Shown here: one piece after another, positions 1 to 64,000 of the stretch
Position numbering within the stretch: the first letter of the stretch is position 1
How the letters are laid out: the number at the start of each line of letters is the position of its first letter
From: a virus
Length of the DNA stretch: 64,000 nt
Strand: one strand, 5' to 3'
Virus record (IMG/VR): IMGVR_UViG_3300032285_004186
Notes under the pieces: generated by a model
What the model was told of the DNA's origin: nothing
The model's input: the letters and a program-made list of their open reading frames with translations, nothing else
Databases searched by the model: none
Program-made: the position numbers and the translations under genes

Positions 1-2
1 AA

Positions 3-722
3 ATGCAATCGAGGTGACATTTTAAAACCATATTCCTTGCAAATCTCTGCTACTTCTTCTGCATTTTGTACATGTTCCTGTCTTGAACCTGCACACACCA
101 TGATCCATATCCTATTTCGATGAATCATGAGAGAGGGATGATTGATGTATTCCACAAATAATTCTTGTATGTCTTCTTTTGTTTTGACCACAAATTTAAA
201 ACAAGACCTGTTTTTTACATGAAACTTCAACGCTTCTGTATTATATCTTTTTTCTTTAGCATCACCGTTGCTTGAAAGTTTGGGTGAGGTTGTAAAAGTG
301 GCGTGATATTTGTCTATCCAATCTTTTTCCGGCAGAATAGAACCATTGGTTTCAAAATCTATCCTCGGTAAAAACCCGTATCGATCCCAAAATGCTTGCA
401 CAAAATTTAAAAGAGGTTTTTGCCTAAGCATCGGTTCACCTCCTGTAATTTTCCATATATCACCTCTGCGAAGTTTGTCTACTAGACTGTTTTCTTCATA
501 AAATTTAAACATGTCCTCAAAACTGTATTTGTTTTTCTTAGACCAAGAGATATAAGAGTCACATCCCCAAGGTGAATCAGGAGAAGCCCAACCTTTACAT
601 GTTAAATTGCATCCAAATAACCGCATGAACACACTTGGATGACCTATATACTCTCCTTCTCCTTCAATAGTATGAAATCCGGGACCATCATCACTGATTA
701 ATAAATAATTTTCTTCTGACAT
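3..722 (-). CDS. queE: 7-carboxy-7-deazaguanine synthase (radical SAM), partial; runs off the left edge
   Basis: Absent from the ORF track; translated by hand from ATG 722: MSEENYLLISDDGPGFHTIEGEGEYIGHPSVFMRLFGCNLTCKGWASPDSPWGCDSYISW...ITGGEPML...FETNGS...TTSPKLSS...FKFVV...SPRLH. These are QueE hallmark motifs. Confidence 0.92.
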   Translation of the reverse strand, partial: MSEENYLLISDDGPGFHTIEGEGEYIGHPSVFMRLFGCNLTCKGWASPDSPWGCDSYISWSKKNKYSFEDMFKFYEENSLVDKLRRGDIWKITGGEPMLRQKPLLNFVQAFWDRYGFLPRIDFETNGSILPEKDWIDKYHATFTTSPKLSSNGDAKEKRYNTEALKFHVKNRSCFKFVVKTKEDIQELFVEYINHPSLMIHRNRIWIMVCAGSRQEHVQNAEEVAEICKEYGFKMSPRLH

Positions 723-731
723 AATATTAGT

Positions 732-2549
732 TTATTGCAAAATTTTAGTAACGCCATCTTGTTTCTCTAAAAGAATAATTTGATCTATTCCAGATCGGTC
801 TGCTGCTTTGTTATGAGAGACAATGTATATACTTTCTTGATAAGTTTCTACTCTACTTTTTAAAATATTCAGGATTTTATCCACTCCCTTTTCATCCAAG
901 GCTGAATCAAACAATTCATCATACATACTCAAGGAAAAAGATGTACCGGCTTGCATGCGAAGAATGTCTTGAAACATAAAAAGAATAGCTAGATCTATAC
1001 GCTTACGTTCTCCACCACTAAAATTAAAATAAGAACACTCTATTCCTCTTTCATTGTAAATAGTCTCTTCGAATGTCTCATTAAATTCACATTTGCAAGG
1101 AGCTTCTAGCGCCTGGAGATAAAAATTAAGTTTTGAATTAAGAACATTTAATAATTTTTTAATAATAAAGGTTTTTACTCCTTCTTCTGAAACTATAAAT
1201 TTAGCCGATTCTAAGATGTTTATTCTTTTTTGAGTTTCTGTCAATTTATCTTCCAATTCTTTGTTTTTAATTTCTGCATTTTCTCTTAAATTTAAAAATT
1301 GATCAGGTTCTTTTTCTATTTCTTCTATATCTGATAGAATTTCTGTATTTCTGTTTTCTAATTGTTTAATTTCTTGAGAGACTAAATTTAAAGAATTTAA
1401 TTCTTTTTCATGTTTTTTAATATCTGTTTTTAAAGAAGATATGGCATCACAGATAGTGTCACAATTAGATTTTTGAACGTTTAATTCTTTGGTGGTTAAT
1501 TTTAAAAGTTCTTGATCTATTTTAACGTTGGAATCTAAATCTTGTATGAGCTGATTAATATGTATTTCATCAATACCTTCTATGTCTTGTTTACATACTG
1601 GGCAAGTTTTAGTAGTCTGCTGAAGTTTTTTGATTTCTTCTTTATTGGATCTAATGGAAATATTTAAAGAGTTTATTTTTAAATTAAAATCAAAAGTTTT
1701 TTCCGAACATTCTATGGATAGTTTTTCTAATTGTTCTATTTTAGATTCTTTCTTAGAAATGATTTTTGTTAAATTAACTCTTGCTTGTTCAACTCCTTCT
1801 GTGTCTGAATTTTTTTCATTTAGAGATTTAATGTTTAAAAGATTGTCTTCTATTTTTTCTTTTAAATTTTTAATTTTATTCTTTTTATTTTCATTCCACT
1901 TATCTGATTGTTTTTTATAAGCTTCTAAATTTTTTTGATTTTCCAAAAAATTAGAACTATCTTGTTCATTTTGTTTTTTAAAATCATTTAAGTCTGCTCG
2001 AACTTGAAGTAGCATATCTCCAAATATGCCTAAATGAAGAACTCCTTCTACAAATTTGCGTTTATCCACTTTTTTCTGTGCCATAAAAGGCAAGGTATTA
2101 TTTGCGGTCATGATAACTGCATTTTGAAATACTTCTTCATTGGCTCCTATCAATTCTTTAACCAATTCATCTGTTTTAGGCATAGATGAACGAGTAATAT
2201 CTTGCCCGTTACATAAAAGTTCCACTTTATTTGGTTCCACTTTTCTAGATAAAACATAACTATCTATTTTATCTTGATGACTAATATCAAAATAAACTTC
2301 CACACAACAATTTTTTCCGGTCTTGTTGTGGACTATCATGTCTCTTTTGAGTTCTCTTATAGTACTCCCAAATAATCCCCAGTAAAGAGATTCTATTATT
2401 GTACTTTTCCCGACCCCATTGCGTCCACCCTTATCCCTATTTTCCCCGGTAATAAGAGTAATGCCACTGGTAAAATTTAATTTTAATGTATCTTCCCCTA
2501 CGGAAAGAAAATTGTTTATTTTTATCTCTTTAAAGATAACTTTTTTCAT
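732..2549 (-). CDS. gp46: Recombination endonuclease ATPase subunit (T4 gp46 / Rad50-SbcC-like)
   Basis: NFLSVG, Walker A GRNGVGKST, coiled coil with CPVC zinc hook, FSGGE signature, DELFD Walker B, VSH. Confidence 0.95.
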   Translation of the reverse strand: MKKVIFKEIKINNFLSVGEDTLKLNFTSGITLITGENRDKGGRNGVGKSTIIESLYWGLFGSTIRELKRDMIVHNKTGKNCCVEVYFDISHQDKIDSYVLSRKVEPNKVELLCNGQDITRSSMPKTDELVKELIGANEEVFQNAVIMTANNTLPFMAQKKVDKRKFVEGVLHLGIFGDMLLQVRADLNDFKKQNEQDSSNFLENQKNLEAYKKQSDKWNENKKNKIKNLKEKIEDNLLNIKSLNEKNSDTEGVEQARVNLTKIISKKESKIEQLEKLSIECSEKTFDFNLKINSLNISIRSNKEEIKKLQQTTKTCPVCKQDIEGIDEIHINQLIQDLDSNVKIDQELLKLTTKELNVQKSNCDTICDAISSLKTDIKKHEKELNSLNLVSQEIKQLENRNTEILSDIEEIEKEPDQFLNLRENAEIKNKELEDKLTETQKRINILESAKFIVSEEGVKTFIIKKLLNVLNSKLNFYLQALEAPCKCEFNETFEETIYNERGIECSYFNFSGGERKRIDLAILFMFQDILRMQAGTSFSLSMYDELFDSALDEKGVDKILNILKSRVETYQESIYIVSHNKAADRSGIDQIILLEKQDGVTKILQ

Positions 2550-2550
2550 A

Positions 2551-2582
2551 AAAAATCTCTATGGATCCTGTCCATAGAGATT
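2551..2582 (-). terminator. Probable intrinsic terminator at the end of the glycosylation island
   Basis: Perfect 12-bp stem AATCTCTATGGA/TCCATAGAGATT (2554-2565 / 2571-2582) with a 5-nt loop, running into a T-tract on the minus strand just before the gp46 ATG. Confidence 0.7.
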
Positions 2583-2613
2583 ATAATAGATTCAACAAAC
2601 CTATCAACAAATG

Positions 2614-3603
2614 TTAAGTCATCTGCTCTTTAATCCACCAGTATACATTATATATTCCTTTGTGTAAAGGGTAATTTGGCTTCCAATTTAACTTCTTAAA
2701 AATTAAATCATTGTCTGAATTTCTGCCACGAACTCCAAGAGGTCCACTAATATGTTTTTTAACTAAGGTTTTATTTTCCATAGAAGCTGCCACATCAACA
2801 AGTTGATTTATGGTAATCATCTCATCTGATCCAATATTTAATGGTTCGGTAAAATCTGATTCCATTAATCTTCTTACTCCTTCTATACATTCATCTATAT
2901 ATAAAAATGATCTGGTCTGTTCCCCATCCCCCCAGATTTCAATTTCTTCTCCGTCTTTTGCAGTCAATACTTTACGGCAAATAGCAGCCGGGGCTTTTTC
3001 TCTTCCACCTTGCCAGGTACCCATTGGACCGAAAATGTTATGAAATCTGGCTATGCGAACATTTAGTCCGTGATTTCGAGCATATGCCAAATAAAGACGC
3101 TCACTAAATAATTTTTCCCATCCGTATTCGCTATCAGGTGCAGCTGGATAAGCGGATTCTTCAGAACATTTAGGATTATTAGGATCTTCTTGATTATATG
3201 CCGGATACATACAAGCACTGCTAGAATAAAAAACTTTTTTGACATTGAATTGTCGGCACAATTCTGCTATATTCAGGTTAATTTGAGCAGAATTATGCAT
3301 AAGATTTGCATCATTATTTCCACTAAAAATAAATCCAGCACCACCCATGTCAGCAGCTAGTTGATATACTTCATCAAAAGAATTTTCCTTTTCTTCTAAA
3401 CTATGTTGTCCGGGGGCTAACATTAACAAAGAACTTGCTTTATAATCCCTCAAATCTGTTATAAAAAATTCATCTGCCTTTGTGGATGAAAATTCTGGAT
3501 ACTTAAGATCTGCTCCCCTCACCCAATATCCTTCTGTTTTCAGACGATTGATTAAATGATTACCTATAAATCCACCTGCACCTAAAACTAAAGCTTTTTT
3601 CAT
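2614..3603 (-). CDS. NAD-dependent nucleotide-sugar epimerase, GDP-mannose 3,5-epimerase-like SDR
   Basis: GAGGFIG Rossmann motif, LAADMGGAGFI, SSSACMYP, YGWEK, RFHNIFGP, GREKAPAAICRK, GVRGRNSDN. Confidence 0.9.
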   Translation of the reverse strand: MKKALVLGAGGFIGNHLINRLKTEGYWVRGADLKYPEFSSTKADEFFITDLRDYKASSLLMLAPGQHSLEEKENSFDEVYQLAADMGGAGFIFSGNNDANLMHNSAQINLNIAELCRQFNVKKVFYSSSACMYPAYNQEDPNNPKCSEESAYPAAPDSEYGWEKLFSERLYLAYARNHGLNVRIARFHNIFGPMGTWQGGREKAPAAICRKVLTAKDGEEIEIWGDGEQTRSFLYIDECIEGVRRLMESDFTEPLNIGSDEMITINQLVDVAASMENKTLVKKHISGPLGVRGRNSDNDLIFKKLNWKPNYPLHKGIYNVYWWIKEQMT

Positions 3604-3606
3604 AAT

Positions 3607-4152
3607 TTATTTTTTAATAACTAATAAACCCCTTTCACATCTTTCATTTGACAAACTACTTTTATTAAATATCAAATGTTGGATGTTCTGATTTTTAACA
3701 TACTCTATAATAGAATATAAATTTTTATAATCCACATTGGTTACATCATGATATATTAAAATTCCATCTTTTTTTAAAAGATTCAAAGTTTTATCAACCC
3801 ATTTATCTGTGTTTTGATGATCCGCGTCTGAAACTATAAAATCATATTTTTCTTTACAATTAGAAACAAAATCATATTCATTAGAATTTATGAAGTTTAT
3901 TGAAGTAATTTGTTTTATGTGTTCAAGGTTTTCTGGAGGATTGTGGTTCCAGTCTATAAAATTGTCTACGCAAGTTAAATCTAATTTTATTTGATTATAT
4001 TCATACCCGGAAATAATTTTTCTGGTAGAAGCTCCACTACCTATACCAATTTCTAAACTTTTTTGAGGTTTATTGCAAATAATTAAAGAATAAATTAATT
4101 CTAAGTGATTATTGTCCATCATCACCCAATCTGAAGTATTATATAGTTTCAT
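3607..4152 (-). CDS. Class I SAM-dependent methyltransferase (Methyltransf_24-like)
   Basis: LEIGIGSGAS motif I, YDFIVSDADH, LKKDGILIYHD. Confidence 0.8.
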   Translation of the reverse strand: MKLYNTSDWVMMDNNHLELIYSLIICNKPQKSLEIGIGSGASTRKIISGYEYNQIKLDLTCVDNFIDWNHNPPENLEHIKQITSINFINSNEYDFVSNCKEKYDFIVSDADHQNTDKWVDKTLNLLKKDGILIYHDVTNVDYKNLYSIIEYVKNQNIQHLIFNKSSLSNERCERGLLVIKK

Positions 4153-4825
4153 AAAAATGTTTGTAGTCTGCTTCTATAATTGAAATTTTATTTTCTTGCC
4201 CGGCATAATGAATTATATTGGCTTCATAACGTTTATTTTCCGGATCCGGTAAACCCATATGTATTTTGTTATAAGAAATATCCATTTCTTTATAGGGAAT
4301 TTTACTTTTTACCACCAAATAATTTAAATAAGTTTGATCCCCAAATGAAAGAATGTTGTCTATATTTGGTATATTTTTATAATCTTCAAAATATTTTTTA
4401 TGTAAATGAGAAACCAGAAAAACACCTGCATTAAAATATTTGTATTTGTTGAGATGGTTTAAAGGCCATGTTTCACAGTGTGGTAATAAGGGCTCCACAA
4501 AATCTTGTCTGCACATTTTATCAAGATTTCTATTTTCTTCAAAAGCATAAAAATAATTCTTATCATTATATTCTTCAAATATATTTTGAGCATGTGGGGT
4601 CACCAAAACATCTATATCTGTATAGCACACTTGTTCATAATCATTTAACAAATGTACAAAATTAAATTTTTCAAAGAAAATATTGGGTCCGTTTACTGTA
4701 CGTTCTAATATTAGATGAAAATCTATGTCATATTTTTGACAGTATTTTTTTAAAGAAAGAACACTTTTATTATAATCTTTATCTGCACCATCTATACCCA
4801 GAGTCATTATGGCATGTTTTTTCAT
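4139..4825 (-). CDS. GT-A glycosyltransferase, GT8-like
   Basis: YTDIDV (DxD), YFNAGVFL, GDQTYLN, IIHYAG. Confidence 0.8.
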   Translation of the reverse strand: MKKHAIMTLGIDGADKDYNKSVLSLKKYCQKYDIDFHLILERTVNGPNIFFEKFNFVHLLNDYEQVCYTDIDVLVTPHAQNIFEEYNDKNYFYAFEENRNLDKMCRQDFVEPLLPHCETWPLNHLNKYKYFNAGVFLVSHLHKKYFEDYKNIPNIDNILSFGDQTYLNYLVVKSKIPYKEMDISYNKIHMGLPDPENKRYEANIIHYAGQENKISIIEADYKHFYETI

Positions 4826-4828
4826 GAA

Positions 4829-5335
4829 TTATTTTTTAGAAGCTACACAAATAAAGGAATAATTTAAATCTTTTTCACTTACAAAAATAGTTTCTTTATC
4901 TAAAAATTTATTATCTTGTAAATATTTTTTTAAAATATTGGGTTCAAAACAATGAATATGTTTACGATTATTCCAAGGCCTCCAATATTCTTGGTCAAAA
5001 TGTGGAAGATATAAAAACAAAACTCCACCAGATTTTAATTTTGAAACCCAATAATCCAAAGCATTTACCCAATGTGGTAAGTGTTCTAGGCAGTGACTTG
5101 AAAAAATATAATCTATTTCACCTTGCGGCAAAAAATATGCATCATACCTTTTGTCTAAAAGAGGATCTATGGGTATGGAACCTGGAAAAGACCATTCCAC
5201 ACGATTACATCCAATATCATATCCTTTTCCTTTACAAAAATGTTTAGCAAATGGAAAGGCAAATTGAGAAGCAAACCCCTCAGACTGAAATTTAGGATAT
5301 AATTTTTGATTAAATTCTATTGTGTCAATTTTCAT
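4829..5335 (-). CDS. SAM-dependent methyltransferase (type 11-like)
   Basis: GYDIGC, DYIFSSHCLEHL, LKSGGVLFLYLP. Confidence 0.8.
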   Translation of the reverse strand: MKIDTIEFNQKLYPKFQSEGFASQFAFPFAKHFCKGKGYDIGCNRVEWSFPGSIPIDPLLDKRYDAYFLPQGEIDYIFSSHCLEHLPHWVNALDYWVSKLKSGGVLFLYLPHFDQEYWRPWNNRKHIHCFEPNILKKYLQDNKFLDKETIFVSEKDLNYSFICVASKK

Positions 5336-5936
5336 AAATCACAGCAACTCTTCTGCCATATTGAGTATATTCAATGTTGTAATTTTTATTGATATCTAAA
5401 AGAGCTGTCTCCATTTCAATTTGAGTAGGCCATCCGGGTGTTCCAGCATCAAACGTATCATCTATTATAATAACATGATCTTTTCTGTTGGAAAAATTTT
5501 TAATAGATTTAAGCTCCTCTATCACCGGTGACTCACTAGTGTGTGCGTCTAATAAAATAAAAAATTGTTCATTAGGATTTTGAGATAGAATATTTTTTAA
5601 AAAAATTGGAGAATCTCCTTCATAAAAGTTAATATTTGGATGATTTTGTTTTAAAATTTTATAATTCTCTAACAAATTTATGTCTCTATTGTATATGTTA
5701 CCTTTAACATATTTTTCAACTGTAAAAACTTCTTTAAATTGTATTGCTAAAAATTCTGATGTCCAACCTTCATATGTACCAGTTTCTATAGCTTTATTAA
5801 TATTTAATAAACTTGGAATTTTGTCTTTAAATAAAAAAAGAATTTGCACAAAAGGGTTGGCCACATCCACACACCATGGATGAGGAATTGTTCGATGCCA
5901 TCGCGGATCTTCGGGATCTGATTTGATATATTTCAT
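5325..5936 (-). CDS. Putative SAM-dependent methyltransferase
   Basis: IETGTYEG motif I-like, EGDS, LLDAH, VIIIDD. Confidence 0.65.
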   Translation of the reverse strand: MKYIKSDPEDPRWHRTIPHPWCVDVANPFVQILFLFKDKIPSLLNINKAIETGTYEGWTSEFLAIQFKEVFTVEKYVKGNIYNRDINLLENYKILKQNHPNINFYEGDSPIFLKNILSQNPNEQFFILLDAHTSESPVIEELKSIKNFSNRKDHVIIIDDTFDAGTPGWPTQIEMETALLDINKNYNIEYTQYGRRVAVIYEN

Positions 5937-5940
5937 AAAG

Positions 5941-6654
5941 TTAATTCATTTTTGTAAAAGATTTGTTAAAAATATAATCTATTTCTGTCCAATCTCCAGG
6001 ACGACGAGACGTAATTTCTATAATTTTTGTCTTTAAATTTAATTTTTCTATAAAAAAATTAATACAGGTATCCATAGAATAAATGCCTGTAGCATTTTCC
6101 AAAACTTTACACCAATCAAAAATAGAATATCCTTTTATAAATTGCATTTCTACACATTTCACATCTTTTGGATATTGTATATCCCATTCTAGGATATTTG
6201 GCGGTGATGCAAATTTTTTATTTACAAAAATATATTCTTCATCCTCTTTTAAATTTAAAATGTTATAAAACAAAAAATCTTCTTTGCTTTTATTGCGCTC
6301 AAATGTAAAAAAATTTAACCAGTCTTTAAATGTTAAATTAATTAAATTGTATTTTGATTCTAATATTTTTTTATGTAAAAGATGACTGGCGTTTTCTAAT
6401 GGCAAGAACAATATTTCATCATTATCTATAATTCCGGTATTTTGGTAATAATTTTTACCAGGAAAATCTAATTCTTTATTAACAAACCAAATACCATTTT
6501 TTATATAATTGCTAATATCTGAGTATTCCTCTATAACCGGCCAAATAACCGGAGTATTATATTTTTCTATTATTTTCACGCCAATTTTTTGACAAAAAAT
6601 AATATCACCCAATCCAGCTGGTTGTTTAATTAAACAAAATTTCATTTTAATCAA
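5941..6654 (-). CDS. Putative GT-B (GT9-like) glycosyltransferase
   Basis: N-terminal QPAGLGDII, C-terminal IFDWCKVLENA..IYSMDTC; located inside the glycosylation island. Confidence 0.5.
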   Translation of the reverse strand: MIKMKFCLIKQPAGLGDIIFCQKIGVKIIEKYNTPVIWPVIEEYSDISNYIKNGIWFVNKELDFPGKNYYQNTGIIDNDEILFLPLENASHLLHKKILESKYNLINLTFKDWLNFFTFERNKSKEDFLFYNILNLKEDEEYIFVNKKFASPPNILEWDIQYPKDVKCVEMQFIKGYSIFDWCKVLENATGIYSMDTCINFFIEKLNLKTKIIEITSRRPGDWTEIDYIFNKSFTKMN

Positions 6655-7880
6655 ACATTTTTTACAGTTCTGAATTCATAGGTATATATAGGAGCCTCTA
6701 TATAAACTTCTGTTGTCAATAGTGGTAACAATCTCTCTGAATAATCTCTATCTTCTCCTACACTAATATCCGGATATCCTATCTTTAAAGCCAATTCTCT
6801 CTTAACTGGATTCAGGTGATTGGGGTTTCTGTAATAAAATCTCCAAGAAGGATCTTCACTCGGTTCATCATACCAATTTTTATATTTTAAAGAATGATAA
6901 GTTTTACCGGAAAGTCCACCATCTGTTTTCATTATAAGATGCATACCAACAACATCTGGATTAGACTCTATGGCTCCTAATATAGCAGATATGTAATTTT
7001 CAGAAACTTGATCATCATCATCTACAAAACATACATAATCTCCTACAGCATTTTCTAAAAGTTTTTGCCGCTTTTTACCTATGCTTAGTTCACCCTTATC
7101 TATATCACACAACACTTCCACTTCTTTTCTGGCTTGTGGGCGTAGGATACTAATAAGTCTGTCTAAAAAAGTTCGGCGTCTTTCCAAGGAACATATTAAT
7201 ATGGAAAGTTTTTTGATGCCAAAATTCTTCTTTTCTCTGGTTACAAAAATTTGTTTATCGTAAGTTGTATTTTGAAAATTTAAAACATGTATAATGTCAT
7301 TTTTTCCATAACCCCAATGAGGATGCTGATGTTCTATAATAACTGTATCAATGTATGTTTGTTTTTTTAAAATATTACCAACTGTTGTAAATTCATTATC
7401 AGCCCATTCAGATTTATATTCAGGATAATAGATGTAATTAAATCTTTGATAGTATTTTTTGCCTAAAATACTTAAAGTGTTTAATTCATTCTTTTTATGT
7501 CCATCATTATAAAATAAAATTCCATCTGTGTCAGGATAGTATTTTTGCATATCCTCTCGAATAATTTCATCATAACCTTGAATTTGTGGAATCATGTCAT
7601 CACTAGCTAATAAAATGATGTCATAGTGATAATCTATTTTATCCAGGTCTCTATTGACTGCATCTATTTTAGATTTAGAATCACCGAAAATGAATGTCAA
7701 ATTGTTATAAGTTTTAAGTTTGTCTACAACTGATTGATTATTCATGGTCTGGTCTACAGTGTCTAGCGTAACCAAACAATGCATCTTTTCCGTGTTAGAT
7801 GCCATACTATAATATAAATCTAATGTATTGAAAAATTTTTCAGGGCGATTAAAAGTGGGAAATTTTAATAAAATGTTCAT
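6651..7880 (-). CDS. Tandem two-domain GT-A (GT2-like) glycosyltransferase
   Basis: Domain 1 KFPTFNRP...LASDDMIP...WADNE; domain 2 LSILICS...FVDDDD...GEDRDY. Confidence 0.8.
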   Translation of the reverse strand: MNILLKFPTFNRPEKFFNTLDLYYSMASNTEKMHCLVTLDTVDQTMNNQSVVDKLKTYNNLTFIFGDSKSKIDAVNRDLDKIDYHYDIILLASDDMIPQIQGYDEIIREDMQKYYPDTDGILFYNDGHKKNELNTLSILGKKYYQRFNYIYYPEYKSEWADNEFTTVGNILKKQTYIDTVIIEHQHPHWGYGKNDIIHVLNFQNTTYDKQIFVTREKKNFGIKKLSILICSLERRRTFLDRLISILRPQARKEVEVLCDIDKGELSIGKKRQKLLENAVGDYVCFVDDDDQVSENYISAILGAIESNPDVVGMHLIMKTDGGLSGKTYHSLKYKNWYDEPSEDPSWRFYYRNPNHLNPVKRELALKIGYPDISVGEDRDYSERLLPLLTTEVYIEAPIYTYEFRTVKNV

Positions 7881-9356
7881 TTAAAATATAATTTTTAGAT
7901 GTCTATAATCTTGATTATTAGATACCTCTATAATTTCTAAATTAGGAAGGGAATTCACTCCATCTTTTTTATGATAATCTCTGGATAGTTGGTTATTTAA
8001 GAATGCTCTAAACCGTGCTCCATTTTTTTCATGCAATTCATTCTCAGATTGACTAGAAAGACGGTGAGGATGAGGCTCACTAAAAAATTTTCCAAATGGA
8101 TGCTTATAAGGTGTTAGATTTTCTCTAACACATCTTTCATACAAGTCATCATCTTCCTTACCCCAACCAAAATATTCATTACTATATCCATTAACTTGTA
8201 AAAAATGTTCACGAGTAAAAAGAATTACACCGCCCATGATTTTATCCGGAATATTGATGTAATTAAATTGACTGCAGTGACTACTAATATGAGAAGGCCT
8301 TTCCGGAAAACTGTAATCAGAAACTTCTGGTATTAAATCAACATCATGAAAGCACATATAGTCTCCGGAAGATTTTAAAAAACCTATATTATTAAGAAGA
8401 CCTTTATTGAATGGTTTGTCGTTATTTTGTTCTATTAATAAAATTTCATATTGTTCTACCTGTTTAGAAACATATACATGAAGGGCTGGTATGATTTTCT
8501 TTAAAGCTGACTCTCTATTTCTATATGGAATAATGATAGATAATTTTTTATTATGATTAATTATTTTTTTCTTGCTATAAAGGCTTTGAAGATCTATTAA
8601 TTTTAACAACAGACTTCTAAGATCTACGTTTTCTATAGTATTAGTAAATTTGCCCCATTTTTTAGTAAAAAATTCTGCTGATTTATTCCAATTTTCTAGA
8701 TATTTTTCTTTATTGGTTATAGTTGAATTTTCACTGCTTCCGTTTATATCTGAAAGATATTTTTCACTATCCAATAAATCTGGAAAATACCAAAAAGGAG
8801 GTGCTACATTTTTTTGAATTAAATTATAAGCAAAATCTATGTGTTCAAAAGCATTGATGTAATTTTCATCAAATTCACCCAATTTAGAAATTAAATTGGC
8901 GTGTATATACATAAATGCACCTTGTGGATTGTGGTAAAATCCAATTTTAGTCCCGTCTGGTTGTTCCAAAACAAATTTTAAAGTGTTTTGATTATTAGCT
9001 ATTTTTTCAAAACACAAATGATGTATTCCCGTAGAACTAGCTGCTTTAATATATGCTTCAAAAACATTTGGATCTTTAATAAGAATGTCATCTTCTATAA
9101 GAAATAAATGTTTGCAACCTTTATTAATAAGATATTTTAAGAGTAAATTTTTGCTTTTAGCTACACCTTTTTGCGTGTTATTTAAAATGATATGATCTAT
9201 GTCTAACTGTGGCAAAGCATAACTCAGCTCTCCGTCATTAACAACTGCAAGTGTTCCTATTTTATTTCTAGGAACACTTGCCAAGACCTGCTGATAATAT
9301 TCTGGTCTATTATAGGTCAATATACCTACACCTATTTCAGATGGTGAGATTTCCAT
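7881..9356 (-). CDS. GT2 plus GT7 (beta-1,4-galactosyltransferase-like) fusion
   Basis: N-domain IGVGILTYNRP...LIEDD; C-domain IIIPYRNR, FNKGLLNNIGF, FHDVDL, NGYSNEYFGWGKEDDDL (GT7 signatures). Confidence 0.85.
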   Translation of the reverse strand: MEISPSEIGVGILTYNRPEYYQQVLASVPRNKIGTLAVVNDGELSYALPQLDIDHIILNNTQKGVAKSKNLLLKYLINKGCKHLFLIEDDILIKDPNVFEAYIKAASSTGIHHLCFEKIANNQNTLKFVLEQPDGTKIGFYHNPQGAFMYIHANLISKLGEFDENYINAFEHIDFAYNLIQKNVAPPFWYFPDLLDSEKYLSDINGSSENSTITNKEKYLENWNKSAEFFTKKWGKFTNTIENVDLRSLLLKLIDLQSLYSKKKIINHNKKLSIIIPYRNRESALKKIIPALHVYVSKQVEQYEILLIEQNNDKPFNKGLLNNIGFLKSSGDYMCFHDVDLIPEVSDYSFPERPSHISSHCSQFNYINIPDKIMGGVILFTREHFLQVNGYSNEYFGWGKEDDDLYERCVRENLTPYKHPFGKFFSEPHPHRLSSQSENELHEKNGARFRAFLNNQLSRDYHKKDGVNSLPNLEIIEVSNNQDYRHLKIIF

Positions 9357-10162
9357 ATTTGTTTTAAAGAGTCTAACATATCTTTTTCAGAAGTAAAGGT
9401 TTCAGGAGGTCCATAGTTTGTGACTATAGAAAATTTGTTCTTTTTTATAAAAATATCTAAATTTTTTTTAAAATTTTCCATAAAATCTTGCTCAGATCTT
9501 ATTTTACTTTGTTTGTGATCAGAAACTATGTCTTTAATGTAATTGGATGATCCTTTGACATCTGCAAACCATCTGAAAGGAGGGTGATACCCTTTCTTAC
9601 TAATTTGCAGAGTATGATCTACGTGTTCCAGAGCATTGAAAAAAGATTCATCCATAAATCCTACATTTTCCAGTACCTCTTTATGAAAATAACTTAATGC
9701 TCCAAGAATATTGGGATAGAGATCTATAACAGTGCCGTCGGGATAATTAACACTTTTACGGATAATAACATTTCCATTGTGATCAAGATTATGGTTTCCG
9801 TGTAATCCGAAATTAAAATGTTTAATGCCTGTAGATTTGCTAGCGTTAATATAAAAATTAAAAACATCTTCATTTACAATTTCTACATCATCTTCTAATA
9901 GAAAAATATGTTCATAACCCTTGTCTAGAAAAAACTTCAAAGCTAAATTTTTGGCCTTACCTACCCCAATTTTACCAGGAGTTTTAATATATTTGTTAAA
10001 AAAAGATGATATTGGAGTATTTTCCACTCCATCATCTATTATAACTGTGCAAATATTAAAATGTTTGTTAATGACTTTCTTTAAAGAAGCTTCACAAATT
10101 TTAAAAAAATTGGGTCTATCGCAGGTAATAATAGCAACACCTATATTATAATTCTCTAGCAT
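9332..10162 (-). CDS. GT2-family glycosyltransferase
   Basis: IGVAIITCDRP, GVGKAKN, FLLEDD, EHVDH; start refined to ATG 10162 (track start 10213 overlaps the upstream gene). Confidence 0.8.
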   Translation of the reverse strand: MLENYNIGVAIITCDRPNFFKICEASLKKVINKHFNICTVIIDDGVENTPISSFFNKYIKTPGKIGVGKAKNLALKFFLDKGYEHIFLLEDDVEIVNEDVFNFYINASKSTGIKHFNFGLHGNHNLDHNGNVIIRKSVNYPDGTVIDLYPNILGALSYFHKEVLENVGFMDESFFNALEHVDHTLQISKKGYHPPFRWFADVKGSSNYIKDIVSDHKQSKIRSEQDFMENFKKNLDIFIKKNKFSIVTNYGPPETFTSEKDMLDSLKQIWKSHHLK

Positions 10163-10886
10163 ATTTTTTTTGTATTTCTTCCATAGCCAAGAACATTTGA
10201 TTGGCTGAAACACCTACTGGATCATTTTGACCCGGTATATATTGGTGTTTGTTATAAAACAAACCAAAGCTCAACTCAGCACTGCGTTGTTCTGTGGTGT
10301 TGACTTTATTCAATTTAACAACAGCTTTATAAAGCCCTTGATTCATGCAGGGATTGAAATGGTTAGGAGGATATATACCATCTTTGCGCAGTCTTAAGAT
10401 ATAATCTAATGTATCCAATTGATTGTTACTGTAAAAATGTTCATTAAAATAACCATATCTTTTTATCAAGTTGGAATATAAAAAAATAACATCAGCATTT
10501 AGCTCTGGTGTTATTTCCAAAGAAAGTTGTTTCTCTTCATCATCTACAACTAGAGTATCAGAACCGGGACCAGTCATCATCCAAACTCCAAAATTAGACG
10601 CTTTTTTTAAAGTGTTATCAAAAAAATCTACATCTGTAATAGCATAATTTGAATTTATTAAAAATAAAAATTTTTTTTCTAATAATCTAAAATAAGCAAT
10701 TAATCGATTTTTTAAAGCCGCAAAAGAAACTTCTCTGTCAAATCTTTCACCCTTAATCGGTAATTTGTTATTAGTATTAGATACTATATAAACATTTTCT
10801 TTTAATTGTTCTGGTATAGAATTAAAACAATTATTTAATTCAATTTGTCCGTAAACATCTATAATTCCTATTCCAATTTTATTCAT
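10146..10886 (-). CDS. Degenerate GT2-like paralogue lacking the acidic metal-binding motif
   Basis: Aligns by eye with the two downstream GT2 domains but has FLINSN where they have FL(L/I)EDD. Confidence 0.55.
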   Translation of the reverse strand: MNKIGIGIIDVYGQIELNNCFNSIPEQLKENVYIVSNTNNKLPIKGERFDREVSFAALKNRLIAYFRLLEKKFLFLINSNYAITDVDFFDNTLKKASNFGVWMMTGPGSDTLVVDDEEKQLSLEITPELNADVIFLYSNLIKRYGYFNEHFYSNNQLDTLDYILRLRKDGIYPPNHFNPCMNQGLYKAVVKLNKVNTTEQRSAELSFGLFYNKHQYIPGQNDPVGVSANQMFLAMEEIQKKYAREL

Positions 10887-10887
10887 A

Positions 10888-11946
10888 TTAATTTTGTAAT
10901 TTTAAATATAGATCATTTAAATAATCAAATATTTCTTTTTTATGTTCTATATCCATTGCCTCTATAAAATCTAGAATGTTTTTAGATATGTCTATAGAGT
11001 CATATGTATTTTCTGATATGTTTATAGAAAGATCTTTATCTGGTACTTTATAGTCCAATCTAAAAAATTTAGGATTAAGATTTTGTAATTTAGAAGATAT
11101 TAAACTAATTTCTTCTGGTGGTAAATTAACATCTATTAAAAGACATACTAAATTATTAGGAACATTATTTCTTATAAAAGAAGAAGGTAATTCTTTAGAT
11201 AAAATTTTAGATAAAGAAATTTTAACATGTTTAGGTGAAACATTATTTAAAATAAAATCAAAATTATCTTTTTCTAAATCAAAAATATAAATACCTCTTT
11301 CCTCATCCATATCTCCAAAATTTTGTTGATATGGACTGCCTAGATATAATATTTCACCATTTTCATAATGTCGATGTGTTCTTTTGTGAAAATGGCCAGT
11401 TATAATATATTTGGCTTTGTTTAAAAGTTCAGCAGAAGTCATACCATGGTCACAGGTGGCATGATTATTCATTTTAAAGCTTTTAATTTCAAAATGTCCC
11501 ACACAGTAATCCATATTATCTGGTATATCTTTAATATCTATTCCCCACGGAATCATACACAATTTTTTAGTAGAATTAACTATTTCAAATATACGAGGTT
11601 CTTTATCTATGATTGTAATATTATTCCATCCATCAAATAAAGATATAGAATTAATATCACTTCTTTCCTTATAATAACAATCATGATTTCCGGTGGAAAT
11701 GTAAATTTTAAAATTACTGAAAATATCAAAGAATTGTTTAGCTGTGCTTAAAGTATTGACTGAAATTTCATTTCTATTATGAAATATATCACCTGGAATT
11801 AAAATTTCATTTATACCTCTTTGAGTATAAATTTCAGCAGCCCATTTTGCAAAATTTAAAATGTTAGAGTGCCACGTTTCACTGTTTTGTCCCAGACCTA
11901 TATGTATGTCTGAAAAAATTCCTATTCGTGGCCCTTTAATTTTCAT
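10888..11946 (-). CDS. gp47: Recombination endonuclease subunit (T4 gp47 / Mre11-SbcD-like)
   Basis: Metallophosphoesterase motifs SDIHIG, GDIFH, GNHD, GHFE, GHFH, YLGSPYQ. Confidence 0.95.
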   Translation of the reverse strand: MKIKGPRIGIFSDIHIGLGQNSETWHSNILNFAKWAAEIYTQRGINEILIPGDIFHNRNEISVNTLSTAKQFFDIFSNFKIYISTGNHDCYYKERSDINSISLFDGWNNITIIDKEPRIFEIVNSTKKLCMIPWGIDIKDIPDNMDYCVGHFEIKSFKMNNHATCDHGMTSAELLNKAKYIITGHFHKRTHRHYENGEILYLGSPYQQNFGDMDEERGIYIFDLEKDNFDFILNNVSPKHVKISLSKILSKELPSSFIRNNVPNNLVCLLIDVNLPPEEISLISSKLQNLNPKFFRLDYKVPDKDLSINISENTYDSIDISKNILDFIEAMDIEHKKEIFDYLNDLYLKLQN

Positions 11947-11949
11947 TTC

Positions 11950-12609
11950 TTAATAATTGTTATTTTGCGAAATTCTTAATTGATTGTTTTTTACAACAGT
12001 TTTATAATTTTCTGAAAAAAGCATCAATTCATTTTGATATTTTTCATGAGTATCTCTTAAGTGTTTCTCTTTTTTAATTCTATTACGGAAAGCATTAAAA
12101 GCAATGCGTGTAAAGTAAGAAAATGGATTAGAACCTTTGGCATGATCATATTTTTTAGAGGTCAATGCTTTAAACATGCGTATAACCCCGTCACCCACCA
12201 TTTCTTCTCTATAGGTATAGTTAATAAAATTTGGAGCATAACTTAATTTATTGGCAATCTTACTAACCATTTGAGCCAAACTATCAGACATATTTCCGGT
12301 TTTATAATACTCAATAATTTCATTATCAAATTCTACCGGATTGACATAAAATTTTTCTTTATCTGTCGGTTTTTTCTTTTTAATTAATGGTTTAATAATT
12401 TTTTCTTCCTTTTCTTCCTCATCTTCCTCTAAATCATCATTAAAATCATCTAACTCATCATTTTCTTCATTTTCTTCATTTTCATCTTCGTAAGATTTTG
12501 GAATTTCATACCCAAGAAACTCTGCTTCTTCCTGTGTATAAATTATTTCTGTAATATCTTCATTTACTAATGAAACTTTTCTACGTGACTTCCTTCTCGG
12601 TGTATTCAT
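11950..12609 (-). CDS. gp55: Late-transcription sigma factor
   Basis: FYVNPVEF, IANKLSYAPNFINYTYREEMVGDG, NPFSYFTRIAFNAFRNRIKKEK. Confidence 0.92.
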   Translation of the reverse strand: MNTPRRKSRRKVSLVNEDITEIIYTQEEAEFLGYEIPKSYEDENEENEENDELDDFNDDLEEDEEEKEEKIIKPLIKKKKPTDKEKFYVNPVEFDNEIIEYYKTGNMSDSLAQMVSKIANKLSYAPNFINYTYREEMVGDGVIRMFKALTSKKYDHAKGSNPFSYFTRIAFNAFRNRIKKEKHLRDTHEKYQNELMLFSENYKTVVKNNQLRISQNNNY

Positions 12610-13996
12610 ATTTTTCTAATTTGTATATTTTTTTTCTCTCATCAACATGCTTTTTGCCGTATTTGGTATTATCTGCTATGTCAAAAATAATTGCTTCAGT
12701 TTTTGTGTGATGCAATCTTAATACTCGACCTATAGATTGCATGATTTTAATTTTGGCCTTCCCAGCTGAAGCAAAAATAATATTGTGTAAATTAGGTATA
12801 TTAATACCTGTGCTAAATATTTTAGAAATTGCAACTACTATTACATCTCTCCGAGTGTCCATGAGAGATCTTATTTTTTCTCTATCTTCCATTTCTGTGA
12901 TGCCTTGAATAAAATAAACCGGTCGATCCGTGTCTTTTAAATAATTTAATAAAATATGTCCGTGCTCTATTCTATCAATCATAATAAGGGTATTTTCAGT
13001 TAATTTTTTTGCCAAATTAGTTATAATTTCATTTCGACGAATGTTGTTTTGTAAAAATTCTATTTCCTGTCGATATGCCAAAGACGGTTGAGAAAAATCT
13101 AAATCAAATGTAGGCAAAGTAAGGTGTTTTATTTTTAAAATAAAAATTTTAAATTTAGAGACATACGATTGTTCTTTTAATGTATGTGTTTTTTGTTCAT
13201 AGGTAATTGGACCAATTTTACCTATTATATTCCACTGATCAATTTTTGAAGGTGGCATGGTACCAGTGAACCCAAATTTAAAAGATGTGTTAATAAATTT
13301 TAATATTTCATTTATTTTATTACCTCTTTTTAAAGAATGAACTTCATCTACTAATAGAAGACCAAAATTGTCTAAAACTGAAAGATCTGTTTTTTCTGAC
13401 ATTAAAATTTGAGTACCAACCACCACAATATCAGATTCTGGATTATATTCATTATTCCCAGACCATTTTGAAACATTAGTTAAACCATATTCTAAAAAAT
13501 CATTAGCTGTTTGTTCCACTAATTGGATAGAAGGTACCAACACTAAAGTTTTAATTTTAGACATTTTGTCAAAAAAACTCTTTATTAAACCAGCCATAAT
13601 TAAAGTCTTACCACCTGCAGTTGGAATAACTGTTACACCTCTACCTTGTTTTAAGGCTGCGTGTATGCTCCGTTCTTGATAATCTCTGTAAGTTTTGTTT
13701 TTAAATGTAGATACACTTGGATTGGCAAATCCTGGATTGAATAATTCTTTTATTTGTAGAGAAATATTATAAGAATAATGATTTAATTCTAAATAATTTA
13801 AAATCTCACCTAAGAGACCTGTATCAAATTTACCCTGTTGAGTGATAGAGTATAATCTAGACGGAGTAAAATGTGAAGAACCCCTTCGATAGGAAGGATT
13901 GGATATAGAAAAATTCTCTCTAATCAAAGAGAGAATTTCTTTTTCACTTTCTATCAAAATTTGACGGTTTTTATTAACCAAAGAAAACTGTATCAT
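12581..13996 (-). CDS. uvsW: SF2 DNA helicase UvsW
   Basis: RDYQ, PTAGGKT, DEVH, GFTGT, FSTGINIPNLHNIIFAS, QSIGRVLR; adjacent to uvsY. Confidence 0.92.
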   Translation of the reverse strand: MIQFSLVNKNRQILIESEKEILSLIRENFSISNPSYRRGSSHFTPSRLYSITQQGKFDTGLLGEILNYLELNHYSYNISLQIKELFNPGFANPSVSTFKNKTYRDYQERSIHAALKQGRGVTVIPTAGGKTLIMAGLIKSFFDKMSKIKTLVLVPSIQLVEQTANDFLEYGLTNVSKWSGNNEYNPESDIVVVGTQILMSEKTDLSVLDNFGLLLVDEVHSLKRGNKINEILKFINTSFKFGFTGTMPPSKIDQWNIIGKIGPITYEQKTHTLKEQSYVSKFKIFILKIKHLTLPTFDLDFSQPSLAYRQEIEFLQNNIRRNEIITNLAKKLTENTLIMIDRIEHGHILLNYLKDTDRPVYFIQGITEMEDREKIRSLMDTRRDVIVVAISKIFSTGINIPNLHNIIFASAGKAKIKIMQSIGRVLRLHHTKTEAIIFDIADNTKYGKKHVDERKKIYKLEKYEYTEKEVT

Positions 13997-14394
13997 TAAG
14001 TCGTCTCCAATTTGTTTATTTCTATGATGTTTTTAATATCATAAGTCATAGATCTAAACACGGTTTCTACTTTTTCTAGATATTCTATTAGAAGTTTAGT
14101 TTCTTCTATATCTTCATTAAGTTTCATTAAGGCATCTGAATTGTCTATTTTCTTTTCTAAAGATGCCTTAGGGATACCAGGAGGTAATCCTTGTTCTTCT
14201 AAAGAAGAAAGAACTGCTATTTTAGCCATTTTTTTCTTTCTTTCTAAATTATTAAGATATCTCTTCTGTTCTATCAATCGAAATACCCATTTATGTTTAA
14301 TAGAAGGCAAAGTCAATTGTTTTTGAGAAAGATTTAACTCATCTATTTGAGTGTCTTCTTTGAGTTCTTGACTAAGTTTATCAAAATCTAACAT
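13996..14394 (-). CDS. uvsY: Recombination mediator UvsY
   Basis: Helical protein of about 130 aa: D..ID..NL...L.LPSIKHKW...YDIKNIIE; adjacent to uvsW; start refined to ATG 14394. Confidence 0.75.
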   Translation of the reverse strand: MLDFDKLSQELKEDTQIDELNLSQKQLTLPSIKHKWVFRLIEQKRYLNNLERKKKMAKIAVLSSLEEQGLPPGIPKASLEKKIDNSDALMKLNEDIEETKLLIEYLEKVETVFRSMTYDIKNIIEINKLETT

Positions 14395-14424
14395 AAATAT
14401 TATTGATTTTATTAATATTCTAGT

Positions 14425-14643
14425 ATGTCCACAAAATTTCAACAATTATTTTTACAACTTATGGAGGACAACTCTGCAGCACTGGGGGGTGTTTTTGGAC
14501 CCAATGATGCTTATGCCTCACCTGAAAATTTAGACACCAAGTTTTCTATGGCCATAACCGGAAAATCTAGTGTTAAAGGTCCGAAAAATAAAAAAAAGAA
14601 AAAATTTCCGTTGATAAGAAGAAATTTGAATAGATCTTTATAA
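14425..14643 (+). CDS. Small hypothetical late protein with basic C-terminus
   Basis: 72-aa ORF with TAAATA at 14394-14399 upstream; abuts the next gene. Confidence 0.55.
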   Translation: MSTKFQQLFLQLMEDNSAALGGVFGPNDAYASPENLDTKFSMAITGKSSVKGPKNKKKKKFPLIRRNLNRSL

Positions 14644-15071
14644 TGGCCACGGAAGAAAAATATGGTCATTGGATTTTAAATGACGAAATACAAATAAATG
14701 AAACTACTTTTGGGTTTATTTATGAAATTACTAATATTATAGAAAATAAAATATATATTGGTAAAAAACAGTGTAATTCTAGAGTAAAAAGAAAACCCTT
14801 AAAAGGTAAAAAACGTAATAGAATAAGTTTTAAACAATCTGATTGGAAGACTTATACTAGCTCTTCAGAAAATGTTAATAATGATATAATTCGTCTGGGC
14901 AAAGAAAATTTTACATTTAAAATTATTAAAATTTGTTCTTGTAAATGGGAATTAGCTTACTATGAGGCTAAAATTCAATTTGAACGCAATGTTTTATTTG
15001 ACAAAAATTATTACAACGGTATTATTAATCTTAGAATAGGATCTCCTCCTAAAAATCTTACTTTAACATGA
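14643..15071 (+). CDS. GIY-YIG family nuclease-like protein
   Basis: FGFIYEITN...KIYIGKKQ...WKTYTSSS...YYEAKIQF...YYNG. Confidence 0.75.
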   Translation: MATEEKYGHWILNDEIQINETTFGFIYEITNIIENKIYIGKKQCNSRVKRKPLKGKKRNRISFKQSDWKTYTSSSENVNNDIIRLGKENFTFKIIKICSCKWELAYYEAKIQFERNVLFDKNYYNGIINLRIGSPPKNLTLT

Positions 15072-15538
15072 AAATAAAAGATTCTTTGGTTCTTTATCTT
15101 CCACAAAGAATTATAATTTTTCCGTTACATTTGTATTTAAATGTTTTAATGTCTAGAGTATTAAACAGATTACATGAATGGGATCTTATTAAAGATAAAA
15201 AAATTTCAGGCAAAGAAAAATATTTTAATTTCTTTTTAGAAAAAGAAATATTAGACATTTTATTAGAAATAAAACTAGTATATAAAAATTTAAATCTTAA
15301 AGTTTTTATTTTTTTAAAAGATAGTAATTTTTCAGAAACAAATTTATTATATATAGATTCAAAGAATCAAATTTTAAAAAAAATAATTTTAAAATTTAAA
15401 AAAATTTGTGGAAAATATTTTATATACAATCCAAATATTAATTTTAATTTTATACAAACAGAAAAAACTTTTAAAAATCTTAAATGTGGTGAACCCACAG
15501 GTGAAGAATTGGAATTTTTAATTAAATTAAAAGACTAA
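15068..15538 (+). CDS. Hypothetical protein, very AT-rich and K/I/L/F-rich
   Basis: 156-aa ORF coupled to both neighbours. Confidence 0.5.
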   Translation: MKIKDSLVLYLPQRIIIFPLHLYLNVLMSRVLNRLHEWDLIKDKKISGKEKYFNFFLEKEILDILLEIKLVYKNLNLKVFIFLKDSNFSETNLLYIDSKNQILKKIILKFKKICGKYFIYNPNINFNFIQTEKTFKNLKCGEPTGEELEFLIKLKD

Positions 15539-15539
15539 C

Positions 15540-16427
15540 ATGTCAGAAAAATATATAGTGTTTCACATAGACGGGGGAGTGGGTAAAAGTGTTTTAGCAA
15601 CTGCTGTTTGTTCTTCTATCAAAAAAGCTCATCCGGAAAGAAAGATTATTGTCATAACAGCTTGGCCAGAAGTTTTTTTACACAATCCAGAAATTTATAG
15701 AGTATACAAAGCCGGAAATTTTGCTTATTTTTATGAAGATTTTATTAAAGACAAAGATTCTTTAATTTTCAGACTAGAACCCTATCACAGTAGTGATTTT
15801 ATACACCAGAGTAAGTCTTTGATAGAAATATGGTGTGATTTATTTCAAATTCCTTGTATTTCTTTACAGCCTAAACTTTTTTTAACTCAAAGAGAAATAA
15901 TAAATGCTCAGAGTACTTTGAATACTAAGGATCCTATATTAATGATTCACCCATTTGGAGGTGGTGATAATGCTGAAAATTCTTACTCTTGGGCCAGAGA
16001 TCTGCCACCAGTCTTGGCTCAGAATTTAGTTAATAAATTGCATAAAAATTTTGGTAAAGTATTACAAATTCGAAGAGATAAACAAATTGTGTTAGATAAT
16101 ACTGTAGGTGTATCAGATAGCCTGCGTAATATTTTTTGTTATGTACATTTATCTACAAGAGTAATAGCCATAGACTCCATGATTCAACATATAGCAGCAG
16201 CCCTAAACAAGCCAGCTGCAGTCGGTTGGATAGCAAATTCACCTAAAGTATTTGGACATGAATTACATACCAATATTCCACCTAGCCAACGTCCAGCTTT
16301 TAGACATTCTATAGATTCTTACTTAGAAGAACTGGATTGGACCGGAAAGAGACATTACGAATGTCCGTATGATGATATTAATAATATCTTTAAAGAAGAA
16401 GAATTTTTAAAATACTGTGAATTATGA
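15540..16427 (+). CDS. GT-B glycosyltransferase, GT9 (heptosyltransferase)-like
   Basis: GGVGKSVLAT, EVFLHNP, MIHPFGG, IDSMIQHIAAALNKP. Confidence 0.7.
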   Translation: MSEKYIVFHIDGGVGKSVLATAVCSSIKKAHPERKIIVITAWPEVFLHNPEIYRVYKAGNFAYFYEDFIKDKDSLIFRLEPYHSSDFIHQSKSLIEIWCDLFQIPCISLQPKLFLTQREIINAQSTLNTKDPILMIHPFGGGDNAENSYSWARDLPPVLAQNLVNKLHKNFGKVLQIRRDKQIVLDNTVGVSDSLRNIFCYVHLSTRVIAIDSMIQHIAAALNKPAAVGWIANSPKVFGHELHTNIPPSQRPAFRHSIDSYLEELDWTGKRHYECPYDDINNIFKEEEFLKYCEL

Positions 16428-16702
16428 ATGAAGACAATTTAAAACCAGATTCAGTTGAAACTATTATTAGTATAGGTCGTATTTTCTCAGAAAAAGATGA
16501 CATGTGGATGCCGTGTCTTAAAGATGAAGCCTCTCACGACATAGATCCGGTGTGGGTTGCTGCAGTGATGTATCTAGTGTTAGATCGTTATGTTGGTTGT
16601 ATACCAGATGAGAAGCAAATAGAATTTTATGAAACTACTTTAAAGATATTTGAAGCCATGAAAGAAAATGGAGCCAAGTTTATTTTAAAGGTCAATAAAT
16701 AA
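16424..16702 (+). CDS. Hypothetical protein
   Basis: 92-aa ORF with ATGA overlap to the previous gene. Confidence 0.55.
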   Translation: MNEDNLKPDSVETIISIGRIFSEKDDMWMPCLKDEASHDIDPVWVAAVMYLVLDRYVGCIPDEKQIEFYETTLKIFEAMKENGAKFILKVNK

Positions 16703-16715
16703 CATAAATATCTTC

Positions 16716-17420
16716 ATGGCCGCTTCTTTATTTCTACAAAATCTTATTAATGAACAAATTAATTTGTCAAAAAACAAATTAAAATCTAAATTTAATCTTA
16801 CCTTAGAAAGTATTTTATCAGAAGATGAAGTAGTACCCGGAACAATTTCTTCACCACCAAATGCATCTGCTGGTGGACCACCAGCCACACCACAAGCAAA
16901 TCCAGTTACTCCAGAACCGGAAACAGACCTCCCGCCAATTAATGCAGATATAGAAATAAAATTATCTAGATTAGCAGCCTTAGCTCTACTGACGGATATA
17001 CACAGAGTTTTGGATAAACATGAAGAATTAAGATCTGATGAAATTGTATTGTCTAAACTAAAAGATAGTGGAATTTCTGGCAAAGAGGATTGTTTAAAGG
17101 CTTTGCAGAAAATTTTAAAATTTGTTAAATTGGGTGATAATGAAGTGGGCTTTGATATAGATCAAGATTTTGTAAAGAAATTTGATCCTTCTTCAGAAGA
17201 TGCTATAACTAATTTAATTCTTAAAGTATTGTTTATATCTAAAGATAAAATTCTTCAAAATAATGATTCTTTGAGAAGTGTGGTTGATGATATAGGTTCT
17301 TTGCAATCACAAATTAAACCTATAGAAAAATCAGACCCAGTGGCAGCTACAGATCTTGCTAAACAAATAGTTCAAAAAATAAATAATGATATTCTTCCGT
17401 CAGCAGACTTGACTATATAA
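16716..17420 (+). CDS. Hypothetical late protein, putative internal head protein
   Basis: TAAATA 5 nt upstream; Pro/Ala-rich linker after ILSE. Confidence 0.6.
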   Translation: MAASLFLQNLINEQINLSKNKLKSKFNLTLESILSEDEVVPGTISSPPNASAGGPPATPQANPVTPEPETDLPPINADIEIKLSRLAALALLTDIHRVLDKHEELRSDEIVLSKLKDSGISGKEDCLKALQKILKFVKLGDNEVGFDIDQDFVKKFDPSSEDAITNLILKVLFISKDKILQNNDSLRSVVDDIGSLQSQIKPIEKSDPVAATDLAKQIVQKINNDILPSADLTI

Positions 17421-17441
17421 AACATAAGACTAATATAGGTT

Positions 17442-17699
17442 ATGTCTGATACAGAATTTACACAAGAAGAAATTCAATTAATTATTGAATCGTTATTGTA
17501 TTGTGCTTCTTCTGAAATCAATCATACAAAATATCACGAAGATATAACTAGGGTTATAGAACTTGCTGTGAAATTGCGCCTCAAACATCAGGACATTCCG
17601 TTAGATAATGTTTATTATTTCGATGGTAAAGTATTTACTTGTCCTTATGTAGATGAAATAAACAAATTCTTTCCGGAAATAAGATATACTGATTTATGA
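17442..17699 (+). CDS. Hypothetical protein
   Basis: 85-aa ORF with TTGACT-16-TAATAT upstream. Confidence 0.55.
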   Translation: MSDTEFTQEEIQLIIESLLYCASSEINHTKYHEDITRVIELAVKLRLKHQDIPLDNVYYFDGKVFTCPYVDEINKFFPEIRYTDL

Positions 17700-18328
17700 A
17701 AATTGCTGTAGTAGGAACTCAATGTATAGGTAAGTCTACTTTTATTAAAGACTTTCTCAAAAAATGGCCGATGTATACCACGCCGGAAAAAACTTATAGA
17801 GATGCAGTTAAGGAAAAAAATATTTCCATTAATCGTGAAGGTACAGAAGAATCTCAGCAAATTATTTTAGATTTCTTGGTGGATCAAGCTTTGTCTTGTT
17901 CTAAATCTGAAAATGTTATATTTGATAGATGTGTATTAGATAATTTGGCTTATTCTTCTTGGTTGAATTTAAACAATAAGGTTTCTGACAAATTTCTAGA
18001 TCAGTCTAGAATTTTAGTAAGAGAAACTTTAAAGATGTTTGATATTATTTTCTTTCTTCCTATTACCAAGGTATCTCCAGTTGCTATAGTGGAAGATGGT
18101 GTGAGGGATATAGATCCTACTTACAGAGAAGAAATAGATAACATTTTCAAGGTCTTTGTTAAGTCTTATCAATCCGGAGATGGAAGAGTATTTCCTAAGG
18201 GTGATAGCCCTCCAATTATAGAAATATACGGGAGTCCGGAACAGCGCATTGCCTTGACCTCTATGTATATTACTGAAGAAGGCAAACCATACGGAGAAGA
18301 ACAAAGTCTCATAACAGACATTTATTAG
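17696..18328 (+). CDS. P-loop kinase, AAA_28 / NadR-Ttd14-like
   Basis: GTQCIGKST, DRCVLDNLAY, EDGVRD. Confidence 0.8.
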   Translation: MKIAVVGTQCIGKSTFIKDFLKKWPMYTTPEKTYRDAVKEKNISINREGTEESQQIILDFLVDQALSCSKSENVIFDRCVLDNLAYSSWLNLNNKVSDKFLDQSRILVRETLKMFDIIFFLPITKVSPVAIVEDGVRDIDPTYREEIDNIFKVFVKSYQSGDGRVFPKGDSPPIIEIYGSPEQRIALTSMYITEEGKPYGEEQSLITDIY

Positions 18329-18342
18329 AATAAATAAATGAT

Positions 18343-19320
18343 ATGAGTTTATTTGAAGACCTTTATCAACAACAATTAGAAGAAATGGCCCGTTCTACAG
18401 ATGTGGCTGATTTTGGCGGCGTGCCAGAAGATTTTCCAAGCAAAGCCATTCCTAATAGAGGCACAGCCAATCGTTTTGGTAGACATCAAAATTCAGATGT
18501 TCAGCCATTCTTTCAAGCAGTTGTACAAGATTTTCTTTCTAGAGAAAATAAAAAAATTACATATGCAGAAGTTTCTACGGCTATTAAAAATATTTTGTTA
18601 AAAGGTAAAGATCGCGGCGGTATGGGAATGGGACCTACCTTTGCGGATAAATGGACTCAACATTTGTCTGATGTATTGTTTAAATTACTAAAAAGTGTTA
18701 ATGCAGCATCTAAAGCACCTAGCAGTAGTCCAGCAGAAGAAGATTCAGAAGACAAATCTCCAATTAATGTAGCTCCGGAAGTTCCAACATCTTCTGAAAA
18801 AGAAATTTCACCGGAAGAATCTGAAAAAGAAGCTGATCAAGATATTTCAGATAATGAAGCAGAAGAAGAGCCAGCAGAAGTTTCTAAACCAGAATCTGCT
18901 GAAGATGATCTAGAAGCCACAGCCGGATTAGATTTGAATCCAGAAGAGGAAGCTTTATTAGATGTTATTAAAAATCTTGGTGGTAATGAAGTTACTAACA
19001 AACAAATTATAGCAGATCCATCCACTCCCTTTAAATTAAGAGATGATCCTTCTAAATTAAGGGAGGTACTAGGTAAAATGGCTAGAGAACACGGAGTTAT
19101 TAGCCGAGGAGATACTGGATGGAATATTAAAGAAAAAGAATCTTCAGAAAATGGAGCTGTGTTTGATAGAGATGAAGATGGAGAAGATTATGGGGCCAAA
19201 GACACCATATCTCAATATGCTTCAAATTATGGTGAAAGACCTGAATTTGGATCTCAATTTGAAAGTTTTGACATTATGAAAACTTTCGTAGATTCTTTTA
19301 AATCTAAAAGTCTTGAGTAA
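18343..19320 (+). CDS. Acidic hypothetical late protein, putative internal head protein
   Basis: TAAATA 6 nt upstream; N-terminus MSLFEDLYQQQLEE; long E/S/P-rich linker. Confidence 0.6.
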   Translation: MSLFEDLYQQQLEEMARSTDVADFGGVPEDFPSKAIPNRGTANRFGRHQNSDVQPFFQAVVQDFLSRENKKITYAEVSTAIKNILLKGKDRGGMGMGPTFADKWTQHLSDVLFKLLKSVNAASKAPSSSPAEEDSEDKSPINVAPEVPTSSEKEISPEESEKEADQDISDNEAEEEPAEVSKPESAEDDLEATAGLDLNPEEEALLDVIKNLGGNEVTNKQIIADPSTPFKLRDDPSKLREVLGKMAREHGVISRGDTGWNIKEKESSENGAVFDRDEDGEDYGAKDTISQYASNYGERPEFGSQFESFDIMKTFVDSFKSKSLE

Positions 19321-19341
19321 CCCTTAAATACTAGTTATACT
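19313..19341 (+). promoter_or_regulatory. Sigma70-type promoter for primase, apparently leaderless
   Basis: TTGAGT-17-TATACT, then 6 nt to ATG 19348. Confidence 0.65.
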
Positions 19342-19347
19342 AGTAAC

Positions 19348-20307
19348 ATGAGGCAGTTACCTGGAAGTTATGTTTTAAGTAAGTTTTATACACTAGCAGG
19401 GGAGCCTACTTTTCGTAAATTTGACGGAAATTATAATGCCTCTTGTCCTATTTGTCGTGAAGGTAAGAGCTGGTTGAAGAAAAAAAGACTTTATTTTTAT
19501 CCGTCAACCAGCTCTTTTTATTGTTTTAATTGTAACAAATCTTGGAATGCCCTTAATTGGATAAGAGAATCCTCTAATCTTACGAAGGAAGAAATAGAAT
19601 TAGAGGCATTTAGTGGTAGTTTATCTATTGATATCACAGATCATAATAAACAAGTCAAAAGTATGCGTAAGGAAAAACCTAATCTGCCACACGATTCGTT
19701 GAATTTAAATGATTTGCAGCAACGCAAGTACTACCAGCCTTCTACTTATTTTCAATTGGCCTTGGAGTATTTGGAAAAGAGAAGATTAAATACAGCTATT
19801 AATAAATCAGACAATTTTTATATAAGCTTGACAGATCATTTTCATAAAAATCGTCTTTGTATTCCTTATTATGATAGAAATAAACAAGTAGTATTTTACC
19901 AAACCAGAAGTTTAGATGGTCAAGAACCTCGATATTTGAATAAAATTGGATATGATAAGACTGTTTTTGGTTTGGAAAGAATAAATCATCAATTAGATTA
20001 TATTTTTCTTTTTGAAGGTCCTATGGATGCCATGTTTGTTAAAAACGGAGTTAGTTTGGCGGGGTTATCTTTAACCAATATTCAAGAAAAACAACTAGCT
20101 GAATTTCCTTTTCATGAAAAAATATGGATTCTAGACAATCCTAAAGCAGATCAGGCAGCTAGGGAAAAGATTTTTACATTAATAAATGCAAAACAAAAGG
20201 TATTCCGCTGGCCTCTGGATAAACCCTATAAAGATTTCAATGAATGGGCTGTAAAAGAGGAAATAGACGAAATACCTTTAGATTTTATTTTAAATTCTTT
20301 ATATTAA
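19348..20307 (+). CDS. gp61: DNA primase
   Basis: Zinc finger CPIC...YCFNC, RLCIPYY, TOPRIM FEGPMDAMF, LDN, KDFNE. Confidence 0.93.
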   Translation: MRQLPGSYVLSKFYTLAGEPTFRKFDGNYNASCPICREGKSWLKKKRLYFYPSTSSFYCFNCNKSWNALNWIRESSNLTKEEIELEAFSGSLSIDITDHNKQVKSMRKEKPNLPHDSLNLNDLQQRKYYQPSTYFQLALEYLEKRRLNTAINKSDNFYISLTDHFHKNRLCIPYYDRNKQVVFYQTRSLDGQEPRYLNKIGYDKTVFGLERINHQLDYIFLFEGPMDAMFVKNGVSLAGLSLTNIQEKQLAEFPFHEKIWILDNPKADQAAREKIFTLINAKQKVFRWPLDKPYKDFNEWAVKEEIDEIPLDFILNSLY

Positions 20308-20852
20308 GACATCTTAGTTATGTCTGCATCTCTTTGTTTTTTAGGAGCCAGGTTAATAAATCCGTTTAATATTTCTCTTAATTTAGCCACTTCACCAGCA
20401 ACACGAGTAATACCATCTGAAGTTTTACGAGTAATACCTCTCATTAAAGAACCTGGCCTATCCACTGCGGCTAGAGTTTTAGCCAAAGATTGACTTTGGG
20501 TGTCATTAATGAATTCTGTAAACTCTTCTAATTTTGCAGCCCATTTACCCATTTCAGAAATAGCATTGGCTGTAATATTAGGATCTACTCCTTGCGTATC
20601 AAAATTGTCTTTAGGTGTTTCATCTTCTAAAGAACCTTGAAAATCTGTTTGATTTTGGTCTGGGGTAAAATCTTCTGGTGCTTTGGGCTCTATTCCTTCT
20701 TCTGCCTCTTTGACTAAGTGGGTAATAAAACTTCTAACAAAAGGAATGTAAGATTCATCACAACTACAAGATTGTTTGCTGGCTTTTAAGATTCTAGACA
20801 CTTCTTTAGAAGATTTAGATTTATTTTTCTTAGTTTTCATTGAATTCTTCAT
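20304..20852 (-). CDS. Hypothetical late protein
   Basis: 182-aa ORF with minus-strand TAAATA at 20865-20870. Confidence 0.6.
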   Translation of the reverse strand: MKNSMKTKKNKSKSSKEVSRILKASKQSCSCDESYIPFVRSFITHLVKEAEEGIEPKAPEDFTPDQNQTDFQGSLEDETPKDNFDTQGVDPNITANAISEMGKWAAKLEEFTEFINDTQSQSLAKTLAAVDRPGSLMRGITRKTSDGITRVAGEVAKLREILNGFINLAPKKQRDADITKMS

Positions 20853-20870
20853 GGATTTATAGTATATTTA
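20840..20870. promoter_or_regulatory. Overlapping divergent promoters: sigma70-type for the queC operon (+), late TAAATA for 20304-20852 (-)
   Basis: TTGAAT(20840-45)-17-TATATT(20863-68)-6-ATG 20875; TATTTA at 20865-70. Confidence 0.55.
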
Positions 20871-20874
20871 CCTT

Positions 20875-21618
20875 ATGGATAGTGCAAACAACGACAAGAT
20901 TTGTGTAGTTTTATATAGTGGAGGCATGGATAGTACTGTAGTTTTGCATCATGCTTTAGCAAACTATAACAAGGTTTATGCCCTAGCTTTTGATTATGGA
21001 CAGAGGAACATAAGAGAATTGACCGGAGCTGAAAATTACATCACAAATTATATTTTAAAATCTTCTTATGCAGAGAAATTAAAGTATTCTCGTATGCCCT
21101 TACCGGTAAAATTTTTAAATTTTAATTCTGCATTAACAGATGAGAATATAGAAGTGCCTAAAATGAAAGAGGTTATTGGTGATCCACAAAATGTAGCGTA
21201 TGTTCCAAATAGAAATATGATTTTTTTGTCCCTAGCGGTGGGCATGGCGGAAAGTGTCGGCGCGCCTGATGTTTTATATGGAGCAGCCAAGGCTGACGAC
21301 ACTTCAGGTTTTTGGGATTGTACACCAGATTTTAGAAATTATCTTAACACTATTCTTTCTCTTAATCGTAGAAATCGTATAGAGATTAAAACTCCTTTAA
21401 TAGACAAAACAAAAAAAGAAATTATCGAATATGGTTTAGAATTGGGTGTAGAGTTTGGTTGGACAAGAACCTGTTATACAGAACATGAAAATTCTTGCGG
21501 AGAATGTCCAAGTTGTTCGGCTCGAATTGCCGGTTGGTTACATACAGGTAAGATAGACCCATTGAAATATTCTAGAGAAATTGATTGGCAAAAATATAAT
21601 TGTCAATCAATATACTAA
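20875..21618 (+). CDS. queC: 7-cyano-7-deazaguanine (preQ0) synthase
   Basis: PP-loop SGGMDS, FDYGQR, YVPNRNMIF, DCT, TPL, TCY...CGECPSC..R zinc site. Confidence 0.93.
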   Translation: MDSANNDKICVVLYSGGMDSTVVLHHALANYNKVYALAFDYGQRNIRELTGAENYITNYILKSSYAEKLKYSRMPLPVKFLNFNSALTDENIEVPKMKEVIGDPQNVAYVPNRNMIFLSLAVGMAESVGAPDVLYGAAKADDTSGFWDCTPDFRNYLNTILSLNRRNRIEIKTPLIDKTKKEIIEYGLELGVEFGWTRTCYTEHENSCGECPSCSARIAGWLHTGKIDPLKYSREIDWQKYNCQSIY

Positions 21619-21621
21619 TAT

Positions 21622-22254
21622 ATGTGTGGCATAGCAGCAGCTCCAACGTTTGAAAAGGCTTTTAATTTATACAGATTAAATTTACATCGAGGCAGTTATT
21701 CTTCTGGCTTAATGTCTGTAGATACTAAGACAGGTGCTTATTTTATATATAAACAACAAAAAGCATTTGAAGAAATAGAATCTTTGCTTTGGAAGATAGA
21801 ACAAAGTAGAAATAATTTTGATTACTTTCTTTTTCATTCAAGAGCCCCCACCAACAGCACAGAAACACTATGGACTGCAGAAACTACTCATCCTTTTGCA
21901 TATGATAATTGTCATGTAGCCCACAATGGTATTATTACAAATTTTCAAGAACTTAATAAAGATTTGAATTTTAATGTAGACACACAAATAATACCATACA
22001 ATCTAATAAAGACATACAATATACAAGAAACATATTCCAACTTGCAAGGATTGCTTACTAGTTGGATAGTTTGGGGTAAAGATGTACATGTAATTAAAGC
22101 TGGTAGCTCTTTATGGATGGACAAAGATTCTTTTTCTTCTTCAAAATTTGAAGGTGCTCACTACATAGAGGAAGACGGTGTAATATTTAATTATATTAAT
22201 AATAAATTTGAAAAAAGTGGAACATTTCCTTATACAAGTACATATTTTATATGA
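21622..22254 (+). CDS. Class II (Ntn) glutamine amidotransferase, stand-alone
   Basis: MCGI N-terminal nucleophile, HRG..SSG, HSRAPT, HPF, AHNGII.N, DT. Confidence 0.88.
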   Translation: MCGIAAAPTFEKAFNLYRLNLHRGSYSSGLMSVDTKTGAYFIYKQQKAFEEIESLLWKIEQSRNNFDYFLFHSRAPTNSTETLWTAETTHPFAYDNCHVAHNGIITNFQELNKDLNFNVDTQIIPYNLIKTYNIQETYSNLQGLLTSWIVWGKDVHVIKAGSSLWMDKDSFSSSKFEGAHYIEEDGVIFNYINNKFEKSGTFPYTSTYFI

Positions 22255-22937
22255 AAAAAATAACAGCAGTAATTGCCACACAGGCAAAATCTATTCAAGA
22301 ATTTGAAAAACGACCCATTTTTAAATCTTTACAACGACATCATGATTCTAAAGATTTATTTTCAGCTGGTAAATTTGATTTTGTCTTAGTTAAAGACAAT
22401 AAAGAGGGGTTGCCTAAAGTGTATAATAAATTTTTGCAAGATTCTAAATATCAAAAAGACATTCTTTTATTTGTTCATGATGACGTTGAATTAGAAGATT
22501 TGTTTTTGATAGAAAAATTGCAAAATTCACCCTACGAGGTTACCGGTTTGGCTGGTACTAAAAAAGCAAATTTAAATAAACCACCCGGCTGGCATTTAAT
22601 GAGCACAAAAGAAGACTGGGTAGGTGAAGTAGCCCATGCTGATTCCTCTGGAGTTTGGACGACAGTTTTTGGTCCAACTAATTCCAGGGCTTTATTAATA
22701 GACGGACTTTTTATAGCAGTAGATGTTAAAGCTATAAATGAAAAAAATGTTTCATTTAATGAAAAATTTGAATTTCATCATTATGATTTATCTTTTTGTT
22801 TAGATTGTAACAAAGCCAAGGTAAAAATAGGAGTTTTGCCTATTAGAGTCATACATCACGGTTTGGGCGACAGTATGCTTTCAGAAGAATGGAAAGTTAG
22901 TGCTGAAATCTTTAAACAAACCTACGGTACAAATTAA
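22251..22937 (+). CDS. GT-A glycosyltransferase-like protein (Glyco_tranf_2_5-like)
   Basis: GLPKVYN, LFVHDDV, GLAG, IDGLFIAV, FHHYDL..CL, IHHG.G. Confidence 0.78.
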   Translation: MKKITAVIATQAKSIQEFEKRPIFKSLQRHHDSKDLFSAGKFDFVLVKDNKEGLPKVYNKFLQDSKYQKDILLFVHDDVELEDLFLIEKLQNSPYEVTGLAGTKKANLNKPPGWHLMSTKEDWVGEVAHADSSGVWTTVFGPTNSRALLIDGLFIAVDVKAINEKNVSFNEKFEFHHYDLSFCLDCNKAKVKIGVLPIRVIHHGLGDSMLSEEWKVSAEIFKQTYGTN

Positions 22938-22959
22938 AAATTACATTTACAATAAACAC

Positions 22960-23553
22960 ATGAGTAGATCAAAAATATACAAAGATGAAGATTATGATGG
23001 ATCTTTGATTCACGGACGATTTGGGTATAAAATTTTTCGTAAGAATTATAATCCATTAGGGGTGATTCATATTACCAGGGGCAATATGGATGTTAAAGAC
23101 AATTTAATTGATTTAGAAGATAAATTAACAAATGATTTCATTTACTCCGAAGATGCTTTGAGTATTTGTTGGGAGATTCCTAACATGAATCCGACAGGAG
23201 CTGTATTCTTTCAAAGACTTTTTATGCAAGAAATTGCTAATCTTTTTAGAACAGATCAATTCGGAATTTACGATCTTTATGTTGACGGAGATGATTTAAT
23301 GTTGCGTAAAAAAGGCATGGGTGAAAATAACAGAGAAGAATTCGGTAAGGCCAGTGTCAGTATCACTAAGGTAACAGACAATATTGCACTGGGTCATATT
23401 GGTATCAACATCTCCGCAGGATCAAGAGCTCCTAGTTTTGCTTTTTCACTATATTTGACAGATGAAAAAGTAGATGAATTGGCCAGTGTAATTGAAGAAA
23501 TTTTCTATGATATTCTTCAAGATTGTTTTATAGCTACTACCAAGGTGATTTAA
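22960..23553 (+). CDS. DUF366-like protein (biotin/lipoate ligase-like fold)
   Basis: Motifs YDGSLI, DV...IDLED, IYSEDAL, FQRLF, DGDDL, KASVSI, GHIGINI recalled as the DUF366 pattern; start refined to ATG 22960. Confidence 0.7.
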   Translation: MSRSKIYKDEDYDGSLIHGRFGYKIFRKNYNPLGVIHITRGNMDVKDNLIDLEDKLTNDFIYSEDALSICWEIPNMNPTGAVFFQRLFMQEIANLFRTDQFGIYDLYVDGDDLMLRKKGMGENNREEFGKASVSITKVTDNIALGHIGINISAGSRAPSFAFSLYLTDEKVDELASVIEEIFYDILQDCFIATTKVI

Positions 23554-23942
23554 TGATTAAGAAAAAATATAATGATGATTTATTTGTGTATCTTGATTGG
23601 CTTCTTAAAAAACCAATCAAGGATTTACAATTGCAAAATGTGCCGTCTACTTTTATCACCAATAGATGGTTGTCTATGACAAATGTAGATATAACAAATA
23701 TTGTTAATACAACATTTAATAGATGGCTTTTGTCTAAAAATTTTAGTTCAGACAATTCATTGGCTTCTAAATTTTATCGGATAGTAATTCCTAAATTTAA
23801 TAAAAGAATATCTTATATTAAAAAACCAACTCTAGAAAATTCCAAGGATATTGAAGATGTTTCTTATCTTGCAAAAAATTTAGAAATGTCTCAAAAAGAA
23901 ATAGAAATGTATAATCAAACCCTTGATTATTTAAACCTTTAA
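23553..23942 (+). CDS. gp62: Clamp loader small subunit-like protein
   Basis: LF.YLD...FITNRWLSM...IVN..FN...FYRIVIPK..KRISYIKK...LAKNLEMS pattern and size; start refined. Confidence 0.6.
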   Translation: MIKKKYNDDLFVYLDWLLKKPIKDLQLQNVPSTFITNRWLSMTNVDITNIVNTTFNRWLLSKNFSSDNSLASKFYRIVIPKFNKRISYIKKPTLENSKDIEDVSYLAKNLEMSQKEIEMYNQTLDYLNL

Positions 23943-23956
23943 TTTAATTATTTTTT

Positions 23957-24340
23957 ATGATAGATAGACCTGTAAATTTAGAAGATCGAATTGGAGGCAA
24001 AATAGAAATAGAACATTATCAGGGCAATGATTTTGAATTAGAAGATTGGGTATTAGATAAGGTATTAGATAATATTTTAATGGTTCAGTATGTGGACATT
24101 AATGAGGCCGGCACAGAAATTAAAAGAGGTAGTTTATGGATACCTATCGGAGCAGTTCAACATACTTGGAGGGTTGCTAAAGTTATTAAAGCCGGACCGG
24201 ATTGTAAAACTGTAAAAGAAGGAAATTATATTGTTTTTCCTAATGATAGAGGTTTAAAAGTGGCAAATCTTAACGGATTAAAAAATGTAGCTTTCTTGAA
24301 TGAAGACCGTATTTTTGGGGTCTGTAATCCAAAGATATAA
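23957..24340 (+). CDS. groES: GroES-like co-chaperonin
   Basis: VLDNILMVQ, GSLWIP, AKVIKAGPDCKTVKEG..IVF, FLNEDRIFGV. Confidence 0.8.
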   Translation: MIDRPVNLEDRIGGKIEIEHYQGNDFELEDWVLDKVLDNILMVQYVDINEAGTEIKRGSLWIPIGAVQHTWRVAKVIKAGPDCKTVKEGNYIVFPNDRGLKVANLNGLKNVAFLNEDRIFGVCNPKI

Positions 24341-24344
24341 TTAA

Positions 24345-24728
24345 GTGAATTTATCTTCTAATGGTTTATCTAGTTTATTGGAAGCTAATGTAGTGGAATT
24401 AAAATTTATAAGAAGACATCCGATTCAAGGCAAACCTATAACCAGACGAATGTTGGCCTCTTTAAACTCTGCAATATTAGATTCAGATCTAGGAAGGACT
24501 GTTTTAAATTTTAAACCACCTACCAGAGCACCATCTTACAATCCTAGTAATTATAATTTAATAACTGTATTTGATATTTTTATGCAAGATTGGAGATCTA
24601 TACCAGCAGATAAAGTAGAAGTAATAAGAGTTCTTCCTTCAGATCCAGTAACAGATTTTTGGGAATATTTTTTTACTTCTTTAGCAAAAATGACACCAGC
24701 TCAAAAAGCTGCCTTTATGGATCAATAA
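24345..24728 (+). CDS. Conserved phage protein, DUF2693 / Sm-like fold
   Basis: VVELKF.R....RRMLASL...ITVFD....WRSI. Confidence 0.55.
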   Translation: MNLSSNGLSSLLEANVVELKFIRRHPIQGKPITRRMLASLNSAILDSDLGRTVLNFKPPTRAPSYNPSNYNLITVFDIFMQDWRSIPADKVEVIRVLPSDPVTDFWEYFFTSLAKMTPAQKAAFMDQ

Positions 24729-25084
24729 TGAATATTAACAACACACCACTCGAAGAAGCTTGTAAATTTCTTTTGCAAAAAAATATATCTTTAGAAGTTA
24801 ATAATAAAATTTTTAAATCTGGAAAATTATTACTTTTTTATCAAAAAAATTTTTATTTAACTTTTGTTTTAAATTCCAACAAAAAAGATAAAGATAAAGT
24901 AGAAATACCAATACCCTTTGAAACAGAAACTCATTTTGAAGACAATTTAATTTATTTTGATTATCGAATAAAAACATTAAGCAAACTGGCACCGGACATG
25001 GAAAATTATTTAAAAATATATCCATCAAAAGTAGCCAGTAATAAGTATTGGGATACTATATTAACTATCAATGCAAGTAATTAA
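24728..25084 (+). CDS. Hypothetical protein
   Basis: GKLLLF...IPIPF; start refined to ATG 24728, coupled to the upstream stop. Confidence 0.55.
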   Translation: MNINNTPLEEACKFLLQKNISLEVNNKIFKSGKLLLFYQKNFYLTFVLNSNKKDKDKVEIPIPFETETHFEDNLIYFDYRIKTLSKLAPDMENYLKIYPSKVASNKYWDTILTINASN

Positions 25085-25331
25085 AACAGTTTTAATTTAT
25101 AGTGTATATTCTGGTTCTTTTTATGAATTACCAGAATCAGACGTTCTTCTATTAGATATTGGACATTTACCTTTAATTAAGAAACCTAATAAATGCAATA
25201 AATGTTATCATAGAGGTTTTGTTGGAAGAGATTCTTTAAATTTAACATATTCCCCTTGTTTGTGCGTGCAAAAAGTCTTAAATTTTGATATTCTTAAGAA
25301 GCTTGAAAACAAACATTCCAGACTTTCTTGA
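25071..25331 (+). CDS. Small zinc-ribbon protein
   Basis: CNKC.HRG..G...PCLC. Confidence 0.55.
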   Translation: MQVIKTVLIYSVYSGSFYELPESDVLLLDIGHLPLIKKPNKCNKCYHRGFVGRDSLNLTYSPCLCVQKVLNFDILKKLENKHSRLS

Positions 25332-26979
25332 TTTTTTTCCAACAAGTAAAGGTGAATCACCTAGATTGCAACAGATACAAGGGTTAAATGCTATTCGTAA
25401 AGCATTTCAATCTGGTAAAAAATATGTTATAGCCAGACTACCAACAGGTTCTGGTAAATCCCATATAGCTACAGCCATAGCTAGATCATCAAAAAGTATA
25501 GATTCAGAACGTAGGATTCTTTTAGAAAATTATGAAGCTTTTCGTAAAGATAAAAGTGGTAATTGGATAAATGATACTATTTTTAAAGAAAAAGAATCTT
25601 TTGGGGCATTTATATTAACCATTACTAGATCTTTACAGGACCAGTACACAGATTTATTTCCAGAACAATTAGCAGTTAAGGGTCAAAGTAATTATCAATG
25701 TGATGTTGATAAAAATTTAACAATAGATTTTGCACCCTGTATTTTTACTCCAGATTTAAAACAAGAATGTTTTAAAGCAGATAGATGTCCTTATCACAAA
25801 GCTCGTAAAAACGCTATAGCATCTCAAGATCCAATTTTAAATTATCGAGTATTTTTCAATTTGCCTCCTTTTTTACAACGAAGGGAATATATTATTTGTG
25901 ATGAAGCAAAAGAACTAGAAAAAGAATTAGTAGGTCAATATTCTATTACAATTAATTATGCTCAATTACTTTCAGAAGAGATATCATTTAAAAAAATAGT
26001 TTCAGATGATAATGAAGAAGCATTCTTGTGGCTACAAGACATTTTTTTACAATTAAAAAATCAAACAGCTGATTTAAAACACAAGTTATCTTTAATGAAT
26101 AACAAGGGAAGTGTTTTAGAAGGTATTCTATTTAAGACAGCCCAACGACTCGGAAAATTAAACAATTTATACAATTCAGTTTGGGATATAGTTGAGATTT
26201 GGCACGAGTGTGAATTTTTAGTAGAAAGCAAAGATTCTAAATCAGTGACATTTGTACCCTTTAATGTCAAACCAATAGCTCAACGTATTTTTAATCAAGC
26301 AGATAAAGTTTTATTAACTTCTGCAACTATTAGTGATCCAGAGGAATATGCTCGTAGCCTAGGAATTAAAAAAGATGAATATGCAGTTGTAGATATTTCA
26401 TCAGTTTTTGATCCTTTAAAATCACCAATTTATTGTTCATCAAAATATAGTTTGTCATTTAAAACACTAGAAGCCAATCTTCCTAAGGTAGTAAACATGG
26501 TGGCAGAAATATGTGACATGCATAAAGGACAAAAGGGATTAATTCATACACACACTAATCAAATTACAGAATTTGTAAAGAAAAAATTAGGCAAAAATCA
26601 AAGATTTTTATTCAGAGAAGTTGGTATTTCCAATCAAGACATTATAGATGAACATCGTATTCGAAAAGAAGAAGATACAATTTTGGTCAGTCCATCTTTG
26701 GACACCGGAGTAAGTTTAGATGATGATCTTGGTAGGTTTCAAATTATTATTAAGGCACCTTATTTGCCGTTAGGTTCTAAAAGAATTAAGAAAATCTTTG
26801 ATAAAAGTCCGCGTTATTATAGCATGTCTATGTTAGACACTTTAATTCAAATGTGTGGAAGATGCACAAGATCTAAAGATGATTATTCCGTAACTTATAT
26901 TTTAGATGGAGCAGCAGTCAAGGCAATCACTACCAATAAAACTCATTTGCCTAAATATTTCTTAGATAGATTCATGTAA
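25285..26979 (+). CDS. DinG/Rad3(XPD)-like SF2 helicase
   Basis: PRLQQ Q-motif, PTGSGKS, KGQSNYQC..APC..C..CPY Cys cluster, DEAK, TSATI, GVSL, QMCGRCTRSKDD...ILD. Confidence 0.88.
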   Translation: MIFLRSLKTNIPDFLDFFPTSKGESPRLQQIQGLNAIRKAFQSGKKYVIARLPTGSGKSHIATAIARSSKSIDSERRILLENYEAFRKDKSGNWINDTIFKEKESFGAFILTITRSLQDQYTDLFPEQLAVKGQSNYQCDVDKNLTIDFAPCIFTPDLKQECFKADRCPYHKARKNAIASQDPILNYRVFFNLPPFLQRREYIICDEAKELEKELVGQYSITINYAQLLSEEISFKKIVSDDNEEAFLWLQDIFLQLKNQTADLKHKLSLMNNKGSVLEGILFKTAQRLGKLNNLYNSVWDIVEIWHECEFLVESKDSKSVTFVPFNVKPIAQRIFNQADKVLLTSATISDPEEYARSLGIKKDEYAVVDISSVFDPLKSPIYCSSKYSLSFKTLEANLPKVVNMVAEICDMHKGQKGLIHTHTNQITEFVKKKLGKNQRFLFREVGISNQDIIDEHRIRKEEDTILVSPSLDTGVSLDDDLGRFQIIIKAPYLPLGSKRIKKIFDKSPRYYSMSMLDTLIQMCGRCTRSKDDYSVTYILDGAAVKAITTNKTHLPKYFLDRFM

Positions 26980-26990
26980 GTAATACTCTA

Positions 26991-28163
26991 ATGAGAAAAT
27001 ATACATATCACGGTGAAATAATGACTATGGTTGAAAGTTTTACAGCAGCTTTCAATGACATTATTGTTAAAGGATATGATAAATCTCGAATAGTTATTCC
27101 AGATAGTGATAAAAAAGTACGATTTGTTTATGCACCTAAGCAGAGAGTTTATGAATCCTTAAACACTCCCGGACCGGGTGGAATATCTGTACCCGTAGTT
27201 TCTATCAGTCAAGGAAGTATAACCAGAGACAAAACTAGGGTTTTTAATAAAAATCAAGGATTTCAAATACCTTACCACTCCACCGGCGAATCAGATGAAA
27301 TCATTAAAAATATATCTCAACCGGTTCCTATCAATTTGACAATTAATATGTCAATTATGACAAAGTATCAGGAACATATGGATCAAATTATTAGCAATTT
27401 TGTTCCTTACTGTGACCCTTATGTAATTATTTCTTGGAAATTTCCAGTTTTACCTGATTCCACAATTCCTTATGAAATAAGATCAGAAGTTTTATGGGAT
27501 GGCATGATAAAAACCACTTACCCAACAGAGTTACAACCAAATGCTCCGTTCAGACTTACCGCAGATACCTCTTTTACTATCAAGGGTTGGTTGTTCAAAA
27601 ACAATGAGGAAGCTTATAATAAAATTTATTACATTAATAGTGATTTTTCACCAGTAGATCAAACATTTTTATTAGAACAATTACAAACAGAAACAACACA
27701 TATATCAGCTGCACCACATATTAAAAGTGCTTCACCTTATCGGTTATCATTTTGGACAGAAAACTTGCCTTATTCATCTTTAAATATTTTTGATATAGAT
27801 TTATATGGCAAATATTTTTTTGATATACAGGGTTTGTATTTAAGTGCCTCAAATAATGAGATGTTGCAAGGTATGCAACTGCATGATTTCTTTAGTTTGA
27901 GACCAAAATTGTCAGCAAATAATCCACCTTTTTATGCTTTAGAGCTATCAGGATTTAAAGTTGAATCAGATCATTATATAAAATTTGAAATACCGCAAAT
28001 ACCATTAACTAGTGGAACATTTGATATTATAGCAGTCAATGAAGCGGGTTATGGTAAATTAACAACTGGTAGTTTAAGACAATCTATTAGTTCGTGGTCT
28101 GGGTGGACCTTAGAACAACCTCCTTATTCCTCCGGAATTTTTGTGACTCTTTTTGAAGCTTAA
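26991..28163 (+). CDS. gp15: Tail sheath stabiliser / tail terminator with C-terminal extension
   Basis: FTAAFNDI, VRFVYAPKQR, RDKTR, PVPINLTINMSIMTK...DQII..FVPY, FTIKGWLF. Confidence 0.8.
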   Translation: MRKYTYHGEIMTMVESFTAAFNDIIVKGYDKSRIVIPDSDKKVRFVYAPKQRVYESLNTPGPGGISVPVVSISQGSITRDKTRVFNKNQGFQIPYHSTGESDEIIKNISQPVPINLTINMSIMTKYQEHMDQIISNFVPYCDPYVIISWKFPVLPDSTIPYEIRSEVLWDGMIKTTYPTELQPNAPFRLTADTSFTIKGWLFKNNEEAYNKIYYINSDFSPVDQTFLLEQLQTETTHISAAPHIKSASPYRLSFWTENLPYSSLNIFDIDLYGKYFFDIQGLYLSASNNEMLQGMQLHDFFSLRPKLSANNPPFYALELSGFKVESDHYIKFEIPQIPLTSGTFDIIAVNEAGYGKLTTGSLRQSISSWSGWTLEQPPYSSGIFVTLFEA

Positions 28164-28218
28164 AAATTTAACAAATAATGTTGTTTATTTGTATATTACA
28201 GTAATTATATAAGTACAT

Positions 28219-30090
28219 ATGGCCGACCTTCTCGCTACACCTGATAGAAATTCTAGTTCTAATCGCAATTTTATATCCAGCATTTTGCAAAGATTGCCTT
28301 ATGTTTCTACAGAAATAGAAGCAGATACAAATAATCCAAAGTATGAATTATTTGACAGACTTTCTAAAAGAACAGAATTCAGATTACTGAAACAATCTGT
28401 AATTACGGGTGGAGCAATGCAAAGTGAGTATGGTTCGGGTTCTGGTGGCCACGGTTCCATAACATCTCACAGTCCTTATCACAAATATTTATATGCAAAT
28501 ATAGACACAGACAAGATAAGAAGAATATCTGAATATAGGCGCATGGCTTCATTTGCAGAAGTAGCTGATTGCCTAGATGAAATTTGTGATGAATTCATCG
28601 TTAAAGACGAAAATGGTCATATTTTACATTTAAATTTTTCTAATTTTTGTGATTTATCTTCTGAAGAAAAAATTGAATTAAAAAAAGAATATGAAAAGTT
28701 TGTCAATATTTATGATTTAGAACATAAAGGATGGGGGTATTGCAGACAATTATTAGTAGAAGGGGAAATTTTCTTTGAAAATATTACATATAAAGATAAA
28801 CATGAGTATGGAATTATTGGAGTATTATCCATACCCGGAGAATTAATTAATCCCTGTTATGATAACATACAGAATAATGTTATAGAAAATTTTACGTTTC
28901 AAAAACCAATTAATTTACAACAACAAGCAACACAGCCTCTTTCTCAGCAGCAAGCTAATAAAAATCCGGTCAATGCCTTGCAACAACAAATAGTAACTCT
29001 TCAGGCTAATCAGGTTACCTACATGAATTCTGGTTTGTGGAATGAAGACCACAGCATAAGAATTCCTTTTATAGAAAATTGCAGAAGATCTTATAAAATG
29101 TTATCTCTTTGTGAAGATGCTATTATTATATATCGTCTTGTAAGAGCACCAGAACGATTAAAATTTACCATAGATGTAGGCAATATGCCTCCTTACAAGG
29201 CAGAAGCCTATATGAAGGGATTAATGCAACAATATTATTCTAAGCAGGTTTATGATGGTGGTGTTAATTCTACAGGACCAGTCAGCAATTCTTACAATCC
29301 TCAATCTATGTTAGATAGTTACTGGTTTGCTCGCAAGCCAGGTGAGGTCGGATCAGATGTTCAGGTCTTGCAAGGAGGAGACAACCTTGGCAAATTAGAT
29401 GATCTGATGTATTTTGTAGGTAAATTGTATAAGAGTTTAAAAGTACCTATGTCTCGTTTAAATCCTAATGAGACCTTTAAAGACGGGTCTGAAATTCTTA
29501 AAGAAGAATTGAGATTTGCTAAGTTTATAATTCGCTTACAGAATCAAGTAGCGGCTGGTATTAAAAACGCTTTTATCAGTCATTTAAAAATTAAAGGTTG
29601 GTGGAAAGAATACAAACTTCATGAGTCTTATATAAATTTAGAATTTAATGCCCCTTCTAATTTCTTTGCTATTCGCCAACAACAAATGGCAGAATTGAAA
29701 CAGAAGAACTTTTCAGATATGTCTCAAAATGAAGGCATATCAAATATCTTTGCTCAACGTCATTATCTCGGATATAGTGATGCCAAAATTAGTGAGAATA
29801 TGGAATGGCAACGCAAAGAAGCAGGCTTTAAATGGGAATTAGCTCAAATAGCTAATGCTGGTCCCAACTGGAGAGAACAAATTGAAGCCGCTCAGCAAGC
29901 ATCTTTGGAAAATCAAGGAGGAGCTCAATCCGGGTTTGAAGGTGGTGGAGGAGCTGGAGCGTCAGCTATTCCAGAATTTGGCAATGTTAGTGGAGCCAAT
30001 ACTCCAGAAACACCTACCAGTGAAGTACCAGCTCCCGCAGGAGAAGCAACACCTACATCATTAGAGACTCCACCTGGACCAGCTACTTAG
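28219..30090 (+). CDS. gp20: Portal vertex protein
   Basis: YRRMA..AEV...LDEI, EDAIIIYRLVRAPERLKFTIDVGNMP..KAE.Y, SMLDSYWFAR, LYKSLKVP.SRL, EELRFAKFI.RLQ. Confidence 0.97.
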   Translation: MADLLATPDRNSSSNRNFISSILQRLPYVSTEIEADTNNPKYELFDRLSKRTEFRLLKQSVITGGAMQSEYGSGSGGHGSITSHSPYHKYLYANIDTDKIRRISEYRRMASFAEVADCLDEICDEFIVKDENGHILHLNFSNFCDLSSEEKIELKKEYEKFVNIYDLEHKGWGYCRQLLVEGEIFFENITYKDKHEYGIIGVLSIPGELINPCYDNIQNNVIENFTFQKPINLQQQATQPLSQQQANKNPVNALQQQIVTLQANQVTYMNSGLWNEDHSIRIPFIENCRRSYKMLSLCEDAIIIYRLVRAPERLKFTIDVGNMPPYKAEAYMKGLMQQYYSKQVYDGGVNSTGPVSNSYNPQSMLDSYWFARKPGEVGSDVQVLQGGDNLGKLDDLMYFVGKLYKSLKVPMSRLNPNETFKDGSEILKEELRFAKFIIRLQNQVAAGIKNAFISHLKIKGWWKEYKLHESYINLEFNAPSNFFAIRQQQMAELKQKNFSDMSQNEGISNIFAQRHYLGYSDAKISENMEWQRKEAGFKWELAQIANAGPNWREQIEAAQQASLENQGGAQSGFEGGGGAGASAIPEFGNVSGANTPETPTSEVPAPAGEATPTSLETPPGPAT

Positions 30091-30103
30091 GATAAGTAGT
30101 TAC

Positions 30104-31246
30104 ATGCCTGTTGTACCTCCCAATTTTGGAAGCACTACTTTTAACAATATAATTACAAGTTATGATTTGCTCTCCCAGCGTATTAAACATATGCTCGGAG
30201 AACCTTTGGTTCAAGTAGAAATAAGTGATGCACAAATGTACACGTGCATAGATACAGCCTGTGAATTTTTTACTAAATTTGCCGGCACTACAGAAGAATT
30301 TTTAATATTTCGTTCAGATTTATACATTCCAGGTAAAGGTCTTCCTATTGGAAGGATAATAAACACTACACCAGAATTGGGCAATAATCAAATAACAGAA
30401 ATAATCTCAAGTCCCGGAATCACGGAATATAATGAAACTATAGGAGATGGGATTTCTAAGGCTTTTTTAATTAATCATAATCTTAATTCATCAGAAGTGA
30501 TTGTGGAACTTTATGATGCAAATACCGGACAACAAGTGTATGCATCCGTAACTACAGTATCACTAAATGCGGTGGCTATTTCTTTTGGATTTGTTATTCC
30601 AGTTAATTCTTATAATGTAATAGTTATAAACGGCGTCACCTCTGGTGAAACCTCAACTACAACTGCTTCTGTAACTAGCACAAGCAGTGCAGGTTGGGAT
30701 TTTGATATGAACAATTACCGAAAAGTTGCAGATGTGTATTCTTTCGCAGAGGGAAATAATTCTGGTATTAATACATTATTTTCCGTAGAACATACCATAG
30801 CACAACAAGCTTATTTTGGACATTTATTAGGTAATGTTGGCTATGATTTAATTACTTGGCAAGCCTTAAAAGGGTGGTTGGATTTAAGAGATAAAGTATT
30901 GGCTTTGACTCCTTATTTGAGATTTGATCCTCACACTCAAATGCTTCGTATCATTCCCGAGCCAAGCCAAACTAATACTCCTTATTATGGTTTAGTGGGT
31001 TGTCATTTGCAAAGACCTATTAAAGATATTGTAAGTCAATTGTGGGTTTATAGATATACCATGGCTTTAGTCAAATTAGCAACCGCTCATGCTAGAGGAA
31101 AATATAGTGGTACTAATTTATTCGGGGGACAAGTAGTTTCCTATCAAGACCTAATGTCTCAGGGATTATCTGAAAGAGATAAACTAGAAGATGAATTAAT
31201 GAATAAACACGTTGATTCAATGCCTACTAGATTTTTTATAGGGTAA
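30104..31246 (+). CDS. gp13: Neck protein with an internal inserted domain
   Basis: LGEPLVQVEI...Q...CID.A, WVYRYTMALVK, GKYSG..LFGG, F.IG at the C-terminus. Confidence 0.85.
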   Translation: MPVVPPNFGSTTFNNIITSYDLLSQRIKHMLGEPLVQVEISDAQMYTCIDTACEFFTKFAGTTEEFLIFRSDLYIPGKGLPIGRIINTTPELGNNQITEIISSPGITEYNETIGDGISKAFLINHNLNSSEVIVELYDANTGQQVYASVTTVSLNAVAISFGFVIPVNSYNVIVINGVTSGETSTTTASVTSTSSAGWDFDMNNYRKVADVYSFAEGNNSGINTLFSVEHTIAQQAYFGHLLGNVGYDLITWQALKGWLDLRDKVLALTPYLRFDPHTQMLRIIPEPSQTNTPYYGLVGCHLQRPIKDIVSQLWVYRYTMALVKLATAHARGKYSGTNLFGGQVVSYQDLMSQGLSERDKLEDELMNKHVDSMPTRFFIG

Positions 31247-31247
31247 T

Positions 31248-31715
31248 ATGCGCAAGCATTTAAATAAAAATTCTAAATATAACCAAGGCAAATTTCTTCC
31301 TCGAAATATAAACAAATACAAAGGTTCTTTACCCATTATATATAGATCTGGGTTGGAATTGAAGGCTTTTAGATGGATGGATAATAACCCAAATATTATT
31401 AGCTGGGGGTCTGAATCAGTGATAATACCATATTTTTCTCCATTAGATATGGAGAAAAAAATACATAGGTATTTTGTAGATTTAGTGGCTCATTTAAAAA
31501 ACAAAGAAGGTGTCATTAAAAAATTATTAATAGAAGTTAAACCACATAAACAAACTTCTGCACCAACTTATAGTCCACGAAAAGGAAAAAAAACTGTGCT
31601 GTATGAACAAACACAGTTTTTAATTAATTCTGCTAAATGGGAGGCTGCTAAAGCCTGGTGTGATAAAAATAATTACACTTTTATCATTCTCACCGAAAAA
31701 CACCTAAAAGATTAA
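31248..31715 (+). CDS. gp4: Head completion nuclease
   Basis: QGKF.P.N..KYKG, IYRSGLE, WGSE..IIPY, HRYFVD, IEVKP, N.AKWEAA, F.ILTE. Confidence 0.93.
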   Translation: MRKHLNKNSKYNQGKFLPRNINKYKGSLPIIYRSGLELKAFRWMDNNPNIISWGSESVIIPYFSPLDMEKKIHRYFVDLVAHLKNKEGVIKKLLIEVKPHKQTSAPTYSPRKGKKTVLYEQTQFLINSAKWEAAKAWCDKNNYTFIILTEKHLKD

Positions 31716-31960
31716 GCATACGCTAATAGTGAATTTGGTTTTTCTTTATTAATAATGCCGTGAGCGTTATAAAGAGTTAATTTTGGTTTAGCCGCAGTTT
31801 CTGCATTTTGTTGAATAGTACCTAGGTCATCTACTGGTAAATCATTTTTAGGTAAATGATCATTCTGGGTCCTCATGGATGCTAATAGAGGTTGTATAAT
31901 TTCTGGTTGATTGATAGATGATATGGGTTGCATTGGATTAAAATTATACAATTTTTGCAT
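31712..31960 (-). CDS. Hypothetical late protein
   Basis: 82-aa ORF with minus-strand TAAATA at 31974-31979. Confidence 0.5.
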   Translation of the reverse strand: MQKLYNFNPMQPISSINQPEIIQPLLASMRTQNDHLPKNDLPVDDLGTIQQNAETAAKPKLTLYNAHGIINKEKPNSLLAYA

Positions 31961-32044
31961 AAAAATTCTCGTTTATTTATCTATAAAAAAATGTTTTTCT
32001 TGATATGACCGACTTTAACCATAAATATCTTTTATAATTCTTAT

Positions 32045-32719
32045 ATGAGTAATAACACATACCGTTTATTGGTTGAAGAGCCTACTTACGAAGTAAAATA
32101 TTTAATAGAAGAAAAAAATCGTAATACTCCCTCCAATATGTTTATTCATGGCCCCTTTCTTATGGCCAATGAAGCTAACAAAAACAAAAGAATTTATCCT
32201 TTGGAAGAAATGGTCAAAGAAGTAAATCGTTATACTTCTGAAATGATTAATAATCATAGAGCCACTGGAGAATTAAATCATCCTCAAACCCCGGATATTA
32301 ATTTAGAAAGAGTCTGTCATATGGTTACAGAGATGAAGCAAAATGGTAACATTTTTGAAGGCAAATCCAAGATTCTTTCTAATCCAATGGGTCAATTGGT
32401 AAGATCTTTAATTTTAGACGGAGTTAAACTAGGAGTTTCAAGCAGAGCCTTGGGTAAATTGGAACCTGGAAACAATGGAATTAATAAAGTTTCAGATTTT
32501 AAATTGGTTGCTGTAGATGTTGTAGCAGATCCCTCAGTTCCTACAGCATTTGTAAACGGTATTTTAGAATCTAAACAATGGATTTTAGCAGAAGACGGAA
32601 ATTTTGAACCTCTTTATGATAATTTTGAAAAGAAAATTTCATCTCTTCCACTTAAAAATCAAAAACAATTTTTAAAAGAACAAATTTTAGCATTTATTAA
32701 TGCTCTTAAATCTGTTTAA
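32045..32719 (+). CDS. gp21: Prohead protease
   Basis: NKNKRIYP, GELNHP, INLERVCH, LGVSSRALG, DVVADPS.P.AFV.GILE. Confidence 0.96.
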   Translation: MSNNTYRLLVEEPTYEVKYLIEEKNRNTPSNMFIHGPFLMANEANKNKRIYPLEEMVKEVNRYTSEMINNHRATGELNHPQTPDINLERVCHMVTEMKQNGNIFEGKSKILSNPMGQLVRSLILDGVKLGVSSRALGKLEPGNNGINKVSDFKLVAVDVVADPSVPTAFVNGILESKQWILAEDGNFEPLYDNFEKKISSLPLKNQKQFLKEQILAFINALKSV

Positions 32720-32751
32720 AGACCTAGTCTAGATAAATATCAATATATTTT

Positions 32752-32985
32752 ATGAATTCTACAAATCCATTAATTTCCAAATTTATAGCGCAACTTTGTG
32801 AAAAGCAATTTGCATATGCTAACACTACTTTAGCAACTATTATAGAAGCTAAATTAAAAGAAAAAATTAAAAAAGAAGCTAAAAAGCTTTCTGGCAAATC
32901 TAAATCTATGTCAAAAGCAGATAAAAAGAAAGAATTTCTAGCTCGTATGGCTAAAGGTAAAAAAAAATCCAAAGGGGCCAAATAA
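32752..32985 (+). CDS. Small prohead-core-like protein with basic tail
   Basis: Lies between protease and scaffold genes; own TAAATA; I.KFI..L....FA.A...L..II..K. Confidence 0.5.
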   Translation: MNSTNPLISKFIAQLCEKQFAYANTTLATIIEAKLKEKIKKEAKKLSGKSKSMSKADKKKEFLARMAKGKKKSKGAK

Positions 32986-33011
32986 AGGAATAAATAAATT
33001 ATAACAATTGT

Positions 33012-33902
33012 ATGAACATAACCACTATTCTTGAGAATATTGATAAAGAAGTCTTAAACGAAGAGTCCGCAAGAGCAATTGCAGAGGCTTTTGAATCTGC
33101 TGTTAATGAAAAAGTATCTGCTCGTGTTGGTCTTGAAGTTGAAAAGGCTTTGAGTGAACAGGATGAAGACCATGCTAAAAAACTCAAAACTTTAGTAGAG
33201 GCTATTGATTCTGATCATACTTCTAAATTAGAAAAAGTAGTTGAAGCTGTTAATGCTAATCATACAGAAAAATTACAAAAAATTGTTTCTTATTATCGCA
33301 AAGCAATTAATGAAAAAGCTGGTGCTTTTAGTAATAAAATTGTAGAAGAAATGAGCAATTATCTGGATTTATATTTAGACAAATTGATCCCGAGAGAACA
33401 GTTGAGTGAAGCAGTTGCTAATACAGCTGCTAAACAACAATTAGACCAGATCAAAAAAATTATTTCTTTGGATCCTTCCCAGCTTAATGAAAATTTCAAA
33501 AAAATTGTAATTCAGGGCAAATCTAAAATTGATCATCTCCAAGCCCAGCTTAATGAAGCTTATGAACAAAATGTTGCATTGAGCAAGACAGCACAAGCCG
33601 CTAAAGCTGCTCTTTTAATTGAACAAAAAACAAAGGGCATGGTTGGTTCTAAAAAACAATTCATTTCTAAAATTTTAGGAGATAAGTCAGTTGAATATAT
33701 TAATGAAAATTTCAATTATGTAGTTAATATGTTTGAAAGAGAAGAAAGAACTTCTTCTAATGATTTAGTCTCAGAAGCATCTAAAGTAGCTGTCTCTAAA
33801 GATGCTAAAGTAGTTTACCCTCAGGTGATGACCGAATCTGTCAGTACACCAACCAACACCCAAGTAGCTGATTACTTGACTGGTTTAAAAAGAGTTCGGT
33901 AA
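33012..33902 (+). CDS. gp22: Prohead scaffold (core) protein
   Basis: Coiled coil, AFESAVNEKV, NYLDLYLD, many xxE protease sites; immediately upstream of the capsid gene. Confidence 0.88.
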   Translation: MNITTILENIDKEVLNEESARAIAEAFESAVNEKVSARVGLEVEKALSEQDEDHAKKLKTLVEAIDSDHTSKLEKVVEAVNANHTEKLQKIVSYYRKAINEKAGAFSNKIVEEMSNYLDLYLDKLIPREQLSEAVANTAAKQQLDQIKKIISLDPSQLNENFKKIVIQGKSKIDHLQAQLNEAYEQNVALSKTAQAAKAALLIEQKTKGMVGSKKQFISKILGDKSVEYINENFNYVVNMFEREERTSSNDLVSEASKVAVSKDAKVVYPQVMTESVSTPTNTQVADYLTGLKRVR

Positions 33903-33969
33903 TTTTAAGTTGGAGAAATACACGGCGTATTCTCGAAATATATACAGTAAATAGAAAACAAATAAACAT

Positions 33970-35424
33970 ATGAGTAATGTAAGTTCCGCACCCGGATATA
34001 TTGACGCAAACCGCGCAACCCAACTTCTCGAGAAGTGGGCACCTATGCTTGATTTTTCAAGTGATAAGGTTTCCCCTATTGAGGGTGAACATCAACGTTT
34101 GGCAACCGCCATGTTGATGGAAAACCAAGAGCGCTGGTGTCTCAATGAAGCTGGTAACATCGCTGGAAGCGGTGGAGTCTTTGGCTCTGCTGGTCCTGGT
34201 GGTACCTTTGGTGGTCAATTTGGTAACACAGATGGCTACGCTCAAGGAGATTCCCGCATGCCTAAGGTTTTGATTCCCATGGTTCGTCGTACGTTCCCAG
34301 AATTGATTACCAACGAAATCGTTGGAGTTCAACCTATGAGTGGTCCTGTCGGATTGGCTTTCGCCTTACGCTATCGTTACGAAGCTGATAGTTTGGGTTC
34401 TACTGGATTAGACGGATATACAAACGGATCCACCACCTTTGGTGCTGGTATTCAACGTAGTGCTATTGACGGGCAAGAATTGGGTTACCAATATCTTGAC
34501 ACTCGCTTCACTGGCACATCTGCAGCTTCCCTCTCCGGCAACACCGATTTTTCGATTGCCGCAGAAGACCAAGGTGTTGCAGCTATCCTCAGTCAGTATG
34601 AACTTACTGGTAATATTCCTCAAATCACTGTCGAATTCTCCAAGACAGCAGTTGAAGCCGGCACACGCCGTTTAGCAGCTCGTTGGTCTGTTGAGTTGGA
34701 GCAAGATTTGAAGAACATGAACGGATTGGATATCGATTCTGAATTGACAAATGCGATGAGCTATGAAATTCAGGCAGAAATCGACCGTGAAATGATTATC
34801 AGAATGCTTCAGATTTCTCTCAACGCTGGTAAAGGCACTGGATATAGCTTCTGGTACGCAGCTTCCGCTGATGCCCGTTGGTTAGGAGAACGCAACCGCG
34901 ACTTCTACGCCAAGGTTATCGTTGAAGCAAACCGTATCGCAATTCGTAACCGCCGTGGTAGCGCTAATTTCATTATCGCCACTCCGAAAGTTTGTGCGAT
35001 CATGGAAATGTTACCTGAGTTTCAATGGATGCCTGTAAACGGTAACGTGAATACTCAACCCACTGGCATTGCCAAGGTTGGTACTCTCGGTGGTCGTTTC
35101 ACCATCTACAGAGATACTCGTACGGAAGCTCAGAATCTCACCACTCGTGGTGGGACAACCAATCCTGCGAATGCATTAGAGTATGCCTTGTTAGGTTACA
35201 AAGGTACCGAGTATTACGATACAGGTATCGTCTACTGTCCATATATTCCTGTCATGATTCAACGTACAGTTGGAGCAAACGACTTTAGCCCACGTGTTGG
35301 GTTGATGACTCGTTACGGCGTCGTAGATTACATCTTCGGTGCTTCCCTCTACTATCACACAATCATCGTCAAGGGCTTGGGCTCAGACAATGTAAACGGC
35401 AACGGTGGTAAGCTCTACATGTAA
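33970..35424 (+). CDS. gp23: Major capsid protein
   Basis: LLEKWAPML, LMENQE, LIPMVRR.FP.LI..EIVGVQPMSGPVGL.FALR, TRRLAARWSVELEQDL, EIDRE, YCPYIP, TRYG. Confidence 0.98.
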   Translation: MSNVSSAPGYIDANRATQLLEKWAPMLDFSSDKVSPIEGEHQRLATAMLMENQERWCLNEAGNIAGSGGVFGSAGPGGTFGGQFGNTDGYAQGDSRMPKVLIPMVRRTFPELITNEIVGVQPMSGPVGLAFALRYRYEADSLGSTGLDGYTNGSTTFGAGIQRSAIDGQELGYQYLDTRFTGTSAASLSGNTDFSIAAEDQGVAAILSQYELTGNIPQITVEFSKTAVEAGTRRLAARWSVELEQDLKNMNGLDIDSELTNAMSYEIQAEIDREMIIRMLQISLNAGKGTGYSFWYAASADARWLGERNRDFYAKVIVEANRIAIRNRRGSANFIIATPKVCAIMEMLPEFQWMPVNGNVNTQPTGIAKVGTLGGRFTIYRDTRTEAQNLTTRGGTTNPANALEYALLGYKGTEYYDTGIVYCPYIPVMIQRTVGANDFSPRVGLMTRYGVVDYIFGASLYYHTIIVKGLGSDNVNGNGGKLYM

Positions 35425-35441
35425 TCCATAGTGAACCTCTT

Positions 35442-35478
35442 AAAACACTCCCACTCAAAAGGTGGGAGTGTTTTTTTT
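35442..35478 (+). terminator. Intrinsic terminator after the major capsid gene
   Basis: AAAACACTCCCAC-tcaaaag-GTGGGAGTG followed by T8. Confidence 0.9.
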
Positions 35479-35518
35479 GCTTTGATTTCCCTTTTCTGTG
35501 ATATAATATCAATTTGAT

Positions 35519-36052
35519 ATGAAAAGATATGCTCTATGTGGCGCACATGGTACTGGTAAAACCACAGTTTTGCAGGATATTGCAGATTATTTGATAGACG
35601 AAACAGAGATAAAACCAATCTTTAATACAAGTAATGCTCGTAATTTGTTTAAAATGGGTATAAAAGTTAATGATAAAGGTGATGATTTTGTTCAATATGT
35701 AGTACAGGCAAGCCATGTTAGTCGATTTGCAGAACCTAATTGGTTTGCAGATCGTTGTGTGGTAGATGGATTTGCTTATATGGAAGCAGCATCAAGGAGA
35801 CAATTGGTATCCAGGGATTGTTGGAATACAGTTTATACATTAATGGATACATTTGCTCCGTTATACACTCAAATTTTTTATGTTCCTATAGAATTTGAAA
35901 TGGAAAATGATGGGGTACGAAAAGTTGATATAGAATATCAACAAGAAGTAGATCGATATATGTCAAAAGCGTTGAAGAATTATAATAATGTTACAATTGT
36001 AAAAGGAAATCGTGCGGAACGTAAAGAACTTGTATTAAAATACATTGCATGA
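35519..36052 (+). CDS. Second P-loop kinase, AAA_28 / NadR-Ttd14-like
   Basis: GAHGTGKTT, DRCVVDGFAY, ENDGVRK; extended -10 TGaTATAAT at 35499-35507. Confidence 0.8.
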   Translation: MKRYALCGAHGTGKTTVLQDIADYLIDETEIKPIFNTSNARNLFKMGIKVNDKGDDFVQYVVQASHVSRFAEPNWFADRCVVDGFAYMEAASRRQLVSRDCWNTVYTLMDTFAPLYTQIFYVPIEFEMENDGVRKVDIEYQQEVDRYMSKALKNYNNVTIVKGNRAERKELVLKYIA

Positions 36053-36582
36053 ATTTGTTTATCCTAGACCTAGATCCTAAAATTGCAGCTCAATATTACC
36101 AGGATCTTCATATTAATAAGATTATTATAGAAGGAACACAGTTACTAGCAGCAGCTTATCCTCTTGATAGACTGGCACAAGATGATTGTCCTCGCACTCA
36201 AAAAGGTACAGTACGTAAACATGGACATTATAACCATCCAATGACTAAATGGGTACGGACAAATATGACTAATTTTGTATGGACATTAAATCATTTAGAT
36301 GGTTTATATCAAGAAAGATTATATAGATTTGAAAAGGAACACTTCAGTAAAGATTTTATAGATTGGGCTTGGAGTAATCCACCAGATCTGCCACACGGAG
36401 ATATGACTGAACACCCGCAATGCTTTGCTGTATCTTTTCCACAATGTATTGTGCCGGGTAATCCTGTAAAGGGTTATCAAAATTACTACAATGCTGGTAA
36501 AACAGAATTTAAATTTGGATCCAAGATTGTGAAAGCCAAATGGACCAAGAGAGACGTACCTTATTTCTTTGTTAATAAGTAA
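36049..36582 (+). CDS. Pyrimidine-dimer DNA glycosylase (DenV-like family)
   Basis: MNLFILD.DP..AAQ...D.HINK.I.E..QLL, H.NHP...WVR....NF.W, PQC, YQNYY...K, W.KR.VP. Confidence 0.75.
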   Translation: MNLFILDLDPKIAAQYYQDLHINKIIIEGTQLLAAAYPLDRLAQDDCPRTQKGTVRKHGHYNHPMTKWVRTNMTNFVWTLNHLDGLYQERLYRFEKEHFSKDFIDWAWSNPPDLPHGDMTEHPQCFAVSFPQCIVPGNPVKGYQNYYNAGKTEFKFGSKIVKAKWTKRDVPYFFVNK

Positions 36583-36586
36583 TTTT

Positions 36587-37054
36587 ATGAATTTTAAATC
36601 ATTTTATACTGAAGCAGTTAATAAATTTAACACAGAATGGCAGGTTACTAGAGAAGAAGCTAAGAAAATTAAAGAGGTGGATAAAAAAATAGCTCATGTA
36701 AAATCTTTTTTAATTGCAAATCCCTCATCAGCTAACTTTGGCAGAGTGGCTAACTGGACTCGAATGACAAAATTGGGCTATAAAAACACATCACCGGAAA
36801 GTGCTCAAAAATTTGAAGATTTTCTAGACTACCTGGAATTCAATAAATCTAAATTTTCAGCAGAAGATAAAGATATAGATTTAAAAAATCTTCCAGAAGC
36901 AAAATTTATAGCAGTGTATAAAGATTTGGTTCATAGAAAGAATAATCTTCATCATGGTGGAAAAAGACCAGTTTCTATGAGCCAATATTTGGCTAAAATG
37001 AAAGAAGTAGCAAGAGAAAGAAAGATTTCTTTGCCCCCAGATCCACAAGATTAA
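36587..37054 (+). CDS. Hypothetical late protein with capsid-targeting-like N-terminus
   Basis: TAAGTA 5 nt upstream of ATG 36587; begins MNFKSFYTEA. Confidence 0.6.
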   Translation: MNFKSFYTEAVNKFNTEWQVTREEAKKIKEVDKKIAHVKSFLIANPSSANFGRVANWTRMTKLGYKNTSPESAQKFEDFLDYLEFNKSKFSAEDKDIDLKNLPEAKFIAVYKDLVHRKNNLHHGGKRPVSMSQYLAKMKEVARERKISLPPDPQD

Positions 37055-37521
37055 TTGTCTTCCAATAGATCTACTTGATTTTTGCGAGGTTTAGCATCTA
37101 CAAACTTGTTTATTACCTCGTCCCTGGTGGCTATAAGAATATTGTTTGCAGCAGGTAGCCTGGAAACAATCTCCTTTTTACCAGCAATATCCATTTTCTT
37201 CAATTCTACAGCAGTGGTAGATTGCTTATGTTGTAAATTGATGCTATTAAGAGAGTCTATAGCCTTAGTTGTAGCACTCATTAACGAGGCCATAGCAGCT
37301 ATTTCTTTAGGATCTGCTCCCATAGAAATATTATTAGATAATATGGTTATAGCATCTAGACCAGCTTGAATAACCTCTGCGGTTTTTTGATAAACATATC
37401 CACTTACATTTTCGTCTGTTACAATTATTTCTGGGGTTGCTGGAGTGGGAGAATGATCAGCTGGCAAAGAAGTTGCTTTTAGTTCACTGATAATACTGTC
37501 TATTTCAGAGTTAGATTCCAT
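37051..37521 (-). CDS. Putative terminase small subunit
   Basis: Helical; ..I..GLDAI..L......DPKEIAAMASLM.......L..I........NNILIATR pattern resembles T4 gp16; late motif at 37546-37551. Confidence 0.55.
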   Translation of the reverse strand: MESNSEIDSIISELKATSLPADHSPTPATPEIIVTDENVSGYVYQKTAEVIQAGLDAITILSNNISMGADPKEIAAMASLMSATTKAIDSLNSINLQHKQSTTAVELKKMDIAGKKEIVSRLPAANNILIATRDEVINKFVDAKPRKNQVDLLEDN

Positions 37522-37556
37522 TGCTTTTAAGATAGGATGATATAATATTTAGGTAT

Positions 37557-37715
37557 ATGAGTATAAAAGTATCGGTAGAAAATTACGGAACCTTCTTTAT
37601 TGATTCCAGTAAAGTAACAGAACTAATTGCTTGGCTTATGTCAAATTATCACAATCCAGCTCTTGGCGAAGTCAATAATCATCAATCTCACGGCAATCAA
37701 ATCATTAATGGTTGA
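37557..37715 (+). CDS. Small hypothetical protein (52 aa, below the ORF-track cutoff)
   Basis: Hand translation MSIKVSVENYGTFFIDSSKVTELIAWLMSNYHNPALGEVNNHQSHGNQIING*; follows TGaTATAAT (37538-46) and ends 1 nt before the dUTPase ATG. Confidence 0.55.
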   Translation: MSIKVSVENYGTFFIDSSKVTELIAWLMSNYHNPALGEVNNHQSHGNQIING

Positions 37716-37716
37716 T

Positions 37717-38169
37717 ATGGAACAACCAAATTTTCTCAAAGCTCCTAAAATTTCTTTTAAGAAAACCCATCCCGACGCTCAGCTTCCGTTCAGGAAGAGA
37801 GCAAATGATACAGGATTTGATTTGTTTTCTGTAGAAGATGTTATTATTCCAGCTAAAGGAGACGCCAATATTCCAACTGGAATTACAGTGGCTAAAGTTC
37901 CTATGTCTGTGTGGTTTTTAATCCTTCCACGTTCAGGAATGGGATTTAAGTACGGAATTCAACCACATTTAGGTGTTATAGATAATCCATATAGAGGAGA
38001 TTTAGCAGTAAAACTTTATAATTTTTCAGATCAAGACTATAAGGTTTCTAAAGGAGATAGAATAGCCCAAATAGCCTATTTTCCTCTTATTGTTTTAGAA
38101 TCGGAATGGACAGAAGAAGTGGAAGATACAGATCGAGGAGACAAGGGATTTGGTAACTCCGGAAAATAA
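37717..38169 (+). CDS. dut: Trimeric dUTPase
   Basis: GFDL, PRSG, GVID.PYRG, GDRIAQ, RGDKGFGNSG; start refined to ATG 37717. Confidence 0.95.
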   Translation: MEQPNFLKAPKISFKKTHPDAQLPFRKRANDTGFDLFSVEDVIIPAKGDANIPTGITVAKVPMSVWFLILPRSGMGFKYGIQPHLGVIDNPYRGDLAVKLYNFSDQDYKVSKGDRIAQIAYFPLIVLESEWTEEVEDTDRGDKGFGNSGK

Positions 38170-38170
38170 T

Positions 38171-39112
38171 ATGAGCCATACTAATCATTATAACAAATTA
38201 TGGGTTGAAAAGTATCGGCCGAAGACATTATCAGATGTAGTTCTTTCACCGGAAGTTAAAGAACATTTTGAAAATCTCAATGAAGATACTCCACATCTTT
38301 TATTTTATGGTTCTCCTGGTACGGGTAAAAGTACCATGGCCAAGATCATTGTTAATGATATTCTCAAATGCCAATATCTGTATATCAATGCTTCAGACGA
38401 AAATGGAGTAGATACTATTCGCAATAAGGTCATTAGCTTTGCTCAAACATGCTCTATTGATGGTAAAAAGAAAGTAGTTATTCTAGAAGAAGCAGATGGG
38501 TTAACCGGAGACAGTCTTCGCATTCTTCGAAATGTAATGGAAGATTTTGAAAGTTCTACTCGTTTTATTCTTACAGCCAATTATTTTAATAAGGTTATAG
38601 AACCTATCAGGTCTAGGTGTTTATTATTTAAGTTACAACCAGATTTAAAAGAAATTGTAATTAGATGTATTCATATTCTACAAACAGAAAAAATATTAGT
38701 AGAAGAAGATCAGAAAATGGTTCTCTTGGGACACATAGAAAAGAATTATCCAGATCTCCGGCGCATCATTAATGATTTACAAAAGTTTTCTATGTCGGGA
38801 AAACTTCTTATTAAAGAACAAAAACAAATTACAGATATAGTCAATTATGTTTATGATGCTTTGATATCTAAGACCTCAAGCTTAGAAATAAGATCCAAGA
38901 TTATAGAAAATGAAAGAACCTTTAACGGGGATTATCAATCTTTAATGAAAGAATTGTTTGAAATCTTTTATTCTTCGAAATTAATAAAAGATTTAACAAA
39001 GAAAATGATTTTATGTGATATAGGAGAATACATGTTCAGAGATTGTACGGTCCTTGATCATGAAATTAATTTCTATATGTGTATAGTTTCGTTGGAAAAC
39101 CATTTAAAATAG
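38171..39112 (+). CDS. gp44: Clamp loader large subunit (RFC-like AAA+)
   Basis: LWVEKYRP, GSPGTGKST, NASDENG, EEAD, SRC, PDLRR.IN.LQ; start refined. Confidence 0.93.
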   Translation: MSHTNHYNKLWVEKYRPKTLSDVVLSPEVKEHFENLNEDTPHLLFYGSPGTGKSTMAKIIVNDILKCQYLYINASDENGVDTIRNKVISFAQTCSIDGKKKVVILEEADGLTGDSLRILRNVMEDFESSTRFILTANYFNKVIEPIRSRCLLFKLQPDLKEIVIRCIHILQTEKILVEEDQKMVLLGHIEKNYPDLRRIINDLQKFSMSGKLLIKEQKQITDIVNYVYDALISKTSSLEIRSKIIENERTFNGDYQSLMKELFEIFYSSKLIKDLTKKMILCDIGEYMFRDCTVLDHEINFYMCIVSLENHLK

Positions 39113-39682
39113 TTATTTGACCTTTTTATAGACAGCATCAGAAGCTCCTTTAGAATGCTTCAAGACTGTGTTTTTAGTTGGTAAATGATTGTCTGTGGGT
39201 TGATTATCTATCTTAGATTCCATGCGAAAAACCTTAGCAGAAGCATCACCCATAGGTCTTTCATATTTGTTAGGCACACTTTCTAGAGGCGGAAGATTAA
39301 TGCCATAATCTTTTACTTCCACTAAGTCAAAATCTCCCGGCACTGTAAAGTCATTAAATTCTGTGGGCCATTCTACTTTACGTGGATCTGTCCTTAATAA
39401 AAGATAACAATTTCCCGCTCCTTCGTTATCATTGGCATCTTTAACATTTTGTCTAGCTCCACTAGCCACCACTCTTTTAATAAAAAATAATACTTCATTG
39501 TCTATTAACTCTTTTAAAAATTTAACAAATGATGGTTCACCAGAATAATGCTTTTTAAAATATTTGTCTTTTAAAAAGGAAGGTTTAATAATAATTGGAG
39601 TACCTTCCCTAAAACCTCCATTTGAAAAGTGGGAAAAAGCTGCTTCAAATAACGTTTCAAATTTGTTAAATTTTTGTTTCAT
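39113..39682 (-). CDS. Hypothetical late protein
   Basis: 189 aa, begins MKQKFNKFETLFEAA; minus-strand TAAATA at 39707-12. Confidence 0.6.
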   Translation of the reverse strand: MKQKFNKFETLFEAAFSHFSNGGFREGTPIIIKPSFLKDKYFKKHYSGEPSFVKFLKELIDNEVLFFIKRVVASGARQNVKDANDNEGAGNCYLLLRTDPRKVEWPTEFNDFTVPGDFDLVEVKDYGINLPPLESVPNKYERPMGDASAKVFRMESKIDNQPTDNHLPTKNTVLKHSKGASDAVYKKVK

Positions 39683-39702
39683 ATAATATAGAGGTTATGC
39701 AA

Positions 39703-39712
39703 TAAATATTTA
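39703..39712. promoter_or_regulatory. Palindromic bidirectional late promoter TAAATATTTA
   Basis: TAAATA on both strands in the 37-nt gap between divergent genes. Confidence 0.6.
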
Positions 39713-39719
39713 CCACATT

Positions 39720-40235
39720 ATGGCAGCTATTTATTTAGATAATTTAGTTAAACCTCAAAAAGTTCAATCTCAAATCACAAATATAGCTGTAGAACCAGAA
39801 TCTTTGCAATATACTTACAGAGATTTGCATTTAGATTTGAGTCTTTTTAAAAATATAGGAGACGGCTTTAAAGTTGTAAATACAAAAGATATACAGGCAG
39901 ATTATGATATCATTGCTATACGCAATTCTATTTACAACATTTTTACAACCAGACCCGGTGAAAAGATATTATCTCCAGATTTTGGTTGTTCTTTAGATCA
40001 ATTTTTATTTCAACCTTTATCTGAAGTCAGGGCTCAAATTTTAGGCAATAAAATTTTAGAAAATATCACAAAATTTGAACCCAGAATAATTGTTAATAAA
40101 ATTTTAATTAACACTAATTATATGGAGTATACCTATGAAATTAATGTTGATTATCAAATCCTGGATAGTGGATTAGTAGACAATTTGCAAATGAATTTCA
40201 ATACTACCTCTTACACATCTATTCAAATTCTATAA
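39720..40235 (+). CDS. gp25: Baseplate wedge subunit
   Basis: YRDLHLDL, AIRNSIYNIFTTRPGEK...PDFG..L..FLF, FEPRI. Confidence 0.92.
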   Translation: MAAIYLDNLVKPQKVQSQITNIAVEPESLQYTYRDLHLDLSLFKNIGDGFKVVNTKDIQADYDIIAIRNSIYNIFTTRPGEKILSPDFGCSLDQFLFQPLSEVRAQILGNKILENITKFEPRIIVNKILINTNYMEYTYEINVDYQILDSGLVDNLQMNFNTTSYTSIQIL

Positions 40236-40238
40236 AAT

Positions 40239-42041
40239 ATGGCTAACTTCATTACCCCAACATCTTTAACTCCATATATAGCATTTGATCCGTCTGAACT
40301 TAGAAACAAAATTATAGACCGGCTCAATCAAGCAGAAGTATTTACAGATCAAAATTATCAAGGATCTAATTTGTCTGCTATCATAGACATAATAGGATAC
40401 GTTTTTAGCACTTTACAATTTTATAACAGCAAAGTGTCTTCAGAAAGTATGTTTTCTGAAGCTCAAATATATGAAAATATGAATCGTATAGTTAAACTCA
40501 TTAACTATAAACCCATAGGAAGATTAACTCAAAATTTACCATTTAATTTAACCGCAACTAATGATTTAGGCCCAGCTGCCTATGTAATACCTCGTTTTAG
40601 TTATATAATTACAGGTGGAACTACTTTTACTTTAACACAAGATTTAGCATTTTCAAAATTAACTAGCTTATCAGAAGATATAGCAGATATTAATAATAAT
40701 TATTTATTATATCAGGGTACAATGGAGGAATATCCTCTACACACAGCTGTTGGAATAGATAATGAAGTAGTATTTTTAAATTTAGACAAAAATATTCAAG
40801 TAGATCATTTTAATATTTTTGTATATGTAAAATCTACATCGTCTTCCGCTTGGAGGGAATATACCCGAGTAGAAGATAGATCTACCTATACAGCAAAAGA
40901 TAATATTTTTGAAATTAGATTCAATGCAAACAAATATTATGAAATTACATTTGGTGATGGTGTAAACGGAACTTCTTTAACTCCCGGTGATCAAGTTGCT
41001 ATTTATTATTTAAATATAAATCCTCTAGCTTTAAATGTCGGAGCAAATGCTTTAGATCACAGTAATTTAATACCGTTTAATTCCATACAATTCCAATCAA
41101 TTATTAAAGATACTGCAAATGTTTTTGGCAATTATATTTCTTCAGATCTGTTTAATTATATTCAGTTATCAAATACTTTTCCCTCGTCTAACTATAGCCC
41201 AGAAGAAAATGTAGATTCTATTCGAAACAATTCTCCTAAAATTTTCAGATCTCAACATAGATTAGTTTCTTTACAGGATTATGAATATTTTATTAAAACT
41301 AATTTTAATAATTTAATTTCTACATCTTCTATAGTTAACAATGATGATTATTTAAGGGGTCATTTAAGATATTTGTATAATATCGGATTAAATAACCCTC
41401 AATCAAAAACTTTAGTATTATTCAATCAAATTAAATTTGCTAATAGTTGTAATTTTAACAATATCTACATATATAGTGTACCTGTAAGAGATCAATTATA
41501 TCTATCTTCTCCTCAAAAAGAATACATAATAAATAAAATTAATTCTTTAAAAACTCTCACTTCTCAAACTATGTTTATGGATCCGGAGTATATGTACTTT
41601 GATTTTTATACTAAAAGATCAGACGGAACATTTGATACAACAGACATAAACAATTCTAAATTAATTATATACAAAAATCCTAATGTAAGAAGATCTAATT
41701 CAGCTATTTTATACGATGTAATTCAAGTATTTTTACAAACTTTTAACAAAAATACCACATCTTTGGGTCAAGATATTAATACTCATCAATTATCAACAGA
41801 CATCTTGTCTATAGACGGAATCAAGTCTTTACAAACTTATAGAAGTGATATAAACAGTGGCGTAAATGAAATATCATTTTTAGTATGGAATTCTAAATAC
41901 CCAAACGATGATGTTAATGTATACACTCAAACTGTTCATTTAGATTATTTTCAATTTCCACTTTTTAATAATATTTCAGATTTAGCAAATCGCATAGAAA
42001 TAATAGATTTATCTAATTCTATTAAAATACCTGAATTTTAA
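40239..42041 (+). CDS. gp6: Baseplate wedge subunit
   Basis: FTDQNYQGSNLS.IID, SESMFSEA, YEITFGDGV.G, E.VDSIR...PK.F.SQ.RLVS..DY. Confidence 0.9.
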   Translation: MANFITPTSLTPYIAFDPSELRNKIIDRLNQAEVFTDQNYQGSNLSAIIDIIGYVFSTLQFYNSKVSSESMFSEAQIYENMNRIVKLINYKPIGRLTQNLPFNLTATNDLGPAAYVIPRFSYIITGGTTFTLTQDLAFSKLTSLSEDIADINNNYLLYQGTMEEYPLHTAVGIDNEVVFLNLDKNIQVDHFNIFVYVKSTSSSAWREYTRVEDRSTYTAKDNIFEIRFNANKYYEITFGDGVNGTSLTPGDQVAIYYLNINPLALNVGANALDHSNLIPFNSIQFQSIIKDTANVFGNYISSDLFNYIQLSNTFPSSNYSPEENVDSIRNNSPKIFRSQHRLVSLQDYEYFIKTNFNNLISTSSIVNNDDYLRGHLRYLYNIGLNNPQSKTLVLFNQIKFANSCNFNNIYIYSVPVRDQLYLSSPQKEYIINKINSLKTLTSQTMFMDPEYMYFDFYTKRSDGTFDTTDINNSKLIIYKNPNVRRSNSAILYDVIQVFLQTFNKNTTSLGQDINTHQLSTDILSIDGIKSLQTYRSDINSGVNEISFLVWNSKYPNDDVNVYTQTVHLDYFQFPLFNNISDLANRIEIIDLSNSIKIPEF

Positions 42042-42043
42042 AT

Positions 42044-45000
42044 ATGAGCATTCCTATACTTTCATCCAACACTGATTCTGGAAAAATGGGTGTTACTAAA
42101 TTTATATTTGATTCTGGTATAACAGATAATTCATATAAAATTGTTTGGTATTTTGGTGATGGTGGGTCTTATAAAGGTAATACATCCCAACACATTTACT
42201 ATTCACCAGGAACTTATACAGTTACGATGCTTGCTTATCCAACATCTGGCAGTCCTCTTATTCAGAAAAAGAACATAGTAATAACTCTGCATTTTAATAA
42301 TTCTATTAATTTTAATTTTATTCCACCACCAACCTTTGCCGGACATTACAATAGATATCCATTTAGGGTTAACATAACTGCACCAGACATTCATGATCAT
42401 TATGTTAATCTGGGGTGTCAATTTTCTAGATCAGATTCTCCTCAGGAAGTACCAAATAAATGGTCTTTTTTAAGACCACAATGGAGGTTTTTTGATATTA
42501 ATGGCAATTTGATACAAAAAATTAAAACTAAAGATACTATTATTAAAATAAATGATCTAGGTGATATAGATCCTAATGGTACTTTTGTTGCCGGAGTTAC
42601 AGGATATGCAGATTTTTATTTTTCAGATGATATATACAATGCAGATTTGGCTCAAAATGGTTTGCCTTATACAACCATTATAGCCACTTTAGATACATTA
42701 AATTCTAAAGATTTTACTTTACAATCTGATGCTTTAAATCAGCTTCCTAGTTATGCAAATAGTCTAGCATCTGCTACATGTCCTCATATATTCCTCTGGA
42801 GAACTCCAGATTATTTAAAAGTATCAGAAAACGGTATCCGACCATATGCAAACCCTCGATGGTCCGATAGCAATATTCCTATAATAGTAACCGCTAATAT
42901 ACATAATGAATTTCCAGATCCGTTTTTAGATGGTAATGGTGTAAAGATCATAAATCCAGACTCATTTTTTGTTCACAATTTTCCACTTAATAATTTAGAT
43001 TCAATTTATGTAAATTTACAAATTACTGGTTATGATATTAATTTTTCACCCACTCCATCATTTTATTGGACAGATGAATCAAATTATAAAATACCAGGAT
43101 ATTATAAAGGTTCTTTTAATTTTCCAGAACCAAGTGCTTCTAATGTTCAAGTAGACGCCTCTTTAACATTTGCGATTCCTATCACTTCTTATAACTACTA
43201 TAATCCCTTTATATGGGTTTCTAGCTTATCTTCTAATCAAATATATGTAACGTCTTATCAAAAATTTAAAGAACTAGATTCTATTTCAATTAATAAAGTT
43301 CCGTATACTAAGAGTATATCCTTTACTAATTCTTATTCAGCAAATGAATATACAATAGCTGCTGGACATTTACCTGATTATCATGCATGGGTATCAGACC
43401 GAAATCTTAAGCAAATTTATCACGTTTCATCTTTAGGACAAATATTAACTACAGTTAATATACCTTCTTTAATAAAAAATTCTTGTGGAGTATCTTTGAC
43501 TGGCAATCAGGCGGAACCAGTTTCTTTAATCATGGACGGAAATAAAAATGTTTGGTTTTCCTTAAAAAATAGCTTGTCTACTGTTAAATTAGATCCTTAT
43601 GGCAATTTTTTATTAGCAACTTGTCCTCCAATTTACGATCCTACAGTTTCCTCTGGAGGCACTCCTACACACATGGAGACTAATTCTCTCAATGATGTAT
43701 ATGTAAGTTATTCCAGCCTTGCAAGTGGATTTTTGGTGAGATATTCCTCAGATGGTTCTGTAATAAATGTTTCCGGTAGCATATATAACAGAAATCTGGC
43801 CCCTAAACAAATCGTTAGTGCTTCCTCAGATAGCAATGGCGGAGATACTTGGCAGTGTATCTATTCAAACAACTCTAAAGATTATATTATACAAAAAAAA
43901 TCTTGGGACAATAATTTATTATTTTATGATTCCAACAGTGCCATTTATGCCGCTTCTTATGGTCCCTTTTTAAATGTAAATCATTTAACTTTAGACAAAG
44001 ATTATAATCTCTGGTTTACTTTTAATAACCAAAGTCTTGGAAAAATAACAAATTCTACATATGCATTATCTACTATAGAAGTATTCAATGAATATTCTTC
44101 TTTATTTACACCCAATTCATCTTCTGTTAAAGGTTTAGTAACAGATTTTAGTGGAAAAATATTTGTTATTAATTCCACTGAGAGTCAGGTTTATGTGATT
44201 GATGGTGAACAAATGACTATAACAGATTCTTTTTATGTTAAGAATTTATCGACTTTTTCTGGTGATTGTAACGGATTTAATTGGATCAACAAATATAGAT
44301 CATCTGCTCCAGAGTTTTTTGATCAAGAAATTTATCAAACTATATCTGGATCTTCAAATTATTTAAATTTTTATACAGATAAAGCCCAGGAATATGGTTT
44401 ATTTAAAATAAATGAAAATTATGATTTGGCTCAAACTCTTAAAGATCATGCATTTACACCCAAATTAATAGAAAGTTCTGTTTTATTTAATGAATTTTTC
44501 CCGGCAATTTTTGGTAAAAAACCGTTTAATACAAATGATTTAGGAGTTGAATTATATGAAAAAATATCTAATTTTTCTCTTAATCACAATGATATAGATA
44601 CTTGCGGATTAGATCAATTATACAACAATGCTCAAATGGTTGATTTGATAACAGATGATTTTCGTTTAAATTATCCACCAGAATTGTTAAGATTAATGCA
44701 TTTAGCCAGCATTAATCAAACTAGATTATGGGGTGGTCAATTAAAAGGAGGATTACAATTTAGTTCTAAAGATCAAAATGGTTTCTTTAATAGAGGATCT
44801 CTTATTTCTTCTTTTTCTTATAGAGTAACTGGTGGAATTCCTTTGGTATTAAAAAATAAAACACTTTATGATCCTTGTAAATTAATATATACCGGAAGAA
44901 TAAACGGTTATAGATATTATAGTTTAGATACCCTGGCTCAATACCTTAAATTGCCCACAGCTTGGAGGAATCAGTATGAATTTTATTCATATATTCCTTC

Positions 45001-45163
45001 CGTTTCTGGTGATTATTTAGGAGGTATTATAGATTGGAACAATCCTCAAACAACAATAAATTTTGAAAATCCAACCATAGAATATTGGTCTGGTAAAGAA
45101 GGTGTCCTGGAAACATCTTTTGCATATGAATTATACAAGGGTTTAAATCTCTTGAACAGTTAA
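42044..45163 (+). CDS. Large baseplate protein with PKD domain and beta-propeller (gp7 position)
   Basis: WYFGDG...H.Y..PGTYTVT PKD motif; repeated D..GNVW / D...NLWF blade motifs; follows gp6. Confidence 0.6.
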   Translation: MSIPILSSNTDSGKMGVTKFIFDSGITDNSYKIVWYFGDGGSYKGNTSQHIYYSPGTYTVTMLAYPTSGSPLIQKKNIVITLHFNNSINFNFIPPPTFAGHYNRYPFRVNITAPDIHDHYVNLGCQFSRSDSPQEVPNKWSFLRPQWRFFDINGNLIQKIKTKDTIIKINDLGDIDPNGTFVAGVTGYADFYFSDDIYNADLAQNGLPYTTIIATLDTLNSKDFTLQSDALNQLPSYANSLASATCPHIFLWRTPDYLKVSENGIRPYANPRWSDSNIPIIVTANIHNEFPDPFLDGNGVKIINPDSFFVHNFPLNNLDSIYVNLQITGYDINFSPTPSFYWTDESNYKIPGYYKGSFNFPEPSASNVQVDASLTFAIPITSYNYYNPFIWVSSLSSNQIYVTSYQKFKELDSISINKVPYTKSISFTNSYSANEYTIAAGHLPDYHAWVSDRNLKQIYHVSSLGQILTTVNIPSLIKNSCGVSLTGNQAEPVSLIMDGNKNVWFSLKNSLSTVKLDPYGNFLLATCPPIYDPTVSSGGTPTHMETNSLNDVYVSYSSLASGFLVRYSSDGSVINVSGSIYNRNLAPKQIVSASSDSNGGDTWQCIYSNNSKDYIIQKKSWDNNLLFYDSNSAIYAASYGPFLNVNHLTLDKDYNLWFTFNNQSLGKITNSTYALSTIEVFNEYSSLFTPNSSSVKGLVTDFSGKIFVINSTESQVYVIDGEQMTITDSFYVKNLSTFSGDCNGFNWINKYRSSAPEFFDQEIYQTISGSSNYLNFYTDKAQEYGLFKINENYDLAQTLKDHAFTPKLIESSVLFNEFFPAIFGKKPFNTNDLGVELYEKISNFSLNHNDIDTCGLDQLYNNAQMVDLITDDFRLNYPPELLRLMHLASINQTRLWGGQLKGGLQFSSKDQNGFFNRGSLISSFSYRVTGGIPLVLKNKTLYDPCKLIYTGRINGYRYYSLDTLAQYLKLPTAWRNQYEFYSYIPSVSGDYLGGIIDWNNPQTTINFENPTIEYWSGKEGVLETSFAYELYKGLNLLNS

Positions 45164-45184
45164 CATATCTGCTAAATATTACAC

Positions 45185-48100
45185 ATGGCTAGCAGTATAC
45201 AAGCTTTTAATATACAAACTTTAGGTTCTTGGCCTACAGAAACCTATCAAATAAGCCCACTGGATCAATATATAGATCCCAATGCCGGGTTTTTGCCGGC
45301 TGAAAACATGTTTCGCTACTTAAATGTAGCCATGAATGAAACTGACTCTTTACATACTGTTAATTATTATGGTATAAATTACAAATTTTCTGATCCACCA
45401 ATCAGTCAATATGTTATAGATACATCTCGTAATTCTTCTTTGGTATGGGATTTATCTTCTCATCGAAAAGCATACAATTTCGGACCTCAAATTAATTACT
45501 TGTATATATTGTCCAATCCAGGTGTAGATAGTTTGTATCAAAAATACTATGCTACTCTCACATATCCCTCTAGATTATTTTTAAAACCTTTAAATTTACG
45601 GAAAAATGCCTCTTCTTGGACCCTTACTACCAGTTCTGTTTTAGTATCTGCCCAATCTTTCTTTTTTTCTGGTTCATCTCATGAAATAGCTTCTTATTTG
45701 CAGCACATTTCTTATTTAAATTCTCCACCAACATTTATTCCTTTACCTAATGATATAAAAAACAATTTTGTATTTGAATTATCTAGTTGTCGCATGCAGG
45801 TAAACACACCACTGGTGATGTTTACAGATACCTTTAACCCAGCAAAAGCTAGTCGAACTTTAGATCGATTGGGAGGAGTTATACGCCCGGACTCAACTTT
45901 TATTACTTATAATATAAATTATTACAATAAACAAAATAATAAGATTACATCACTATCTCAAGTGACACCTGACGTAGATCATTTAGCTCCGCATGGATTC
46001 AAAACATCATATATCCTTAATCAATCTGAGTTATCTAGTAGTAGTTTGCAAAAATATCAATTATTACAATATAAACCATTTGATAATGTCACTGATAATT
46101 TGGCATCACCATTTTTATGTATATTAAGTGCGGTTTTTAATCTTACATCTACTAATTTACAATATTTTAATTTACAATTTGCAAGAGACAATTACACCCT
46201 CTACACGGCAAGCACAGGTACTCCGGGCAGCATAATAGGAGCTTCCTACATAGTAGACAGCGATAGAATGCTCTTTTCCACAGAAACCAGTCAAAGTACT
46301 CTTTCTTCTTTTCAAATAAACGGAATTTCTAAAAATCTAGGCATTCCTGTAAATTATGCATATCTAACAAACAATTCTTCTTGGACTACAAAATATCCGC
46401 CTCATTATTATAGTTATAAAAATTCTTTATATTCTCCACTTAACGGATTTTCTAATAATAAATCTGATACTTGCAATCTTACTTTTTATTTACAAACTTC
46501 TGTTGTAAATTTACAAACAACTAGTGCTCTTTTATCATCTTTTATATCTTCAGATCACAACATTTTGTCTTATAATCTTCCCGACAATAATGTAAATGAA
46601 TATATTAAATATGAATTAATTTCTGATAATAGTTTAATCAGAAACACTCAATCTTTAAGTGCTATTAATTTTTATTACGGCTCTTCAACTTTTAGTTCTC
46701 CTTATAACATAATTTCATCTCCATGGGTGTCAGTTACAAGTGGGTGTCAATTATATATAGATTATCCAGGAGCACCATACGGACAAACTTCTTTAACAAT
46801 ACGTTCAACTCTAAGTTCTGCGGCTGGATACCTAGCATCTAGACAAGTAGCTGAAGTTTCTTTAGCACCTGGAATATTTCAAAGTGCTGTAGGGCATCCT
46901 ATTTTCTTAGATAGAGTCGACCAAGGCCCAGATTATTTTGATGTTTCTTGCTCTATGTTAACAGCCTCTCCTGGATGGCCTACTAAAGATTTGCGAGATA
47001 GCTATATTTCCTGGAGTTTTACGCCTCAAGATTTAAATGCTCAACTTTTGTCTATAAATTCAGCTGGATCTGTTCTATTAAATCTATCAGCCAATCAGCC
47101 TTATCGTTTTTCAGATTTTACAAATTCTGTAAGGTTGTCAGGTATTGGGTTTTCCACAGCAGTTATATACCTTTCGTCTCAAAAATATAATCAAGTTACT
47201 TCTCTTACTTCCATTTCTAGTTTATATGATCCTTTTTATTTAAAACAATTTGTTATAAATCCTCAAATTCCTTTAGCCAATGAAAATAAAACTAGAACTA
47301 TAACTCTTTTTGCTCAATTACCATTTGCTAATCAACTTTATGACATACCTTTAGGCACTTCTGTGTTTTGGGAGTGGGATTATTTAACAAACACAGCTCC
47401 TACCAGGGGTCCTATAAACGTTTATTATGGTCCTTTAAAGACTCCATACACATATGGTCAGGAAATGGATATAACATCTTTAAGTTCAATTTATATTGAA
47501 ATTACTCCTCAAGAAAATGATAATATTCCAATATTAAATCATGCAAGATTTCGTTTAAGTAGTAAAATTAGAAACCCTCAAATATCTAGTATATATGAAG
47601 TAGTGGTTGATGATTTTCCAGCTCGCTCCATTTTTAATTCAGATTTTAAAATTGGATATACAAATTACCAACAAACAGAAGGTATTATATTAGATACAGG
47701 TTTAAACAATTTTACAGTAACCCGCCCAAATGACGGCACCAATGTTTTTTCCCTTTCTAGTTATGCTAATTCTCACATTAGTCCAAACACAACTTATGTA
47801 TGGACCATTTCAGACGATGCAAACACTCTCTCTTCTCAAAAAATTTTATATTCTAATCATGTTATAAATTATGATATTAACCCTAGAGCCTCTGTTACTA
47901 CTATAACTCTCAGTGCTCTCTCGGCTGTATTGACCCCGTGGTTTAATTTAAATATTACAGGCAACACAGAATTTTCTAACACAAATCCGGTCCATAGTGT
48001 AGAAACATCTGTTACAGTATTTACACCAACCACGGCAGATTTTTACAAACCTTTAGAATTTATTATATATCCAGAATATGCTTGGTTAGGTGGGAGAAAT

Positions 48101-50971
48101 TTAACTATATTAAATCAATCAAACTATACTTTATCTAAAGCACCTTCTGCATATCAGCATAAAAAATCTAATAGCCAGACATATTGGATAAGTGCTAATA
48201 AATTTTTTAATCAATATGATTATTGTATTGGTTCTAATTATCTATTTTTGTCTTCTTTAAGCAGTAATATAGGAATAATAGATATTCCATACTCCACAGA
48301 AATGTTTGATATTTCCGGATTAACAATTTCTTTGTCCGGGTTTAGTGATCTATATCCACCAAATCATACCATTTCTTATTTTAAACCTGATAAAGATTTT
48401 TTAAAGTCTTTTAATTTTTATATAACAGCTGCAACCAGTGTTTTATCTGGCAATTCTTATCTAAATTCTTTTAAATCTAATCCGTTTATAGTTCCTTACA
48501 ATACAGATATAGATTTTACCTTTTCTTTAGCCAAGACTTCTCTGGATTTAAATTATAACAGAACAATTACCATTACTCAGCATTTTTCCGCTAAACCTTA
48601 CAATTCTCCAGTAAGACCCCTAACTGAATTTGGTACAGTTACTTATTTACTTTCTACTAATTTTTGGTCCAAAGAAATCACTCTTCCGTCTATAGACGGC
48701 ACTTTCAACGCTCTTTATTTAAAAACCGGTGACCCCTATGAGGAAGGATATGTAAGTGATTCTCAAACAAATTATCTAGCATTTAAACCACTTTTTAGTA
48801 AAATGTTTTATCAAATACCCTCGTCTACTTTTGATAATTATTCTATAACTGATTATGAAGGTCAAAGAGATTTGTGGAATAAAGATACACAAATAACTTA
48901 TTTTCCAACATCAAATACTGGTCCGTATAAATGGCAAACTTTAGTTACTCACGTTACGGGTTTAAAACCATTAATTTTTGTGTCAGACTATATAGCTCTT
49001 ACTGGACAAGAAATATATATACAATATTCCATGCCAGATGAGCTAAAAGAACATTATCATAATGTAGCTTATTATGCTACAGATTTTGGTGAAACTGGCT
49101 CGACTTATATTTTACCAACCACTAGTCTACCTTATCAATTAAGCAAATATCAATATTCTTCTACTGGATCTTTTTTTATACAATACTCTGCATTTTATAC
49201 AGATGGAGCTCTCAAAACCGGAGAACTTTTAGATCCTATCACAATCAAACCTTATTGGACTCAATATGATCAAAGTGTTATAAGAACCATAGATGAAAAT
49301 TCTTTAATTTTTCCTTATTCTTTAGAACAAACCACTATTCAACCTAATGAGTGGGGAGATGTTGATATCTTTAATACTTCAGTTTCTCGCTTATATAACA
49401 ATTTGCAATATTTGCAAGATAACATACAAACAATTAATTCTGATACACCCACATTACTTTATGGTTGGTTAGGTGGAAATGTTTATACTAAATCTCAAGG
49501 CATTCGTTGGTTTGTTCGAAATTTTGATCCAAAATATTATCTTTTTCCTAATTATGCCTCAACCACCAATAGTGTATCTGCATTCTATAATATAGAAGAC
49601 ATAGCTATTAATAATGATTACATATATGTATTAGATAATTATAAACTTAGATGTTTTTATAATAAATCTTACAAACCTATAGAGACTTTTTTTGATTTAT
49701 CTTCTTCTTGGAATTTGGAAATGGTTGCTCCTAATAGTTTAGATATAGATTTAGAGACTTCTGATTTATTTATTGTAGACCCTCCTCGCAATAAAATTGT
49801 TCGTTTGAATGTAGATCTACAAACTCCAGCCATTAATTTTTCAGTTAATGTTGGTGGATTTGGATCTCGATTAGATTCCAGCAAATTTAACGCACCTTCT
49901 CAGGTAGTTGTAGCCAATAATAGTGTTTTTGTTTTAGATTATAATAATAAATGTGTTAAAGAATATACCAAGGATCTTAATTGGATGCACACCTATTATC
50001 ATCCAGATTTTGAAACTAATTCTCCCATTAGTATAGCCAGTAATCAAACTGGCTTAGTTTATATAGCCACGTCAACTTTTAAAATTTATATTTTTTCTGA
50101 TGCAAATCCATCTACTCCAGTAGTTAATTTTACATTAACAGAAATGCAAAATTTAAATATAAAAATTGTTAAAATAATTTTAGATAAATTTGGCGGATTT
50201 TTATATGTTAACGGTATCAAGAAAACATTTAAATATACCTCCACACCTATAAAAACAAATAACAATTCTTATGTAGGAGTTTTTATAGGCATAATGAATT
50301 TAAATTTTTCATCTTCTTCCATTAAAAACGGATCTAATCAAAATTTATTTTTATCAACTAAAAACGCGATTATTAGAGTACAAGACATAGTTGCTTTATT
50401 TAAAATTGGCAAAGGCTTGCCTTATTCAAATTGGACGCAAGAGCAATTATTGTTAAACAAACAAGAATTTGCTTCTGATTTAAACTATAATAAATGTTTG
50501 CAGCGTTTAGTACAAAATGTTAAAACTTTTAGAAATAATTTAAATGCTAAATTTGTTAAATCTCTTAAAAAAACTGCTGTAGGAGATGTATCTTATTTTG
50601 CCATGGCTCCTATTTCTGTATCAGATCTACCTGTATTTGAAGATGATGTAGAAAATGAATTGGTTAATATTGGAGTCAATGAATTACATATACCTCAGGT
50701 TTTTAATAGAGAAATATCTAAAATTTACAGATCTTTAGATTTATTAAGAAATTTTTTAAATATATCTCAAATATCAGAACCAACTACACAGACTATACAA
50801 GAAAGTTTTTGTTGGTCTTGGAAGGCTACTTCTTGTTATAATTTAACCTTGCCTTCTATTAAAGTATTAGATGTAAATCCTATTACTTATACAGAATTAA
50901 AAGCAGACTTTCCTGTAGATTATGCACCCTCTAAATATTGGAAAGATGCTCAATCTAATTGCTGTTCTTAA
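45185..50971 (+). CDS. 1928-aa virion structural protein with C-terminal NHL / beta-propeller repeats
   Basis: S/T/Y-rich beta content; blades DIAIN..YIYVLD, P.SLDID....LFIVD..RNKI, KFNAPSQV....VFVLDY.N; late motif 6 nt upstream. Confidence 0.6.
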   Translation: MASSIQAFNIQTLGSWPTETYQISPLDQYIDPNAGFLPAENMFRYLNVAMNETDSLHTVNYYGINYKFSDPPISQYVIDTSRNSSLVWDLSSHRKAYNFGPQINYLYILSNPGVDSLYQKYYATLTYPSRLFLKPLNLRKNASSWTLTTSSVLVSAQSFFFSGSSHEIASYLQHISYLNSPPTFIPLPNDIKNNFVFELSSCRMQVNTPLVMFTDTFNPAKASRTLDRLGGVIRPDSTFITYNINYYNKQNNKITSLSQVTPDVDHLAPHGFKTSYILNQSELSSSSLQKYQLLQYKPFDNVTDNLASPFLCILSAVFNLTSTNLQYFNLQFARDNYTLYTASTGTPGSIIGASYIVDSDRMLFSTETSQSTLSSFQINGISKNLGIPVNYAYLTNNSSWTTKYPPHYYSYKNSLYSPLNGFSNNKSDTCNLTFYLQTSVVNLQTTSALLSSFISSDHNILSYNLPDNNVNEYIKYELISDNSLIRNTQSLSAINFYYGSSTFSSPYNIISSPWVSVTSGCQLYIDYPGAPYGQTSLTIRSTLSSAAGYLASRQVAEVSLAPGIFQSAVGHPIFLDRVDQGPDYFDVSCSMLTASPGWPTKDLRDSYISWSFTPQDLNAQLLSINSAGSVLLNLSANQPYRFSDFTNSVRLSGIGFSTAVIYLSSQKYNQVTSLTSISSLYDPFYLKQFVINPQIPLANENKTRTITLFAQLPFANQLYDIPLGTSVFWEWDYLTNTAPTRGPINVYYGPLKTPYTYGQEMDITSLSSIYIEITPQENDNIPILNHARFRLSSKIRNPQISSIYEVVVDDFPARSIFNSDFKIGYTNYQQTEGIILDTGLNNFTVTRPNDGTNVFSLSSYANSHISPNTTYVWTISDDANTLSSQKILYSNHVINYDINPRASVTTITLSALSAVLTPWFNLNITGNTEFSNTNPVHSVETSVTVFTPTTADFYKPLEFIIYPEYAWLGGRNLTILNQSNYTLSKAPSAYQHKKSNSQTYWISANKFFNQYDYCIGSNYLFLSSLSSNIGIIDIPYSTEMFDISGLTISLSGFSDLYPPNHTISYFKPDKDFLKSFNFYITAATSVLSGNSYLNSFKSNPFIVPYNTDIDFTFSLAKTSLDLNYNRTITITQHFSAKPYNSPVRPLTEFGTVTYLLSTNFWSKEITLPSIDGTFNALYLKTGDPYEEGYVSDSQTNYLAFKPLFSKMFYQIPSSTFDNYSITDYEGQRDLWNKDTQITYFPTSNTGPYKWQTLVTHVTGLKPLIFVSDYIALTGQEIYIQYSMPDELKEHYHNVAYYATDFGETGSTYILPTTSLPYQLSKYQYSSTGSFFIQYSAFYTDGALKTGELLDPITIKPYWTQYDQSVIRTIDENSLIFPYSLEQTTIQPNEWGDVDIFNTSVSRLYNNLQYLQDNIQTINSDTPTLLYGWLGGNVYTKSQGIRWFVRNFDPKYYLFPNYASTTNSVSAFYNIEDIAINNDYIYVLDNYKLRCFYNKSYKPIETFFDLSSSWNLEMVAPNSLDIDLETSDLFIVDPPRNKIVRLNVDLQTPAINFSVNVGGFGSRLDSSKFNAPSQVVVANNSVFVLDYNNKCVKEYTKDLNWMHTYYHPDFETNSPISIASNQTGLVYIATSTFKIYIFSDANPSTPVVNFTLTEMQNLNIKIVKIILDKFGGFLYVNGIKKTFKYTSTPIKTNNNSYVGVFIGIMNLNFSSSSIKNGSNQNLFLSTKNAIIRVQDIVALFKIGKGLPYSNWTQEQLLLNKQEFASDLNYNKCLQRLVQNVKTFRNNLNAKFVKSLKKTAVGDVSYFAMAPISVSDLPVFEDDVENELVNIGVNELHIPQVFNREISKIYRSLDLLRNFLNISQISEPTTQTIQESFCWSWKATSCYNLTLPSIKVLDVNPITYTELKADFPVDYAPSKYWKDAQSNCCS

Positions 50972-50993
50972 TTATTAGCTATAAATAAATACA

Positions 50994-51614
50994 ATGTTTC
51001 ACTATTCTACTATAATTTTAGATCCAGATAATAGAGAAATTGTATTAAATGGTATATCACCATTTTCTTTGTCTATAGATCCACAAAATACAGATCGAGG
51101 ACTTAAAACTTATAAAATAGTATATGATTTTGATGACGATTCAGCTATAATTACCAAACTTTTAGCAGCAATGCCTTCAGCTAAAAATGATTATTTAAAA
51201 TACCCGTATGAAATTTTAGATCCACGTAATCAAATTTTGACTCATTCTTTAATTTTACGACAAGAAATATCCAGAACTTTTAATATAAATATTAAAGTCT
51301 ATTCTATTTTAAATCCAATAATAGGATCTGGAGAAGTTCCTAATTATACAGAATATAAAATTACTTTAAATTTAGAAGCTCCTATATTAGATACGGCATC
51401 TATTGCCACGAGTGGTAATTATTTTGAAGAAATGCACTTAGTTAACACTAGAATGTTTGGAGCAGATAATACTATTCTTTATAATTTTGAAAGTGAAAAT
51501 CCTCATTATCTTTTACCAACTTTAGTTAAATGGCATAATTTATATAGTGATTTAAATCCTCCTCCATTTTTATTTGATCCTGAATATTCGCCCCGCGGTA
51601 TGTACCCACGATAA
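50994..51614 (+). CDS. Hypothetical structural protein
   Basis: Canonical TATAAATA at 50980-50987; tail module context. Confidence 0.55.
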   Translation: MFHYSTIILDPDNREIVLNGISPFSLSIDPQNTDRGLKTYKIVYDFDDDSAIITKLLAAMPSAKNDYLKYPYEILDPRNQILTHSLILRQEISRTFNINIKVYSILNPIIGSGEVPNYTEYKITLNLEAPILDTASIATSGNYFEEMHLVNTRMFGADNTILYNFESENPHYLLPTLVKWHNLYSDLNPPPFLFDPEYSPRGMYPR

Positions 51615-51615
51615 T

Positions 51616-52557
51616 ATGTTAGAATTTCAAAACCATAATATACCCGGTGAACTTTGGTTAAGATCTCCAAATGGAGACAAACAACTCGCATCAATGTTAT
51701 TAAATAATATTTATGCCAAATATGAAACACTAAATCCTTCTGTTACTTCCAATTTATATGGAGTTGTATACGGCAATGATCAAGCTATATATGATACTTT
51801 TTATGGTGAATTGACATCTAATCAAATTACAAGATTTGATTCTTTTTATGATTCAATTTTTATAGAAACAAAATCTGGATGTATTTTTGAAAAAATTTAT
51901 ACAGAAGATAATTTAATCAAACCGTTTACTGTTTCTGACAATTTTACAGCCAAACACAATGTTCATCCGGGATTTTTGTCTTATGATTCATATGTTGATT
52001 ACTGGTTTGATGAAAGTAATAATAGAGTGTTTTATGTTTATTTGTCTAATCTGAAGGAAAATAAAGATTTTCCAGACAGATTTGCATTTGCAGTGATTGT
52101 TAATATTTTTGATTGTAACACTGGTTTAATAAGAACTGTAATGTTATGGAAAGTAGTATTAAATTTAATAGCCAAAGATGGATGGGATCCTTTTAATTTT
52201 ATTATAGAACCACCAAAACTTACATTTAATTCCACCACCAGGACTTTTAATGTTTCTTTTTTATTAAAAAACGAAAATAAACAATTTGGCTTAATAAGTG
52301 TTAATTTTAAACAATCAGACACTCTCCAGAACGGATTGTATGAAATTAAAGAAGTAAACGGCCATCTTCCATTTTTTACCATAGATCCCTCCAGATGTGA
52401 AGCCTATCCTTTTGATCCACACGGGCTTTCTTTATATCGAGTAGTAACGGTGGCATCTAATAAAAATGATCCAGCTTACAATTTGAAATTTGTTTTATTG
52501 GATTATTGGAATGAATATGATGAAATATTTGAAGCAAAATATCTGGATATAGAATAA
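51616..52557 (+). CDS. Hypothetical structural protein
   Basis: Tail module context; start refined to ATG 51616. Confidence 0.55.
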   Translation: MLEFQNHNIPGELWLRSPNGDKQLASMLLNNIYAKYETLNPSVTSNLYGVVYGNDQAIYDTFYGELTSNQITRFDSFYDSIFIETKSGCIFEKIYTEDNLIKPFTVSDNFTAKHNVHPGFLSYDSYVDYWFDESNNRVFYVYLSNLKENKDFPDRFAFAVIVNIFDCNTGLIRTVMLWKVVLNLIAKDGWDPFNFIIEPPKLTFNSTTRTFNVSFLLKNENKQFGLISVNFKQSDTLQNGLYEIKEVNGHLPFFTIDPSRCEAYPFDPHGLSLYRVVTVASNKNDPAYNLKFVLLDYWNEYDEIFEAKYLDIE

Positions 52558-52566
52558 ATAATAAAA

Positions 52567-55500
52567 ATGAATTCTTTATCTGCTAATGGTGAAATAAAAA
52601 TAACAGACCTCAGCCCGGCCAGAGATTTAAGGGCCAGTGATTTATTCATAGCAGCCACTCATCTTGATGGTTCTGCGGATATAACTACACAATCTGTTTC
52701 TTCTTGTGTACTTTTAAAGTATATTTTAGCCAACGGAGCATATAATTTTGCACCAGATCTTTCTAGCATCGGCGCTCATACTTGTAATCCTTCATTATAT
52801 GGTAGTTTTGTATGTGATGTTAACTCTAAACATTTTACTATAATTCCTTCTCATCCATTACCTATATGTGAACCTTCTTTTGAAGCTCCTAATTTAGGCA
52901 CAGATTCTTATTATTCTAACATTGGCGGTGGTGTGGGAAATATTGTTTGGGGTTTAGAGACAACCATTGGTGGTGGATGTCGTAATGTGGTAATGGATAG
53001 TAATTCTGTTATTGCTGGGGGGAAAAATAATTTTATTAATTGTTGCGGCTCCACAATTGCTGGGGGTGAAGACAATACCAGTTGTGATATCTACACATCC
53101 ATAGGTGGTGGAAATAATAACTTAATTAATCAAGTAGGTGGAACTATTGCCGGTGGAGAATACAATTATATTACTCAACCAGCAGGAGAAGATACAAATT
53201 ATCAAGGAGCTGCTATAGTAGGAGGTTCTTGTAATGCCTTATCTGGATGTTTTGCTTTTATAGGTGGTGGATATCATAATTCGGTACAACAAAACCACTC
53301 TTCTATAGTTGCAGGAAATTGTAATTTAATTTCTTCTTCTTTCAGCACAATTGGTGGTGGGCAAAATAATATTATATCTGGAAATTGTGGAGTTATAGGA
53401 GGAGGTTCTTTCAATCAATTAATATGTAACGGATCTATTATTGCTGGTGGAGATCATAATAGCACCGCTGGAGATTATTCAACAATTGGTGGTGGGAACT
53501 ATAATTCTGTACAAAATTGCTTTTCTCAAATTGGCAATGGTGAACATAATTGCATAACCGGAGTTAAGTCTGTTATAAATTCTGGTACAGAAAATTATAT
53601 AGCAGGTGATTATGGTTTTGTAGGAAATGGTTTTTGCAATACTGCTAATTCTAATTTTAACATTATAACTAATGGAATGTATAATAATTCTGTTAGTGCT
53701 CATGCTACTATCATTAACGGTATTTGTAACAATACAATAGGAGACAAAGCCACCATTATTAACGGATGTCTTAATTCCGCAACATCAGATTACACTTTAA
53801 TAGGTAATGGATGTAATAATGCATCCTCTGGCACAAATTCAACAGTTATTAATGGTATTTGCAACTCTTCTTCTGGTTGCAATAGCTTAATAGGTTCTGG
53901 TTGTAATAATCTAGCATCGGGATTTGAATCTCTTGTACTCAACGGAAATAATAATTCTTCTCACGGAATTAATAGTTCTATAATTAATGGATTTTCTAAT
54001 TCTTTAAGTGGCAATTTAGCATCTATTATTAACGGTAGTAATAACTCTGCTATTGGCAATTGTAGTTTGATAGGCGGCGGTGCTTATAATAATACAAACG
54101 GGGTTTATTCTATTGTTGTTAATGGTTGCTGTAATATAGCATCTGCAAATCATGCTTCTGTAAATAATGGTTATTGTAATATTGCCAGCGGAGTCAATGC
54201 CACTGTTGTTAATGGTACATGTAATACTTCCTCCGGTAATTATAGTTTAATAATTCAAGGTTCGTGTAACTCTTCTCAAGGAATTAATTCAACTATAATA
54301 AACGGGTATTGTAATACTGCTGTTGGAAATAATAGTTTTATAATCGCTGGCTGTTGTAACCTTGCTCTTGGTAGCAATTCTTCTGTTTTTACGGGCTGTA
54401 AAAATATATCTATATGCTCCAGCGGTTCTATAATATCTGGTTTTAGCAATACGGTATCTGCTATTCAGGCTACAATAGTTTCTGGCTCTAACAATTTAGC
54501 CACTGGTTACAACAGCTTAATAGTTTCTGGATGTAATAATAGTACTGGTAACACTTCTTCAATTATTCTTGGTGGGTGTTTTAATACCTCTAACGGAGCC
54601 AATAGCTTAATAACTGCAGGTTGTAGCAATGTTACACTTGGAACAAATTCCACAATTATCAACGGTGTCTGTAATGCTTCACAAAGCAATTACAATTTGA
54701 TAGCCAGTGGATGTTGTAATACAGTTACGAACAATTATTCTATTGTCCTAGGAGGGTCTAATAATTGTGTAAATGGTGCATCTAGTTCTATTATAAACGG
54801 AACTGCTAACTTTTCTCCCGGATCCGGTAGTTTAATAGGATCTGGTAATTGTAACTCTTCTTGTGGAGCAAATTCTTCTGTTTTAAATGGAAATTGTAAT
54901 ACTTCTTCTGGCAATTGCAGCACTGTAATAACTGGTTATTGTAATACTGCTTCTAATAATAATTCAGTTATTGTGGCTGGATGTTGTAATAATATAACAA
55001 GTGAGTATAGTATTATTAATAATGGCAAATGTAATTCTATTTCCGGCAATTATTCTGTTATAGCTGGCGGTTCAAATAATATTGCTGCTGGAGTTTGTAG
55101 TATTGTATCTGGCGGCTATGGAAATTGTGCTTTAAATCCAATTTCTTTAATAGTTGGTGGTTATTGTAATGTTTCTTCGGCAAATGGTAGTTCTATAATA
55201 GGTGGCAACTGCAATATCTCTTCTGGAACAAATTCTGCCATTATAAACGGTTGTTATAACAATGTTTCCGGAAAATGTAGTATAATCGGCAGTGGTTGTT
55301 GTAATCTAGTAACCAATGATTATTCTATTATAATTTCCGGGCGTAATAATTTTTCTTGTGGTAGCAATGATTTGATAGGAACTGGATTTTTTAATTCTTT
55401 ATCCGGTTCAAATTCTACTATAATCAACGGTGGATATAATTCAATTAATGGAAATTTTGCTTTAATAGCTGCTGGTTGCTATAATATAGCTGACGGAAAC

Positions 55501-58500
55501 TATTCTTCTATTATTAATGGTTGCAACAACATTTCTTCTGGAACAAATAGTACAGTAATCAATGGTCAAAACAACTCTATTAGTGGGTCTGATTCTTCAA
55601 TTATTAACGGTTGCTATAATTCTAGCTCCGGCAATTGTTCTTTAATAGGATCCGGAACAAACAATAATACTTCTGGCAACTTTTCAGTGATAATAGATGG
55701 TTATTGTAACGTTTCATCCGGAAATAATAGTGTAATAGTCAATGGATGCAACAATATAGCATCTTCAGATTTTGCTAGTGTTTTTAACGGTATTAAAAAT
55801 ACAGCCAACGGAGCTAGTAGTTTAGTGGCCAGTGGGTGTAATAATATTGCTTCAGGAAACAATGCTGTTATTTTTAGTGGATCCAATAATTTAGCATCCA
55901 ATAATAACGGTCTTGTAATATCTGGGTTATATAATGCTTCTTCCGGTATTAACTCAACCATTATAGCCGGAGCCTTTAACAGTGCTTGCGGAAATTATGG
56001 ATTAATAGTAAATGGGTGTCAGAATGTTGCTTGTGGAGACTATTCTTTAATATTAAATGGATGTTTTAATACCTCTTCCTCTAATAATGGTATAATAGCC
56101 GGGGGATATCTTAATACATCTTCTGGAAATTATTCCACAATATTAAATGGTAATAATAATTGTGCTTCAGGTAATCGCAGTTTAATAGCTTCCGGAACCT
56201 ATAATGTTGCTAGTAATAATAATTCAGTTGTTTTTAGTGGTAATAATAATAGATCTAGTGCTTTTAACAGTACTATAATAGGTGGAGTTTGTAATTCAGC
56301 CTCTGCTAACAACGCTTCTATTATCAATGGTAGTTGTAACAATGTATCTGCAGAATGTGGTTCTGTAATTTCTGGTAGCTGTAACAATGTATCCGGAGTT
56401 TATGGGTCTATAATTAATGGAAGATGTAATTCTATTAACTCTGATAATTCCTTTATAGCAGGTGGAACCTGTAATCAAAGCAATTTTCAACCCAATACTT
56501 TTATTTTAGGGTCTTGTATTACAGCCACTCGACCTGATTTCACTTATGTAAATAACTTAACATCTAAGAATGAAATTTATGCTGCAAATAATGTATGTAG
56601 TACAAATATTTGTGCTACACAATATATTCATTCTAGCATGGATATGTGTGCCTCAAATGTGTCTTACGGAAATATAGTATGTGGTACATCTTTTGTATGT
56701 TCACCTCAGTCTTTTTCTTCTATATGCTCTGTAACACCATTTTTAAGTGCTCAAAATGCTTGTGTATCCGATACAGTACATACTTCAATAGTTTGTTCAG
56801 ATACATGCGTAGATGCTTGTTATCTTGTATCTAATAATATTCTTAGTAATCAATCTATCACTAATACCGGTATTTTAACCAATATAGGCACTCTTTCCAG
56901 TATTGGTTCTATTTGTAATTCTGGAAATATTAACAACATCGGTTCCGTTTGTAATGTTGGTATTTTGTGTAATATAGGCACTATTTGCAACTCATCTGGT
57001 TCTATAAATAGTGATAATGACATTACAGTAAGTAGTACTGGTAGATTTTTAAGTGCTGGACACGACCTCATAGAATTATTCAATGCCTATACAGCTGGTC
57101 CAGGTTTTTATAAAACCCCAGCTGTAAATGAATTTGTGGGTGATGGTACAACTGTTATTTTCAGTTCGCCAGACTTTGCTAGCGTTAACCCAAACAATTA
57201 TATCATTTCTATTGGTGGATTGACTCAGAGACCTAATATAGATTTTACTTGCAATTATTATTATAAAGGGTCAGTTATCTTTAATGTTCCCCCTCCAGCC
57301 GGAGAAATTGTCACTATTTATTCTAATCAAAGCAGTGAAACTGGAAGAGAAATGATTGGATTTTTTAATCCGCAATATACAACAATTACTTCTTCTAATA
57401 CTGCTCAATATTTATTACCCGGCTCTGTATATAATGGCGATGATGCTAACGGATACGTAGTAGCAGTTTCTGGTTTGGTTCAGAGACCGTATACAGATTT
57501 CACGGTTACTAGTGCTTTTAACGGACAATATGGATTTGTAGGCGGTGTATTAACTCTTTCTAATACACCAGCTTCTAATATACCTATAGTGGTTTATTCC
57601 TATAAATTTACTGGATTATCTATTTATAATTCCATCATGCAGTATCTTTCTAGTACTAATTATGGGGTTCCAGTTTCATCTATAGTAGTTCCTAGTTTAA
57701 CCGCCACTGTTGGTATAACCGCTCCGTGGATTAATACTCCAATTATATCATACAACACAGGCACAACTGTAAGAGGAGATTTAACTATTACAGGCGGGTT
57801 GACCACTTTAGGCGGAATTACTTTCTTAGGCTCTCAGGTTTCAAACACTACAGCTTTAAGTGTCGTGAATAACGGACCCGGAACTGCTTTATTCATTTCA
57901 CAATTTAACACGGCATCTCCTATTGCATCTTTTTATGATTCTCAAGCGAATAAAGAAGTCTTGAGAATAGGTTCTACCGGAGCTATTAGAAATGTCGGAA
58001 TCTATACATCTACTCCTAATAAAACTTTAACAGTCACGGGAGATATAAGTGCCTCTGGATATTTATATGCCGGAAAAAGTCTTATTACCGGCCTAGGCAC
58101 TTCTGTAGAAGACTCTGCTATTGAATTGGGAACGGATAGAACTGGTGACGGTAATGCTTATATAGACTTACACACTTCTGTAGGAACAGATTATAATGCT
58201 CGTTTTATTAGATTATCTGGAATAAATGGTGCGGCATCTCTTACAAACATCGGCACCGGAAATCTTTCAATAACCCAGGAAGGAATTGCTCCTATAATCT
58301 TTAATACTTCCGATACTGAAAGAATGCGCATTGGATCTGGAGGTAATATTGGTATAGGAACCTCTAATCCGAGAAGTTTTGTTGAAATATTAAGTTCTCA
58401 AAATGCCTCCACTGGATTGTTAATAAACAATCAAAGCAATCAACCTCTAGCTGAGTCTAGTTTAAACATTGGTGCTTACGGAGGAACTTGGTCTATTGCA

Positions 58501-61473
58501 AACGGATCTTCTAGTAAAAATAATAACGCTCTTACTTTTTCTAAAGACGGAATTGAATACATTCGATTTAACGCTGACGGTAAAATTGGAATAGGAACTT
58601 TATCTCCCACCACAAAATTAGATATTATAGGATCTGGAAATCTTGTTAAATTTGCTGGATCTGGTAGTCAATATCAAGGCATCAGCATACAAGCCACTGA
58701 TGCAAGTGCTTTAAGTGCCAGAACTGGATTTATAGACTTTAAAAACGAAAATAATATTCAAACAGCTTCAACAATGTCTGATTTATTTGTTGACGGAAGT
58801 AGTTCTATTTCTTTTCAAACAACTTCTGCTGGGTCTAGATTTGCAGATAGGAGAATTGAACGTTTGCGTATAGACGGAACTGGTAATATTGGAATAGGCT
58901 CTTCAAATCCTAGAAGTAGATTAGACATAGCAGGTGGAGTTATTGCTGGAGTGGCCAATATTAGAGGTCAAGCCAATACCGGAACTTGGTCTATATGGGG
59001 TGGCCTGGGAACAGATAATTCACAAGATGGTGGTTATGTTTCTGTATACGGAAGTTCCCATGTTACAAATCCGGGACAATTAATTTTAGGCAGCTCTTCT
59101 GTGGGAAGTGTGGTCAATATTCTTTCTAGTGGTAATGTAGGAATTTCTGTAACAAATCCTTTATATAAATTAGATGTATCTGGCAGCATTAAGAGCAGTG
59201 AAGAAATCATTGTAGCAAATACAACCTCTAGCAACCAATTACGTCTAGTTCAAGGCAATTTTGGCTCAATAATACGAAATGACGGATCTGATTTTTATTT
59301 ATTAACAACAAATTTATCAGATCAATACGGAAGTGCTAATAATTTAAGACCCTTTGCATATCATCTTGCCACAGGTGATGTTGCAATGAACCATAATGTA
59401 TCTATTGGAGGAGCTTTAAATGTTGCTAATGATTTAAAAAATACCAATTCATCTTCTTCCTTAAATATGTATGTCGGTTCTGCTTTTAATAGTGGCGGAG
59501 CAGCCATAAGCTTAAAGGGAATCAATGCAGCGTATAATAGCGGTGGATTAGAATTCTATACCGGTTCGGATACAACTGGTACAGAAAAAATGAGAATTCT
59601 ATCCTCTGGACAGGTTGGTATAGGATCTACTACCCCAGCGGCTCAATTGTCTATTATAGGATCTGGTCAAGCTACTAATATTTTAAGTACCATTGGTAAC
59701 TTAGGAGGTACATTAATTTTAGGAGACAGTGGAGCCAACATCTATAATGGAGGTGCTTTAGTATTCTCCGCAAATAGTCAACAATGGAGATTTGCAGCTA
59801 TCAAAAGTTTGGTTACAGACGGAACCGGTAATTCGGTTGGAGATATGTCCCTTCAGACCAGACGAAATTCTTCAGATGTATCTTTAACTGAAAACATCAG
59901 AATTGTTGGATCAACCGGTAACATTGGAATAGGAGTAGGCTCTCCGGCTAGCAAATTACACATAGACGGAACTATTACGTTAAATGCTTTACAGGGCATA
60001 CACGGAGCAAATGATTCATCTAATCTTTATATAGCTGGTGGAAGACTCCAGAATAAAGGAGCCACCATTACTCTTTACGGATCTGGAGGAAATATTCCAG
60101 GGTCTATGGTTTTTCAAACCGGATCTGGAATTACAAATTATGAACGGATGAGAATTGATGCCAGTGGCAATGTTGGCATAAATACCACCAATCCCACCAA
60201 GACATTAACTGTAAACGGAGATGTCTTAGTACAATCTGGTACTTTAAGTGCTGGCAACATTAAACCACTCTCTACATTAACATATGACATAGGTCAAGCA
60301 GATAACAAATTTAATAATGTTTATGCTAACAACTATTACGGAACACTTAATGTTAATCAAATAGCTGGTGTATTGCCATATGCAAACGGCGGAACTAACG
60401 GATCAACCGCCTCAGATGGTATAAAAAATCTATTAGCTGGTTTAGGGTCCGGAACTTCCGGTTATGTTTTAAAGACCGGAGGAGCTGGATCTTATTATTG
60501 GGCTCCGGAAACTGGAGCAACTGTGCAAGTAGGTACTCTCATAAATTCTACTCGTACATCTACAACTGCAATAGCTAATCAAACCCTTTTTTCAGCTCCC
60601 ACTTACACCACTGGCTCTAATCAATTGAGAGTATACGTCAACGGAGTGCGACAAACCACTAATGATTATACAGAAACTAACTCCACTTCCTTTGCCTTAA
60701 ACATAGCCACAAATGCTGGAGATTATGTATTAGCTGAAGTTGATGGTTATTATACATATCCTAATGTAGCATCTGCAGTTGTTTTTGCTTCTGGAGGTAA
60801 TATATCTTCAATTACAGTTCAAAATGCCATTTCTGAAATTGATACTAAAAAAATAGCTAAAACTGGAGATTCTATGTCTGGTAATTTGACCATGTCAAAT
60901 GCCTCTATAAATTTAGCAGCTGGCACCAATTCCTTTGCTCCTTTAAAATTTGTTAGCGGAGTATTACAAACATCTGCAACAGCCGGTTCTGTAGAATTTG
61001 ATGGTAGTAAACTTTACATTACCACTTCAACTCCTCTCAGAATGGCTTTAGCTACTGAAAATTTTATTAATACTAATTATGCTCCTAAAAATATTCCAAT
61101 TTTTACAGGCCCTGTAACAATTTCTACAGGAGGTCTTGCAGTTTCTGGAAATATTACCGCTACTGGTGACATTATAGCAGCTTATTCTTCTGATAAAAGA
61201 TTTAAATCCAATGTATCTCCAATAACAAATAGTTTAGAAAAAATATCTAAAATTTCTGGTGTTAGTTTTGAATGGAATAATGAACAAGATGTTTATAGTG
61301 GTAAAGATATAGGTGTTATTGCTCAGGAAATTGAAGAAGTTCTACCAGAAATAGTTATTACCAGAGATAACGGTTATAAGGCAGTTAAGTATGAAAAAAT
61401 TATAGCTCTATTAATTGAAGGTATTAAAGAATTAAAAAAAGAAGTTGATGATTTAAAAAAAAATAATATATGA
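52567..61473 (+). CDS. Giant modular tail fibre / adhesin with C-terminal intramolecular chaperone (peptidase S74)
   Basis: 15-aa repeat array, eight G(N/K/Q)(V/I)GI-type fibre modules, SDKRFKSNV...[14 protein letters not shown]...V.YE.I.ALLIE.IKEL. Confidence 0.88.
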   Translation: MNSLSANGEIKITDLSPARDLRASDLFIAATHLDGSADITTQSVSSCVLLKYILANGAYNFAPDLSSIGAHTCNPSLYGSFVCDVNSKHFTIIPSHPLPICEPSFEAPNLGTDSYYSNIGGGVGNIVWGLETTIGGGCRNVVMDSNSVIAGGKNNFINCCGSTIAGGEDNTSCDIYTSIGGGNNNLINQVGGTIAGGEYNYITQPAGEDTNYQGAAIVGGSCNALSGCFAFIGGGYHNSVQQNHSSIVAGNCNLISSSFSTIGGGQNNIISGNCGVIGGGSFNQLICNGSIIAGGDHNSTAGDYSTIGGGNYNSVQNCFSQIGNGEHNCITGVKSVINSGTENYIAGDYGFVGNGFCNTANSNFNIITNGMYNNSVSAHATIINGICNNTIGDKATIINGCLNSATSDYTLIGNGCNNASSGTNSTVINGICNSSSGCNSLIGSGCNNLASGFESLVLNGNNNSSHGINSSIINGFSNSLSGNLASIINGSNNSAIGNCSLIGGGAYNNTNGVYSIVVNGCCNIASANHASVNNGYCNIASGVNATVVNGTCNTSSGNYSLIIQGSCNSSQGINSTIINGYCNTAVGNNSFIIAGCCNLALGSNSSVFTGCKNISICSSGSIISGFSNTVSAIQATIVSGSNNLATGYNSLIVSGCNNSTGNTSSIILGGCFNTSNGANSLITAGCSNVTLGTNSTIINGVCNASQSNYNLIASGCCNTVTNNYSIVLGGSNNCVNGASSSIINGTANFSPGSGSLIGSGNCNSSCGANSSVLNGNCNTSSGNCSTVITGYCNTASNNNSVIVAGCCNNITSEYSIINNGKCNSISGNYSVIAGGSNNIAAGVCSIVSGGYGNCALNPISLIVGGYCNVSSANGSSIIGGNCNISSGTNSAIINGCYNNVSGKCSIIGSGCCNLVTNDYSIIISGRNNFSCGSNDLIGTGFFNSLSGSNSTIINGGYNSINGNFALIAAGCYNIADGNYSSIINGCNNISSGTNSTVINGQNNSISGSDSSIINGCYNSSSGNCSLIGSGTNNNTSGNFSVIIDGYCNVSSGNNSVIVNGCNNIASSDFASVFNGIKNTANGASSLVASGCNNIASGNNAVIFSGSNNLASNNNGLVISGLYNASSGINSTIIAGAFNSACGNYGLIVNGCQNVACGDYSLILNGCFNTSSSNNGIIAGGYLNTSSGNYSTILNGNNNCASGNRSLIASGTYNVASNNNSVVFSGNNNRSSAFNSTIIGGVCNSASANNASIINGSCNNVSAECGSVISGSCNNVSGVYGSIINGRCNSINSDNSFIAGGTCNQSNFQPNTFILGSCITATRPDFTYVNNLTSKNEIYAANNVCSTNICATQYIHSSMDMCASNVSYGNIVCGTSFVCSPQSFSSICSVTPFLSAQNACVSDTVHTSIVCSDTCVDACYLVSNNILSNQSITNTGILTNIGTLSSIGSICNSGNINNIGSVCNVGILCNIGTICNSSGSINSDNDITVSSTGRFLSAGHDLIELFNAYTAGPGFYKTPAVNEFVGDGTTVIFSSPDFASVNPNNYIISIGGLTQRPNIDFTCNYYYKGSVIFNVPPPAGEIVTIYSNQSSETGREMIGFFNPQYTTITSSNTAQYLLPGSVYNGDDANGYVVAVSGLVQRPYTDFTVTSAFNGQYGFVGGVLTLSNTPASNIPIVVYSYKFTGLSIYNSIMQYLSSTNYGVPVSSIVVPSLTATVGITAPWINTPIISYNTGTTVRGDLTITGGLTTLGGITFLGSQVSNTTALSVVNNGPGTALFISQFNTASPIASFYDSQANKEVLRIGSTGAIRNVGIYTSTPNKTLTVTGDISASGYLYAGKSLITGLGTSVEDSAIELGTDRTGDGNAYIDLHTSVGTDYNARFIRLSGINGAASLTNIGTGNLSITQEGIAPIIFNTSDTERMRIGSGGNIGIGTSNPRSFVEILSSQNASTGLLINNQSNQPLAESSLNIGAYGGTWSIANGSSSKNNNALTFSKDGIEYIRFNADGKIGIGTLSPTTKLDIIGSGNLVKFAGSGSQYQGISIQATDASALSARTGFIDFKNENNIQTASTMSDLFVDGSSSISFQTTSAGSRFADRRIERLRIDGTGNIGIGSSNPRSRLDIAGGVIAGVANIRGQANTGTWSIWGGLGTDNSQDGGYVSVYGSSHVTNPGQLILGSSSVGSVVNILSSGNVGISVTNPLYKLDVSGSIKSSEEIIVANTTSSNQLRLVQGNFGSIIRNDGSDFYLLTTNLSDQYGSANNLRPFAYHLATGDVAMNHNVSIGGALNVANDLKNTNSSSSLNMYVGSAFNSGGAAISLKGINAAYNSGGLEFYTGSDTTGTEKMRILSSGQVGIGSTTPAAQLSIIGSGQATNILSTIGNLGGTLILGDSGANIYNGGALVFSANSQQWRFAAIKSLVTDGTGNSVGDMSLQTRRNSSDVSLTENIRIVGSTGNIGIGVGSPASKLHIDGTITLNALQGIHGANDSSNLYIAGGRLQNKGATITLYGSGGNIPGSMVFQTGSGITNYERMRIDASGNVGINTTNPTKTLTVNGDVLVQSGTLSAGNIKPLSTLTYDIGQADNKFNNVYANNYYGTLNVNQIAGVLPYANGGTNGSTASDGIKNLLAGLGSGTSGYVLKTGGAGSYYWAPETGATVQVGTLINSTRTSTTAIANQTLFSAPTYTTGSNQLRVYVNGVRQTTNDYTETNSTSFALNIATNAGDYVLAEVDGYYTYPNVASAVVFASGGNISSITVQNAISEIDTKKIAKTGDSMSGNLTMSNASINLAAGTNSFAPLKFVSGVLQTSATAGSVEFDGSKLYITTSTPLRMALATENFINTNYAPKNIPIFTGPVTISTGGLAVSGNITATGDIIAAYSSDKRFKSNVSPITNSLEKISKISGVSFEWNNEQDVYSGKDIGVIAQEIEEVLPEIVITRDNGYKAVKYEKIIALLIEGIKELKKEVDDLKKNNI
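52921..56484 (+). repeat. About 78 degenerate 15-aa (45-nt) coding repeats, consensus near S(I/L)I(N/G/S)G(C/x)xNxxSGxx
   Basis: e.g. IGGGCRNVVMDSNSV / IAGGKNNFINCCGST / IINGCYNSSSGNCSL. Confidence 0.9.
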
Positions 61474-62111
61474 CAAAGGTTAAAGTATCTACTCTTGATT
61501 TAACAAATTTATCCAATTTAACAGCTGCAACCAGCGGTGCGACCTTTACCGGAAATTGGTCCACAGCACTGGGTGCAACTTTAATTTCAACTTCTTGTTC
61601 TGGTAATGCTGCTACAGCCACCAATGCTGCTACAGCTACCAATGCCGCTAATGCCGCTAATGCCGCTAATGCCACTAATGCAGTTAATTTACGTGATGCT
61701 ACTAATACTTCCTATATATCTGCATCTATTACCGGAGCAGCTAATAGTATTGTTCAAACTGATGCCGGTGGAAACATAGTAGCAGCTGGAGATATTACAG
61801 CATTTTCAGATATTAACTTTAAAGAAAATATTTCTACAATAGAAAATGCTTTAGATAAAACCCTTCAATTAAGAGGAGTTTACTACAATCGAGCAAATGA
61901 TTCAGAAAAAAAACAAAAAATTGGGGTCATAGCTCAAGAAATAGAAAAAATACTTCCAGAAGTAGTGTGCTACAATGATATTGGAGAAAGAAATTTAATT
62001 TTATCTGTTAATTATGGCAACATTACAGCTCTTTTAATAGAAGCCATTAAAGAGCAGCAAAAACAAATAGAGATATTGAAAGAACAAATTTCAGTATTAA
62101 GTAATAGATAA
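61470..62111 (+). CDS. Short fibre protein with peptidase S74 chaperone domain
   Basis: [52 protein letters not shown]. Confidence 0.85.
61605..61682 (+). repeat. 9/18-nt tandem coding repeat (NAATAT / NAA)
   Basis: aatgctgctacagc x2 and aatgccgct x3. Confidence 0.8.
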
Positions 62112-62112
62112 T

Positions 62113-63576
62113 ATGAACTTAGTTAAACCCACTTTAAACATGTTACAACCCGCTACAAGTGGGGTGCTTGCTGGTATAAATTCCATTGTTACACACAATA
62201 ACAGTTTTGTTATCGGATCTGGTTTGTCATCCACACAAACAGACACTTTATATGTTAACAATTTAAGTATAACAGGTTCTCTCTCCGGTGGAGTACAAAC
62301 AGTTGCCGGTCGAATTGGCAATGTTTTGCTTACTATAGATGATGTAGATTATTTAAGAACTACTTTACAAAGTTTTCAAGACACTTTTTATAATAAATTA
62401 GACCTAACCGGAGGAACCATTACAGGTAATTTAAACATAACTGGTGATTTATCTGCTTCTGGGAGTTTATATTATGCTAATACCTTTACCACAAACACTT
62501 CAACTTTAAGTGTTGTAAATGTAGGTGTAGGACCCGCTTTATATGTCTATCAAGAAAGGGGGTCAGGTGATGTTGCTTCTTTTTATGATGGAGATGGTGT
62601 AGAGGTTTTACATGTAGGCAATGCCAAGAATACAGCGGGCCAAGATCCTAACGGTGTAATAGGAATTAAAACTTCTTTTCCTAATAAAACGTTAACAGTT
62701 GCTGGAGAAATTAGTGCTACACAAGATATCAGCACATCCGGCAAATTTAAAGGAGATGGTACTTCCTTAGTTCTTCCTATAGCTTCCAATACTCAATTGG
62801 GTGTATTTAAGGTAGGTGATTATTTATCTATATCTCCAGATGGCACCTTATCATCTACTTTAGGCAATAATATAACATCTATAACCGGAGCAACTGGAGC
62901 CACTGGAGCCACCGGTCCTATAGGCAATCCTGGATTTACTGGACCAACCGGAGTTAGTGGTGCCACTGGACCCACGGGAGCAACTGGTAATATAGGACCA
63001 ACCGGACCAACCGGTCTAGGGGCCACAGGTGCTACCGGAATAGTTGGACCATCTGGAGCTACAGGGCCTACAGGACCCACAGGCCCTACAGGACTCAGAG
63101 GTGTTGGTGATCCGGGACCAACAGGAGCTACCGGAGCCTCTGGTATAATACCATCTGATATTTACGCAAACTCCATTACCTTGTCTGTATCAGCTTCTGC
63201 TCCGGCCATAAGTGGTGCTCATTATGGAGACGGTAGTCAATTATTAAATCTCAATAGCAAAAATATTTTAACAAGTGTTTCCCCTATTGCAGACAATAGT
63301 TATACTTTAACATTATCAGATGCTAACACTGTATTAACTTTCAACAATGGTTCATCTATTACGTTGCAAATTCCTACTAATTCTTCTGTAAATTTTCCCA
63401 ACGGAACTCAAATATTAATAGTTCAACTAGATGCTGGCCAAGTATCAATTACAGCTGTATCTGGGGTAACTTTATTATCTGTTAGCGGAAAAGTGACCAC
63501 TTCTTTTACCAATTCCATAGCATCTTTGGTTAAATTAGATACAGATACTTGGATTGTTGGTGGAGACGTTTCTTAA
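62113..63576 (+). CDS. Collagen-like tail fibre protein
   Basis: [24 protein letters not shown], Gly-X-Y tract, C-terminal YTLTLSDA...FPNGT.I.IVQ..AGQV...TDTWIVGGD domain. Confidence 0.85.
62887..63143 (+). repeat. Collagen Gly-X-Y tract dominated by GAT/GPT
   Basis: [22 protein letters not shown]...[10 protein letters not shown] with two GxG interruptions. Confidence 0.9.
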
Positions 63577-63578
63577 TT

Positions 63579-64000
63579 ATGTTAGCCGTAGTTGCTTCTC
63601 AGAAAAATCAATCTCAGCAAGGAGCAGCTGCTATAATAGCTGCTGCAAATGTATGGGGTCAGGCCAATGATGGACAATATCTAGATAGCGGTAGATGGTA
63701 TTTAAATAAAGTTTATTTAAACACTGTATCAGACCAGGCTGGATTTGAAAGTGCCGTAAATTATATAGCTTCTTCTACATATTCAAATGGAGAATATAAA
63801 TCCACTGGAAGATGGTATTATAATGGAAATTATGTTGTTGATGAAACCGGATATAATAATGCTGTAGCTGATGTATGGGGTCTGTGGAATAATGGATTTG
63901 AACCCACAACTGGAAGAATTTATCACTCAGGAGAACTTAATAATGATGATTATGCTGTTAATGGTCAATTGTTATCTAATTATATTTCCTATCAAGAGAT
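63579..64000 (+). CDS. Hypothetical tail-module protein, partial; runs off the right edge
   Basis: Hand translation MLAVVASQKNQSQQGAAAIIAAANVWGQANDGQYLDSGRWY...STGRWYY...TTGRIY; open to the window end. Confidence 0.65.
   Translation, partial: MLAVVASQKNQSQQGAAAIIAAANVWGQANDGQYLDSGRWYLNKVYLNTVSDQAGFESAVNYIASSTYSNGEYKSTGRWYYNGNYVVDETGYNNAVADVWGLWNNGFEPTTGRIYHSGELNNDDYAVNGQLLSNYISYQE

What the first reader, a model, noticed from the sequence alone, without database searches (positions are those of the whole stretch)
20840..23553. queC / Gat / glycosyltransferase / DUF366-like operon: candidate pathway to an undescribed hypermodified 7-deazaguanine
Seen: four tightly packed genes (gaps of 3, -4 and 22 nt) behind one sigma70-type promoter, placed between primase and gp62, with queE elsewhere in the window. 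Established: QueE and QueC make preQ0; Gat-QueC fusions make archaeosine (G+); phages place such bases in DNA via DpdA to resist restriction. Unusual here: the amidotransferase is a separate gene downstream of queC. It is followed by a GT-A glycosyltransferase and by a DUF366-like protein, a family of unknown function with a biotin/lipoate-ligase-like fold that I recall near queCDE in some archaea and bacteria. I know of no characterised phage deazaguanine pathway that uses either enzyme. Inference: preQ0 or G+ may be further glycosylated and/or acylated or ligated, giving a new base in virion DNA or host tRNA, and suggesting a function for DUF366. No dpdA, folE or queD is visible in this window.
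Basis: partly seen in the sequence, partly recalled or inferred. Interest (0 to 1): 0.88.

Follow-up and report, generated by a model that had tools for sequence, protein, structure and literature searches.

The report
Phage deazaguanine genes plus DUF366 helper
A T4-like phage carries genes to swap guanine in its DNA for a 7-deazaguanine base; comparison shows the unstudied DUF366 gene is a partner of the enzyme QueC, while the neighbouring sugar-transferase gene does not depend on QueC, so a new sugar-bearing base is unlikely.

Summary
The four genes are real and packed as described: QueC, a free class-II glutaminase (Gat), a GT-A glycosyltransferase and DUF366. The same 128-kb phage contig also holds FolE2, QueD, a divergent QueE and a DpdA3-type DNA transglycosylase. 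It is therefore a 7-deazaguanine DNA-modification phage.

The four genes are not one pathway. In about 250 related phage loci, the slot between primase and two conserved downstream genes holds GT alone, GT with a decayed DUF366, DUF366 alone, or all four.

- **GT:** it keeps every conserved residue in three complete relatives that lack QueC. Two of these also lack DpdA3.
- **DUF366:** it is intact only where QueC is in the genome (10 of 10 large contigs tested). It is decayed or missing where QueC is absent (10 of 10).
- **DUF366 in cells:** it lies directly after queC in Bdellovibrionota (30 of 30) and in PH0223-like metagenome loci (57 of 60). One locus reads queD-queC-DUF366-queE.
- **Gat:** it also follows QueC in lineages that have QueF and in a cultured Vibrio phage.

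Best reading: QueC, Gat and DUF366 form a preQ0-synthesis module that feeds DpdA3, and GT is a resident gene that does not depend on QueC. Earlier follow-ups of this scan reached the same DUF366-QueC link on other DNA. I found no paper on it.

The parts
1..722 (-). QueE-like radical-SAM enzyme (CDG synthase candidate). The 250-aa ORF runs 30 nt past the window start.
   Evidence: Orthologues in relatives hit only QueE models in NCBIfam, at E 2e-13 to 3e-12 and far below the cut-offs. The window copy is 80% identical to them. The Cys motif is CX3CX11C, not CX3CX2C.
19348..20307 (+). gp61-type DNA primase: upstream anchor of the variable slot (context)
   Evidence: phrog_47 at 1.5e-45; Toprim_2 and a CHC2 zinc finger
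20304..20852 (-). Conserved 182-aa reverse ORF of unknown function, between primase and queC (context)
   Evidence: No Pfam or PHROG match. Conserved next to primase in relatives, with or without QueC.
20875..21618 (+). QueC, 7-cyano-7-deazaguanine (preQ0) synthase
   Evidence: PF06508 at 1.8e-53. TIGR00364 at 164.6 bits, above the 150.3 cut-off. SGGMDS PP-loop and C-terminal CxxCxxC zinc site.
21622..22254 (+). Free-standing class-II (Ntn) glutamine amidotransferase, proposed ammonia donor for QueC
   Evidence: MCGIA N-terminus and HNGII motif. phrog_4736 at 2.6e-13. Found only in loci and genomes that have QueC. The best cultured-phage hit lies directly after QueC in Vibrio phage 2.275.O.
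22251..22937 (+). GT-A fold glycosyltransferase (majastridin-like, PF13712). A resident gene of the slot that does not depend on QueC.
   Evidence: PF13712 at 33.9 bits. AF2 model pLDDT 94. TM 0.67 to the 2QGI UDP complex. H76-D77-D78 invariant. Full signature kept in 53 loci with no QueC nearby, among them loci of three complete genomes that have no QueC.
22960..23553 (+). DUF366 / COG2029 protein with a BPL/LplA-like fold, proposed partner of QueC in preQ0 synthesis
   Evidence: PF04017 at 9.4e-17. AF2 model pLDDT 88. VIA Z 21.8 to 2DDZ and Z 10-12 to BirA/LplA/LipB. Intact only in genomes with QueC. Abuts queC in Bdellovibrionota and in metagenome loci.
23523..24340 (+). Two conserved downstream ORFs (139 aa, no match; 127 aa, weakly GroES-like): downstream anchor of the slot (context)
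   Evidence: They follow DUF366 or GT in nearly all of the ~160 related loci. Cpn10 at E 0.009 and phrog_3188 at 1.7e-4.

Best explanation
The phage replaces guanine in its DNA with a 7-deazaguanine base.

- **Early steps:** FolE2, QueD and a divergent QueE make 7-carboxy-7-deazaguanine (CDG).
- **QueC step:** QueC converts CDG to preQ0. The free glutaminase (Gat) supplies ammonia from glutamine. DUF366 assists this step. DUF366 has the fold of enzymes that bind a carboxylic acid and adenylate it. It most likely binds or activates CDG, or its amide ADG, for QueC, or hands substrate or product on.
- **Insertion:** a DpdA3-type transglycosylase encoded beside the DNA polymerase puts the base into DNA.
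- **End product:** no QueF is present in the complete close relative, so the end product is at the preQ0 level (dPreQ0, or dG+/dADG).
- **GT:** the GT between Gat and DUF366 is a long-standing resident of this genome slot. Its acceptor is not a QueC-derived base.

Shown: the gene identities, the folds, and the co-occurrence and adjacency patterns. Inferred: the ammonia-donor role of Gat, the step at which DUF366 acts, and the final base.
For: **Pathway genes on the contig.**
- FolE2 at 8.4e-65 and QueD.
- QueE-like ORF.
- DpdA3, 42% identical to the 'DNA guanine transglycosylase' of Flavobacterium phage immuto and 35% to CP220. This subfamily gives complete G replacement (PMC10516641).

**DUF366 and QueC in phages.**
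- The 18-residue invariant signature is intact in all 44 loci with QueC nearby. It is also intact in 70 loci without QueC nearby.
- Of those 70, 10 of 10 large contigs tested have QueC elsewhere.
- In QueC-less contigs (10 of 10, three of them 99-100% complete), DUF366 is absent or has lost D51, D54, GDD, K130 and H146.
- On a helicase tree, one QueC-less clade with decayed DUF366 is nested among QueC+ lineages. GT-only lineages arise at 2-3 places.
- G013 keeps QueD, QueE and a distant DpdA3 but has no QueC, and its DUF366 is decayed.

**DUF366 and QueC in cells.**
- queC abuts DUF366 in 30 of 30 evenly sampled Bdellovibrionota and in at least 60 of 67 further loci. The commonest spacing is a 4-nt overlap.
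- These genomes have QueF and TGT.
- In PH0223-like metagenome loci, queC is directly upstream in 57 of 60. QueE follows in 7. L375 reads queD-queC-DUF366-queE.

**Gat.**
- It is present with QueC both in QueF-less genomes (G001) and in QueF-bearing ones (G006-G008).
- It is also in the Vibrio phage cluster QueF-YhhQ-QueC-Gat-FolE.

**GT.**
- The full 25-residue signature is kept in 53 loci with no QueC nearby. These include loci of G011-G013, which have no QueC anywhere.
- G011 and G012 also lack DpdA3, QueD and QueE.
Against: - No chemistry was measured and no isolate exists.
- Wherever QueC and Gat occur, a GT of this family lies next to them. This includes a second genome context (UvsX-QueC-X-Gat-GT-gp41). 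Some coupling of GT to the module is therefore not excluded.
- A sugar epimerase is inserted between Gat and GT in one sublineage.
- DUF366 has many conserved acidic residues, which is not typical of BirA/LplA. It gave no Pfam BPL_LplA_LipB match.
- The alignment of K130 with the ligases' catalytic lysine rests on motif resemblance only.
- Canonical QueC needs no helper in vitro (my own knowledge of the QueC literature).
- Absence of QueC in seven of the ten QueC-less contigs rests on fragments that are 26-61% complete.
- The phage lineages are related, so the counts are not independent events.
- The tree is a quick one, not a finished search.
Confidence: 0.6

Rival explanations
1. The four genes form one pathway. 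preQ0 or G+ is further glycosylated by GT and/or ligated or acylated by DUF366, giving an undescribed hypermodified 7-deazaguanine in virion DNA.
For: - The four genes are tightly packed and co-oriented.
- The cluster is conserved in close relatives in two gene orders.
- GT always lies next to Gat/QueC when these exist, even in a different genome context.
- A sugar epimerase or a GNAT is inserted in the cluster in some lineages.
- DUF366 has a ligase-like fold.
Against: - GT keeps all conserved residues in complete relatives without QueC, and G011 and G012 also lack DpdA3.
- DUF366 sits in ordinary preQ0 gene clusters of bacteria and in metagenome loci where no Gat or GT is found.
- DUF366 lies far from QueC-Gat-GT in most phages that have it.
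Confidence: 0.12
2. QueC plus Gat is a split form of Gat-QueC. Its job is to turn preQ0 into the archaeosine base, so the DNA carries dG+ as in phage 9g. DUF366 is a helper, as in the best explanation.
For: - Gat is class II, like the Gat domain of Gat-QueC (PMC10516641).
- QueC matches PHROG profiles whose N-terminal part is a Gat domain (phrog_1550, phrog_10428).
- No QueF is present in G000 or in the complete relative G001, so preQ0 is not reduced.
Against: - The same Gat accompanies QueC in genomes with a bimodular QueF (G006-G008).
- It also does so in Vibrio phage 2.275.O, next to QueF and a YhhQ transporter. There preQ0 is expected to go to preQ1.
- The window's Gat hits other Gat PHROGs, not the fused ones.
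Confidence: 0.25
3. The module serves tRNA, not DNA. It would boost queuosine precursor supply in the host during infection.
For: DUF366-QueC pairs in bacteria sit in the tgt-secDF-queC neighbourhood of the tRNA pathway. Many phages carry que genes.
Against: - A DpdA3 homologue lies beside the DNA polymerase.
- No TGT-family match is on the contig.
- DpdA3 is absent from the two complete relatives that lack the whole pathway, G011 and G012.
Confidence: 0.06
4. DUF366 has nothing to do with deazaguanine in the phage. It belongs functionally with the two conserved downstream genes, or with the sugar-gene islands that precede it in many relatives.
For: DUF366 is followed by the 139-aa and 127-aa ORFs in ~85 loci. 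It is often preceded by epimerases and glycosyltransferases.
Against: - The two downstream genes persist where DUF366 is lost or decayed.
- Intact DUF366 tracks QueC at genome level.
- It abuts queC in two cellular groups.
Confidence: 0.05

Closest known systems
DpdA3-type 7-deazaguanine DNA modification of Flavobacterium phage vB_FspM_immuto, Campylobacter phage CP220 and Cellulophaga phage phiST (Cui, Hutinet et al., NAR 2023, PMC10516641)
   Same: A DpdA3 homologue (42% and 35% identity) plus FolE, QueD, QueE and QueC genes in a large myovirus. Complete G replacement is expected.
   Different: No QueF, DpdN, DpdL or QueC* was seen. QueC is accompanied by a free glutaminase and DUF366, which that paper does not mention (0 occurrences). 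No DUF366 homologue was found by tblastn in immuto, CP220 or any other cultured phage except one doubtful record.
Gat-QueC fusion of Enterobacteria phage 9g and Crenarchaeota (dG+/G+ formation; cited in PMC10516641)
   Same: A class-II glutaminase working with a QueC module.
   Different: Here there are two genes in the order QueC then Gat. The fusion has the order Gat then QueC. The same pair also occurs with QueF, so G+ need not be the product.
Vibrio phage 2.275.O._10N.286.54.E11 (MG592671) cluster QueF-YhhQ-QueC-'nucleophile aminohydrolase'-FolE
   Same: The best cultured-phage hits for both QueC (36%) and Gat (28%), in the same QueC-then-Gat order.
   Different: No annotated GT or DUF366 in the stretch shown. 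It has QueF and a transporter. The product is unstudied as far as I could find.
PH0223 of Pyrococcus horikoshii (PDB 2DDZ), Pfam DUF366 / COG2029
   Same: Same family and fold (VIA Z 21.8, rmsd 2.2 A over 175 residues).
   Different: 24% identity over the structural alignment. No function is assigned to PH0223. The one paper that mentions it lists it in a table of self-interacting proteins (PMC1414084).
Biotin protein ligase / lipoate protein ligase (BirA, LplA, LipB)
   Same: The catalytic-module fold (Z 10-12). An invariant Lys in a G-K-x-S-V-S strand recalls the ligases' adenylate-binding lysine.
   Different: No Pfam match, 8-16% identity, no GRGRxGR-type motif seen, a cluster of invariant acidic residues, and no acceptor-protein context.
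Majastridin (Rhodobacter blasticus ATPase-operon ORF6; PDB 2NXV/2QGI), PF13712
   Same: GT-A fold that binds UDP (TM 0.67) and the same Pfam family.
   Different: 15-16% identity. The acceptor is unknown for both.

Membership tests
QueC (PF06508 / TIGR00364) | Score above the curated equivalog cut-off | tested here: met
   164.6 bits against 150.3; Pfam 181.6 bits
QueC (PF06508 / TIGR00364) | PP-loop SGGxDS and C-terminal Cys zinc site | tested here: met
   YSGGMDST and C..CGECPSC are read in the translation
Class-II (Ntn) glutamine amidotransferase | N-terminal catalytic Cys directly after Met, and a family profile match | tested here: met
   MCGIA and HNGII. Pfam GATase_6 is below the cut-off in the window copy (21.7 against 27) but above it in the L014 orthologue (35.1). 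PHROG Gat families match at 1e-13.
Gat-QueC (G+ synthase) | Gat and QueC fused in one polypeptide | tested here: not met
   Two ORFs, separated by a stop codon and a 3-nt gap, in the order QueC then Gat
Gat-QueC (G+ synthase) | Converts preQ0 to G+ | not testable with these tools
   Needs biochemistry. Co-occurrence with QueF in relatives argues against this as the general role.
GT-A glycosyltransferase (PF13712, majastridin-like) | Profile match above the cut-off, GT-A fold, and a DxD-type motif | tested here: met
   33.9 bits against 27. TM 0.67 and E 2e-10 to 2QGI. H76-D77-D78 invariant in 41 sequences.
DNA base glycosyltransferase (works like T4 alpha/beta-GT) | Depends on the modified base it decorates | tested here: not met
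   GT is intact in complete genomes without QueC, and two of these also lack DpdA3. Other acceptor bases were not examined.
DUF366 (PF04017) | Profile match above the cut-off and the PH0223 fold | tested here: met
   61.5 bits against 29.9. Z 21.8 and TM 0.73-0.76 to 2DDZ.
Biotin/lipoate A/B protein ligase family (PF03099) | Sequence-profile membership | tested here: not met
   No such Pfam hit at E <= 0.01. Only fold similarity, Z 10-12.
Biotin/lipoate A/B protein ligase family (PF03099) | Catalytic lysine that binds the acyl-adenylate | tested here: inconclusive
   K130 is invariant in phage and cellular DUF366. No residue-level structural superposition was available.
DpdA3-type deazaguanine DNA modification system | DpdA3 transglycosylase plus a CDG/preQ0 pathway in the same genome | tested here: met
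DpdA3-type deazaguanine DNA modification system | Deazaguanine nucleoside present in virion DNA | not testable with these tools
   Uncultured phage; needs LC-MS or signal-level sequencing data

The most novel reading that the evidence does not exclude
In QueC-bearing phages of this clade, the resident GT has been recruited to put a sugar on the exocyclic amide, amidine or nitrile-derived group of the deazaguanine. Alternatively, DUF366 ligates CDG to an amine. Either way the DNA would carry a glycosyl- or N-substituted amido-7-deazaguanine that has not been described.
Probability: 0.1. Interest if true: 0.85.

Novelty: new variant of a known kind. Interest (0 to 1): 0.55.

Why it matters
- **A fifth preQ0 component.** preQ0 synthesis is taught as a four-enzyme pathway (FolE, QueD, QueE, QueC). 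Here a fifth protein family, DUF366/COG2029, has had a solved structure since 2007 and has no assigned function. It sits immediately after queC in two unrelated cellular groups, and it decays in phages exactly when QueC is lost. This makes a concrete, cheap experiment possible: test DUF366 with CDG, ATP and QueC.
- **A split QueC/glutaminase pair.** The data suggest a glutamine-dependent form of the QueC step. This would make sense for a virus that must convert all of its guanine.
- **A caution for annotation.** For phage annotation it warns against reading every gene packed beside que genes as a tailoring enzyme.

Tried and rejected
- **DNA searches.** DNA-level search of the region against 50,697 phage records gave no match. 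tblastn with GT gave none.
- **DUF366 in cultured phages.** tblastn hit only 'Microcystis phage MaAM05'. Its neighbourhood (secF, glyS, mtgA, fliM) looks bacterial, so I did not use it.
- **Missed by Pfam models.** Pfam Radical_SAM and TGT models found nothing on the contig, and a CX3CX2C scan found no ORF. QueE and DpdA3 are nevertheless present as divergent forms. They were found through relatives and protein search.
- I obtained gene context through the search for related loci, the genome search and my own HMMs instead.
- **Failed scan.** The genome-contig scan with a broad DUF366 alignment failed for lack of a conserved stretch. The narrower alignment returned only Bdellovibrionales. Named archaeal genomes could therefore not be examined. 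The PH0223-like loci come from unnamed metagenome contigs.
- **No fusions found.** A search for longer, fused DUF366 proteins found none.
- **No literature.** No paper holds DUF366, PF04017 or COG2029 as whole words.
- **Promoter.** The promoter claim was rejected as evidence, because matches occur at chance level.
- **Not tested.** The identification of the downstream ORF as gp62 could not be confirmed. Whether the phage makes hydroxymethyl-pyrimidines that GT could use was not tested.


Full report
**Observation.** The window belongs to a 128,659-bp IMG/VR virus contig that is about 60% complete, T4-like and 32% G+C. At the given coordinates there are four co-oriented ORFs:
- QueC, 20875-21618
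- a 210-aa amidotransferase (Gat), 21622-22254
- a 228-aa glycosyltransferase (GT), 22251-22937
- a 197-aa DUF366 protein, 22960-23553

The spacings are 3, -4 and 22 nt.

QueC is canonical. It scores above the NCBIfam equivalog cut-off and has the PP-loop and the zinc-binding cysteines. Gat begins MCGIA and has the HNGII motif of class-II (Ntn) glutaminases. GT matches PF13712 above its cut-off, and DUF366 matches PF04017 above its cut-off.

The proposed sigma-70 promoter exists as a 9-of-12 match, but such matches are as frequent in shuffled sequence. A conserved reverse ORF separates primase from queC. The downstream 'gp62' has no family match.

**The rest of the pathway.** They lie upstream on the same contig, in contig coordinates:
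- FolE2 at 50553-51506 (PF02649, 8.4e-65).
- QueD at 56274-56750, between the gp41 helicase and UvsX.
- A 271-aa protein beside the DNA polymerase. It is 42% identical to the annotated DNA guanine transglycosylase of Flavobacterium phage immuto and 35% identical to the CP220 homologue. This is the DpdA3 subfamily, which Cui et al. link to complete G replacement (PMC10516641).
- A QueE-like ORF at window 1-722 on the minus strand. Pfam Radical_SAM and a CX3CX2C scan missed it because its cysteine motif is CX3CX11C. Its orthologues hit only QueE models in NCBIfam, far below the cut-offs.

No QueF is present on the contig or in the complete 227-kb relative G001. Earlier notes of this scan gave me the lead to DpdA3 and FolE2, and I checked both here.

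**How the four genes behave in relatives.** I collected about 250 related loci. They came from IMG/VR, seeded with DUF366 and with GT, and from whole related genomes.

The stretch between primase plus the reverse ORF and two conserved downstream ORFs (139 aa and 127 aa) is a variable slot. It holds one of the following:
- QueC-Gat-GT-DUF366, or QueC-GT-Gat-DUF366.
- The same, with an NAD-dependent sugar epimerase between Gat and GT.
- GT plus a short DUF366.
- GT alone.
- DUF366 alone, often preceded by epimerases and other glycosyltransferases.

In a second large group of phages, DUF366 stays at the slot. QueC-X-Gat-GT lies elsewhere, between UvsX and the gp41 helicase. X is an IMPDH/GMP-reductase-family gene or an unknown reverse ORF.

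**GT does not depend on QueC.**
- Three relatives that are 99-100% complete (G011, G012, G013) have this GT but no QueC.
- G011 and G012 also lack DpdA3, QueD and QueE.
- All 25 invariant positions of GT, including H76-D77-D78, are unchanged in 53 loci with no QueC nearby.
- The model is a confident GT-A fold, closest to the UDP complex of majastridin.

So a QueC-derived base cannot be the acceptor in those phages. By parsimony it is not the acceptor here either.

One reservation remains. Wherever QueC and Gat exist, a GT of this family is adjacent, even in the second genome context. In that context the GT is a divergent subtype.

**DUF366 depends on QueC.** Eighteen invariant positions define the phage family, with the pattern Y G H D E D D E Q R G D D K S S H N. 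Ten of these are also invariant when cellular members are added.
- The signature is intact in all 44 loci with QueC nearby and in 70 loci without QueC nearby.
- Of those 70, I tested ten large contigs, and all ten have QueC elsewhere.
- In ten contigs without QueC, three of them complete, DUF366 is absent or has lost most of these residues, including K130, the GDD motif and D51/D54.
- On a quick helicase tree, a clade with decayed DUF366 and no QueC is nested among QueC-bearing lineages. GT-only lineages appear at two or three places.
- G013 keeps QueD, QueE and a distant DpdA3 but has no QueC, and its DUF366 is decayed. DUF366 therefore tracks QueC itself and not CDG synthesis.

**DUF366 in cells.**
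- A scan of one genome per prokaryote species returned Bdellovibrionales. There queC lies directly upstream on the same strand in at least 60 of 67 loci, most often with a 4-nt overlap. In an even sample of the phylum it does so in 30 of 30.
- The B. bacteriovorus neighbourhood is secF-recJ-queC-DUF366, with tgt about 6 kb upstream. QueF is present, so this is an ordinary queuosine organism.
- A second subfamily is the closest among representatives to Pyrococcus PH0223. I found it in gut, rumen and other metagenome contigs. There queC is directly upstream in 57 of 60 loci. A QueE-like gene follows in seven, and one locus reads queD-queC-DUF366-queE. No Gat or GT occurs there.
- Among 14 control genomes, only the two methanogens have the family.

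But the context is core preQ0 synthesis, not tailoring.

**Fold.** The DUF366 model has pLDDT 88. It matches PH0223 (2DDZ) at Z 21.8 and the catalytic modules of BirA, LplA and LipB at Z 10-12, well above background.
- These relatives bind a carboxylic acid and usually adenylate it. CDG is a carboxylic acid.
- An invariant lysine in a G-K-x-S-V-S strand recalls the ligases' lysine. I could not superpose residues, so this stays an inference.
- There is no Pfam BPL match, and the many invariant acidic residues are unlike those ligases.

**Gat.** Gat occurs only where QueC does.
- It accompanies QueC in genomes without QueF (G001) and in genomes with a bimodular QueF (G006-G008).
- In cultured Vibrio phage 2.275.O, the best hits for both proteins lie side by side in a QueF-YhhQ-QueC-Gat-FolE cluster.
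- If Gat made G+ from preQ0 it would compete with QueF.

The simpler reading is that Gat delivers ammonia to QueC. For this phage, which lacks QueF, a dG+ end product remains a live alternative.

**Verdict.** QueC, Gat and DUF366 form a preQ0-synthesis module that feeds DpdA3-mediated DNA modification together with FolE2, QueD and QueE. GT is a resident of the slot whose target is not a QueC product.

After my own analysis, a look-up showed that earlier follow-ups of this scan reached the same DUF366-QueC link on many other genomes. Their mention of a QueC-DUF366 fusion was not reproduced here. I found no published description.

**Limits.**
- There is no biochemistry and no isolate.
- Absence calls in fragments are provisional.
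- The phage lineages are related, so counts overstate the number of independent events.
- The tree search was not finished.
- The organisms behind the metagenome loci are unknown.

Noticed in passing
window 1-722 (-), ORF continues 30 nt before the window: The QueE-like protein has the cysteine motif CNLTC-x11-C (CX3CX11C) instead of CX3CX2C or CX14CX2C. Pfam Radical_SAM misses it. It is conserved at 52-80% identity in relatives, including G013, which lacks QueC.
   Followed up: partly
L111:6883-7863 (-) and L114 (genomes G006, G009): An IMPDH/GMP-reductase-family gene (PF00478, 8.7e-61) sits between QueC and Gat in a second group of relatives. It may act on guanine nucleotide pools during G replacement.
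   Followed up: no
L009:6290-7303 (+), also L008 and L011; L112:4506-4994 (-): An NAD-dependent sugar epimerase/dehydratase is inserted between Gat and GT in one sublineage. A GNAT acetyltransferase lies between Gat and GT in another.
   Followed up: partly
G013 (IMGVR_UViG_3300046808_001241), e.g. 39222-40377 and 99828-100586: A complete relative has QueD, QueE and a distant DpdA3-like gene (28% identity) but no QueC, FolE2 or QueF. It is a candidate dCDG- or dDG-type phage.
   Followed up: partly
L002 (MW495066.1, 'Microcystis phage MaAM05', 108417-124956): The only cultured-phage record with a DUF366 hit carries secF, glyS, mtgA, fabI and fliM around it. This looks like bacterial DNA in a phage record.
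   Followed up: no
L308 (MG592671.1, 333209-337242): Vibrio phage 2.275.O has a QueF-YhhQ(PF02592)-QueC-Ntn glutaminase-FolE row. This is a cultured system in which the QueC-Gat pair could be tested.
   Followed up: partly
window 17696-18328 (+): A thymidylate-kinase-like nucleotide kinase (phrog_2107, 9e-21) is conserved two genes upstream of primase in relatives, with and without QueC.
   Followed up: no
L012, L043, L063, L065, L067, L089 and others, upstream of DUF366: In many relatives the slot before DUF366 is filled with sugar-nucleotide epimerases and GT2/GT-B glycosyltransferases. It is a hot spot for glycan genes, separate from the 8-kb glycan island at window 2614-10886 that another reader noted.
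   Followed up: partly
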